A stretch of DNA of 64,000 nt from Chlorokybus atmophyticus. Lineage: Eukaryota > Plantae > Mesostigma and Chlorokybus algae. The stretch is taken from the NCBI GenBank assembly GCA_009103225.1, contig RHPI01003533.1, forward strand, positions 153,474 to 217,473, written 5' to 3'. The notes under the pieces are model-generated. The model ran no database searches. It was not told the origin of the DNA and saw only the letters and a program-made list of their open reading frames with translations. Position numbers and translations under genes: made by a program. Positions 1-64,000 of the stretch are shown one piece after another (the first letter of the stretch is position 1; the number at the start of each line of letters is the position of its first letter).

Positions 1-278
1 TGCGCCTGTTTACAAGTCCATGCTGGCACAATATGGGGATAAAACCTTGAGGCGACCATGCAACTCCCAGTGGCAAACATAACAGATGATACATTGGAGC
101 CGCCTTATTCATTGCCCCGGCAGCAGTGTGCAACACTCAAAGTAATACAATCTGGATTTCAGTACAATTCCCAACAGCAACGTGTGACCATGTGGTACAC
201 TGAACACATTATCCATCGCATTGTTGTACACTACCCAGCCGCACGGTGCATTCAATGGAGTCAACAAACAATGACTGA

Positions 279-1973
279 TCACTTGCTACTGCTGTTATTG
301 GCAGTGTTGCCGCCATTACTACTCATAAACCTCGCTCGAGCAGCCGCCATACTCTGCTGAAAATCTCCCACTGTTGCCTGCGTGAGCAATGACCATGTAA
401 GCCATACATATAAACGCATTGCAAACATGCACATGAATGTGCTTGCTGTAAGTATGCTTGAATCGCAATCCGCTGTGACTGTGCATGCCTCATCCTCCGG
501 TGCATGCCTGTGAGTGCGTGCGTTTGCGTGCATGCTTGCGCGCATGTGTGCATGGGTGTGGGCGTGCTTGCCAGCATGCATGTGTGTGCTTGCAAGTGTA
601 TGCGTGCATGCTTATGCATTGAGTCCATGCTCTATGGGCTATACATATGCACATAAAGGCTTGTGCCACCCTCACAAACTGAAGTTTGTAACAACAGTAG
701 TTCAAACACTTACCTGGAGTGGAAGTTTGGAGTTGCCTCCCCACACCGACCCGCCGTCAGCCGTGCTGTAACTTACCGTGCGCTCTGCATCATGCATGTG
801 CAACCATTGTACATCTTACATAAGGCCGTGCTGTGAGAGATTGCTAATTAACAACCGCTTGAGTAATAGGAGCAAATGTGGCTCACCTGACTCAGGTATT
901 GAAGAGTCATTGCACGCATTGGTAGCAGCATTCCAACCTGCAAGCCCCAGTGTTGTTATTTCGAACAATTAGCACCGTCAGCAATAATAAGTGCTCAACA
1001 TGTATCATGCAAGCTTGCGGCAGCATTTCTCTTGCTTACGTTCTTTTGTGAATCGCACGACCTCCGCGGTGTTGAACCCGGCGTCCGCGGCCTTGTCGGT
1101 AGAGACGTTGCTGTTGTTGACGCCACTGCTGTTGTTGCTGGAGTTATTGGGGTTGTTGAACGATGGTGAGCGCTCGGGACGCCCGTCACCTGTCAATTGA
1201 TACAACCCATCAACTGCTTGGTTCTCGATGTTCCTGACAGAAACCTTTTTCACAATGGAAGGCCACCATGGTTCCCGTGGTGGCCTTACATTGGCCCATG
1301 GACATGACGGCCAGAGTCTCGTGAGTTTCAATATATTGTGCCTAAATGTCCCAAGCACTGTGCTGTCCCTTAGGCACAGCACTCTTCTTGGAAACAGTTG
1401 CCACAAAACAGCTTTCGCGAACCATCTGTTTGCTTGCTTGCGTATATCAGTGTTGGTCTGCTTGCTGAGCTGTTTATTTGTTTGTTTGTTCATGTAGATG
1501 TCTGGTTTGATGAAGGGCACACTACCTCGGCCTCTTCCTCGCTGGTTGTATCCGCCCCTTCCACTGTGAGAGATGACAAACAAAGGGAGAGAATTCAGCT
1601 GCAAGACCAACACCACAGTCTTACAACAAATAGCCATCCCTCATCTTAACAAGATGTCTCACGAAGACTAACATGCAGACCACAAGCTCAAGACAACACA
1701 CAGCAAAGAATATGCACAAACTACAAATGCACTATGTCACAAGGAGACACAGCACACTTTGTGAATTGACAACTAAAGCCAGAAACAAGCGCAAGCGAGC
1801 CTCAGAATGCACCCAAACGAACCCGATTGGCATCCAAAAAGCGTTTCAACAACAACCCAACCAAACACATACCCCAATGAAACCAAGAAGGCAAGCACAG
1901 GAAAGAAGACCAGAAGCACGAAACAAACAAACAATCAGTGCGCTTACCGCATGCCTCGCTGGTCGTGGTCCAT
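279..1973 (-). CDS. Small spliced hypothetical protein with an RGG-rich N-terminus
   Basis: Phase-consistent GT-AG exon chain: MDHDQRGMR|GRGGYNQRGRGR|GDGRPERSPSFNN...GFNTAEVVRFTKE|RWNAATNAC...|...ATVGDFQQSMAAARARF...SSK*. One internal junction is unresolved and no family was recognised. Confidence 0.45.
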
Positions 1974-2315
1974 ATATTGTCGGGGGCGTGTGGCAGGAAA
2001 GCGAGCCCCCCTCCGGCGCTCAGACTGTCATGATGACTACTGCAGCTCAAGACCCTACCCTACAAAACTACACCCACGACGATAACGCCAACGACGCCGT
2101 CGTCGCCGCCGCCGCTGCTTTGTCGGTTAGCGGTGGAGCGTAACGGTTTACGTAACAGAGTTACGGTCGTGAACCACACCACTCCAAGTTAATTGACTGA
2201 TTCGTTGGGTTCGGAATGAACTATCATGAACTAACAAGCAGTTTAGTTCGATAAGTCACTTTGTGCGGTTGTTGAGTTACGGCAAGCGTCATTAGCCGCC
2301 GCTGGCCACGGCGAC

Positions 2316-4920
2316 ATGCTGCCACGTGGCGCCTGGGCGGCGGCCACCGCCGCGCGGCGCTTCGGGGGGCTGCCTCGTGGCGTACGGTGGCTCAGCGTCT
2401 CTGCCGGCGGCGGCGGCGATGTGGGCGGGGAGCTTGGCATTGAGCACCTCAGCGGCGAAGATGAAGGTTCGTTGCTAGTACATTCTAACGGCCAAATGGA
2501 CCACAAAATGGCAGATTGTTTTCTTCCTCAATCTCAGAATGTGCTTGCGTTTACTCAATGCTTGGTCAATGTGTGTGTTTGTTGGGAATGATTGATCGCT
2601 GTTTAGATAAATGCTTTCCGCGTATGGTGCTGCTACGTGAGCGGCAATGGTCGTGACACCTAATGCATGAATTGTCTTTCTAAGTTGCATTCATCAACGT
2701 GTGAAAGCAAAGCCTCTTTGTTGTTGGCATGTCCTAGTCGTGTTCTGTTCTTCCTCGCATACAGGCTTCAATGAAAAAAACCAAGCGCGCAACCTCCTGA
2801 TCAGAGAAAGGTCTCTCTATAGCGTATACACACGTACGCGCATGCGTGTGCGCGGTTGGTCGGTTGGGTGCGTGGGTGGGTGGGTGACTGGCTTAGGGTT
2901 TGGTGTTTCACTTTGCTTGCTACAGATGGACTGATTGACTGACGAAGTCGAGCACTCACCCACCCACCCACCCACTCACTCCCACACAGGCATCCAGGTC
3001 TGGTCCCTCCGTCGCCCCTCCTCCCGCAACTCCCTGGGTCGCGTTCTCGTGGGCGAGCTGGGTCGCGCCGTGGAGTCGGCCGCGGGGGACGCGAGAGCGA
3101 GGGCCGTCGTGCTGAGGAGCGGGGTCGAGGGGGTCTTCTGCGCGGGGGCGGACCTCAAGGTGTGGGTGGGGTGGGTGGGTGGGTGGGGAGGTGTACCTGG
3201 GTTATATGCTGTGTGAATGAGTGTGGGCGCGCGTTGGAGAGCAGCGTGCCGTGTCGGTCGGTCTGTCTCTCCTTGCGTGTAGATGCGTGTGGTGCGGGTA
3301 TTGTTTCCAGGGGCGGTAAGTCTGTGTGCGTGCACGTGTGTTCAAGGATGCGAGATGTGCATTGGGAGCCGCTATTGCACAAAGTTGGTTGTGGCCCTGC
3401 AGCCCAGTGTTGGCACACTTGGTGTACTAATATCATCCTTTGCCTCTGTAGGAGAGAAGGCAGATGATCGAGGATGAGACAGTCAAGTTTGTCAACAAGC
3501 TGCGAAGCACCTTCAGCGCATTGGAGGTTGGCAGCTTCACGTGTTCGCACATGCAACCGCACACACGTGCACGCACAAACATCTACGCACACACAGCAAC
3601 ATGTCCCCACTCAGGCTTTGCCAGTGCCGACAATCGCTGCAATGGACGGGCATGCCTTAGGGGGAGGATTGGAGTTGGCGCTCGCATGCGACATGCGAAT
3701 AGCTGGTGCGCGTGTTGAGGCTGTGACGCAAACACTGCTTGCATGTGCTTATGTTGTGTCATTACGTGCTAAGCAAGGCGTATTACACAAGCAGGTGCAT
3801 CGGCAGTGCTGGGCTTGCCCGAAACCAGTCTTGCAATTATCCCCGGGTAATCAAGCGTTTGTTGGCATGCATGCACACATGCGTGTATTTAGTAAGTGTT
3901 TAAGTGTGCGTAAGCGTTTGTTGTTGTGCGTGTACACATGTGTGCAGTAAGTGCCTACATGAGTTGTTTGGTGTATTGCTTTACTAGAGCGGGTGGCACG
4001 CAGCGGCTCGCAAGGTTGATTGGAATGGCGCGAGCGAAGGAGATGATATTCACCGCGGCAAGGATATCCGCACAGCAGGCAGAGGATATCGGTATATTAA
4101 TTGAGCTTTGCCCAACTTCAAGTTGTTAACTGCAGCAGCTTACTGATACATTATCTCTGGCAATGACAGGCTTGGTGAACTACTGTGTTCCTGAAGGCAC
4201 TGCATTTGAACGGGCGCTGCAGATAGCTAAACAAATAGCACAACAGGTACTGCACCTACACCGACACCTTTCTCCCTGTCAATCTCGGTTTGTCTCTTCT
4301 TTGCATGCACGCCAGTGTGCGTTGCTGCCAGTTAATATTTGCATGCAATGGCACGTGCGTGCATACCTAGGCGGTCACGCTTATGTATAGGCACACATAC
4401 ACGTCTGAACATGCGCCCGCAAACGCATGGGGCGCACTCGCATGCCAGCGCACTTACATGTGTGCGTGTTCATGTCACAAGGGCTTGGCATTCAAGGTAA
4501 CGTAGACTTTTTGCAGGGGCCATTGGCTGTGAAGATGGCAAAGCTGGCAGTCAACAGAGGTTGTGAGGTAAGTTTACACTTCACATTGTGGCTAAGTATA
4601 GACACTATCTACCCTGCTCCCACCAGTACCAGTAGTCATTGAGTATACAGTAACTGCATCAATGTACCAAACAGCACTACGCTGATTCAGCAAGTCTCAA
4701 GCTCTCCAGTACTGTTCCATTGAGCAATAGGGGCCACAAGCAGTGTACTGACGTGTGACTGTGGCATAGTTTATAATACGTTCTCATATAATAGGTTGAT
4801 CTGGCCACTGGTCTTGTTATAGAAGAGAGCTGTTATCAAAGGATCATCCCCAGTCAAGACCGGCTGGAAGGGTTGGCCGCATTTGTTGAGAAGCGAAAGC
4901 CCAAATACATTGGCAAATAG
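2316..4920 (+). CDS. AUH: Enoyl-CoA hydratase/crotonase family, methylglutaconyl-CoA hydratase-like, probably mitochondrial; about 9 exons
   Basis: Crotonase motifs across exons: [93 protein letters not shown]-terminus is Arg/Ala-rich like a transit peptide. Stop TAG at 4918-4920. Confidence 0.9.
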
Positions 4921-5829
4921 CCAAGGTATGTGCCATAGCCAAGCTGTACAGGTATTGCTCTGAAAGGATGTCTGTGTAGGTAGGTAGTAGTATCGCCCTG
5001 TATACAATTGCAGAAGTATATGTGCAGTGTGGTGGTAGAAGCCAATGTCAGCCGTGTGCTACTGGGGGGATGGCCCCTACTCTCACGAACAGGCACTTGT
5101 TATCCTGCATGCTAAGCAAATTCATGTGGTTGCAGCACAGCCATACATGACAACTACCTGGTAGTCACACAAAAATACTTGGCAGCTATAACCATATCTG
5201 TGCGGACCAAACCAACAACTCAAATGCGTCATCATATATGCCGCCCACACTTGGCAGTTGCTAAGGTGTGGTGCTTGTGTGTCAGGTATGCCAGCTATTC
5301 TCACCGCTGCTAGTGCCCTGCCTCCTCCATTGACTGCTGCCAAGCCTTCTGTGCTGGAATTTGTAAAAACTGATCAATTCTTGGGGAGCCTGGCCAGTTC
5401 TTTGCTCTTGCTTTTGCTGTGGTTGCTTGCCAGCGTTTGGCTGACTATTGTGGTCGTGTGCTTGTGCTGCTGCTGCATGCCCACACACATGCTTGCTACA
5501 TGTTCGTGGCTGATTCACGAACATCACTGAATGCACACAGCTTCAGCTTATAAGCATGACAATCTTGAACAGCGTAGTTCACATGCTTTTCTTGCCTGCA
5601 CATGACAAGCACTCCAGCAGATATTGAAGTGGACCATTGACAAAAGATGTTGCAAGTGAATAACACCTGTACAGAGTTCAACAAGCTCCACCAAACATGC
5701 AAAGCGCCTCTACAACTCTACACTCTGTAAATCACCAATCACTAACCTATGCACAAGGCTGACAGCAACGCAAGATGCTGACATCGTCTATTGAGTAAAG
5801 ACGCTGGTTTTTACAACTGCTGGTATTTT

Positions 5830-8078
5830 CTACGCCACCTTCTTCTCCTTGGTGGGCACATGCGCATACTCGCCCTTGGCAGCATGCTCCTTGCTGCGCA
5901 CCTCTGGGTTGGGATGGGAAAACTCTGTCGACAACAGATGACCGTACCGGAAGACGAACAGCCACATTGACAGAAGACCCAGCCACACCTGCGAAAACAC
6001 ACGCACATATGTCAAGGGTGCATGCATGCCCATAGCGGAATTCAAATTCAATTCAGATTTGTACGGCGCGTGTGCAAGTGTGCACGCGTGTGCAGCGCAA
6101 ATGGACTCACCAGGAATGTGTATGGGCGCAGAGGTTCGGGCATGGCAAACACTTCATTGCGGTAGTATGGTATCACGCTAATCTCGCCACAGACCACGAT
6201 GGCTGAGAGGACTGCGTTGGCCTGCATTGCATGCTTGTTTGTCAGAAAAGTTATTCACCAATGAGTGAACTGCTGTGGACGATGTTGACATGCACGTTGT
6301 AACAAATGTCACATGGACACATGCATGCACAGTGTTGTACTTGTGCGCACCATAATGAGAGGCTTCAGGTTCCGGAAGAGGATGAACGCAGTCAGGTTTA
6401 GGGCAGACAAGCTCAATGCGACCACCTTGGGGATGAAGTAGCCTCGCTCGTGCTCAGCATTTACCACAGCGCTTGAGAGGAAGAGACCCTGTTTGCGTCA
6501 CAGACCAATGTCAGATTGTTATATACGTGTGCATGTGCACCGACACAACAATGTAACTGACCACCTCACCTGGATGGTCAGGAGGATGTGAAGGATGATA
6601 TCGCGCTCAAGGAACTTGGTGCGAAGGTACGGGCCGCCCAGGACAAGAGTCAGCAGCTTGAACATGGACAGTGTTGCAATGCCAACCCAAACCCAAGCCT
6701 GACATATTGACACAAAAAGTGAGTTGACTGCAGTTACTTGACAGGAACTATGCTTCAACTGATGCAAAACGGTCGCAACCTGAATGTTGGGTGCTGCGCG
6801 AAGCGCATCAAGCGCAAACTTTCCGCGATACCGGAACACATCACTGTCCCAAAACAGGCCGTACAGTGTCGCTCCCCAGGCCAAGGTCGCATTTGCCTGC
6901 GTTATACATTCATGTTGTCAAGCCCATGCAAAGGCATTGCCCAAATTATGCACACACGCAAGTGCGTATGTATGTACATATGCATATCCTACGTCAATCT
7001 AACCAAATGCATTACACCACAAATGTACACAAACACTGTAAGGTGGCAGGCACCACCATTGCATGCATTGCTTACCACAAGTGTAACACTTGCAAGGATG
7101 TGAAATACGCTGCGGCTCTTCATGGTGGTCAGTGCAGAAAACAAGTTGGAGAAAGTGAGTGCAAAGAAGGCCAAGCGCGTGATGGGTGACGTGCGCAGCG
7201 ATGGATCGGCCAGTACTGCGAACTGGTAAAGGTACAGCCCAAACGCCGCCGCATGGATGAGAAAGTATACGCGATCAAACACCCTGCATGATGTTGAACC
7301 AAGCAATTGTCAATGCTGCTGTTGCTGCCTGAGCTTGTGACACAACAACCCTCCTTCACATTGCTTACGTGTAGTAGTCACGGTGGAGAAGCGCTTTGTT
7401 GGGATCCACTTGTTGCACTACACTGGCCAAGTCCGCCTGACCAGCCTTGTTGAGAGCTTCCTGCATCACGCCTTTTGCACTCTCAACCTGTTCCAGCAGA
7501 GGCGCAGGGGCGCAATCAGTCAGGCAGACAAGCAAGTGCGTGAAATCGAGGCAAACGCTGCTTGGCAGCGCTGTGGGTATCAAATTGCACAGTAGCAGTT
7601 GATAAGTGTAAACTCTTAGAGCGCGAAGACACCATACAACGGGTAGTTTCCTTGCTTACAGCATGAGCATAAGTGAACAGCAGACACAAAAATCAGCATG
7701 CTGAGTTCGGTAGTGACCACACAGTGTCTTACCGCTGGAGCGGCGTTGGCTGCCAGGTTTGACGCCAGCTCCGAAGCTTTGCTGGTGACTTGCTGAGCTG
7801 TCTCTACCGCTGTCTGCAACACATACACGTTTAGATTAGCGCATGCATAAGCTGTGGTTGAACCTTTGAGCAGCACGCACACCAGGGACCTTATGACCTG
7901 TGTGTGCACACACCTGCACAACGGGATGCTGCGTAGCGCTCTGAAAGACGCTGGCCGCCTGCTGCCTGGCCTTCTCGACTGCAGCATCCGGCCCCTGCTT
8001 GAATAAGAGTGACTGCTGCTGCTGCTCCACCGGCGGGCCTGCTGGCGGCTGAGTACGCGTAGCCATCGGCTCAGCCAT
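5830..8078 (-). CDS. Multi-pass membrane protein, possibly TLC (TRAM/LAG1/CLN8)-like, with a Gln/Ala-rich N-terminus
   Basis: Spliced hydrophobic exons (LFIHAAAFGLYLY, WVWVGIATLSMFKLL, RDIILHILLTIQ, VCGEISVIPYY, WLGLLSMWLFVFRY). The GEIS and FVFR segments resemble TLC motifs. The gene is clear; the family call is tentative. Confidence 0.6.
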
Positions 8079-10664
8079 GCTGCCTGCTGCTGGCTCCCTC
8101 CTACTGTACCAAGCACTCCTCTTCCACAGCCAACCTCGGGATACCCTCAGGACCCCACGGAAACCCCTCCTACCAGCCACGATGTCACCCACGCTTCCGG
8201 TAACCCCGCCGTCGACACCGCCGCCGCCGCTGCCAAGCCTGTGCACGCTGACAAGCACGCTGAGCGGCCTACGAGCTGATCTAAGCTTTGAAGCCGCCTA
8301 TTAACGGCAGTTATCGGCCATTGAGTGCTTGTTGGTATTTGCCAAGTGCACTGCAGGCTCGGCGCCTTGTGGCTCTATGAAATGGTTTAACGTAGGAAGC
8401 TTTGTAAACGGCGCGGATCAAGTCAGATTCCTGGCAATTCATTCACGTGACGTGTGCTGCATGCTATCTGATGGATATCTAGTATCTTATTCGCAGGCGA
8501 TGCCCGAGCGCTGGTCATGGTTGAAGAGTCGCAGCGCGCGACGCCGTCGTCGGTTACTGCAGGTTTCACCGAATCATGCAAATCATATTTTCATGACATG
8601 CGGGCTGTGCAACTAGCGCTGGGATGTTAAGCTTAGAAGGTCGACCTTAATTATTACAAGTGTAAATTACGTAGGTTACTCTTACACATGTAATCTGAGT
8701 TTCTTTGTGCGCCAACAGTGCGCCGCACAAGCCTGCAAGCCTTCTACACCAAGCTTCCGTGTTAGGCATCTGGTACACTCATGTGTCTATGAAAGTTCCG
8801 ACTTGTGGCAGGTAGGGAAGTTGATTTTACGCCTAGTCTACGCGATACTCGCTCTCAGCTGCAATATTACTCAAGTATCAGCCGCACAGAGCATGTGCGA
8901 GCTGAAAAACAGTCTGCGCACACCTTGCGCGGTCAATTAACACCCGCACACAAAAGCGGGGGACTTCTGAGAATGCAACCGTAACTAAAATTAAAGTCAT
9001 TTGTGTAATTTAAAGCCTCCACAACCGTGGGATCTTAAATACAATGTAAGTTAAGCACTTAATTACGTAAGCTTAATAAACCGTAACCTGTAACGTCCCA
9101 GCCTTATTTGTAGCATGCAGCATCGCAATGGCACTCATAACAGCCCTGAGCACACCACCAGCCCTACACGTCGTAGCACAGCAACACTCACCACAACACC
9201 AGGGCAAGGGGGGGCAACAATTATGATAACCTGCCAAGCACTACCTTATTAGCCCTGCCAGTGTCACTGGCGTTGGTCTAGGGTATGTTGTATATGATTA
9301 GTTTTACTCTAGGCGCCCCCTCGAGTTGCTTGCTGTTGTGTAATGCTTTTATGCTGCTTGGTTTGCAGATTGTGACTTCCACACACACTTGGCAACCAAA
9401 CGGTTTATGCCCTGTGTACATATGCCCTGTGTACAACGCTTTTGCAATGCAATGCGAGACAAGGGAAAAATTCGCATCAAGCATTTTATAAGCAATGTAA
9501 TTGTGATAACAATGACCGTAACAACAAGCAGCATAACATACATCAATAGCATATGGGCTCACATACGGTCGCTGAATCATATGCATGCTAGTTGGTTTGT
9601 TGTGGCAGTGTGTGTTGCTATTATAATTGCTGTTGCAGCTGCAGTGTAATGCCACATGTCTTGTTCTGCCTTGCCCATTGGCCCCATTTGTTGTATCATA
9701 TGCATATGCAACAGCATTGATGTAACGTAAACTAGATAGCATAGCATATCATTGTATGTCATCAAGCAAGCAAGAGGTGGAAGGATTTGCTCGTCAACCC
9801 CAAGAATTTATGCACAGCTACAGTTGGTTGTTTATGACAGTAACAATGGCGTGCTGCTGGGGCCTAACAGCCACTCAAGCAGCAGTAGAGCAGCACGTGC
9901 GCTCCACCTTAAGCAACGCCACAGTTCAGAACTGTGGAAGTGAGCAAGGTTTAACTGTGGCCTCTGAAGTCGTACTTTCACAAGTAAAGGATGCGCGCGT
10001 GAGATGTGGCGTGTGACCCAATGAGGCAGCAGCAACAAGAAGGCATAGTTAGCATGCCAGCATGCATGCCCATAAATGGAATTGCACGTCCTGACGCTAA
10101 TGTCACCAACCGCAACATATGTACAAAGTATACTCCCCCATTCAAAATTGCAACTGTTACATAAAGATGCTATACATCAAACTTAATGTACACATTTCGA
10201 TATTATATCGTTTAATGTCTACGCACCCAATGCTGCAGATATGCTATGACAGCACACTTGCATGGCTCAAACTTGATATTAAGCACAAGGCATGGACTTG
10301 TTGTACATAGCTTGGGTTGATTGCGACAAGCCAAGTTGCAAATACCCCACCTCTAATCTATGAGCAAGCCATGCATTTAAAATGTTGTATTTGCATTGCT
10401 GGCTGCTTATACGGCGACCGTTAGGCGGTAGGAACTCCAATGATCAAGCAGTTGCAGTTATATGAAAGAATGGATTCCATGACGCCTACAACAACTACCA
10501 GGTGACCTTGCACACTCCATACATGAGAGCATTCTCAGGCCAAAACGGACTCCACATCAGAATAGCACAGACACAACTTGTTACTCACACAACGCAGGCA
10601 GTGCACTAACCATACACACGTAAAGCTCGCCAAAACTTGCCACATGCTAGAAACTGCAAGCTCC

Positions 10665-13639
10665 CTAAGCTGCAGTGGGGAACAACTCCGCAATTCTTGA
10701 GAAGGCATTCATGACCTCTTCATCGTTCTGGTACTTCGTGATGTTCATGGGATTGGTCGAGCACTGCAAGTCAGACGCAGTCAAGTCATGTACAGTCATG
10801 TACAGCACAAGTGCAGTTAGCAAAGAATTGGCATCCCTGAGGGGCATGTGCACACCCTTTCACATGCAATGATGTGCGGAGATGGCTTACATCCATGATG
10901 GCAGCCTGGATGCGGGGGTTCTGGAATGCCTGGAAAACATCTGGGCTTTCCATGATCTTCTTCATGACGTCCTCAGGGCTCATACCCATGGAAGCAAACT
11001 GCTGAGCAAGCTCTGGCGAGTTGGGGTCAAAACTGCTCATCATCTCAGCGACTCGAGGGTCCCACTCAGAACCGTTGGGGCCCATGCCATTTAGCATGCC
11101 CTCAAGCTGTTGTCTGTACATGGGGTTGGACATCATCCACTTGAAAGTGTCTGGGTTTTGCATTTCCTGCGAGATACAGATTTCACACAATTATCGCACC
11201 CAGAAACTTCAATATGCAACTTCTGGCAGCACTGCACCGGAACTAGCAATGTAATCAGTGCTCACTTTAGGCAAGTATGGGTACATCATCTTCTGCACCA
11301 TGGGGTCTTCCAGCATCTTCTCCAACTGTTCCATTGTGAACGGAGCTTTGCCAGTTGTGCTTCCACTGGTGCTTCCGGTTGTGTTGTACTGCCATTGCCC
11401 ATTGGTTGGGCCTGTTCCATCCTCCACTACCTCTGCATCCTGCAAGGCATAAACCGAAAAGTGTAACAGATGCATGTGCTGCTTAATCACCAAGCGTATT
11501 GTTCAAGGTGCATTGCCACAGAAAGCCAGTGCAGGCCCTTGAAGAGACGCGCACGTTCCACTCGCAGACACAACAGCTGTCAATGCCGTGAGCCTCCAGT
11601 ACTCGAAGATGGCAGGAGCAATACCTTGAAGAAGGATCCCTTTTTTCTTGTTCGTTCTGACTCAGACTCGGAAGTTTGTGACGTCTGTGGTTGCGACTCA
11701 GCTGGCTTGGAATCCTTGAACTCTGCAGCGCTGCACAACAGAAAACCCTTAAGCTCAACAATGAACTACACGATAAATGCGCATTGCTGACAAGGAAGTG
11801 TGCGTAATGCAGATGTTGGCATGTTACACATTCTGCTCCAAGGCCTCAAGCTCGCGACTCACGCTTTGGGACCCTCTTGCCCGCCAGTTTTAGCCGCTGA
11901 AGGAGAGGAAGCTGTGGTTGTGGAGGTTGAGGTGCCGGCAGTGCTGCCTGATGCCGCTCGGGTACTGCTTCACATTCAATGGTCAAGAGCATACGACAAA
12001 CAGGGGTGGCATCGTCTTATTATTCTTTCAACCTGTCCAGAACAATGCCTCAGCATCTACTCAACAGCAGTGCACGTACCCTGAAGAGCTGGGTTGCGCT
12101 TGGGGGAAGGGAGGCATGCCGGGCATGCCGGGCATACCAGGCATGCCCGGCATCCCGGGCATACCAGGCATCCCGGCACCTGGCATGCCCTGACCTTGCA
12201 TCATTTGCTTCATCATGTGAGCCATGGCTGCGCGCTGCAAATGGTACCACATAAGCACAAAGAACTCTGCCTTTGCGTAACTCACTCATGGAAAAAGAAT
12301 CCTTCACATGCTCACCGCAAGCTCATCTTTCTTCTTCCCCAAAAACACCGCTACCTGTGTCCAAGTCATGCAAGACAGCTCAGTATTGAACACTGAACGA
12401 AACAGGCATGCAATGCAAAGAGTGCCATGTCCACAAGCATCCTTACCCGCCAAATGACAAAGGAAACTGCCATACCGACACCCACCCAAACAACTGGAGG
12501 GTAGCTGCGACAAGACAAAGCTGTCATGCAATCCACAATGCCAACGCCAGAAGTCACTTGCAACATACATGCTCCCATCGACACACCTGGAGTCGGATGA
12601 CGATGATGGTGGCGGCGGTGGCGTGCCTGCAGCCACGCTTGTGGTCATAACCTGTGCAATTTCACCTGCGTCCGTCCAGTGAGAGTCCATCTCAATACTT
12701 GCATGCCTCACGGCCGATAATATATGTTGTCGTACATCAAGACTAAAAAGACAACACGACATGTTGAGTTCTGTACAATGCACAAGGAGCACAGAGCTGA
12801 ATATGCTATCCCAGATCTCCACTTATCTATGCACCGGAGAATTAGGCAACTGCTGCACACGAGCTTGTGCAGATCCTCAGTACGCCGGTGCATGCACTCC
12901 AAGCAAGCAACGATGGCCAATTTTACGAACAAGAATGAGCAATGCAAACACTCCCTGAAGAGCACTTGCTAGATAGGAGAGGGTGCTCTGGTGGGTAAGC
13001 AAAGCATGTGATACGCTCTGTTTCCCAGGGCGTGCACACGGCCTGGCATTGTATTGTCTGAGGGGCATGCGGCAGCAGACGCTTCAGTCAACCCTACGCT
13101 ACTATCGGTACAATGATATGACACGCATGCATAGCGTACGCTTCGCCTACCCTTACAAACTGGACTTGACAAGATGAAAGCCTGCAAGTGGTTGTCTGAG
13201 GTGCATGTGGCAGCAGACGCTTCAGTCAACCCTACGCTCTACTATGGGTACAGTGATTAGATACGCATGCATAGCGTACGCTTCGCCAACCCTAACAAAC
13301 TAGACTTGATGAGATAATGGCCTGCTCGTGGTTGTGCATGCACAGGTGTTGAGACTTCAAACGAGGCAACCATGTACGGAAGTGCGTCGTTTCTTGCAAA
13401 CAGCACACACCAGGGTTATCGCCTGCCGATGCTCCGGCCCTAGCCTCCACGCGTAACCTCCGCCCGCAAGAAGCCAACCGCCCCATTCGAAGCCTCGCCG
13501 GCAGTGGCATGAGCGGTAAAACTCGTCGCCAACCATGCAGCCTGCGCTCCCCATCCCGATGAGCCGCAGCAGCAGCAGGCACGCGACACCTCCAGCTCGC
13601 CGCTAGCGGCGTTCCCACGGACGCACTAGCCGAAGCCAT
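10665..13639 (-). CDS. TIC40: Chloroplast inner-envelope translocon component Tic40
   Basis: Transit-peptide-like exon 1 and a GMP repeat. C-terminus matches the Tic40 Sti1/Hop-like region: LEKMLEDPMVQKMMYPYLP, EMQNPDTFKWMMSNPMYRQQLEGML, AFQNPRIQAAIMD, CSTNPMNITKYQNDEEVMNAFSRIAELFP. Confidence 0.92.
13054..13330. repeat. Two-copy tandem duplication (period about 138 bp) in TIC40 intron 1
   Basis: TTGTCTGAG...GGCAGCAGACGCTTCAGTCAACCCTACGCT...CGCATGCATAGCGTACGCTTCGCC occurs from 13054 and again from 13192. Confidence 0.85.
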
Positions 13640-14001
13640 GCCGACCGCAACGCGGCACCACACCTTCGCCCCCACCACCCCCGCCGCCGCCGCCGCCGCC
13701 TACACCGCCAGCCACACCCACCACATCACCGCCGCCCCGCCAAAACCCCCAAACCCTAACGCGCACAAACTGCACCACTTCTTGTGCGCCACGCACTAGA
13801 GTCGCTTTGCACACACAACAACATGCACACAACAATGTGTCACAACCGACACACACACACACGGAGGATCACTGATCCTGGATCATGGTCAAATCTCCCT
13901 TGATTGGCATATCTGCGGATCTGTGGGGCTATTCTGGGTGAAATGGAGGTGGGCGGCATGGGCATGGTGCATGGTGTTTGGCGGCGGCCGCATGTGTGTG
14001 C

Positions 14002-16082
14002 ATGGCGGTGGCGGAGGCGCTCTGGCGTTCAGACACTGTGCAGAGGCTCGCCAACGCTTGCCTAAAACATCCCTTTGTGCAGGTGCCTAGCCATCTGGTC
14101 TGAGTGTCATTTGTCCGCAGGACTGGATGTATGCATGCTAGTAAACGATGTATACCCTATGCTAGTGTGTAGTAGATCAGAGATGTTGGGTTAGGGATTG
14201 TACACAAACTCCACAGCTGCACAATGCTGGTTGATTCGCATGGCAGTGGCTTATTTGGACAGCCATACATAGTTCTTAGCGAGTGCACGCGTACGTGCGT
14301 GTGTCGCTGGTGCATGCAAGCAGCTGCATTCTCATGAACAGCAAGCAGCAGTTACAGTGCATGGCATAGCATATGCACATTAAGCCAAAGTTACAAGTTT
14401 CACAATACCAACCGAAATGCACTCAGTGTTGACCAAGATATTGTGTGATTCTATGCTTCAAGCAGTGTTTAGTTCGACTGGTTATTAGTGTTGTTGTATA
14501 GTATGCATTGAGCCTATTCCCCTGCCACTCAACCTCATGCAACATGCTTGCCCGCACAAACTTTTACACACCATTAACCCAACATCATCAATGGCGACAA
14601 CAACAATGGCGACGACAATGCAAAGGGCATAGCGGACGGCAGCCTGGACAAGCGCCTCTTCCAGTCATTCATTGCGCAGGACGCTTACTTCCTTCGCGCC
14701 TTTGCTGATGCGTAAGTACACACACGCAGGTAATCCCTGCTCGCAACAACAACCACAAGCCACATGTGCAGGTATGGGGAGGCAAGAGCGAGGTGCACGG
14801 ACAGCCGGCACCGTGCAGCATTGGGCCAATTGAAGCAGGCCGCCCTGGATGAGCTCGCCATGCATGACGACTATGCCCAGGCATGCATGCACGCACATGT
14901 ACAGAGACACACGCATGCACACATGCACGGGGACTCGCGTACGCACCCATGCATAGATGCACCCAGATGCCCACCTGCACGCATGCGTGCACCCCCGTAT
15001 ATCTTGCGCACACAGGCACACACACCCACACACACACACATGCACATACATGTACTTGCGGGCATGCACTCACAAGCGTGCATCACTTCACCCCCTCTAT
15101 GCACCTACAAACTGTACCATGTCAGATAAGCAGATGCACATATCACGCGTTTGCGGTGCACATGTGCCTTAGAAGCACACAGATCAGGTCAGTTCAAGTG
15201 CCTTGGTGCGCACCCGTACACATGTATTCTAACCTGCATATGCGCGTGCATATATACCCAGCTTGTTGCATCCATGTATGCAACTGTACAGACGTTGCTG
15301 GTTAATCTTTGTTGCAAGACACCTGCCAGCTCATTCACACTCATACATGCATACGCGCACGTGCATGTTGTGTTGCATCAGGAGTGGGGAGTGGATCTGT
15401 CGCTCTTCTCCACGCCCGCGCCAAGCACCCTCGCCTACACACGGTTCCTGTACGAGGCGGCAAGCGGCGCGAGCGTGCACAGGTTCATTGCAAAGGCCGA
15501 TCAGCATCCCAACAACAGTCACAATAACACCATCGATGCAGTCATCAACAAGAACAACCCTCTGGGTGACGGCGTCGCTCAGGCTCTGGCCGCTCTGACT
15601 CCCTGCATGCGGCTGTATGTATTCCTTGGCAAAGCCATCGGGTGAGTTGGTTAACTTGGCGTGCGGGTGCGGGTGCGGTGGTTTTGCTTAATGACACATA
15701 TGTCCACATGCGCGCACGCACACATGTGTGCACACATGCAGAAAAGTACATACCCGTATTCATGCATATGGTGCTGCAGTGAACAGCAGCCGCCGACTGT
15801 TCAGCACGCATACTCAAAGTGGATCGAGACGTACAGCGCCCCAGAGTTTGAGGTACTGCGGGGCTACGTCCTGTGTCATATGTTGTTTGCGACAATACGT
15901 GCCGTCGAGACACACTCCCGTGCATGTTTACACAGGCTCAAGCGGTACTGTTGGAGAGGTTGCTGGATGATGTGGCGAGCGCGGAGGGCGTGTTGTCGGC
16001 GGCTTTGCAGCCTGTATACGAGCGCGCGATGAGGCTCGAGCACAACTTTTTCGAAGCCAACTGGCTCAACGCCCATACATGA
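14002..16082 (+). CDS. TenA/THI-4 family thiamine-salvage protein (heme-oxygenase-like fold)
   Basis: Exons encode ACLKHPFVQ, DGSLDKRLFQSFIAQDAYFLRAFADA, DELAMH, STLAYTRFL, LTPCMRLYVFLG, YSKWIETYSAPEFE, YERAMRLEHNFF. Confidence 0.88.
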
Positions 16083-17859
16083 GACACCTACAGCTGAATG
16101 GTTGTACAGGTCCTTGTCTAACGATAGTACAATAGTGTGGTATGCGCATGAACCCAATGTGCTCTGAAGAACGCGCGCGTCTCGTGTATTTCCACGCGCG
16201 CGGGTAGTAGATCATGGCAGCTAGCATGCTGGTAGTAATGAGAGACCGCATCCCTCCTTGACATGGGAGTTGTTTGTTGTGCCATAGCGTGGTTTGAGTC
16301 ACATGCATAGCAACAAGTAGAGCCAAGGTGTGTAAGTGTGTGAGCGCGGATGTGTGTGTGTGTGCACGTGAACCTGCAATTACACAAGTACGAGGTCTAT
16401 TATGCAAGTGCTTATCACGGTCAATGCATGGTATGGAATTATTACATTCATTCCATGTTTCTAAGACGGCGCATATACATGTCGAGGTTTGGCATTGAAC
16501 CATGTAAGTGGTTGCTTGCTAGCATGTGTAATGTAATATACCTGCTTGTACTCTCAGCGCCAAATCCTACAATGCGGAAGCAACCAAACGACGCAAATAC
16601 AAAGACCACCCACTTAGAGACATCTCCTATCCACCAGCAATGGAGGTGCATGGCACGCTAGGTGAGGACTTCTAGCGCGTATTGTATGCATACGTGTGCC
16701 ACATCGTCAGAGTGCGAGGAGCAGAGCAGCGACGCCTAGAAGGTTTCATTCGCATCACCGCCAGCACGTAGCTTGCGCCTTGCAACGGGCATAAGCCATA
16801 TGCAGTCTGTCCACAGTCCATGCCTATGCATGGCGATTATGAAACGTAGAGCGGCAGCGGTGGCAGCTGTACCGCGCTGGGGTCGTGTAGCCCAAGGCCC
16901 TCCCACCACGGAGGCGGACGTGGCGCTCGTATAGGGTGCTTAGCGCACACAGTGTGCGCGTGAGGTGTGTGCAATACGACATAGTGGCAAAACTGACAGG
17001 CAATGCTCGCATATCAATAAACAGGTTGCAATATTTACCTTTGACATATGTGCTTGCCTGCACTACATAGTGCTCTTGCCCGTTAGCATCTAGCCGTCAG
17101 CCACTCGTCGTCATAATTCTTTGTGCAACTAATGTAGCTAAAGCGCTGCTCTGTTGGTTGAGACGTTGACTGCGTGTGTAGACAGAACAGCATTGACTGC
17201 ACTGGCGTTCAGAACGTGTACGCCAGCACAAGTGCCGTGTGACACGTCACTCCCGCACGCAGTGCCAGCACTGAGCATACATTCAACGCACGTACCAACA
17301 CAACAGTCAAAACTACCAACCCACCCATTCAACAAAAACCAAGCAACAACACATCAGCAATGCACAGCATTCAACCACGCAACAACCCACATATGCATGC
17401 CAACAAGATGATGTGAGTCACAAAAAGTTGCACATTGCACTAGATGCTTCCGCAGGTACCTGTTGTGCGTGTTGCACTAATGCACTCTTCGATTGTACAA
17501 GGACATAGGGAGTGTCGCACACTGTATCGCGCACGGTGCACATCGCACCGTGATGACGCACACATGGCCACATCGACCCAACCACTCACCAAGTAACACA
17601 ACAAGAAAGCGGTGTACGTACAAAGGGTGCTGTGACATGAGGAGGGGGAGACCATGCAGTCCTTCATTGCATGCAGTGCCCGCCGCCGCCGCCGCTACCA
17701 GCAGCCAAGCTGACACTCAGCGGAGCGTACAGCGAGTGACAGCTTGGGCGCAGCTTAGCTTACAACCAACCATGCTTGCGAGCGCACTTTCAGCGGAAGG
17801 TACAACCTATGCAGTGTACGTACACTGTATACAGCGCAAGCTCAAGGTCAAACACAGGC

Positions 17860-18620
17860 ACAAGCACAAGCACATGCACGAGAACAAGCGCAAGCATAGT
17901 GTTAAGCTTGAGCTCAAACTTCTGTTCAAGCTGCAGCTCAAGCTCAAGCGTCTGCCGCAGCTCAAGCAGCTACTTACCTTGGCAAGCTTGAGCTCGTCGT
18001 CGATGAGCTTGCGCTCGAGGTTAAATCCTCTAAGCTCAAGCTCAAGCTGATGTATTGTAGCTAGGTCATGTTACCAATCTGAAATTTGGGGCACAAGCTT
18101 CCAGTTGTCCTTGTCTGAGCTTTCACACCATTCGGTTTTGCTCGGGTCAAGCTTGCATGGTGACCACACGTATACAAGCATCAGCTGAAGCATCAGCTGA
18201 CAGTGCTTGTGCTGCTGAGAGCAGGTGAGATCCTGAGGTTAACAGAATTGCCGTTGCTATGCGGTGTGACACACCATCGGCAATGCCAGTCTCAGCAACA
18301 CCGCTCGTGCCGTACACTGCATTACAGGATTGCCAATCATAGAGTAAGCTGCAGCACAGGCAACAGCAGGTAAGAAATGTCGCGGGAGAATCAGTTCGTG
18401 AGAACACCATCTGATGCGTGTGTTGGTGCTCGGTGACAATGGTATGTGCAGAACTTAACAATAATAATAAGCACGAAATAGCGTGCCATGCATGGCTCAA
18501 CGTGTTGATCATCAAGCATACACTTATAGTCCAAGCCTGAGGTAAGTGCACTTCACGACCAATGACCAGTTTCCAAATTAATGTGAAGCTACACAAGTCC
18601 CGGCACTACCGAAAAGCTTG
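17860..18620 (-). repeat. Dispersed repeat, copy 1 (inverted partner at about 28670-29490)
   Basis: Reverse complement aligns by eye with 28670-29490: TCGGTAGTGCCGGGACTTGTGTAGCTTCAC vs TCAGTAGTGCTTGAACTTGTGGAGCTTCAC, and GGTCACCATGCAAGCTTGACCCGAGCAAAACCGA vs GGTCACAAGGCAAGCTTGACTTGAGCAAGACCGA. Both copies end in AGCTTGAGC-rich tracts. Confidence 0.7.
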
Positions 18621-18818
18621 CTAACAATACTCCTTGTACCAGCATATGCATACTGCTTGACAACTCGTAGCTCACAACAGGAGCTACACCCCGGTTCTGT
18701 CAAAGTTCTCAACCGCAGGAGGGGAGACCTATATCTACAACTCAATCAAAGCAAAATAGCAAGGATCGTGTGTCATCAAAATCTACATCTATTGGTAATC
18801 TTGATGCTAATTTGGTGC

Positions 18819-23628
<4,810 letters not shown>

Positions 23629-26600
23629 GACTGCGCCCTCTATTCTTCAACTGCCAAGTGAGCGCAGAGTCATCCCAGTCCACAGTTACCTGACTGCTGT
23701 AGTAAACGCTATAACACGAGCATACAAGCACAGCAGTCTGCAAGTGGGTTGCATGCAACAGGGATGCTGATACCATGCATTGAGAGGTTACTGCGCAGTG
23801 AGAGCAGGCTTGGCCTGGAGTCAGCAGCGCAAAGTTTGCGCAGGAAGATTCCGTACAGCTTTTTGGGCCAAATCGTATATCATCACTACCATTCACGCAA
23901 GCATGCAAGTAAAGCAACCAAATGCTGGACATGCACAGAGACAGAGCAACACCCACAGACACACCAGTGGTGAAGGCCACCGCCGTTACTTCAGCCGGCC
24001 AACTGCTCTCTGTCACTGAGCTTCTACTGCTACTGCCACCTGTGCTCTGAGTAGTAGCATTATTCCTCTTATTAGACTGTGTCGAGCAAGCCTCACCAGC
24101 CACCAGCCGCAATATGGCCAAAAGGGGCATCTCAAGCACAGTGCACGGAGCGAGGGTGAGAGAGAGCATCATTATTGCAGAAACAGCAGCAGCTAGTGAA
24201 TGCCAAACACCACTACGGCGGAAGCGGACAAGTTACGCGAGCAGTCATGATAGCTTGTATTGAATGGTGATGCACTCGTCGCTTATGACCGGTTCGAGTG
24301 CTATTTTGTCTTCCCTACCCGCGGCCGTCGCCCCAGGGAAGATCCCTCTAAAGGACAGGCGGCGGGATCTTCCGTGACGGTTTGCCGGAAGTGATGCTGT
24401 GTGACGGATCGTGAGTCACGAACAGCATCACATTCATCGTGACTTGTTCGGAACCAGTTTCACGATGCGAGGTTGCAATTCATAATCGGCTGATACATTC
24501 TCCTGGAAGATGCTCTAGTGTAGGTCGGTGCTCCATGATGAGTACTGCTCTGCGAGCCTATCATAGCAGTACCATACAGCACACTGACTACACTGCTGTG
24601 GCGTACTGCAATGTATGTGTTACATTATACCATGTATACCATATTATATACCAGTGTTTTTGTTCAAGGGTACGTGTGTCGCATGCGCACAATGTGTGGC
24701 AGAAGAGCACGTGTTATCATCACCTCACCCATGATAATCGTAGCATGCAACGTGCAATCTAGTGCGCTGCATAACTATATAAAAAGAAATCAAATGTAAA
24801 TTCAAGGCCTTACACAACATGTACATTCATGTTGTAAGCATGTTATATGTGTGATTATTGCTTAAATCAAGTTTCATGTTTCACCAAACATATATATTAA
24901 TGTGCATGCGTTCATCTTAAAAACCTGAGATTGTGACGGCTGCAGTAAACAGTTGCCCGTATAACAATCAATTTACTGTGGCGTTATTTGCTCAAGTGCG
25001 GACTTTGGGGGTGGGCTGTGAGCCGCTAGAAGCTTGCATACATATGGTGATATTGTTGACTGTATGCTATGTTTGAGGGTTTGGGCCAACCCATGTTGCA
25101 GCAACTTGTTGCCTTTGGACATACTTAACTCTGATTATTGAATATAAGCATGCACTGTGTGATTGCTATTGCCGTATCATGTTGTATGATGTTGTTATTT
25201 AACTCAGTGCAATACTTCAAAGTTACTAAGCCAAGATAACAACATAACATAATGCAAATAGTTGACGCGAGCATAACAGCAGTGCGGAGCTTATGCTAGC
25301 ATATTATGCCACTTCGATATTGTTATCTTGTGGTATGTTGTAATATTGAGTAATGCCATGATCAAGCGTGTGGTGTCGAACAACCCCGTTCAAGGGTTGT
25401 CATTTTTTGTATAACGTCCCTTTCGGACCACTGGCATTATCCCCCTCCATTTTGGTGTTTTTGATAATGGGAATTATCGAAAACGTTCAAAAAGTGTAAG
25501 TTTTTCACTCGGTCGATTGTGCTTTGAGTTGATTATGCTTATAGATATCACATACCATTGTAAAATGTTACATATGATACATAAGTAATACCTCTGCGCA
25601 AGGTGATAGCTGGAGTTGGAGCCGGAGCTTCCACTTTTGCTTGAGGTTGCATTTGGGTTGAAAAGTGTCCTTGAGCTTGCAAGTGTGAACTCACCTCAGC
25701 TGGGCCTCCTTAGTGCTCGCTCGTGAGTAGGTTTCACTACGAAAATAGAGCCCAAACTCGGCGGTATGTTTGGCTCAGTCAGCTTTGGTGCGTAGCGTCC
25801 GCGGCGAGGGTGGCTGGGGAGGTGGCTGGGGGTAGGGTCGCAGGAGGAAGGAGTGTTCAGCACCGCCGCATGCTGCTGTGCTGAGAGTGCGGCCATGGCG
25901 GTGTCGGCGTTGCTCCTGCTCTGTCGTGCGCTGTCTGTGCGGCGGCGGCGACAGCTGAAGCAGCAGTTGCGCTAGGCCGTGCGGTCACCGTCAGGCCTGC
26001 GTGGAGGTCAGCGCCCAGACCACAGCGCAGCCCTGGGTGGCGTCCAAGTTCCTGGGCTCACTTCCGCCGCTGAGATTGCTGCAGCCGGCGCAGTGGTCGT
26101 TGCCCTGGGGGTTCGTGCGTGGTTTTACTTGCGCATGTAGGTAAGCAGTCGCCAATGTCATGTACATGCACTGCATGTTATAGGCTATGCCATAGCGACG
26201 GTTCAACCCCGTCGCGGTGCAGTATAAGTACCTCCAGTGCAAAAATCACAAGCTTGGGTGGTATCCAAACCTGTCAACTGCATCGAAGCAGCTTTGTTGC
26301 AGTGCAATGCGCCACAACTGTTTTTGCTGTTGTTGTAGTGTCAGCTCAGCTGCCTCCAGCCACGACAGCCTGGTACAACCAATATCTGTCGAACAAGTCT
26401 ATACAAATGGAAAATAACTTGTGCGTCAGCATGGCAAGGTGCGTGACAAAAACAATTTCAAGCTGTCGTGCATGCATAATCAACACCACCCCGTATGTGG
26501 ACAAGTCGCACAAAGCAGGCCAGCGGAACCATTGGTCGACTGTGTTGGTTGCAACGACTGGGTTTACCATTACGGCATTAAGTTTCAAAAATTGTCTCGT

Positions 26601-27180
26601 CTCTGCTTGTAGTATGTCTCAACGAACAGAACGTCACACCTGCAATGCTGGGGTGGCACGTGCTAAAAGAGATCACGGCGGTAGAGCTCGGCATAAAGGG
26701 CGGCACGAATCTGTATTACCCGAAGAGCACGCGGATGGTCATCGGTGTCATCCCGTTTGCCAAAGATGGACTTTAGCAGCAAGCAGGTGAATACATCCGT
26801 CATGCTTGTTCATGTGTAGCTTGTGGTGGGACTGGATTGCGCTTATAAGGCAAGTCCTGATTAGAAGCTGCGATCATGAATGTAGTGACAAGACTGTCCT
26901 ACACGCCACCTTTGCAGCAACATGGCATGGGCTCATGCATTATGCTAGCATAGTATGCAGCACACCACTCATTGTAACTTTACATCATCAGGAGTGTAAC
27001 AGCTTGACTTCAAAATGTGCAGTGCACTCTGCTGTTCGAAGCACAAGCTCGCGTGGCGACCTCTCTGATAATGTCGCACATGGCGGTACGATAAGAGTAT
27101 GCACATACATTGCACAAAATTGGCACATGCATGTACCATGCTTGTTTCAACCACGGCATTACATTTATGGTACACACTTA

Positions 27181-27360
27181 GTGTAGCACGTCGTCACATA
27201 GGCGCGTAGCTCTTTCGGCGTCTCCACCATGTAACGGAAACACGTCATAGCAAGGTTATGTGATAGCTATCATGCTATGCCGTTGCCTTGAGATGGCGTA
27301 TGCATGTTACATAGTTGAGCAGCCAAAAAAGCTGCACGCTTAGGTGACGACAGGCTACAC
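27181..27360. mobile_element. 180-bp foldback (imperfect palindrome) flanked by TA; MITE-like
   Basis: Left arm GTGTAGCACGTCGTCACATAGGCGCGTAGCT pairs with right arm AGCTGCACGCTTAGGTGACGACAGGCTACAC. Pairing continues with mismatches to the centre (about 27270). TA at 27179-80 and 27361-62. Confidence 0.65.
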
Positions 27361-27699
27361 TATGCGTGTATCGTCCTTGCACTCGGCAAGTTGGTCGTCG
27401 TAATTGACTTCCTTGAGATGTATGACTGACAGTCATTGATTGACACTGTTAATTGCTATGTGCAACATCAGCGATTGGGATTGGTGGAGTTTCTCTGAAT
27501 CTGACTCGCCGTTGCCCTACCACCGCGCTCTCACACCACATCGACACGCTTGGCGCATTATTGTAAGCAACGACCCAGCCTACTACACGCTTTTCAGGTG
27601 CTCTTACATAATATCTGTCTTGTATGTGTATTTTTACGCTGTCAGGCTCGTCGGTATGCACCTGGTAATGATGAGGTACTAACAGGCCATGTGTGATGA

Positions 27700-28400
27700 T
27701 CTATGAGGACTTTTTGTTGTGTGCTTGTGATCTGCATCTCCGATCTGGAGTCCTACAGGGACCAACGCTAGAGACTACAGCATGTACCTGTACAACTGCG
27801 CCAGGCGGCGCGGATGTACAGGTACATGCTGTAGTCCACCCATGTTCAAGTTGTTGAACACCTTTTTGGATGCGGGTGGCTATGGCTTCATCCCCGTCAC
27901 GTATCCAGGCAATGCCGTACAGTACGGCGGGGCGGGGACAACAAATGGCGCCGATGCCTTCGCTCTTGTGCGAGGCCACAACACTGTGGTGCAATTCCTG
28001 AGACAGGCAGCACCTGCACAGGTGGGTGGGTGCGCATGCATGCAAGTGCCATAGCAGTGCATATGCGTATACATGCGTGCGTGCGTGCGTGCGTGTGTCT
28101 GTGCATGCATGCGGGCGTGTTGACACATCTCATCCTTGTCTTCAGCTGCCAACGGTCTCGCTGCTGGTATGACCCCAGTCATGCTGCCGGTGAGCGAGGT
28201 GGCATTGATGCCATGACAACCTCCTTGCAGGTTGGCCAGCGTGCAGCACCGTGCTGCATGCGCACGTGTTGTTGTGTGGTGTAACGCACCGTGTCCCTGA
28301 TGTGACGTGTCTCCATCCCAGTTGATTGACCGCGGCTGCTCATACGAAGCGTTCACCTGGGCTGGTGGCCCTGCGGCCGCTGGTGTCATCATTTCCAGTA
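27700..28400 (+). pseudogene. Decayed partial paralogue of the nuclease 5' exons (LTD region)
   Basis: MYLYNC..TFLDAGGYGFIPVTYPGNAVQYG..ADAFALVRGHNTVVQF matches IYLYNC..TFTDAGAGYGFISVAYPVNGIQNGSPDAIALVQGSTVVQF. The downstream pieces TTSLQ and GCSYEAFTW match GTSLQ and GCSYEDFSW. Frames are broken. Confidence 0.75.
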
Positions 28401-28669
28401 AAGGTGAGGTCACGCTCATCGTGACACAAAGTGATGGTGACTGTGTGCAATAAACCGCACATGTCAGTAACTCACAAGTCGCTGCACGCAGCTGCCGTCA
28501 ACATTGGTCAAACATTCAACTGTGGTCCCCCGCCCATGCCTTAACCAAGCCCACCACCACCAAGCTTCAATATGTGAAGCTGCACTTCATTGTGTAGCCT
28601 CACATATGGAAGCTACACAAGCTTAAGTACATTATGCTTGTCAAAAATCAATCATCGTATTTGTGTACA

Positions 28670-29490
28670 GCTGTTTTTTCAGTAGTGCTTGAACTTGTGG
28701 AGCTTCACAACGATTTGGAAATGTTTATAGACGGCAGTGAAGTGCACATACTGCAGGCTTGACCGCAAGCGTATGTAACTGTGCCGGATGATAAAGACGG
28801 CTTTGAGCCTGAGGTTTGACCACACTGTATACGTACTTCCCTTGATGGCGTCTGCATCTAGTTTGATGACGTTGTGATGACTCACAACGTCACATAACGA
28901 ATACGTGCATCAATTCACACTCTACCAATCAGTTCAAGCGCACCTGTTTCTCACTTGCTTTTGCCTGTGCTTCCGCGGAAGCCCAGTCTTGGTGTAACCG
29001 TGTAGCACAACCGATCTCAGGAGCTGCTTGCATTGCTGGTGTGCAACATGTGTTGCTGTAGTGCGTTTGCTGCTCTGACAGCAACATTGGTTTCATCAAC
29101 GTCAGCACCTTGCCTGCTGTCACGAAGACATCCACCGTAAACTGAGGCTCACGTTTCAGCTTGGCCATGAGGTCACAAGGCAAGCTTGACTTGAGCAAGA
29201 CCGAGTGATGTCAAAGCACAGACTAGCACAACTGTGAACTGGAACCTATACCCGAGTCTCTGGATATTTATGTGAACCGACTACAACCATCAGCTTGAGC
29301 TTTGGCTCAACAAGCACAGACTAACAACGGAAACTCACGAAGCTGCTTGCCTTGACGCTGAGCTGAAGCCTGGAGCTGGAAAATCTCAGCTTGAGCTCAA
29401 GCTGAGACGCTGAAGACATGCTTGAGCTTGTGCTGGACCATCAGCTTGCGCTCGGTAAACCAGCTGCGCCGAGAACTCAGCTCAGAGCTG
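28670..29490 (+). repeat. Dispersed repeat, copy 2 (inverted partner of 17860-18620)
   Basis: Colinear diverged alignment to the reverse complement of 17860-18620; see copy 1. Confidence 0.7.
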
Positions 29491-29819
29491 AGCTGTTACA
29501 CTGCCTTTGGTTTGTTTGTGCACTCAATTCATCCACCGGCCCCATGCAGGGTAGTTCCTTGCAGGTTACGCCAAGCTGTTGTCTCACTGTATGTTCCGCT
29601 GAGTGTTAGCTTGACTGCTTGTAGCATCCAAGCGGCGGCGAGGGCGGCGGGGGAGGTGGCGTAGGGAACAGCAGAGACGCGGAGAGAGAGTTCTACGCCT
29701 TGGTAAGTCTGAAACTTCTTGTGTCTGTAGACGAGAGTCGGGGCGCTCAGGCCTTTCTCCCAAGACAACCTCATGTATGTGTTGGGCACTGTATATTGCC
29801 CCTGATCATGCCAATCTCA

Positions 29820-31666
29820 GATGCTGTTGTTGGAGTTGGCGTCGCTGCCAGGAGGGCGTACGTACAGACGTGGCGGCGCAGTCGCTGCCGTGGAGGACGG
29901 CAAGGCCGAGGACAACGCCACCAACAATCACCAGAAAGGACGCGCCACCCTGGAAAACCTTGAAGCTGCCCAGTGCGTTGCAGACATTCTGCAGGTAGAA
30001 CAGTATCACCATAACTGTTGTCACCGCTGTGTGCGCACATACACGCTTGGTTTGTGTGCGTGTGCCAACTGGTTACTCGTTCCAAGTGTTTGTGTGTGTG
30101 TGTGCGTTTGTGTGTAGACTTTGCTAGTGCCCTTGAGGTCGACCATCGCTTGTGGAATTGTTCCAACATCCCGTCAATGTTGCAGTGTCGATGAAGGCAG
30201 TCGCGTTGTTGAGTTACACTCACTGAGAGATGGCATTGCGGGTCTTGATGGATTGTGACTGATATGTATGACCCGCAGGAGGATGTGACGGTGTTGGGTG
30301 CATAGGCTCTACTTCCCGCCCTCAGACCTGATGTCTTCCACGCCTTCAACGAGCCTCGCGCCCCCGCGAGTGCGGAGCTGCTGCGCCACCCGAGCTTCCT
30401 CTCCCTCAGGCTGCTCCTTCGGGGCCCTCTTCAACCCGCGCAAGCAGGGCGGCGCCGGGGGCCTTGGCGTGGGCAGCGGCGGCGGTGCAGGAGGAGGAGG
30501 AGGGGTTAAACCTGCGTACAGGGACGAGTATATATCTTCACGTGCTGGTGTACGTCACCTGCGCAACTTGAAAGGTATGCGCATGTGTGTGCATGTGTGC
30601 ACGCGTGCATGTGCACGGGCATGCGCGCGCATGTGCGTGCATGGGTGGCTGTGTTCGCGCACGCTTGTGCGTGTGCACATCTGCATGTGAATGCGCGTGT
30701 GCGTGTGTACATGTGTCTGTGTTACACTTGTTATGTAGATGTAGCTGCTCATTCTGCACGGCACTGTACACCCACACAGCATGCATAGGACGGTAGAGAG
30801 CGTGGAGGGGGTATTGCCATGGACGAGGTTGAGCGCACATTTGCAGCCCTGTCCACTGCGCTCGAGATCGTGGTGCTCGCAGCATCCGGCACGTGCAGGA
30901 GGTACAGATTGCTTGTAGGTCGTTGCAGTAACACGCTTGGGCATGTTGGTTCATTGCTTGCCGTACGCAAACAGTGCATGCGTGATGTGGGTATGTGTGT
31001 GTATCTGTGGTAAACTTGAGCACTTGAGTATAACAGGCACAGTGGGCGATCCCATGCAGGCTCTGCAGGTGCCCGTGGCAGCCATGGGCGTCCTGCACTG
31101 GGTTGTGGTGCATCTGAAAGACAACAACGACTCAAGGTAATGACCACCATCGTGTGTGCGCATCCGCGTGTGCGCGTGCAAGAACTTGTTTGTGCGTGTG
31201 GGTGGGTGGGGACAGCTGCGTGTCTAATGTGGATGCGCCCATGTCTTCAATTGCACGCCTGTGCGCGTGTGCCCTTGGTGTGTGTATGACATGTTGATTG
31301 TGGAGCAGAAAGCTGGCAATGAGCTTGGAGTTACGGCAGTAGCGAAGTTGAAGAAGCGCTTCATCGACGCGCTGGTGGTGATGGTTTCTTAGCGAGTTGA
31401 TTAATCCCGCGCTTGCATCTATCAAGAGGTGGGTTCAGCACTCCAGCAGCGGCAGAGTCCACGACCTCGCACGCTACTTTGTCGTGCAACTGCTGGACAT
31501 CATGGCCCAGCCCTTCTCGCATGCCTTTGCTGGACATGTCCTCACCCTCGTCGCTGCCAACCGAGGTGATGCCTTTGGCAGCGGCATTGGCGCGAGGGAC
31601 TTTGCATTGTTCTGTAGAGATGCGAGCTTTGCCCGCCTCTTGGTGATGACAGGACAGCTGCATTAA
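29820..31666 (+). pseudogene. NELFCD: NELF-C/D (TH1-like) homologue, C-terminal half, with frameshifts
   Basis: ELLRHPSFL, ALFNP, PVAAMGVLHWV, LKKRFIDALVVM and LARYFVVQLLDIMAQPFSHAF correspond to recalled human NELF-C/D segments (ELIRVPAFL, SLFKP, PVVAMGVLKWV, LKKTLLDRMVHL, LIRYFVTEVLDVIAPPYTSDF). Frameshifts near 30333, 30420 and 31385. No N-terminal half found. Confidence 0.75.
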
Positions 31667-32682
31667 CACAGCTGCCTGAGGGTATGAAATAGCGATTGCA
31701 TGTTGTTCGGTCTTTCCACTCTTCACTCACCCGTGAGTGTGGCAACATTCCCTGTTTATTGGGCTGCTAGCGTTGCTGAGTGCGTGGCGTCAACGGGAGA
31801 GACGAGAACGCGTGTTGCATCGTCAACATCGCTGCTTGTGGGGTGCAACTACGCGCACAGCCTTGCACGCATGTGCAGGGCTAGCAGGTGATGGAGGGGG
31901 AGGAAGAGGGGAGGGCCCTCAGACCTGGCGATAGAGATGGTAGAGGCAAGAGGGGCGGGCAATGCGGAAGTGCAGGAGGAGGACTGGCGAAGGAGGGAGA
32001 AGGGACGGAGGCAGGTAAGGGAAGGAAATGGGGTGGAGAAAAGGGGGCTAAGTCGTATCCATAGTCTCCGTGCAAAGTCTGATATGTGGCAATTGAGATT
32101 GGCCTGCGCATCAGAATGACCCGTGCCACGCAGCAAGCAGTGTATGCCATTGCCACCTGTGCTTTTTCGCAATCTGCTGATGCCTTGGCCGCACATGCCT
32201 TATATTTTCCGCACGCGTCTTGCTGGCTGGCTTGCTTGGTAATTCCAATAGCTCGTATCAGGCGGAAACGACGCGTTTGTCAAAGCCGCGGCCCTCCTTA
32301 GCAAGCAGGACTCCTTGCCAAGCACGGGTTGATTGGCAACTTGATGATCCGCCAATATCGATTGCATCATTTTGAGCTACTACAACTACCTGCTGCGATG
32401 TTGCCAGGCCGCGACCTTCTGGCCAATGAGTTCTTACAGCGTACAGTGTAGCAAGGCCGCACCGGTGCTGGGTACAGCAGTGCATACTTGCTGCTGTACC
32501 CTGCTTGGTGGGCTGGCCAAGTGCCGTCAGCCTTGGCTGACTCAGCAGGCCTTGCTTGAGTCATTGCAGGCAACGCCCGCGCTGCTGCAGCTTTCACATT
32601 CTGGCTCTCTCGCTCCTTCTTTGTAGATGTGCGGGTGGGTGAGTGGGTCTGGCTGCCTGTTGGACGCCATACCCAAAGCACG

Positions 32683-35600
32683 ATGATGGCGCCGGCCTGG
32701 TGGTTGCCTCTGCTGCTGCCTTTACTAGCGCTGCTGCTTGGCTCAGGTAAGAGCAGCCTGCTCTGGCTTCGCGCTTGCAGGTGGCTGACAGCAAGAAACT
32801 CCCGCTGCCTTTTGCCGCTCACGCTCATGTTTGCCTGAATGCAGGCCGCGAGGCGTCTGCTGTGTCCGACCAGGAATGTGAGTGTGTGATTTGCAGGTCT
32901 GCCACGTGCACTTGCATGCATTCTGCCATGACCGCTTGCGTGCAACGGCCTCAGGTTTTGCACGGATTGTGAGACATGGGGGGTGTGCAGTCACACGCTC
33001 ATGCTCACGCTCTGTGGCACCATTGGTGTGGCAGTTGCGGCTGTCCAGTGGCTGCAGGCGGCCGTCTACTACGTCAATGACGCCGGTGAGCAGGTGCAGG
33101 GGCCTCCCAACTGGCCTTCTGATCTGACTGGCTACGACGTCTGCCACTCCCTGCCTGAGATAATATGCGACAACGGAGCCATTACTATTCTGTGAGTAAC
33201 AAACACGTGCTCTTCTTGGTAAATCACAGCCGCTGTCACTGGTTTCACTTGGTCTTGACGCATTGCATATCTGTCAGGAACTTGTCTGGTTATAAGCTCC
33301 ACAATACCCAGCCCTTGACCGCGCTCAACAACCTTACCAACCTGCAGGAAATGTAAGTGTGCTGAATGTACGATTACATGCGCATATTCAAACAATCTTG
33401 TTAATGACCTTGGTGTGTTGTCATGTCATTGATGCACTGCAAGCATACTTACAGTGACTTGATTATGTGGGTGCAGGTCGCTGTATAACAACGCCTTTTC
33501 TGGACCGCTGCCGCCCGAGTGGAGTAGCTTTACTAACTTGAAGTCTTTGTAAGTGCATGATAGAGTACTACTGGTTATGGTTTTTCCTGTTCACAACCTG
33601 GACTCGGTCGACTTACGTAACTTCAGGCCACATTTGAAATGTCCGCTAACCGTTGGCTGCGGTGACGTTGACATGCATACATGATGATGCAGAGGCCTTG
33701 GGAACAACCAGCTCGAGGGGCCGTTGCCGCCAACATGGAGCAATCTGACCAGCCTACAAACTCTGTGAGTAACATACAATGTCTGTTCAATGGGTCGTCG
33801 GATCAATGACAGGGTGCATTGTGCTATTCACTCTCTTATATGCACGTTCGTAGCATGTGTCATTATATGTGATCATGACGTATGATGCATACTCATCATT
33901 ATCATGAGTATGCACACCCATGATGGTTGTGCAGGGATATATCATCCAATAGATTGGTTGGCGAGATACCATTGGAGTGGGGCAACTTGACCAACCTCGG
34001 ATACATGTAAGATACTATGGTTTGCATTTTTCATTGACAAGGCCAACTCGCTTGTTTTGCATAGCAATGAAATCATTTCTCGTGGTGTCACTTACATACA
34101 TAAGCAGGTGGCTGAGCGACAATCAGCTTTCGGGACCTTTGCCAAGCACACTGAGCAATCCGGTCAACTTATTTGTTATGTGAGTCACAAGATGGCTCAG
34201 CCACGCTCTCCTATGTGTGGCATTTGCTGTATACTCGTGGTTGTGCAGAGCGCTGTCACGCAACAATCTGGTTGGCGAAGTACCATCCGAGTGGGGCAAC
34301 ATGATCAACCTCGAATCTTTGCAAGTGAGGGCCGTGGGTATGCGTTCTTCCTTCACAAGGCTAGCTCGCTTGTCTTGCATACCAATGATACTACTTCTTG
34401 TATGGTAACACTGTCACAACGGTTACTACGTATGGCTTACACACATGAGCAGGTATTTGAGCGGCAACCAGCTTTCCGGGCCTCTGCCAAGCCAACTGAG
34501 CAATCTGGTCCACCTGGTTAACTTGTAAGTCACATGATGTCTCAGCCAACAAGTTGTTGCACTGCCCAATGCTTGCTGAGTAATCCGTGTGATGCATGCA
34601 TGTCACATGCATCAATAGTGTTGATCCACAATGTTTCAAGACACTGTCTTGTTGCGGTGCTTCGTGTGCATCTGCTGATGCATATTGATGGTTTTGCAGA
34701 TTTCTGATGGGCAACAAGTTTTCTGGGGTGGTACCATCTGAGTGGGGCCGTTTAACCCAATTAGAATACTTGTAAGTGACGGTGGTCATGGGTGTGGTCG
34801 TGTCTTGTTTACAAGACGGACTCGTTGAACTTACTTTAGCATTCAGGGCGGGCCTCTCTGAGAGTCTTGTATGCTGACATTTGCCTACATAATCAGGAAT
34901 CTTGCAAGCAACCAACTTTCTGGACCATTGCCTGGGACATTGAGAGACATGGTCGAGTTATTAACATTGTAAGTCGCATCTCTTGCTCATCAATCTGTAC
35001 TGTAGCACTTGGCGTGATGTCCTGTATGACACTTGCTCGCTTGTGCATAATCACGTGCTTCACCGTGCGCAGAGATGTAAGCGGCAACGCTCAGCTTTGC
35101 GGGGATCGTCCCGCCCTCAGTCCAAGTGTGTATCTCGCTGATTACAGTAACACCCGCGTTGACATGCCATGCCTATCGCCCCCTCCATCTCCTCTGTCTT
35201 CACCCCCAAGTCCTCCTCCTCCTTCTCCGTCTCCTCCACCACCTCCATCCCCAAGTCCTCCTCCTCCTTCGCCATCTCCGCCACCTCCTCCATCCCCAAG
35301 TCCTCCCCCTCCTTCCCCATCTCCCCCACCGCCTCCATTNNNNNNNNNNNNNNNNNNNNNNNNNNNNNNNNNNNNNNNNNNNNNNNNNNNNNNNNNNNNN
35401 NNNNNNNNNNNNNNNNNNNNNNNNNNNNNNNNNNNNNNNNNNNNNNNNNNNNNNNNNNNNNNNNNNNNNNNNNNNNNNNNNNNNNNNNNNNNNNNNNNNN
35501 NNNNNNNNNNNNNNNNNNNCCCTCCTTCTCCGTCTCCTCCACCACCTGCCCCCGCTCCCCACTCGGTGTGCAGAAGGCAGCCAGAAAAGGGGCAATGGAA

Positions 35601-35871
35601 GCTCAAGTGTGAGGGCAGTAGTAGTAAGCACCGCCCTCTCACTCTCATACACTCCAGAGGCTCACCATGCGCAGTTGCCAGCGCGAGGGCCTGCTGCCTC
35701 CGGTGCCAGCACACAGACCATTGCCTGTTCTGGTCCTTCAACCGCAGCAAGCGCGCCTGCGATCTGTACAGATACATATTGGCTGCGGGGACCCCTACCT
35801 GCCTCCCTTACGGTGGCAACCTCCACGTGGGATCCCGTAGCAAGTGGGTATCTGGCAAACTGTGCGACTGA
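32683..35871 (+). CDS. Secreted LRR protein with an extensin-like Ser-Pro tract and a C-terminal PAN/Apple-like domain
   Basis: Signal MAPAWWLPLLLPLLALLLG; about 9 plant-type LRRs (LxxNxLSGPLPxxWxxLxxL), each on a 72-nt exon; SPPPP repeats interrupted by an N gap; ACCLRCQHTDHCLFWSFNRSKRACDL. Confidence 0.85.
35340..35519. other. Assembly gap (180 N) within the Ser-Pro repeat
   Basis: Run of N. Confidence 0.99.
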
Positions 35872-36070
35872 AACTGTATCAAACAGTTGCCACCTGGGGT
35901 GGCGATGGAGCTTGTAGTAGTTGACATGACCCCGTGCTTTGCATCTCCCTCTCACAAATTGCTTCCTTGGTACTACACTATACTATTATGTATAGACTAA
36001 CAGTGGTAGTGTAATTACAGACATGGTGTCACACATGACCAGTGGTCAAGTAGTTGGATCAAGGACACCC

Positions 36071-36417
<347 letters not shown>

Positions 36418-37772
36418 NGCAGTGCACTGCAGCTATTAGTCTGGCCCTATTGTCAATTTGTTGCAACCTCATCATGGTTGTAGCTGAGCACTGATGCAGG
36501 TTCATGTGGCTGCATGCACATCTCTCTGCAATATTGTGAGCAGCCTCAATCATGAGGAAAGTGCGAGCAGCTCCTCTCCTCCTCCTCCTCCAATGTCTCC
36601 TCCTTTAGATGCACCTCCATGCGCATTCATGCAGCCTCGCTGTCGAGAAACTTATCAAACATCAGCGCACTGCCTGCACTTGCTTCGTGTTGTGCTTCTG
36701 TCTGTGCCACAAACGAGCAACACGCATGCATTCACGTGCCTGCACATACACACGCAGCGCAGCAATGCACCAGCCGCATCTGACTCCAAGATCTCTCCCC
36801 CGCTCAAGGGACGTTTGCCATCGCCTCCTTGTGGGGAGACTCTGCGCTGTGTAGGGTGTGATGTTTACCTCCAGCCGTTAAAGATTGCGATTATGGAGGA
36901 AGGTAGGTGAACGTACTCACATACATGCGTACCTTGCATATGTACGTTGGTTGTCACACGCGTGTGACTTGTGTGACAGGTAAGAAATGTGAATAGATGT
37001 GAGTGTGAGTGAGTATGAGTACGAGTGTGAGGATGAGTGTGAGGATGAGTGTGTCTGAGTGAATGAATTAGTGTGCATGACATGCTCGGTAATGTCAGTT
37101 GACTGTTTCAGAATCCTGTGGTATGCATGCGCAAGCTGTTGTATCACGCACAACAACAGCTGCCGAATCCACCCCGCGGAGACATGTGTTACATTGATGT
37201 CAGACGTGCAATTCTATACCGTGTGAGACGCTTTCAATGGCGGAGACAACAACAGCCACAACAACTAACAGACAGCAGAGCGAAAAGACTCCACGCGCTG
37301 CATCTAAATGTGTGCCCTCGTGTGCGTGAGCATGCGAGCTTGTACATGAGTGTGTGCATGCTCTTATCCAACCAATGCCTGTTCAGAGGGATGGCAGGCA
37401 GCATGCATGGCAAGTTCTGCACACGGTGCAACAAAGCCAAGAGAAGACTGTACGCAACTCCCTGGGCTGCCTCCAGTGGTGTGCAGTACCCCAAAAAATG
37501 CACTAAAGATACTTCATACTTCGATTGCAACTTACAAAGCCTTTTCAGCTTCCTGCATCTAGATGCACCTCTGGATTATTATGAGGTTTGACCGCAGCAC
37601 GAGGGCGTTCGCAAGTGCAGATTGCAAAAGTGCATGTTGCCTCTCTGTCTTCCCCAATGTCTGGACGCTTATGGAATAGCAGCTTCAACGGACCTTTGGC
37701 TGCTAGCACAATCCCTTTTGCTCGGTTCGCCCACAAACATTGACACAAGTAAGCAGTGAGGAGCGTTTGTGC

Positions 37773-38157
<385 letters not shown>

Positions 38158-39175
38158 NCTGGACGTGAAGATGAAGACAAGGAGCAGGAGGAGGAGGAGG
38201 AGGAGAAGGATCCAAACAAGCCGAGGAAGAGGCAGCCGCTTGAACAACAGCAGATACGGTTCATAGCATACTTGTACGTTCAGACACCAAGCAAGTTGTG
38301 TGACAACTTGTGTCGTTCACTCACGATTTCGTACACTCTGTGAGGCACGCATGCAAGCGCAGCCTTTAATCTTAGATATGCTTCAGGGCATACATTCTGA
38401 ATGCTGCTGCATGCACGTGAATTGTTACATGCAGCTTTGCATGCATTCTCGAGTTGGTTGGTTGCTTGCTTGCTTGTTTGAGTGCAATAGCTGCCTTTGC
38501 CTTCGCTTGCACAACACATGGAGTGTCGCACTAACGCTCGGTTGTTTGGGTGTGTTGCCAACCTACCCAATGGTTAGGGGCCGAGAGTGATGCAGTTGTT
38601 GTTGCTGTTGTTGTTTGCTGGCCTTTCCTACCTATTGTTGTGGTGAGTGTGTGTGAATGTGCATTAGCACCACATGCTACAAGGCTCTATGCTGGGTGCC
38701 AAGTTGCCAATGAGTACTCTGCATGGAATTGCGAGGCCTTTGAAGACCTCTTTTAGCGATGATGTAGTCGTTTGATCGGTTGGCTAGTAGTTTTTTACTG
38801 AGTGCGTGTATAGAAGGTGCAAGAGGGATAACACACACGTGTCCACGGGCATTGAGTATCGTGACTTTAGCACGAATATCATTGCACAACGCAATTGAGT
38901 TCATCCCAATGGAACCTACACGTGTGCGAGTTTATGCACATCGCATTATCCAACTTTTCCCAGCGTGCGTGCGTGCATGCATGCGTGCGTGCATGCGTGT
39001 CCGTGCGTGCATCCATGTGTCCGTGCGAGCATGTGCTAGCAATTGGCCATCCATGAGCAAATACAACCACAACAGCTATAAAGATAAGGCTATACACAGC
39101 AAGATGTATTTCTCCAGAACTTCATGACTCGCGCATGAATCATGTCGTATAGATGATTTAAATGATACCCCAAGG

Positions 39176-42073
39176 CTATAGAGCGAGTTGTTCCATGTTG
39201 GCTTCCGCGTATCCCCGCGCCGTATCGACATCAAACATCCCTTCGTTTTGGCTCCAGTTTGGTTGCTGCGGCGGCAGCTGCTGCTCGGGCGGCTGTTCGT
39301 GAAGCTTCAACTTGGCTGACAGCGTCTGCACCTTCAACTCCTTCAGACGAACCAGCTGCTCAAGCTTCCGCACTTTGGCTTCCAGTATCTGCACAGCCAA
39401 CGAGAAGCCAAAATGAAAACCCACACATGCACACGCACACGCAAATGCGTACACGAGTGTTGTTATGACAATAATACCTCGTTGATGTCTCTGAGCTCTT
39501 TTATTAGCGCGTCTTTACTTGCGAGCAGGGCTTTGGTGGTCTCGTGGCTTGGATGCGGGTCCGAATGCCTCCTGTGCAACAAAGGAGTATCTCACTGTCT
39601 GTGTGCATGTGCAAGCGCGCATATGCGCTAGTGTGTGTGTATGCACACGTGTGTGCATGTGTGTATCGTGTACTGTCAGTGCAATGTTGTGTTTTATTAA
39701 CAAGATATGCTTCATGGTAATGCTACGATGCTGTACGACTGTGAACATGTTGTCGTGCATGGTATCCATACACTGTCCCTACCGCGGCGATTTCGGTGAC
39801 CGCGGTGTCGACATCACTCCCGCAGGTGCATCCGCGCGGTCCCGTGTCGATGTCGACGGAGCAGCACTCGCTACACCCTGCTGCTGATACTCAAACCCAA
39901 CATCGTCTTCACCCTCCTCCTGCCCTGGCTGCTGCTGCTGCTGCTGCTGTAATTGTTGTTGTTGTGGTTGTTGTTGTTGTTGCTGTGGCTGTTGCTGTTG
40001 CTGTTGCTGTTGTTGGCGTGCGGGCGTGTGTGCACGCGCGCTCGCCACTCGCGGCGAACCTGATTGCACACATACACGTATGAACACACGGTTACCCACA
40101 TTGTGTTGTGGAGAGCAGAACAGAAGAAAGAGAGACTACAATGTGTTGTGACACAATCCAACTCACCTGAAGGAGAGTCGGAGCATTGGTTTGCTGCAGC
40201 GGTGCCGTGCTTTGCAATCTGCGCGTACATGTGCTTGACTGTGAGTGGCAAGCACGCACTCGGTCATTACGAGTCACTAGCAGTAAGTGCGTGAGTGAGA
40301 CAGCAAGTGAACTAGTGAGTGGGTGCACATAATAATTGAGTGTGTAAGGTGTTGAGCTAGCAGCGCTGCCCTCTCCCTCACTCAATCACCCAGCCTCACA
40401 CTCACATTCACACTCACTACCTTGCCCACTCAGTCACTCCCTGACTCTTTCAATCAACCAATTGATGCCAAAACTGTTCAAGACCAGTCCGCCACTCACT
40501 CACCCGCACGCGTATGCATTCACACCTAATGACTCCACCGCTCATGGGCTTGCCCTCATCCTCTCAGCAAACCATAGGTTTCACCCAGTCACCCACTCAT
40601 TTGCTTGCTCAGTCGTGCACAATGACTCTTTGAGCGAGTGAGTGAATCAGTGAGCGAGCGGGTGACTGAATGAGTGATGGGTGTGATCGCCAACTCTTAT
40701 AACGTAGCATATTAACCAGCTGCTAAGCAAGGGTCGAACAGGTGGTCCAGAAACTGTTAAACGCCAAGGCATGTTTGTGCACGGCACATATAGAAACACA
40801 CATGTTGAAATGCACACCCTTATGTATGCTTGCATACGCGCACGCACATGCACGCTTATCCCAATACGACAAACACTGTAGGGCACAAATAGAGGGACTC
40901 CTTCACACACACGCCCACGCGCGCACACACACCATCGCACCATAACTCCCACGTCCCCACACACACCTTAATCTTGGCGAGCTTGAGCACCTTCTCGATT
41001 GCGCCGGGCACGCAGGAGGCCGCCGCCTCGCAGTCGTCGCGAGACACGGAGAAACCCAAACGCTTGAAAGGCTTCACTGCAAACATGTGCGATCACACGT
41101 GTGCTTGCGTGTATGCATAAGTGTGGGGTATGCACGTGTGCGCGCGTGTGTGTCGCTGCACCTGAGTGTGACAAACTGCGTGATAGCAAAAGGAAGGAAA
41201 CCAACAAGTGCGCTTACGGTTGAGTGTGTTCCAATTGTATAGTTTCTGTGACAGGGCGTTGGCGGGGGAGTAGTTGTGCAGCTCCACGTACCGCGGGTAG
41301 TAGTGCGCAATCACCTCCGCCATCAACACTGTCAACATGTTGTTGTTGTTGTTGCTGATATTGTTGCGTACAACAACAACTGCATCATGAATGAGACCCA
41401 CTCACCCCCGTCGCTGAAGTCACGCGCGATGTTGCGTTTGGGTCTCGACAGCGGGATCTCATCAACCTGCCATCATCACATACAATAAACATTCACTTAC
41501 ACAACACGCACACGTCTTTGGCGGCGTGCGTGCGTGCATGCGCTCGTCGTGATGTGTGTGGTTGTGCATATGAACAAGTGTAAAATGCAACATCATCAAA
41601 GAGTGATAGGAACGTCTGCAGACGTATATACATGCAGTAGGGAATGAGATGAATTTATGTTGAATGCACAATCGTAACATTAGTACGGGTAAATGAATGC
41701 AGTCAGTGCCAGCATGGCGAGTATTGTCAAAAAGGTTCTTCCCCCTCCTGCAAATAGAGGGAAAGAGAAAAGCGAACACAAGGCAGGCTTGGCAGCTATA
41801 AAAGCGGCATAGTGATCACATTGGTTGTATGAGTCAACGAACCAGTTTCACTAGCACCTCCTCTCTAACAAGTTGATTTGTATTGCATCAATGTATAGTT
41901 CGATATAAGTCAAATAGAAAAAAACTACGTCTCAGTCTTACCCATGTTTGTTAAGACACAGCAGGAGAGATGATATGCACATCAAGACGACGGAGACTGT
42001 GCAGAGGCAGTTGAACATTGTATATACTTACCCATTGGTATAATCCTTGCAGCTCCTCTTCTCTCACGTCCAT
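39176..42073 (-). CDS. SPEF1: Sperm flagellar protein 1 (CH-domain microtubule-binding protein)
   Basis: MDVREEELQGLYQW|VDEIPLSRPKRNIARDFSDG|VLMAEVIAHYYPRYVELHNYSPANALSQKLYNWNTLN, and a coiled-coil end ILEAKVRKLEQLVRLKELKVQTL. Confidence 0.9.
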
Positions 42074-43651
42074 TGAGAGGAAAACTTCCCCCTTCTTTAT
42101 TCTTACTTGTTTACTACTGCCTTTTGGCTATCAATAGGTATAGCCCACTGCAGACAGACACAAACTGAGCTAGCGGCTGATGCTGTTGCAGTTTGTTCGT
42201 TATTCACCACGTATTTTTTCCATCAACAGGAGCAGTTTCACTCATCATCAAGCGTCTCCCCTGTATGTTGTGTATAGCGTTGTGTTGCCTACCAAGTTGA
42301 CGTGTGTACAAGCTGTTGCACACCCACACCCACACCCACACCCACACCCACACCCACACCTACACACGCCCACACTTGCAAAACAATTGAGGGGGGAGCA
42401 ATGCAAACGGTGCGCGTTATCGAACGGCTGCTGTGCAGCGAGGCTTGCTCGGCATCGTCTCAGCCGTCGGAGGGAGAAAAATTGTTACGAGTCGACGACG
42501 ACGAGTTACGACGCTCGCTCTGCTGCACAAACCGCTGCTTACGTAACGCGAGCTCACACGGGTATCTTGGAGTACCCGAGAGCCCTACGATTCGCATCGG
42601 ACGGATTCGAGCGAGTCGTATTTGACACAAAGTGACTGACACGGCCTGAGTCGCGTGCCCTTTAGCGACCAGACCAGGCCAGGCCAGGCCAAGGGCAGGC
42701 GGAGCCAGGACCAGGTGAAGAGATGAGTGTGTATAGAGTGTAATGTCTCGGGAATGCTGCATTGCTTTGATACGGCCAGAAGTGTGCTGTGTATGTGAGG
42801 GCGAGATGAAGGGGGTTGAGGCGTGCAACAGCGGTGCAGCGGTCGTACAAAACGTTGCTAGAGTATTGCAATTTGAGATTGCATTGCATTATACCGCAAT
42901 GGGAAGTGAGTTTGTTGCGTTGTTCTTGAGCAACTTGCTAGTCGAGTATAGTGTTATAAGCGTCTTGGTAGTGGATAGGAGTGTGGAATCACCTTTATAG
43001 TTGGTCATTCTGGCTTTAATCATGACGGCTGTGCTACGTATGCCTGAAAGCCTGCATGCATGCATGGAGAAGATGATCGCATTGTGTTGCATGACACACA
43101 TACACACTCACTTCTGCTTCTGGCCTGTAATGTACCTACACCTTCTTCCTGCTGCACTGATATCGGCCCCTTTTGCATGGCAATGCAAGCATGACAGAGG
43201 AGGTGTCAAGATCACCCGAAGCCCTGGACAGCGTGGATATCTGCCCCAAGATGGAGATACATGCAACGCCCAAAGTACACAATTGTGCTGGTGCTTTACC
43301 TTTCAGTATAATCTAGAGTTTGGGTGTTGCATGCATTAAGTTGTAAGCAACTAGTGATTTTGCTTTCTTTCTTTCTTTTCTTTTTTTTTTGGCCATGCAG
43401 AAGGGAGGCAAAGACTGCGAGCAACAGATGCAGGCACAAAGCAATGTGTTTTTTTTAACCACACCCACACTCAACGGTGAGCACACATACCTTGTTTGCA
43501 GTGACTGTGTAGGCCTTGTGATGTTATGGGCTGAGAGATGCACAGGTCCATGTGTGTATGTGTGCACAGTAAGAGAATATTTCATTGTTGAGATGCAGGG
43601 CCCGATACACTACCCGGGACAGAAAGGTCCGCCGGAAGTACTAAGCGCAAG

Positions 43652-46395
43652 ATGAGTCTGCAATCACCACCACCACCACAACAACAACCACAACAACAAC
43701 CACAACCACAACCACAACCACAACAGCAACGTACACAGACACAACAACAACAACGCCAGAGCAAGCGTCCAGGCGTGTTCCGTTTGGGTGGCCGGCCCTG
43801 CTGGCGAGTATACATCAGCGATGACTTCAATAAAAGGGCATTCGTCGGTGATTTCGGCAACCGAGAGGAGGCGTTTCAAGCATATAAGCGAGCGCGTTCT
43901 GGGGAGCGTGGCGAAGGTATCCACTCTGACTTTGAGATGATGTGTTCGTTACCTACCAGCACAGAGCAGCAGCAGCGGAGTGGAAGTGAGGTGGATATTA
44001 CAGGCAATCTGCGCAAGCTGGCGCAAGGTAAGGAGTGGGTGGGTTCATGGGACTTGTGCATCTATTTGTGGAGGGCATGTGCTTGTGAGTTTGAGGGGTT
44101 TTGATACTGCTGCTGAGAACATTTGCATGCGTACGTGTGCGTGCGTGTGTCTATGTGTGCATGTGTCTGCGTGCTTGCCCATGCATTGTTGCGCGTGCGT
44201 GCGTGCACGCTGGTGCATGCGCACATGTGCGTGCATATGTGTGTATGCATGCTTGCTTATGGGACCGTCTGTGCACAGAGCGTGCGAGGAGCAACCGTAT
44301 CGTCGCCAACGCATCCAACCCAAACTCACTGCCAGCCGAGAGCCAACATCCCACCCCCACCCCCACTCCCTCCCCCACCCCCAACAACAACACTAATCCC
44401 ACCCACATTCCCGGCGTCACATTCAACCCTCTCACCCGCCGCTTCGACGCGCAAATCGGCTCGGGATCGCACGCCATCGCAAGCGGGAAGATACGTCTCG
44501 GCTCTCACCGATGTCGCTCCGACGCAATCGTAGCGCGTGAGTATGCGCAAGAAGCAAAGGAGAAAGGGATGCCTCATTACTTGTGGAAGAAAAATGGCAA
44601 AATAGGTGGCAGAAAGCGTGTATCAGAGACTGTCTCAGAGACTCATGTCAAGGGTGTGATGTATGAACGGCGACGGGACCGGTATGTTGCTTACATCGGT
44701 TATAATGGTAGGAAGATTCTGTTGGGGGCGTCTTTTGTTACACGTGAGGATGCGGTGCGTGTTCGCAAGCACGCCGAAGCGTGCAAGGAGAAGGGGTTGG
44801 GTTTGGAGGAGTTGAAGAGAAGCATTCAGGAGGTGCGGTTGCGCAGACAGGTTACAGCGAGCAAGGAGAGGATATCATCAAGTGGCAAGCGTCCGCACCA
44901 GATAGGGAGACGTGCACCAGGTGGGGTGTGTGGGGGTGGGTGTGGGGGTGGGTTCCCTCCTCGGTCTCATGCGCACGCACGCACGCATGCATGTAAATTT
45001 GCATGCGCGTGCATGGCCACCTCCCCCACTCATGTGCACTTGTGAACGACGCCAGCATCGGGCCACAAGGGTGTGTGGTTCAACAAGCGCATCAGGCGTT
45101 ACGAGGTGCGAGTTTACATCGCCAGCCACGGCACCGGCTCGGGCAAGTTGATGCGCCTCGGCAAGTACAAGATTCTTGAAGAAGCCGTCAAGGCTCGGGA
45201 CCGGGCAACCGCAGACCTCAACACGAACAGAGGTGGCGTAACACGCACGTGCGCAAGCAGTTACTCACAGTCACGCACATGCATGCACGCGCGCGCACAT
45301 GCAGATGCATTTTGTATGTGCGCATATGTGCATGCGTGCACACATCCACATATCCACGCACATACGCGCACATGTATCACCACCCCCTGTCTTGTTGTGG
45401 TCCTCGTGCTTCAGATTGTATTCACATCCACTCACACTCTCCTTCACATCTCTCTCACAGGGCGTGCCAGTGCTAAGCCACCTCAGGTGCCTCTGCCTCA
45501 ACACCCGCCTCAACTCCAATCTGCCTCAGATGCACTCGCCCGTGCTGAGACTGAGCAGCGTGTGCCTCCCGTCGCGATCGGGTACAGTCGCGCGTACTAC
45601 AACAAGCTACAGCGTAAGTGGACGGCGTACTACAAGACGGGCCCCGGGGAGGCAAATAGACGCTACCTCGGCACTTTTACAAGGTCAGGACAGGAGCCCT
45701 GCCAATGTGTGTGTGCGCGCGTCAAGAGAGTGAGTGAAGTTGTGGTAGATTTGATCGTGTGTGGGTTTCTTTGGCGTGTCAGTGCTGATGCCGCTGTGCG
45801 CGCGATTGAGTTGAAAGAGAAGGAGGAGGAAAAGGAGAAGAAGGAGGAGGAAGAGAGGGAGAAGGAGGAGAAGGAGAAGGAAAAGAAGGAGAAGGAGAAG
45901 GAGAAGAAGGAGAGGGAGAGGGAGAAGGAGCAGGATAAAGAGAAGGAGCAGGAGCAGGAGAGTGAGGGGGAGAAGGGGGAGAAGGCGAGTGAGAGGGTTC
46001 AGAGGTCCGGGATGTCCAGTGTTGCAGCAAAGCGCGTGCATCTGGTGCCAAACACAGCGAGCGTCTTGCCGTGGGAGGTAAATCATTTTCTTTGTCATGC
46101 TGACAAAGATGAGGACACCAGCAATGACAACATGGTCAACAACCAAACTGTCATCGCACGCTGCATCTTTTGCATACACTTGCATGCTTTACTGTATGCA
46201 AGTGTACGTCAAGTGCTGTGTTCACCACAAATGGTTGTCCACGGGGACGCCCACACACATACACACCCACACGCATACACACACAAGCACTCGCATGCAC
46301 AGGTGTGGGTGGGAGATGCTCTTGTGGCCGCGCATGCGAATGTCAATGACGCCGCCAGAGACGCCCTCGCTAGGGAAGCTGCTGTAGTGCAATAA
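43652..46395 (+). CDS. Protein with about five AP2-like DNA-binding domains; start uncertain
   Basis: Repeated units: GVFRLGGRPCWRVYI..VGDFGNREEAFQAY; GVTFNPLTRRFDAQI..LGSH..DAIVAR; GVMYERRRDRYVAYIGYNGRKILLG..TREDA; GVWFNKRIRRYEVRV..LGKY..EEAVKARD; YYNKLQRKWTAYY..RRYLGTF. Confidence 0.7.
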
Positions 46396-46737
46396 GTATC
46401 ACAATGGTAGTATCGCTGATATTACTGCCAACTTCTGGTCCAATGGATTTGTACGTACCAACCAGTTGTGAAATTACCTCACTGTAACAGATACCCATAG
46501 ATGTACCTAACCAGAGTGTTGTATACAAAAGGATGTAAATGTACATGTACATGCGCGATGTCTCTATCGATGTCTCATAAGAGTTTCACCCCTGAGGCTA
46601 AAAGGTAACTTTTCGCTAACCCACATGAGGGGTAGATGCAAATTTACATGCAGAGGTAGATATGAAGAATATGCAGTGAACCACACGTGCACCAATACGC
46701 GTACGCCGGATTTGTGTCACTCCCACATGTTGGTGTG

Positions 46738-48963
46738 TCACCTCAACAACTCCACAGCGCCAACGGGCGCAAACAGCCCCGCGGTACTCTTGAGAAACCT
46801 GCCAAACTTTGCGGACTTTGACTTGGACTTGACTTTCTCCTTGCCGTCATGGGGAGAATTGTTGCCGTTGTCTTTGTTGTTGTGTTTGTGCTCTGGTGGT
46901 GACATGCTTACAGCCATGGCGGGCGGGCCTGAGGCGAGTCTCGCGGTAGTGGGTTTGGATACAGACATGCCCGCCTGAAGCAGTGATGCGAGCCACAAGT
47001 CACATGTGCAACAAGAACTGCAACTGAGGCAACGATTGGCTGTCACGTAGCAGTGAGAGGCGTACCAGAGTGTCGCGCAGAGCTTGTGTGGGCGCATCTG
47101 AGTGCGGGACAGACATTGTACGCTCTGCGCACAGCGAACAAAAGGGACTGTGTTACATTATTTGAAGAGACATGGGCTGGGACCTTCGCTATGGGACTTT
47201 GGCTATCAGCTTTCGTAGTGCGGTGACACCCGCACGCACACGCACATGAAATTCGTGTGCTCACATGTACGTTGATGCCTCTCTGTTCATGCATGTGCAT
47301 GCATGCGTGCGTGTCACAAGGCGCAGGTACATACCAACAATCGTTCATGTAGACGCGCCCACACATGCACACATACCAGGCTTGGGCAGTGGAGCCGGAT
47401 AGCTGATCGCTCCTTCCTTCTCATCCCACTTGTCTCTCTGATCATGATTGTCGCCCTTACCAACACCATCGTTGAAGAACACAACATCATCACTGCTGGC
47501 GTCCTCATAAGCACACTCCTTCTCATCCTCATCCTCGGACCCATCGCTGCGTCTGGACACCAACGAGGGCGTGGGCGTGGGCGTGGGCGTGGGCGTGGGC
47601 GTGGGCGTGGGCGGCATAGCTGGCGTGGCTGGCGTGGCTGGCGTGGCTGGCGTGGTTGGCGTCATTGGCAATGTCATTGTCATGGGTGTTGTGGGTGCTG
47701 TCATGGACATTGTTGTCATGGATGTCATGTTGGTGAGGTGGGCTTGCAACGCGGCGGCGCGGCGTAGGGCGGCGTCGCGCTCGGCGGCGAGCTTGCGTAA
47801 GAGGGTTTGACGCTGCTCCTCAAGCTGCTGGAGCAATGCTAGGGTCGCAAACTCATCACCCTCCTGCGTGTACATGCGGGATGATTAATCCCGCAACAAG
47901 GGTTGATGTATACGCGTGTGTATGTGTGAGCGTGTGCATGGGCTTGCGCGTACGGGGCATGTAGGAAGTCCAGTGGATGCGAGGGTGTGCATGTGTTCAT
48001 GTGCATATGTGCATGTGCACGCGAGTGCGTGCGTGTCCATGCACTGTAAGCACGTGCACGTGCGTGCACTCAGGTGCAGTGCAGTTGGTATCTGCCAGTG
48101 TAGACATGCATCTGTGTGCGTGTGAGAGTGCAACATGCATGTTCCAACCAGCCATTTCCAAAGGCTGCGCACCTGATTGTGTGATTGAAAGTCATTAGGG
48201 TTGAACATGCCCCCGTTCGCTGCCGCTGGCACCTGCTGGCTGGGGAGATAACCATTGACAGGAGCAGAGTGGGCCGGCATTGATAGACTGTGCTGAAACT
48301 ACAACAACAGAGACAGTTAGAAAGAGTCCCAGTCAAAGCAATAGTTGCAAATCGACACACGCACACACTCAGACAATGCTGCCGTTGTCAACTCCCATAC
48401 AGGTTGCTTGGAAACTCACATCATGCTTCGGTTCAGCTGCTTCTGCCTCAGGGTTTGGTTCCCACCACGGCGGGGCGGAGGGGGCGTGGCTGTGGTATTG
48501 ATACAGCTCTGCTGGGTGTGAAGCTGAGGAGGAGAATGAAGATTTGCTGCCTATGCTGCCAGCTGAGCTAACAAGCACAGCAGCGGCTGCTGCCCCAAAT
48601 CCCGCTTCCGGCTGCAGCTGCTTGGCTTGGGCCTGGAGTCCAACTTCAGCCATGAGACAGCAGAAAGGGAGCGGGCCTTGCTTACTCGCCCTTGTCCTTG
48701 TGCTTGTCCTTGAGTGTGTGTCGTGGTCTTGACTGCTGCAATTGCCCCTTTTCCTTGCCCTTGTTGCTGACCCTGTCCTGGACGTTGGCGTAATCGTTGC
48801 CCTTGTCCTGGTCCTGGTCCTGGTCCTGGTCCTGGTCTGTGCAATTGACCTGGCCCTGGTGCTTGTTGTTGTCCTTGCCTTGAGCCTGCTGCTGGCTGTT
48901 GATTGACCTCGCCCCTGTCCTTGTCCTTGTCCTTGTCTCCCACCACACCACTGCCCCCGCCAC
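46738..48963 (-). CDS. Spliced low-complexity hypothetical protein (coiled-coil and Thr/Pro-rich)
   Basis: GC-rich open exons with GT-AG ends (LLQQLEEQRQTLLRKLAAERDAALRRA; TPTPTP; KEKVKSKSKSAKFGRFLK). No family recognised. Confidence 0.45.
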
Positions 48964-49830
48964 TGCCCGCCTGCAAGAAAAGCGTTGGTGCTACACTGCT
49001 GCGTCAGGCACACTTTGCATGCCACTTTGTAAATCACATTTCCTGGTTTTTGCATTGTTTTTGAGCCTTTTTGTTCTGAATCTGTTAGAGCATGGAGGAA
49101 TCTTGCCTGAGAGAAGATTCCTTTCTGCGGCTTACTAATGTCAGTCTATTGCCGACTGACATTCCAGCCTGTGACGTGGTGCGCCGACCGTCGGCACGAA
49201 AGGGGTGCAAGCGCCGACGCATGCCTGCTGAGGAACTTCAAATGTATCCATTATGTAATGGAGAGGAGGTTGTTACAATACTACTTATGCATTATTGTAA
49301 GATAGCATGGAGGCAGCAGCAACGTGTCCCCTCGTTCCCTTAACAATAAGAATGATTAGTTGTAGTTGTAGAGTTTATAAAATATCATGTATAAATGCTA
49401 TATTATTATTTCGTTAACTTTTTCATTTGTTTGTTCATGAGGAGGATTATTGTGAATTGATACTTGCAACTATATGATCTGCAGCGTAAGTAACGCGTCA
49501 ATGACTTGGCACACCACAATCACATCGGGTTGACATGTCTACTCTTAATCCATCATCACTATCATGATACACAGTCTATTACGGTGATGAAAATAACGAA
49601 ATGTATGGATAGCACCACAAGCATCATGCCCACCACTTACATAACAAATCAGTTATGAGTATTCATCATCATTGTTAAAATGGAAATTGTAATAATTCCC
49701 GATTACTTAAACCACATCGCATGCACATGCCATAATAGTGTAATTTGTTCATTTTGTTTAGAAAATGATCAAAATCACATATTTCAGCATGCAAAAGATT
49801 GTAAAAGTGTTTAAAGCGTAACTAATCTAC

Positions 49831-50031
49831 TGTCGTGCAACCATGCCTCAACTGCGGGGTATGTCTCGCAGAGGGAGTGCGTACGGTGGAGTGGAGAAGT
49901 GTGAAGAATGGGTAGTGCTGCAGAACAGCTTACGAAGCGCCGCTTCGCAAGCTGCTTGAAGCAGTAAAGAGCTTGGGAGCTGCGATACTTGTGGTGCCAT
50001 CCCTAGGCTTGGTATGAGGCCGTAGTCAACA
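49831..50031 (-). mobile_element. LTR-like repeat, copy 1 (TGTCG...CAACA)
   Basis: Diverged direct repeat of 50681-50913 with TG...CA termini. Confidence 0.6.
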
Positions 50032-50680
50032 AGCTCCTCGACTAAGTATGCATGTGGACAAGCAAGCAGCAATCCTTGAAGTGTAATAATATGTGGTGCA
50101 AGTTTGCTAAGTGGTGCGAGTTTACGTACAGCAAGCACCCACTTAACTGCAAGCTAGTGGATGCCAACAACCAGCATTGTGGTAGTGAAAGACATGCAAG
50201 TACCGTGTTGGGCAGGATGCGATCTAGTCCACAGGCAACGGGGTGGAGGCCACGCCACAAAGTCATTAGCAATGCGCAAGAGAAAAAGGCAGAAAAACCA
50301 AGAGCAGGCAAAGGCAAAGGAGATGGGTATACAGCAAGAGGGGTTCGGCATCAACTCTTACAACTTTTAATCTCACACAAGACAGCATGCATGCACGTGG
50401 TTTGCCTAGGCTAATGGTGACTTTCGGAGGTCTTTAGAGTAACGTCGCCGCTTCCGCGCCAGTCTGCTTACTTGCAACTTACCACCGACCAATTCCTTAA
50501 GGTTTGCTAAAAGAAGGTTTCGGCGAAAGCGGCCACCGCCACTACTCTCGCTTCTCATTGGCTAACACATAAGGTGTCAATGGTCTTGTCACGTTGTTTG
50601 ATATCTTGTTAACTGACTTGACCGATCTCAATGCTAGCGAGAGCGCATAAGTGCGTGCCAAGGGTCAACACCGTAACAGA

Positions 50681-50913
50681 TGTTGTGCAAACAAGCCTCG
50701 ATTGCGGGTATGTCTTACAGAGGGAGTGCGTACAGTGGAGTGCACAAGTGTGAAAAATGGGTAGTGCTGCAATACAGTTTGCAAAGCGAGCAGTAGAGAG
50801 CTTAGGAGCTGCAATACTTGTGGTGCTGAGGTGGTAGGTGCAAGAGAAGGTGGTGAGGGAAAAACAAACTGTGTAGTCCCCTAAGTTTGGTATGAGGCCG
50901 TTGTCACTCAACA
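50681..50913 (-). mobile_element. LTR-like repeat, copy 2 (TGTTG...CAACA); probable 3' LTR of the adjacent gypsy remnant
   Basis: Perfect 5-bp inverted termini. On the minus strand it directly follows a poly-G tract and the integrase-PHD sequence. Confidence 0.65.
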
Positions 50914-50915
50914 AG

Positions 50916-51088
<173 letters not shown>

Positions 51089-51119
51089 NGATGCCACATT
51101 GAAATCAATGACAGCAGGT

Positions 51120-51480
51120 GTGATACAAGATTGCAAGCCTCATGCTTATATTCATAGCAGGAGTCGCACTCCATCAAAGGGCGACGGTTCAAAGCGCAGC
51201 AGGTGCACAACATGGTCCGAACTCGAGGGCGAGGTTTGCCGAGACCTTTGACGTAGGGGAGATGCCAAGGGAAGCAGTTTTGTGCATGGTTCACTTCAAC
51301 GTAATCGGAGGGGTCTCGCAGAGATAAAGTGTTTTATGCGCGTACCACCTTGTATACGATGCCGTAGTTGGCAGGGTCCAGGGTGTTGGTGGTCTGCTTC
51401 TTGCAATATACGTAGTCTCCAATGCAGAACTTGCATGTCTGTGTAATGTAGCCCCCGCTGCGTACGTTTGCACAGCACCA
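51120..51480 (-). mobile_element. Ty3/gypsy integrase C-terminus with PHD finger, pseudogenised
   Basis: One frame reads ANVRSGGYITQTCKFCIGDYVYCKKQTTNTLDP..YKVVRA*..NHAQNCFPWHLP..LCTCC..PLMECDSCYEYKHEAC, with an in-frame TAA at 51336-51334. It matches the F.GDYVY / NC.P.HLP / PHD pattern of green-algal gypsy elements. Confidence 0.75.
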
Positions 51481-52465
51481 CCCTTTATAAAAACTCTGTC
51501 CAACACCTAGCATGCATCTATCATGGCTGACTATGGTCTGGTAGCTACTCCCATGGAGTCTAGCAAGGTTAAAGAAGATTAGATTTCATATTTAGCGCCA
51601 TAGTCTGTCATTCAAATAATAAGTTATTATTTAGCATATCTGGTCCTACCTAGCAGAGCCTGTTTATTTCTCGGCGTGACTCAGTAAACATAAAAGATAC
51701 CCTACCCGCGCTAGTTGTGACCTTATCTTGAACGTCGCATATCTTTCGGCATGACTGAACAGGGACCGAGGGACTGACCCCGCCTAACCCTAACGGAACC
51801 CAACGACTTGGGCCATAAAGGGACTGAGTGGATTGCCGATGCATATCAAGGAGAATTAGTAATGGCGGGCCGCTTGTCGTACGCGATACCGGACTCCTGG
51901 TTCGTCGCAAATTTTACACGGTGACTGAGTAAGGACTGAGGGACTGACTGGTGCCTGAGCCTGCCTGAGCCTGCCTGTTGCTGCCTGAAATATTACTTTT
52001 GGACTGTTGGGTTTGCCGTTGGCTTAAGTGGACTGACGCAGACAGCCGCGGGCCGACAGTGGTTGTCAGTGGCACTAACCGGCCGAGAGTTGTCAACCAG
52101 TTACCCTTTGGTCGATGTGCACAGACGGCCGTTGACCGGTAGTTACGGGCAGCAGACAGCAATAGCCGGCAGTTTCTTTGCCGTTACACTGCTGTTAATA
52201 TGTGACCCTTGCCATTTGACAAAAGTTGGCAATTCTGGCCGTAAGCCAACACTAACATGCCATGCAGCTTGTACAAACCTTGGACTGATTGTTTGGTCTT
52301 GCACCTAAAAGCCCACAATATATACAATGTACGGGCAGTGGTGAGAGTATGTCCACTTACAACTGAGCAGCCGACTTGCGCATGAAACTATCCTATAACA
52401 TTGAGTCTAGCTGTCGGACTCATGCGCAGCTTGTCAACCCGTGGTGCCTGCCTCAGAACTCCTCC

Positions 52466-53339
52466 TCAAACCCCCTCCTCATGTTCCTCCTCCAACGAGT
52501 CTTTTGCTTCAACGCCGGAGTCATCTTCATCCGCTGCCTCGCTCGCTGACAGTACAGCGGCTACTTCGTCCTTCACCTTGAATGTCAGCACCTCGCCGTG
52601 CACGCGCATGCGCTTGATGGTCGCTTTGAGAGTGACCACCTGCATTTGGTAATGCTGTAAGAGTGGCGTGCTGCCAGAGGACTAGCCCATCAGCATACAC
52701 ACGCTTACCTCGTCTTCCGCTTTGTTGCACTCCGCCAGGCAGACAGTCAGCCTGCCGCGCTGCTCTTGGTTCACTCTGACCAACATGGCAATCTGCAAGC
52801 ATACTGCTTAATTACCGCTGGAAACATTAAACTAGGTCATAGATTACCCGTTCGTTTGACTCCGCAGCTTCTCTTTTGCGACTTGTGAGCTCCCGCAAGT
52901 AGAAATAGGCTGTGCATTTGCGAGATTGGTCATGCTGTTCATGTGCATGACACTGGAGGTTGTGCATGAGGGTGTGCATGTCGTATTAACAATGAATGTC
53001 AAGTGCAAGATACTTGAGGCTGTGCATGTGCAAGATAAAAGAACCCTAGCATGTGGCATTGACAGTGCATCGTAACCCACCTTAGTTATGCCAGTCTTGT
53101 TTGGTCCCTTCAATCATGTCGCCGTGGTCGCAGCTGCTGGTGGGTCGGATTTTCTTAGAGGCAGTATTGTGGTGTGCCTTTGCCCACTCGGAGGGGGAGC
53201 CCTGTAAGATATCGCCCGAGTCACTGTTGTCATTGGATGTGCCCTTGGTAGTCTTGGTGGGGTTTGACACCGAGGACACCCCTCCGGCACCCTGCCCGCC
53301 CTGTGCGAACATGGAATTCATCCCGGACCTCGACCACAA
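52466..53339 (-). CDS. Spliced hypothetical gene or relic, divergent from the transposase (coiled-coil, acidic tail)
   Basis: Exons LRELTSRKREAAESNER|IAMLVRVNQEQRG...AEDE|VVTLKATIKRMRVHGE...EEEHEEGV* joined by short (about 55-70 nt) GT-AG introns. The 5' part contains a stop. Confidence 0.4.
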
Positions 53340-53482
53340 TGCCCACTACGCCCCTGGCAGCGCCGCCAACGATCTTCCAAACGCCTCATACCCTCGGCAT
53401 CACGCCCCTGTAAGGGCATAGCTTGGCGGAGCTATCAATGGTGTTTTCATGCGCAGGGGGACTGACATTGCCAGAGTTGTCA

Positions 53483-53673
53483 ATGGTACGAACTGCCATT
53501 GCCATTGTACAAAGGTACCATTTCAATGGTACCTTTGTACAATGCCTATACCTTTTGGCAAAGGCATCTTCGTACCATTGAAACGGTTCAATCAGAATAT
53601 ATATGTATATATATATATCCAGAGACTCACCCTGGACGTGCAATGGCTCGATCGTACCATTATAATGGTACGA
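53483..53673. repeat. ATGGTAC/GTACCAT cluster 1 (6 copies)
   Basis: Hairpin with 20-bp arms at 53503-53544; perfect 22-bp palindrome TCGTACCATTATAATGGTACGA at 53652-53673. Confidence 0.9.
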
Positions 53674-53827
53674 CGGAGCCAGTGACTTGCGGCCAAGTTT
53701 CCCGCCTCTGGCATGCAAGGTTAGCGGTAGCGATGGCGGTGGCGGTGGCGGCGGCGGCGGGTGTGCGTGTTGCTGGATATGATGCAGGTTACATTGGTGA
53801 CACCTGTGTCGACGTTAGTAGTGAGAT

Positions 53828-56800
53828 ATGGGAGTCCTGTGTCCGTATTGCCACATGCGCTTCGCCACACGAAGCTCGGTTTACATGCACATTATTAGCA
53901 GCAGGGTGTGCAAGCAGATCAAGCTGTATGTCGGCCAGCGTCCATTACAGTACGATGCGGGTCATGTTGAACCGGGGAGTTCGATTCAGGATGCTCACAT
54001 GCTTGATGCTGAAGAATTCCTCCAGGAGACACGCGCACAGCAGCAACAAGAGGAGGAGGAAGTGAACGAGGGCTTTCGATGTGTGCGTGTGCCTGAGAAA
54101 CCTGTGGCACGCCAACATGGAAGTGGAGGCGTCCCTTCGCACGCGTCGGAATCCAGGTGGTATGGCTCGGAGCATGCTCTTGCAGTGGCATTCGTGCAGT
54201 GCAACAACGGCCAAGGCCTGTCGGCCTCCGACATGGGGCGGATCATCAAGTGCATCCGAAATGCACACTTCCTGACGGAAGAGCTCCAGTGGGAGACCGG
54301 TGTGCATGCGGCCAGCTACCTCCGGACCACGATTGCTTTCTCTCAGTCTGAGGTGTGTTCACGGTGTGCGGTGCATGTGCTTCAACCATCAGAGCCATGT
54401 CACATATGCACATGCGAGTGTGCTGCCGTATCAGAACTACGTGACGGCTGACCTGCGCAAGCCTAGAGCCCCTGAGGATCAGGACATCTGCGTCACATAC
54501 ATGCCGGCCAAGGTCTGTGAAATGCAGTACCTAATGCAGTATCGATGCAGTATCTATTCTGAGGCCAGCATAGTAAGTAATGCTCTTGGTCGGAGCAGGT
54601 ATGGCTCGCGCGGTTGTATGGCAATCCACATGTTGCCAATGGCTTCAATCGCCAGTACACTGGTGACGAGCACAGCTTTGGCCATCCTTCCACGGGCGAT
54701 TGGTGGAAGGATGTGGAGGTGGATTTGAGGAGAAAGGTGGGGGAAGCGTCCTACTTGGCGCCTGCCATTCTGTACAGTGACAAGACCACGCTGTACAGCG
54801 CGGGCAAGCGCTCTGGCCCTCTGATGGCATCGCTTGCCAACTACAGTTGGGACATGTATGCTAGCAACATGGGGGTTGTTATGATAGCGCTTCTGCCGGT
54901 GATCCACGCAGTGGCCGGGCATCCCACCTGGGCGCAGGGCAAGGAATCGTTCTCCATTCGGAAACGTGAGATTTTTAATGACGCTTTGAATGTAGTGTTA
55001 GGGGATGTGAAGCGGGCGAGTTGGGAAGGTTTGCAGCTCATCGACCCGAATGGCATCGAGCGTCGTGTGTTTCCCGCGCTTGCCAACTACATCAGCGATT
55101 TGCAGGTAGTGGGCATGAATGGTTGTAACCGGATGCAGCCCGCCAGCAAACAGTGCATGGAGGATGTTGTCAGTAGAACATCTGAGTTTGTCGTGTTGTA
55201 GGAGACTGCCTCGCTCGCACGCACTGTGTCGGGCAACCAAACACGACATCCTTGCGATGATTGTCTCGTCACCAAATCAGATCTGTTGGAGATGGATGAG
55301 GACCGGGAATTGAGAACCGAGGCCTTCTACACACCAGCAATACGTCAGCTGCGGGCGGACCTGCATAGCGGTGTTAGGAATGCACGCCAGACAGCCAAGG
55401 CTTTCAAAGAGCACCACTTAATGCATGTCGAGGAGGTAATGGTCAAATTACCGGCATTCGTGAGGATGAATGGCTTTCCGTGAAACCAGGCAATGTGGTT
55501 TGGCAGCAGAATGCACTGTGGGGTTGGCGACAGTCGCGGGTGCCGGGAGCTGACTGCTACTCTCGTCTTGCCCCTGACGCAATGCATGTGCTGGGAGGCA
55601 TCATTGACCACCTGCTTGCTGCTGTGTACGACGCCGCGAAGGAACGAATGCGTCCATCCACGAGACAGATTCTGCAGGCCAGGCACGTCTTTGGTGTTGC
55701 TTTTGTGTTGAACACAAAAGCCAACAACACGTGCTCACGAGCAGATGTGCACAGGCTGAATGCATGCAAGGCGACTCTGCGGGTTTCGCACTTCAAGGCA
55801 CCCACAAGCACAGTAGATTTCTTCCTGTCCGACCACTCCTTTTAGGTGGTGGAGAAAGTGGCGGTGCTGCAGCTGCTGCCGATCCTCGCAGACGGTTTGC
55901 TGCTCAACAGTGAGGGCAACGATTTCTTCACCATTGCTGCCGCATCGCTTGCCCAGTGGAACAAGAAGTTGCTGAAGGCGCATGAACACACAAGAGAGAC
56001 CCTGACCACAGCCGACAACGAGCTGGCTGCCTTCAAAGCTGCAGTGTTGCATCCGCTACTGTCGTCATATTCTGCACAAAAGTCAGGTTGGAAGATCGAG
56101 AAGATGCATCAACTCACTCATTTTGGGCCGGCAATTGTCAGCAGTGGACACCCAGATTGGTTCAGCGCCAACCGCATGGAGCAGACGCACGCCCAAAATA
56201 TCAAACGGTGGGCGCGTGGTGGCAACAACCGGGACTACCAGGCACGTATCCTGACGGCATGGAGCTGTGCGGAATATGTGAGAGAGGATGGCATGGTCGT
56301 GGATCCCGAGATGCGCTCGGTCATGGCGCAGGTGCGGCAGCAGTGCTGTAATGTCATGGAGAAAACGGACAAGTTGCTATGGATGGATGTGCTGTCAAGG
56401 AGGGAGTCCAGCCGGTATTGGAGCGGATCTGCGCGTAGCCGCCAAGTCGCCTTGAAGACTCCATTTGCCGACAAGCTGCCTGCCGCTCTGGACAGCTGGT
56501 TAAGGAGGGAACAACTGGAGTTGGCCGATGGGTGGCATGCTGTTCGCGTGGTGAACGGCGGCGCAGCGGTGTACATGACAACAGGACTCAGCATGGCGCG
56601 CGCAATTGGGATGTTCCATGGGCGGCCTTGGTTCTCTACACTTGAGTTGGAAGGTGATGAGGACGGTGTGAACGTGACGTGGTGGGCTCAGGCACTCCTT
56701 TTTCTGCGCGTGGTGGTGTGGGGTGGTAGCGGCGAGCGCGTGTGGAAGGAGGTCGTGTTTGTCCGCTGGTACACGAAGCTGGATATGACGAGCGACACAA

Positions 56801-56967
56801 AGTGCATCGCTCTGGAATGGGAAAAGTGTCGAGGCGGTCCACATCTCGATGTCGTGACTCTGGAGCAAGTAAAAGGCATTGTCCAGCTGCTCCCCATGTT
56901 TGACAAGGACAGCGCCCGTGTACAAGAGGGCAAGTATTGGGTGAACGTTCACTGCACTTCCACGTGA
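53828..56967 (+). CDS. Plavaka-family transposase with an N-terminal C2H2-like zinc finger; about 5 introns; possible in-frame TAG at 55843
   Basis: CPYCHMRF..HIISSRVC; STGDWWKD; APAILYSDKT; MIALLPV; VFPALANYISDLQ|E; HPCDDCLV; APDAMHVLGGIIDHL; KMHQLTHFGPAIVSSG..FSANRMEQTHAQNIK..NNRDYQ. These follow the Plavaka pattern (TG.WW, IL.SDKT, Y.AD.PE, D.LH, K.H...HY, E..H). Confidence 0.88.
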
Positions 56968-57119
56968 CACATGTACTTGTCTCACTACTCTCAGTTTGGA
57001 GCATATCAGTCAGTTAGGCATTGCTAATCGTATGCTAAGACTTTTGCATGTGGACGTGTACAATACCGGGCAGCTGTCACTGCACAACTGTCACCACAAT
57101 CGAATGATCCATGCAACAT

Positions 57120-58898
57120 TCAACAATCAGTCCGCCGTGTGGCATTAAGCATCAATACAGTGCACCGCACTCGAGCCTCATAGTTCCATGACACAGGAGG
57201 GTAGTCACAGCGCATATCCATTGTTTCAAGCATGAGACGCCCTATACACCCCGCCATTGCGGGAGGAACTGCATTCGCTATGGAAACGGCCGAGGTCATC
57301 CATGGCACTCCCAGCGCTGTTTGCCACGCAGCAATGCCGCCCCTGGTGCTTGGAAGGCCATAGACCGGGTACATCTGCTGTGGCGCGTTTGATGTCACGA
57401 TTGTCTTCTTCGCGCTAGCAGACAAGTGCGGCAATAGCAGTCCAACTGCCTTGCCCGCGTGCGAGCAGCGTGCTGGTGGGGTAGCTACCACTGGCTGTGT
57501 TTCAAACAGACGATGTCGGAAAGTTGATAGGCCAAACATCGTGCCACAAATGGACAGATTGGGTCTGAATGAGGAAGCTGCTCCTGGCACATCCTCAATC
57601 ACAACTTGACCTGGCTTGCAAGCAGCAGACGTCGGACAAGCGGTATCATATCCTGGTGTATCCAGGATGTGCCATGTGCCGCCCGTTGAGGTGCCGGGAT
57701 AGCACCTGAATAGGCCTGGCATGGTGGACTCGCCCAGATGAGCTCGTTCTCGCTCAGCTCTCCTGCACTCAGGGTGCATACATCGCGGTGTATGAAGGGC
57801 AGCGGATACTCAGCGGAGGGACTTATGTCCATCCCGGTCACATCAAAGCCTGCGTGGTATAGACCGACACTGGCACCGCCACTGCCGCAGAATAGGTCGA
57901 GTGCCCTTGGCCCGCGTGTGCGTCCCAGCTTGTTGTCAAATGGCGTGTATGTGGTCAAGGCTGGCCGTGGTGCTGGCCAGGGACTAACAATGATGCCGTA
58001 CGGGCTTACTTTGCGACTGACGTTCTCCCCTCCGGCGCGCAGAACATGGCGTGCCCCGTCAACTGATGTGTACGCGAATACGTTGTGCCCTTTGAAGTTG
58101 ATGGTTTGTGGTCGATCACCGTCATCGAATACTATACGGTGCTGCCCTGCAAAGACATTTTCCATTGCACCATGCATATATGATGCGTCCTCAATCTCGC
58201 ACGCTACGAAGTGATGCTGACCTGACGCTTGCTTGAATGATTCCACAACGCCCGCATACCATTCCCCATCCAGCGGCCAATGCACCATGACACTCACACC
58301 GATCAGCTGCTCGCATCCCAACTTAACTGCGTTCCGCAGCCGATGCAGTGCGCTGTCCAACGGTCGATGGTCTGCCTCCTCTACAGCGGCCAGGGGATGG
58401 AACTGCCCACGCCCACACCGTGCAAGACTGCTCTGAATGCGACAACAGCTTCAACATGCATGAAATAAGCATACGCCCAACATAACATGCAGTGATACGT
58501 CGCGGTCCACTCTTGTGGATTACCTCCACAGCATCCACCACCTGTCCACTAACCACATGTCCCGGTGTTGTCCATGTGAAGAAGCGCATGGGTTCCCCTC
58601 GCCACTCGAAGCATGAGCGCGAGCACGATTCGCACACGCACTGCACGCAATGGAAAAACTCGGGTTCCTTGCACAGCACTTGGCCGAGGCGGCAGCCAAA
58701 CACGTCGACATTGTGTGTGGTGTGATGCCAGCAAGCAGCACAAAAGCCGTGGCACACTGTCTGCACTCGCTGGCATTCGGTCAAGTGTGCTCGCATTTGC
58801 TGCCTACGGCCATTGGCACATACGTACGCATTGCATTGTGGGCACACCAAGCAGGGTCTCCTAGGTGAGGGTGATTCAACTGCTGCCGCCGACATCAT
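57120..58898 (-). CDS. Cys-rich Zn-binding region, Tudor domain and C5-cytosine DNA methyltransferase (phage/actinobacterial type); one frameshift at about 57605
   Basis: Tudor IGVSVMVHWPLDGEWYAGVVESF..|QHRIVFDDGD. Motif I LDLFCGSGG; motif IV WASPPCQAYS. A second frame holds motif VI VIEDVPG, then ICGTMFGL..RHRLFE and LGVPWMT..NAVPPAMAGCIG. The upstream exon is Cys/His-rich; its splice link is not verified. Confidence 0.85.
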
Positions 58899-59033
58899 GC
58901 AAAATAGGAATCGGCACGGCTGCCCACAAACTGAGCGAGACTTTAGGGTATGGGCATCAATTTAGGGTTGCCAGCTTATGAATCCTAAATGGGTCAAACT
59001 TCAAGTGAAGCACGACTGTACCTTATACGCTAT

Positions 59034-59091
59034 TGCAGTACCATGCATGGTACTGCATCAACAGAAATGGTACTCCATCTGTTAATGGTAC
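59034..59091. repeat. ATGGTAC/GTACCAT cluster 2 (4 copies)
   Basis: Perfect 24-bp palindrome TGCAGTACCATGCATGGTACTGCA at 59034-59057, plus copies at 59067 and 59085. Confidence 0.9.
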
Positions 59092-59424
59092 TACAGTACA
59101 AGGATACTCGCATACTACCACGATCGAAGAGTAATACTGTGCTGTCATGCCATGGAACCCAGAGCGCTGTCCGAGTTTGTTGCTGTCAACCACGCTCTAA
59201 ACCAGCGAGGTATGCAAGCCATGCACTGACTGATGCGCCGGGCAGTCATGATACACATGTACAGCCAATGCTTCTAAAACAGCAGATATCTGGTGCACCA
59301 TGCACCATGCTGCAACTATACATGTACCTACATGGTTCACAAGCGTTCAACACAAAACTACAGAACATGCACAATTGGCATCAAGGCGGGGGCCAAATCA
59401 CTGCCGACACGTTGGCGTCTTGCA

Positions 59425-61968
59425 TCAGGCGTGGCGACCAAAACGGGTGAGGTTGCTTGCAGAATGGACACGCTTGTAACTTCTTTGATTTATTTGCCAC
59501 AGTCTTCTGATGTTTTTTGATGCAGACATGGCACATCGCTTTCTTGCAACAGGGCGTCTCCCCATCCGCTGGGGGGGGGGTGGCTCTTCAATGCGACAAA
59601 TCAGCACACATGGTGCACGCGGGTGTGCAAGCTGCCTCTGCCACCAAACTCTGTTATCGCGTCGCAGGCGTAGCGACTCCCATCTAAATGGCGCAGCATA
59701 ACGCTCCACTGCCTGCTCGATCACCTGACGCCCATCTGCCGCCATACACCACCTGCTGGTCTTGGTGGTCTCGTCCAGCATGCGTTCATCCAGGCCCTCG
59801 ACATGGCTGTCGTCACTCGTGTACTCCCCCGCATCGTCATTTTCTTCGAGCTTCCACAGAATCAGCTCGACGTGCCGTATGACATACAGCCACTGCCAGC
59901 CAAAGCATGCCAAGTACAGCTCGAATGGTTTTACTTGCCACCCAGTATGTTTGCTCAGGTAGTGGCACACATCTCGACCCGCAGTAGTCGACATCGACAG
60001 GTACATCTGCTGCAGGTCGAAGTTCTGCTCCGCAGATAGCTCTTGCACATTGCCGGGGTGCTGCGGCAGCAACAACACCATCATATCGAGGACGGCAAGG
60101 GGCAACAACGTATTACGGATGGCCATATCGTGTATGGGTTCCAACCACGGCCAATCCCCAGAGGTCTGTTTAGACCGCATTCTCCGCGTTTGCTCCCACT
60201 TATTGCAAACTTTCGTCACCCACCTCGAGGCATGCCGCATGCGGTGATGCAGCGCGTCTTGGGCGTACTGTAGGGTGATCAACTCCTTTGCACTACGAGT
60301 CAGCCCCTCAAAGCGTCTGCGCGTCGGTGCTTTGAGCTTAGGCAGCTCGTGCCGCACCAGCTGTCTCTTTGGACGATGCTGAGCAGCTACTTGACGCTGT
60401 AAACCCGCCTGTGCCTACTCAGGACACACAGTCAGCCCCAGTGAGGCTTCAAGGCGCTGTGCTTCTTTTAATGTTGTAACGATGCCTCACCTTTCTTTTT
60501 TTGGTCCTGTCAGCGTCCTTTGTTCCAACAACCTTCTTCTTCTTTTTTTGTCACCCTGCACATCCTGGCAGGCGCTCTCCGTGGCACTGTCACTCGGAGG
60601 AGGTAAGGCGTTATCTTCTTGCTCCACAGCCTTGCGCTTGTTGGTTGCCTCCCGTTCCTCCACGACCTCATGTTGCTTAATGAGGTCGAGCATGAAGCCT
60701 TTGTCTTTCAGCGCAGCTTTCAGGACACCTCGATCAATCTCTTTACCAACAAGACAGGCTGAGATCAATGTGGCAAGCTTAGAGGGAGAGGGCGAGCTAC
60801 AGCTGCTTCTTGATGGAGATGCCTTCAGATGGTCAGAGTGCGGTGGCAAGTGAGTCTCCGCGGCAGGAAGGGAGGGTGCTGAATTGGGATTGCGAGCATG
60901 TGGCTGTGGTTGAGGGGAGGCAGGATGTGCAGAACACTCGGCTACTTCTTGCCTAGCGCACGAAGGCGAGGCCTGAGGCGTTGGCGCAGCACTCTGGGTC
61001 ACAGCCGGTGGTAGCGGGGAATTGGCAACGCCATTCCGCCACTCTCCGATCAGGTGTGTTACCTCCGGTGGCACTTCATGCATAGGCCACGACCACTGTT
61101 CGGTGCTTGCAGGCTTGAGGAGCCAAAAGTGTGCTTCTGGCTCATCAGGAGCAGTGTTGCCCACCACCAGGACTAAGTTGGGGGCTTCTTTATTTCCAAC
61201 CCAAAGTGCGCTGCCGGGCCGTGGCACCCACTCCCCATGCTCGCGCTGAACGGTCACGCAGCCAATCAACAAGCCCAGCTTGTTGGCAAACATGGTCATC
61301 TGCAGGTGCTCGACGTACACATCTTTTCTCCGCACGATCTGTCGCACCTTGGCCATGGCTAGGTCAATGTTGCAGTTGATATCAGCCAACATGGTCGCAG
61401 GCAGTTTGTCGTAATACTGCGCCATCTCTCCCGCGGCATCAGTGGCTCTGCAGAAGTCTAGGATATTGCTCGCCACGCCTGCATCGACAGCCTTGGCGGT
61501 GATTTTGCGGAGAGTGTGCCCCCTGCCGTCGTCGTCCATGGTGTCCAGCATGGCCCAAAATCTGCTCGAGCTGGGGCACTTGTGATCATCCAGGACACTT
61601 TGCGCTATGGATGGCCTGGCGCGAAATACACAATGGTAGAAGCAATTACCATCCGTTGGCGCATTGAAGTGGTCCCATGAGGCGAGCTGGCCACCTAGCA
61701 TGACTGATGGCCGTATGCGGATTGCGGCCAGCTCCTCTGATACCTCGCTGGCAGGTGGTGACCCCTGCTGCATGCGCATACAGCACTCACATGGTGTGTC
61801 AAACTGTGGACGGCAAGAGTCACAGTGACTGATAAAGTACCTGAGTTTGGGGCAGACTGCCGGCTTCAACTTGCAGCGGGTGGGGTAAGGTAGGTGCAGA
61901 AGCCACATCGGTTGTTGCATTGTGCTGTGGTCTCGCCGGTGGCGGCAAGAAGGATTGTTGCCCCGCAA
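59425..61968 (-). CDS. Large protein with an OTU-like cysteine protease domain; likely spliced to the 59425-60357 ORF; 5' exons may reach about 63430
   Basis: FNAPTDGNCFYHCVFRA (OTU Asp-Gly-Asn-Cys), YVEHLQMTMFANKLGLLIGCV, EAHFWLL (His). Donor AAAG|GTGAG near 60490 and an acceptor near 60400 lead into an open 310-aa frame. Confidence 0.7.
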
Positions 61969-63480
61969 TCACCGGTGCTGCTCGTGGAGGAGATGGCAGT
62001 GCACGAAGGACTGGTGCCGCGGAAGGTGGTTGCGCTCTGGCTGGGAGGGGAGCAGGAGCTGCAGGTGAGACCACTTGTGCATGCAGCAAGGGGGGCTGTA
62101 TACAGGACCCAGGATAAGATGGCTCACAATGTTGCAAAGGACGAAGATAAGCTTATGCAGTGCCTGACGCATTGTTACCAAGGCACGAGCATAAAAGACA
62201 GCGACTTACTTCAATGGCCCGTGGGCTACATGGAGCAGGGGAAGCCATGGGGGCTGACAAGGTGGTATTAGCTGCACTCTCCCCACCACCCTCGATGGCA
62301 GACTCGTCACGGAGCTCTTAAGCCATGGGCACATCATGCGCCACTGCCCCAATGGACATGTCGGGATTCAACAGGCCAACATGCATGTTAAACTGATGCC
62401 GCATTGCCGCCGCGCCCATCAGCAAGTGGGATTGAAGGACCAGTTGATGGGATTGAATCCAGGCTTGCATAGGAGCTCCAACAGGACTTAGTGCACTGTG
62501 GTGCTGTCAACCAATCACATGTGGGTTAGCTGCATGCTTGCGACACAGCAATTGCAATAGTCAACTGTGTCACACCGTCATCAGTTGGTTGCTTCGAACA
62601 GTCACCTGCGGCTTGCTGGTTGATGCACGAATGATTGCATGGACTGCGTCATTGCTGATTGATGCACTATTGGTTGAATGCCGGACGAATGGCCACGCGC
62701 TCCTGTGCTCAAACCCAGCCTACTTTGTTCGGTACGCGCGCGCGACTTCGCACGCTCACGCACATCCTAGCATGCAAAGGTAGGCATGCATTCGAGCCGA
62801 CATTGCAGTCAACATGCACAGCGAGATTGGCAACAACATACCGCCGCCCAGCTCTGTCTATCTGCTCTTGCTTCCGCAATGTCGGCTTGACTGTAGGGTG
62901 GGTATGGGTGAATAGTGGAGGCCTGCAGCCACGCTACATATATCACATGGACTGCGCTAAAAAACAAATTGCTCTTGCAAGGAAATGCATGTGACTGTTG
63001 AGCGTACCTCTGCATTCCTTTGTGCTTGTTCCCACAGCCGCAGCTGGTCCCGCATGGTTCTGACAAGGGGCTCCAAGGACTGCAGCTCCTGATCCACTCC
63101 CTGTTGCAGAAAGCGAGCCACCAAGCAGCTCTCGATGTGAAGATGGTCTTTAATGGCTTGCCTGCTGGTTTGTCCAATGTTGGTGATGTATGTTGGACAG
63201 CCCCATTGCTAACGCCTGCCATGATCCATGACGTGGCGACCGGTAGTAGCTGGCTTCGCTGCTTGAACTCTTACGACCACAACTTCTCGCAAGATGTGCC
63301 ACGCCGCCGCCGCCGCCGCCTCCTCCAACTCCTGGTCCTCCGCCTCCTAGTCGAACCCAGGCCCATCAAGCCTGACATTCGACCCGTCATCGACCTGGTG
63401 CCCCTGCGTGTTATCATCCGGCCATCAATGAAGCGTGTTTGGGTGAGTGCATGCTAACTCCCATTTGGGCTGATCGAGCA

Positions 63481-63640
63481 ATGCCTCTGTCGTACCATGG
63501 ATGGTACGACAGAGCCATTGTACGGCAATCGCTGGGGTTGGACGAGAGATGCCTCTGTCGTACCATAAATGTTACGACACAACCATTGGTAACAATGGTT
63601 GTACGAAGCATGCATGGCACGAATGCATAAGTCGTACCAT
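63481..63640. repeat. ATGGTAC/GTACCAT cluster 3 (4 copies)
   Basis: Hairpin with 14-bp arms CTCTGTCGTACCAT-GG-ATGGTACGACAGAG at 63485-63514; 18-bp direct repeat ATGCCTCTGTCGTACCAT at 63481 and 63549; another copy at 63634. Confidence 0.9.
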
Positions 63641-63822
63641 CAACCATAGGAGCAAGGACGCACTACAAGTGCGACTCTAGTGCGGGACTCTAGACGTTCA
63701 AAACCGCCTCATTTTCGTTTTCGCGCCTCATACATTCGGGCGGGCCAACCGGCGGCGGCAGCGTTGGAGGCGGCAGCGCCACTTACAGCTAAACAGGCGG
63801 CACCCGACTATCAGTTGGAGAG

Positions 63823-64000
63823 ATGCCTCGTGGTCCATCCGTAAGTGCACCTCGTCGTGGAGGTCGGCGCCAGTTGTCCACATTGCCCCCAGTGTTCAAC
63901 CAGGCAACCGTCGCCAACCAATCGCAGCAAGACCCCGCGCTAACGCCCAGCACATCACAACAACTCCACCTGACACCGCAGTCGCAAGGGCAAGCTAGAC
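63823..64000 (+). CDS. Start of an ORF running off the window
   Basis: MPRGPSVSAPRRGGRRQLSTLPPVFNQ... stays open to base 64000; too short to identify. Confidence 0.3.
   Translation, partial: MPRGPSVSAPRRGGRRQLSTLPPVFNQATVANQSQQDPALTPSTSQQLHLTPQSQGQAR

Follow-up and report, generated by a model that had tools for sequence, protein, structure and literature searches.

The window analysed here, 64,000 nucleotides of a contig from Chlorokybus atmophyticus, raises the question whether a Plavaka-type transposase gene and two neighbouring genes, one for a C5 DNA methyltransferase and one for an OTU-like protease, are parts of one mobile element, and where such an element begins and ends. An earlier note had proposed a single mobile unit with all three genes between positions 53480 and 63640. 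We consider it likely, taking the explanation as a whole, that the stretch represents a single, slightly damaged copy of a multi-copy giant Plavaka-type cut-and-paste DNA transposon of more than 12.1 kb, belonging to an autonomous family with chromatin-modifier cargo, and we place this Plavaka element in the CACTA/Mirage/Chapaev (CMC/EnSpm) group. Its gene set would comprise an intron-bearing transposase gene, a convergent gene for a Tudor–methyltransferase fusion, an OTU-like gene which is probably spliced to a 310-aa domain, and at least one more gene.

The transposase gene (53828–56967, forward strand) was delineated by a Pfam match together with reading frames and splice sites. The profile PF18759 matches at 54614–55201 above its cut-off (68.4 versus 26.3 bits, E 8.3e-19, profile positions 74–228 of 325), which bears out the Plavaka transposase of the earlier note and its orientation. 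The proposed exons are 53828–54352, 54599–55105, 55202–55435, 55507–55746 or 55507–55842, and 55846–56967; the in-frame TAG at 55843–55845 either closes an intron of 63 or 99 nt, which would start at 55783 or 55747, respectively, or is a stop. An intron of 26 nt (54573–54598) was rejected as too short, and the 246-nt intron 54353–54598 accounts for the frames. Candidates for the DDE residues lie in exons 2 and 3 (YSDKT, LIDPNG, SDLQ/E) and are followed by HPCDDC (CxxC); they were picked by eye. The 373-aa C-terminal ORF of the transposase found no homologues in a word-index protein search, whose length window leaves out full-length transposases, and a metagenome scan with the C-terminus yielded no relatives.

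To follow the element beyond this single copy, contigs from public runs (X1, X3, and X5) were aligned over 51701–57700. In run X3, 419 contigs align with 85–100% identity, and all identity classes are represented. The summed contig depth in this run, which is not convertible to copy number, jumps from 9.5 at 51701–51900 to 400 at 51901–52100 and is 140–480 from 51901 through the transposase gene and the 3′ half of the methyltransferase gene. At the break point 51902/51903 six X3 contigs and one X5 contig have loose ends with disagreeing flanks, and one X1 contig begins exactly at 51903. The X1 contigs are colinear over 51903–57700 without any piece entering unlike sequence, and none of them lies on the flank 51701–51900. 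These alignments show that the family is repeated, that it has a precise common left end at 51903, and that the methyltransferase gene is included. The sequence at the left terminus is CGTCGCAA...; the terminus with its subterminal region (51903–52290, forward strand), recognised by the depth jump and the loose ends, starts with CGTCGCAAATTTTACACGGTGACTGAG... and contains GGACTGA and TGCCTGAGCC repeats (tandem unit). A non-coding 5′ part follows (52291–53482), in which no ORF is longer than 106 aa, the X3 depth is 146–460, and the X1 contigs are colinear at ∼98.7% identity.

The borders originally assigned to the unit, 53480 and 63640, are thus refuted: the element begins at 51903, and its right end falls beyond position 64000. 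A search for a right terminus with the left end in reverse complement found no match anywhere in the window. A further ORF which starts at 63823 on the forward strand (63823–64000) is still open at the window end, so that the element continues beyond it and is not delimited on this side. As to multiple copies with common ends, the shared left end holds, with at least seven contigs from two runs leading into differing flanks; the window contains neither an inverted copy of this end, as terminal inverted repeats would require, nor a target-site duplication. No second copy of any element gene is present within the window, and an Rfam scan of 48000–64000 gave no matches.

Is the methyltransferase gene cargo of this transposon or an ordinary host gene beside it? 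Its depth equals that of the transposase gene, and one X1 contig of 2521 nt, which runs from 56008 to past 57700 at ∼98% identity, bridges the 3′ end of the transposase gene and most of the methyltransferase gene. On these grounds we regard the gene as transposon cargo. That the methyltransferase and OTU genes are host genes next to a chance Plavaka insertion appears highly improbable. Their introns do resemble those of host genes, and the protein searches found no annotated homologue of the Tudor–methyltransferase fusion elsewhere, but the 3′ half of the methyltransferase gene has the repeat depth of the transposase and is found on many contigs of differing identity, the transposase starts 1.9 kb downstream of the family's left end, and a frameshift of this copy (see below) is absent from other copies, as expected of a decaying repeat. 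Of the single mobile unit, the transposase and the Tudor–methyltransferase are hence upheld by equal depth, the bridging contig, and the common left end with varied flanks; the firm OTU call is not.

The methyltransferase gene (57120–58898, reverse strand) was modelled as a protein of 537 aa with two proposed introns (58523–58433 and 58221–58147) and combines a Cys/His-rich, zinc-finger-like region, a PDS5C-type Tudor domain, and a small C5 DNA methyltransferase. The methyltransferase, likewise correctly predicted at the outset, matches PF00145 (E 5.7e-5) and PHROG 363 "DNA methyltransferase" (E 1e-19), and phmmer returned 692 proteins at E ≤ 1e-10. Motifs I, IV, VI, VIII, and X are visible: motif I reads DLFCGSGG, motif IV with the catalytic cysteine ASPPCQ, and motif VI VIEDV, that is EDV versus ENV, while FRHRLFE in the motif VIII region and ANAVPPA in the motif X region align with relatives. 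Conserved blocks align over the full methyltransferase length with the relatives P0003, P0005, and P0006. Between motifs IV and VI, more precisely between LLLASQVK and VIEDV, the reading frame switches. All X1 and X3 contigs covering the site have an extra A, which restores the frame, so that this copy has a deletion of 1 nt between 57602 and 57603. Alternatively, an assembly error in a TTT run could produce the frameshift. Splicing out the stretch between motifs IV and VI is excluded, as the relatives align through it. In addition, the X1 and X3 copies contain CTA behind 54816, and the corresponding 3-nt deletion in the transposase gene of this copy would remove a codon in a conserved transposase motif. 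Judged from the methyltransferase frameshift and the transposase codon loss, this copy appears to be decaying, and it would then depend on other copies.

The Tudor domain of the methyltransferase gene, also part of the earlier proposal, is confirmed by a match to PDB entry 7DE9, chain A (E 1.2e-4, query residues 13–55); the entry was checked and is the Tudor domain of Arabidopsis thaliana PDS5C bound to H3K4me1. After removal of the proposed 75-nt intron the domain reads VESFKQASGQHRIVFDDGD and follows the pattern of the PDS5C Tudor. Candidate cage aromatics, chosen by eye, are W (VHWP), Y (EWY), and F (IVFDDGD) where PDS5C has aromatics. The Cys-rich exon has no matches in Pfam, NCBIfam, or PHROGs, and the protein atlas offers only generic zinc-finger look-alikes, all below 0.9. 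A viral scan with the methyltransferase found only ∼50%-identical methylase domains.

The closest relatives of the methyltransferase bear inserts of a methyl-CpG-binding domain (MBD), and one of them is located on a giant-virus-like contig. The conserved blocks that it has in common with P0005, P0006, P0132 (Chromochloris zofingiensis), and P0003 begin with motif I and extend as far as the C-terminal YPP motif (phmmer E values between 3e-22 and 3e-14). In these relatives the reader is a methyl-CpG-binding domain, which is found inside the enzyme (P0005, P0006, and P0132) or encoded by the next gene (P0003). The present methyltransferase lacks the MBD insert and has a Cys-rich region and the Tudor domain at its N-terminus instead. 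Common to both types is the coupling of a reader of a chromatin or DNA mark to the writer. This clade of methylases seems to have acquired readers more than once, MBD in the viral and algal relatives and Tudor here.

The third gene is less certain. An ORF of 493 aa (60487–61968, reverse strand) contains the Cys box DGNCFYHC and, by eye, a candidate His box AHFWLL of an OTU-like cysteine protease. The ORF matches no Pfam family even at E ≤ 10, and none in NCBIfam or PHROGs. The stretch PTDGNCFYHC aligns weakly with the Cys box of the OTU domains of nairovirus L proteins (E 0.24), and two look-alike clusters in a language-model protein atlas (0.93 and 0.91), with OTU in 20–72% of their members, include Nucleocytoviricota. 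Word-index protein searches with the whole ORF and with the OTU core found no homologues, nor did a metagenome scan with the ORF and a viral scan with the core find relatives. Single-sequence AlphaFold models are poor (mean pLDDT 40.3 for the OTU core and 37 for the 310-aa ORF). An OTU-like deubiquitinase is probable on this weak evidence. The unqualified assignment as an OTU protease does not stand, as the profile PF02338 remains unmatched at E ≤ 10; all three genes exist at the places given in the earlier note, but of these the transposase on the forward strand and the convergent Tudor–C5 methyltransferase on the reverse strand are confirmed, and the reverse-strand OTU ORF lacks a Pfam match.

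The OTU ORF has its stop codon within a canonical AG/GTGAGG donor, and therefore the 310-aa ORF (59425–60357, reverse strand) is probably joined to it as the last exon of the OTU-like gene through an intron at 60490–60365 (GTGAGG...AAAGAG). The 310-aa ORF belongs to no family in Pfam, NCBIfam, or PHROGs. On the other side, 61969–63478 (reverse strand) probably harbors upstream exons and the 5′ region of the OTU-like gene, as a three-frame reading reveals open stretches with GT donors; the ORFs within 61969–63457 gave no Pfam, NCBIfam, or PHROGs matches.

Whether the OTU-like gene travels with the transposon can be judged from k-mers. The share of 31-letter words is 0.57–0.58 over 53700–63400 in three runs, compared with an expected share of (1−0.0165)^31 = 0.60 at a divergence of ∼1.65%, a value taken from the contig-covered part (51701–57700), with the prediction extended to the whole 9.7 kb. 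As observation and prediction match, the OTU part is probably at the same divergence as the rest, and we infer from this word share that the OTU gene rides along with the element.

The nearest methyltransferase relative, P0003, lies on a contig with further giant-virus-like genes (mRNA triphosphatase, TBP, topoisomerase II, and ABC1 kinases), its MBD gene being adjacent, and this, together with the Nucleocytoviricota among the OTU look-alikes, would be in line with an endogenised giant-virus fragment in place of transposon cargo. We regard such an origin as extremely improbable, since the region has introns of spliceosomal type, a plant-type Tudor domain, and a Plavaka transposase, the unit is short, repeated, and sharp-ended, and Pfam scans of the region revealed no further viral hallmark.

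The palindromic motif GTACCAT/ATGGTAC occurs 21 times in the window (6.7 ± 2.4 in simulations), with up to six occurrences within 250 bp versus a simulated maximum of two, and 14 of the 21 fall in three clusters, with their cores at 53483–53671, 59038–59091, and 63492–63640. Cluster 1 (53483–53685) has six cores in palindromes of 44–52 nt and ends 157 bp upstream of the transposase ATG, cluster 2 (59018–59091) lies 140 bp upstream of the methyltransferase ATG, and cluster 3 (63479–63641) is upstream of two genes, 183 bp before the ATG at 63823 and also before the divergent OTU-like gene. The motif is thus strongly non-random, as claimed, but does not recur in every spacer: none was found in the 3′–3′ spacer between the transposase and methyltransferase genes, and none between the OTU ORF and the 310-aa ORF. 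Nor does it mark spacers or ends of the unit; the clusters are instead positioned 140–183 bp upstream of three start codons.

The clusters bear on the possibility that the locus is composite, with a Plavaka element next to an independent mobile cassette of the Tudor–methyltransferase and OTU genes, perhaps with ends of its own, which moves between transposons and whose old junctions are the palindrome clusters. The position of cluster 2 in the middle of the unit agrees with this proposal, and a second terminus fragment, 76% alike, at 51733–51900 shows that insertions pile up at this place. Still, we hold it to be unlikely: depth and divergence stay even all the way from 51903 across the methyltransferase gene, the bridging contig of another copy has no loose end between the transposase and methyltransferase genes, and the clusters fit promoters better than junctions because all three have the same distance to a start codon. 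In the single-element reading, which we prefer, the clusters would be putative common regulatory or protein-binding sites that co-ordinate the expression of the element genes. In En/Spm (CACTA) elements, subterminal protein-binding repeats overlap the promoter. The likeness consists in short motifs in both orientations near the transposase promoter and in a related transposase superfamily; the palindrome clusters described here differ in lying 1.6 kb inside the left end and before cargo genes, as putative binding sites.

Introns of 71–246 nt can be drawn in the element genes from reading frames and splice sites, so that the short introns of the earlier note are possible as models; the public-run contigs aligned on 51701–57700 yielded neither a spliced nor a clearly transcribed read. 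That these introns lack the CA/TG microsatellites of the host is a meaningless contrast, as the whole window contains only four such arrays.

What might the cargo do? In intact copies the predicted Tudor domain would bring the methyltransferase to H3K4me1-like chromatin, and the element would write its own 5mC, most likely as a means of shaping the state of its own chromatin. A more far-reaching proposal, which we put forward tentatively and consider rather doubtful, is that intact copies make an active enzyme whose C5 methyltransferase, derived from a virus, is directed by the PDS5C-type Tudor domain to H3K4me1 chromatin, producing gene-body-like 5mC on the element itself or on host genes, that this activity steers host silencing together with the OTU-like deubiquitinase, and that enzymes encoded by transposons are a significant source of the methylome of the alga.

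Giant Plavaka elements with the accessory genes PAG1–3 have been described in the red algae Bostrychia moritziana and Chondrus crispus, and like the present element they are well above 10 kb, multi-copy, and mostly degenerate (bioRxiv 10.1101/2025.02.11.637652). Each carries several accessory genes with a predicted role in DNA or chromatin modification, and in each, inverted-repeat arrays adjoin an accessory gene. The cargo is different: an N6-adenine methylase and SET protein and a ParB and 2OG-oxygenase protein in red algae, a Tudor–C5 methyltransferase and an OTU-like protease here. None of the PAG domains (N6-adenine methylase, SET, ParB, 2OG-oxygenase) turned up when the long ORFs of the unit were all scanned with Pfam. 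The hosts differ as well, red algae on the one hand and a green-alga-like genome on the other.

In fungi, Plavaka and KDZ transposons are reported to be associated with TET/JBP dioxygenases (Iyer et al. 2014; PMC12730594). There, too, an enzyme that acts on cytosine methylation accompanies the Plavaka-type transposase. The fungal cargo, however, removes or oxidises 5mC, whereas the predicted cargo described here would write it, and no TET/JBP domain was seen in the element. Retrotransposons of dinoflagellates and of the charophyte Klebsormidium carry DNMTs, for which self-methylation was proposed (de Mendoza et al. 2018, PMC5890265). Here as there, the gene for a C5 cytosine methyltransferase is part of the mobile element itself. 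Their enzymes are Dnmt3-type or orphan DNMTs inside a polyprotein; in our case a DNA transposon has a separate gene for a small virus/phage-type methyltransferase fused to Tudor.

Giant algal Plavaka elements with accessory genes are thus already known, and what is new is the cargo of a Tudor–C5 methyltransferase and an OTU-like protein. Transposons are normally the targets of DNA methylation. If our reading is true, this usual picture would be turned around for DNA transposons by a cut-and-paste element equipped with a cytosine methylase of its own, which a histone-mark reader directs; so far, element-encoded cytosine methylases are on record for retrotransposons only (PMC5890265). Giant Plavaka elements with chromatin cargo, recently described from red algae and fungi, would then also occur, with different cargo, in a green-alga-like genome. 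The methylase clade with its different readers would offer a natural series for the study of how de novo methylation is targeted, and the hypothesis is directly testable with methylome data and recombinant enzyme.

The transposase placed on the forward strand by the earlier note is borne out, as the five open stretches found there by an ORF scan (53828–56967, frames 2, 2, 2, 1 and 1) include a match to the Pfam Plavaka family (PF18759) at 54614–55201 with 68.4 bits and E 8e-19, well over the cut-off of 26.3 bits. Read from the sequence, canonical GT..AG pairs would join these stretches to a gene of about 875 codons, which starts with a weak C2H2-like finger and has exons at 53828–54352, 54599–55105, 55202–55435 and from 55507 onward, separated by introns of 246, 96 and 71 nt. 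Joining exon 2 to exon 3 restores ...ANYISDLQ followed by ETASLARTVSGNQTRHPCDDC, which, judged by eye, we take to be the D..E plus CxxC arrangement of CACTA/Mirage/Chapaev-group transposases. An in-frame TAG at 55843–55845 is the tail of a pyrimidine-rich TTTTAG and could therefore either close an intron of 63 or 99 nt (donor 55783 or 55747) or be a genuine stop.

On the reverse strand the gene at 58898–57123, delimited by reading frames and by Pfam, PDB and PHROG matches, encodes the Tudor domain and C5 methyltransferase that had been proposed. Its Cys/His-rich exon 1 belongs to no family, and its look-alikes in the atlas are all generic zinc fingers, below 0.9. A 91-nt intron (58523–58433) separates this exon from a domain matching the Tudor of A. 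thaliana PDS5C (PDB 7DE9, E 1.2e-4), a structure solved with H3K4me1 bound, and cutting out a second, proposed intron (58221–58147, 75 nt, GT..AG) yields VESFKQASGQHRIVFDDGD, which matches the PDS5C pattern. Downstream follows a compact methyltransferase with DLFCGSGG (motif I), ASPPCQ (motif IV), VIEDV (motif VI, with Asp in place of Asn), FRHRLFE (VIII) and ANAVPPA (X). It matches PF00145 (E 5.7e-5) and PHROG 363 'DNA methyltransferase' (E 1e-19), and a HMMER pass over 1.84 billion representatives gave 692 proteins at E<=1e-10, chiefly enzymes of 200–250 amino acids.

Between ...LLLASQVK and VIEDV the reading frame of the methyltransferase switches. An intron at this point is ruled out, as the relatives align straight through it, and thus we read the change as a frameshift. 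All contigs of the public runs X1 and X3 there carry an extra A behind 57602 relative to the window, which changes the coding strand from AAGTTGTGATT to AAGTTTGTGATT and restores ...ASQVKFVIEDVPGA..., and all have CTA inserted behind 54816, giving the transposase core one more Tyr, GKRSG(Y)PLMASLAN. Thus, the window copy departs from the majority form, by about 1.5%, and has two lesions, the methyltransferase frameshift and the loss of a transposase codon. The frameshift, which falls in a TTT run, could instead stem from misassembly. The assembly has a long C tract with an N at 51073–51093 and a 180-N gap at 35340–35519, and single-base indels such as that at 57602/57603 should therefore be read with caution.

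Are these genes parts of one mobile unit, as suggested? Logan contigs from four public runs were aligned to 51701–57700 at a likeness of at least 85%. X3 contributed 419 contigs in every identity class, 108 at >=99%, 164 at 95–99%, 108 at 90–95% and 39 below 90%. Their summed depth rises from 9.5 over 51701–51900 to 400 over 51901–52100 and stays at 140–480 up to 57700, with a sole dip in the palindrome/AT-repeat stretch 53501–53700. Loose ends at 51902/51903 occur on six contigs of X3 and one of X5, and their sequences disagree with each other; one X1 contig begins exactly at 51903. Thus, 51902/51903 has the hallmarks of a terminus shared by repeats of one family at differing insertion sites. 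The 3′ half of the methyltransferase (57077–57700) is as deep as the transposase, and a single X1 contig of 2521 nt (56008 to about 58527, ∼98% identity) reaches from the 3′ end of the transposase across the 150-nt spacer and through most of the methyltransferase. X1 is colinear over 51903–57700 with a divergence of 1.2–2.0% and no piece entering unlike sequence; no X1 contig covers the flank 51701–51900. Depth and the bridging contig therefore place both genes in one unit. For the OTU gene we infer this from word share: over 53700–63400 it is 0.57–0.58 in three runs from two studies (run search), close to the 0.60 expected from the measured divergence of about 1.65%, (1−0.0165)^31, and thus the entire 9.7 kb is probably kept at this divergence.

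X5, the sole run that may be RNA, its kind being guessed, gave three small contigs on 51701–57700. Small contigs of this run are 95–98% alike to the 5′ non-coding part (53170–53352) and transposase exon 1 (54005–54308), a possible hint at transcription of family members. The aligned contigs show no joints and hence no evidence of splicing.

The borders proposed previously, 53480–63640, have to be moved. The left end, with the CGTCGCAA terminus proposed before for another copy, has independent support from the reads (51733 and 51903 lie in the aligned stretch); it reads CGTCGCAAATTTTACACGGTGACTGAG... from 51903, and next to it come GGACTGA and TGCCTGAGCC repeats and then 1.9 kb devoid of long ORFs. 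Within the 64-kb window this terminus has no reverse-complement copy, and a further forward ORF begins at 63823 and meets no stop before the window ends at 64000. Therefore the element runs off the window, and its right end, and with it any TIR pair and target duplication, would lie beyond 64000. A 16-nt direct repeat (CGCCTCATAC..TCGG, 88% alike, 53382–53397 and 63724–63739) brackets the stretch first proposed and is probably due to chance, since the true left end is at 51903. A second copy of the left terminus (CGTCGCATATCTTTCGGCATGACTGAAC..., 76% alike) with only low depth lies at 51733–51900, 170 bp before the real end, and may be what remains of a related element, either insertion target or neighbour of the present copy. 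Further upstream, two adjacent forward ORFs (43652–45045) have weak AP2-domain matches under the Pfam cut-off (E 1e-3 and 4.5e-3), which would fit a plant or green-algal host gene.

The third gene, on the reverse strand, is probably OTU-like but is not established as an OTU protease. Searches of Pfam, NCBIfam and PHROGs with its ORF of 493 amino acids (61968–60487) returned nothing, also under permissive thresholds. In PTDGNCFYHC it has a box that can be aligned to the catalytic Cys box in the OTU domains of nairovirus L proteins (E 0.24–0.64), AHFWLL may be a His box, and the language model yields look-alikes at 0.93 (179 features shared) and 0.91 (174 features shared), PF02338 being carried by 20–72% of the members of their clusters. 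A single-sequence fold model was useless (pLDDT 40), and protein, viral and metagenome searches found no homologues for a better one. The stop codon falls within a canonical AG/GTGAGG donor, and an acceptor 126 nt downstream allows an in-frame join to a 310-aa ORF (60357–59425); thus, one gene probably comprises both ORFs. The shorter ORF is without recognisable family or fold. Upstream, open stretches with donors (61969–63460) look like further 5′ exons, and a domain search of them gave no matches.

The recurring palindromic motif is real, with 21 occurrences of GTACCAT/ATGGTAC in the window against 6.7 ± 2.4 expected from first-order simulations, and as many as 6 in a 250-bp interval, where the simulations reached 2 at most. 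The recurring core of about 44 nt reads CAATGSCTC..TCGTACCAT...ATGGTACGAC.GAGCCA.TG, and all eight occurrences of the forms CGTACCAT/ATGGTACG fall in the two outer clusters. Contrary to what had been stated, the motif is not present in every spacer, for the 3′–3′ spacer 56967–57120 has no cluster. Each cluster ends ahead of a start codon, 157 bp before that at 53828 (forward), 140 bp before that at 58898 (reverse) and 183 bp before that at 63823 (forward), and the third also precedes the divergent OTU-like gene. We reject them as end markers and read them as shared promoter-proximal sites, which might be bound by a host factor or by a protein of the element, the transposase having its weak finger.

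The best non-tandem matches of the methylase are the proteins P0003, P0005 and P0006 (E 3e-22 to 4e-20); next comes P0132 (3e-14), a Chromochloris zofingiensis gene model, and all four share blocks with it from motif I to the C-terminal (D/N)YPP motif. The contig of P0003, which is giant-virus-like, also encodes an mRNA triphosphatase, TBP, topoisomerase II, ABC1 kinases and a YqaJ nuclease, and a methyl-CpG-binding-domain (MBD) gene directly follows P0003. P0005, P0006 and P0132 carry an MBD insert between motifs VIII and X, whereas the window enzyme lacks it and has a Tudor module instead, a fusion not found in the best 150 of 2948 hits. The clade seems to gain mark readers repeatedly (P0005, P0006, P0132; locus L005, 9239–10534).

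Plavaka elements are reported from chlorophytes and streptophyte algae (PMC13519894; PMC12636532). Giant ones of 17–19 kb in red algae carry three accessory genes (N6-adenine methylase plus SET; ParB plus 2OG oxygenase), adjoined by inverted-repeat arrays (10.1101/2025.02.11.637652). TET/JBP genes are associated with fungal Plavaka/KDZ elements (PMC12730594), retrotransposons of dinoflagellates and Klebsormidium have captured C5 methyltransferases (PMC5890265), and virus-derived 'orphan' DNMTs of eukaryotes have been discussed (PMC12344493). None of the papers searched joins Plavaka, Tudor and methyltransferase in the sense seen here. Thus, the window holds one worn, incompletely contained copy of an element which we regard as new in its combination of Plavaka and Tudor-methyltransferase, within the already known kind of Plavaka elements with accessory cargo. 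Our analysis contributes evidence from reads for the left end and for the methylase being inside the repeat, as well as the promoter-proximal position of the palindromes.
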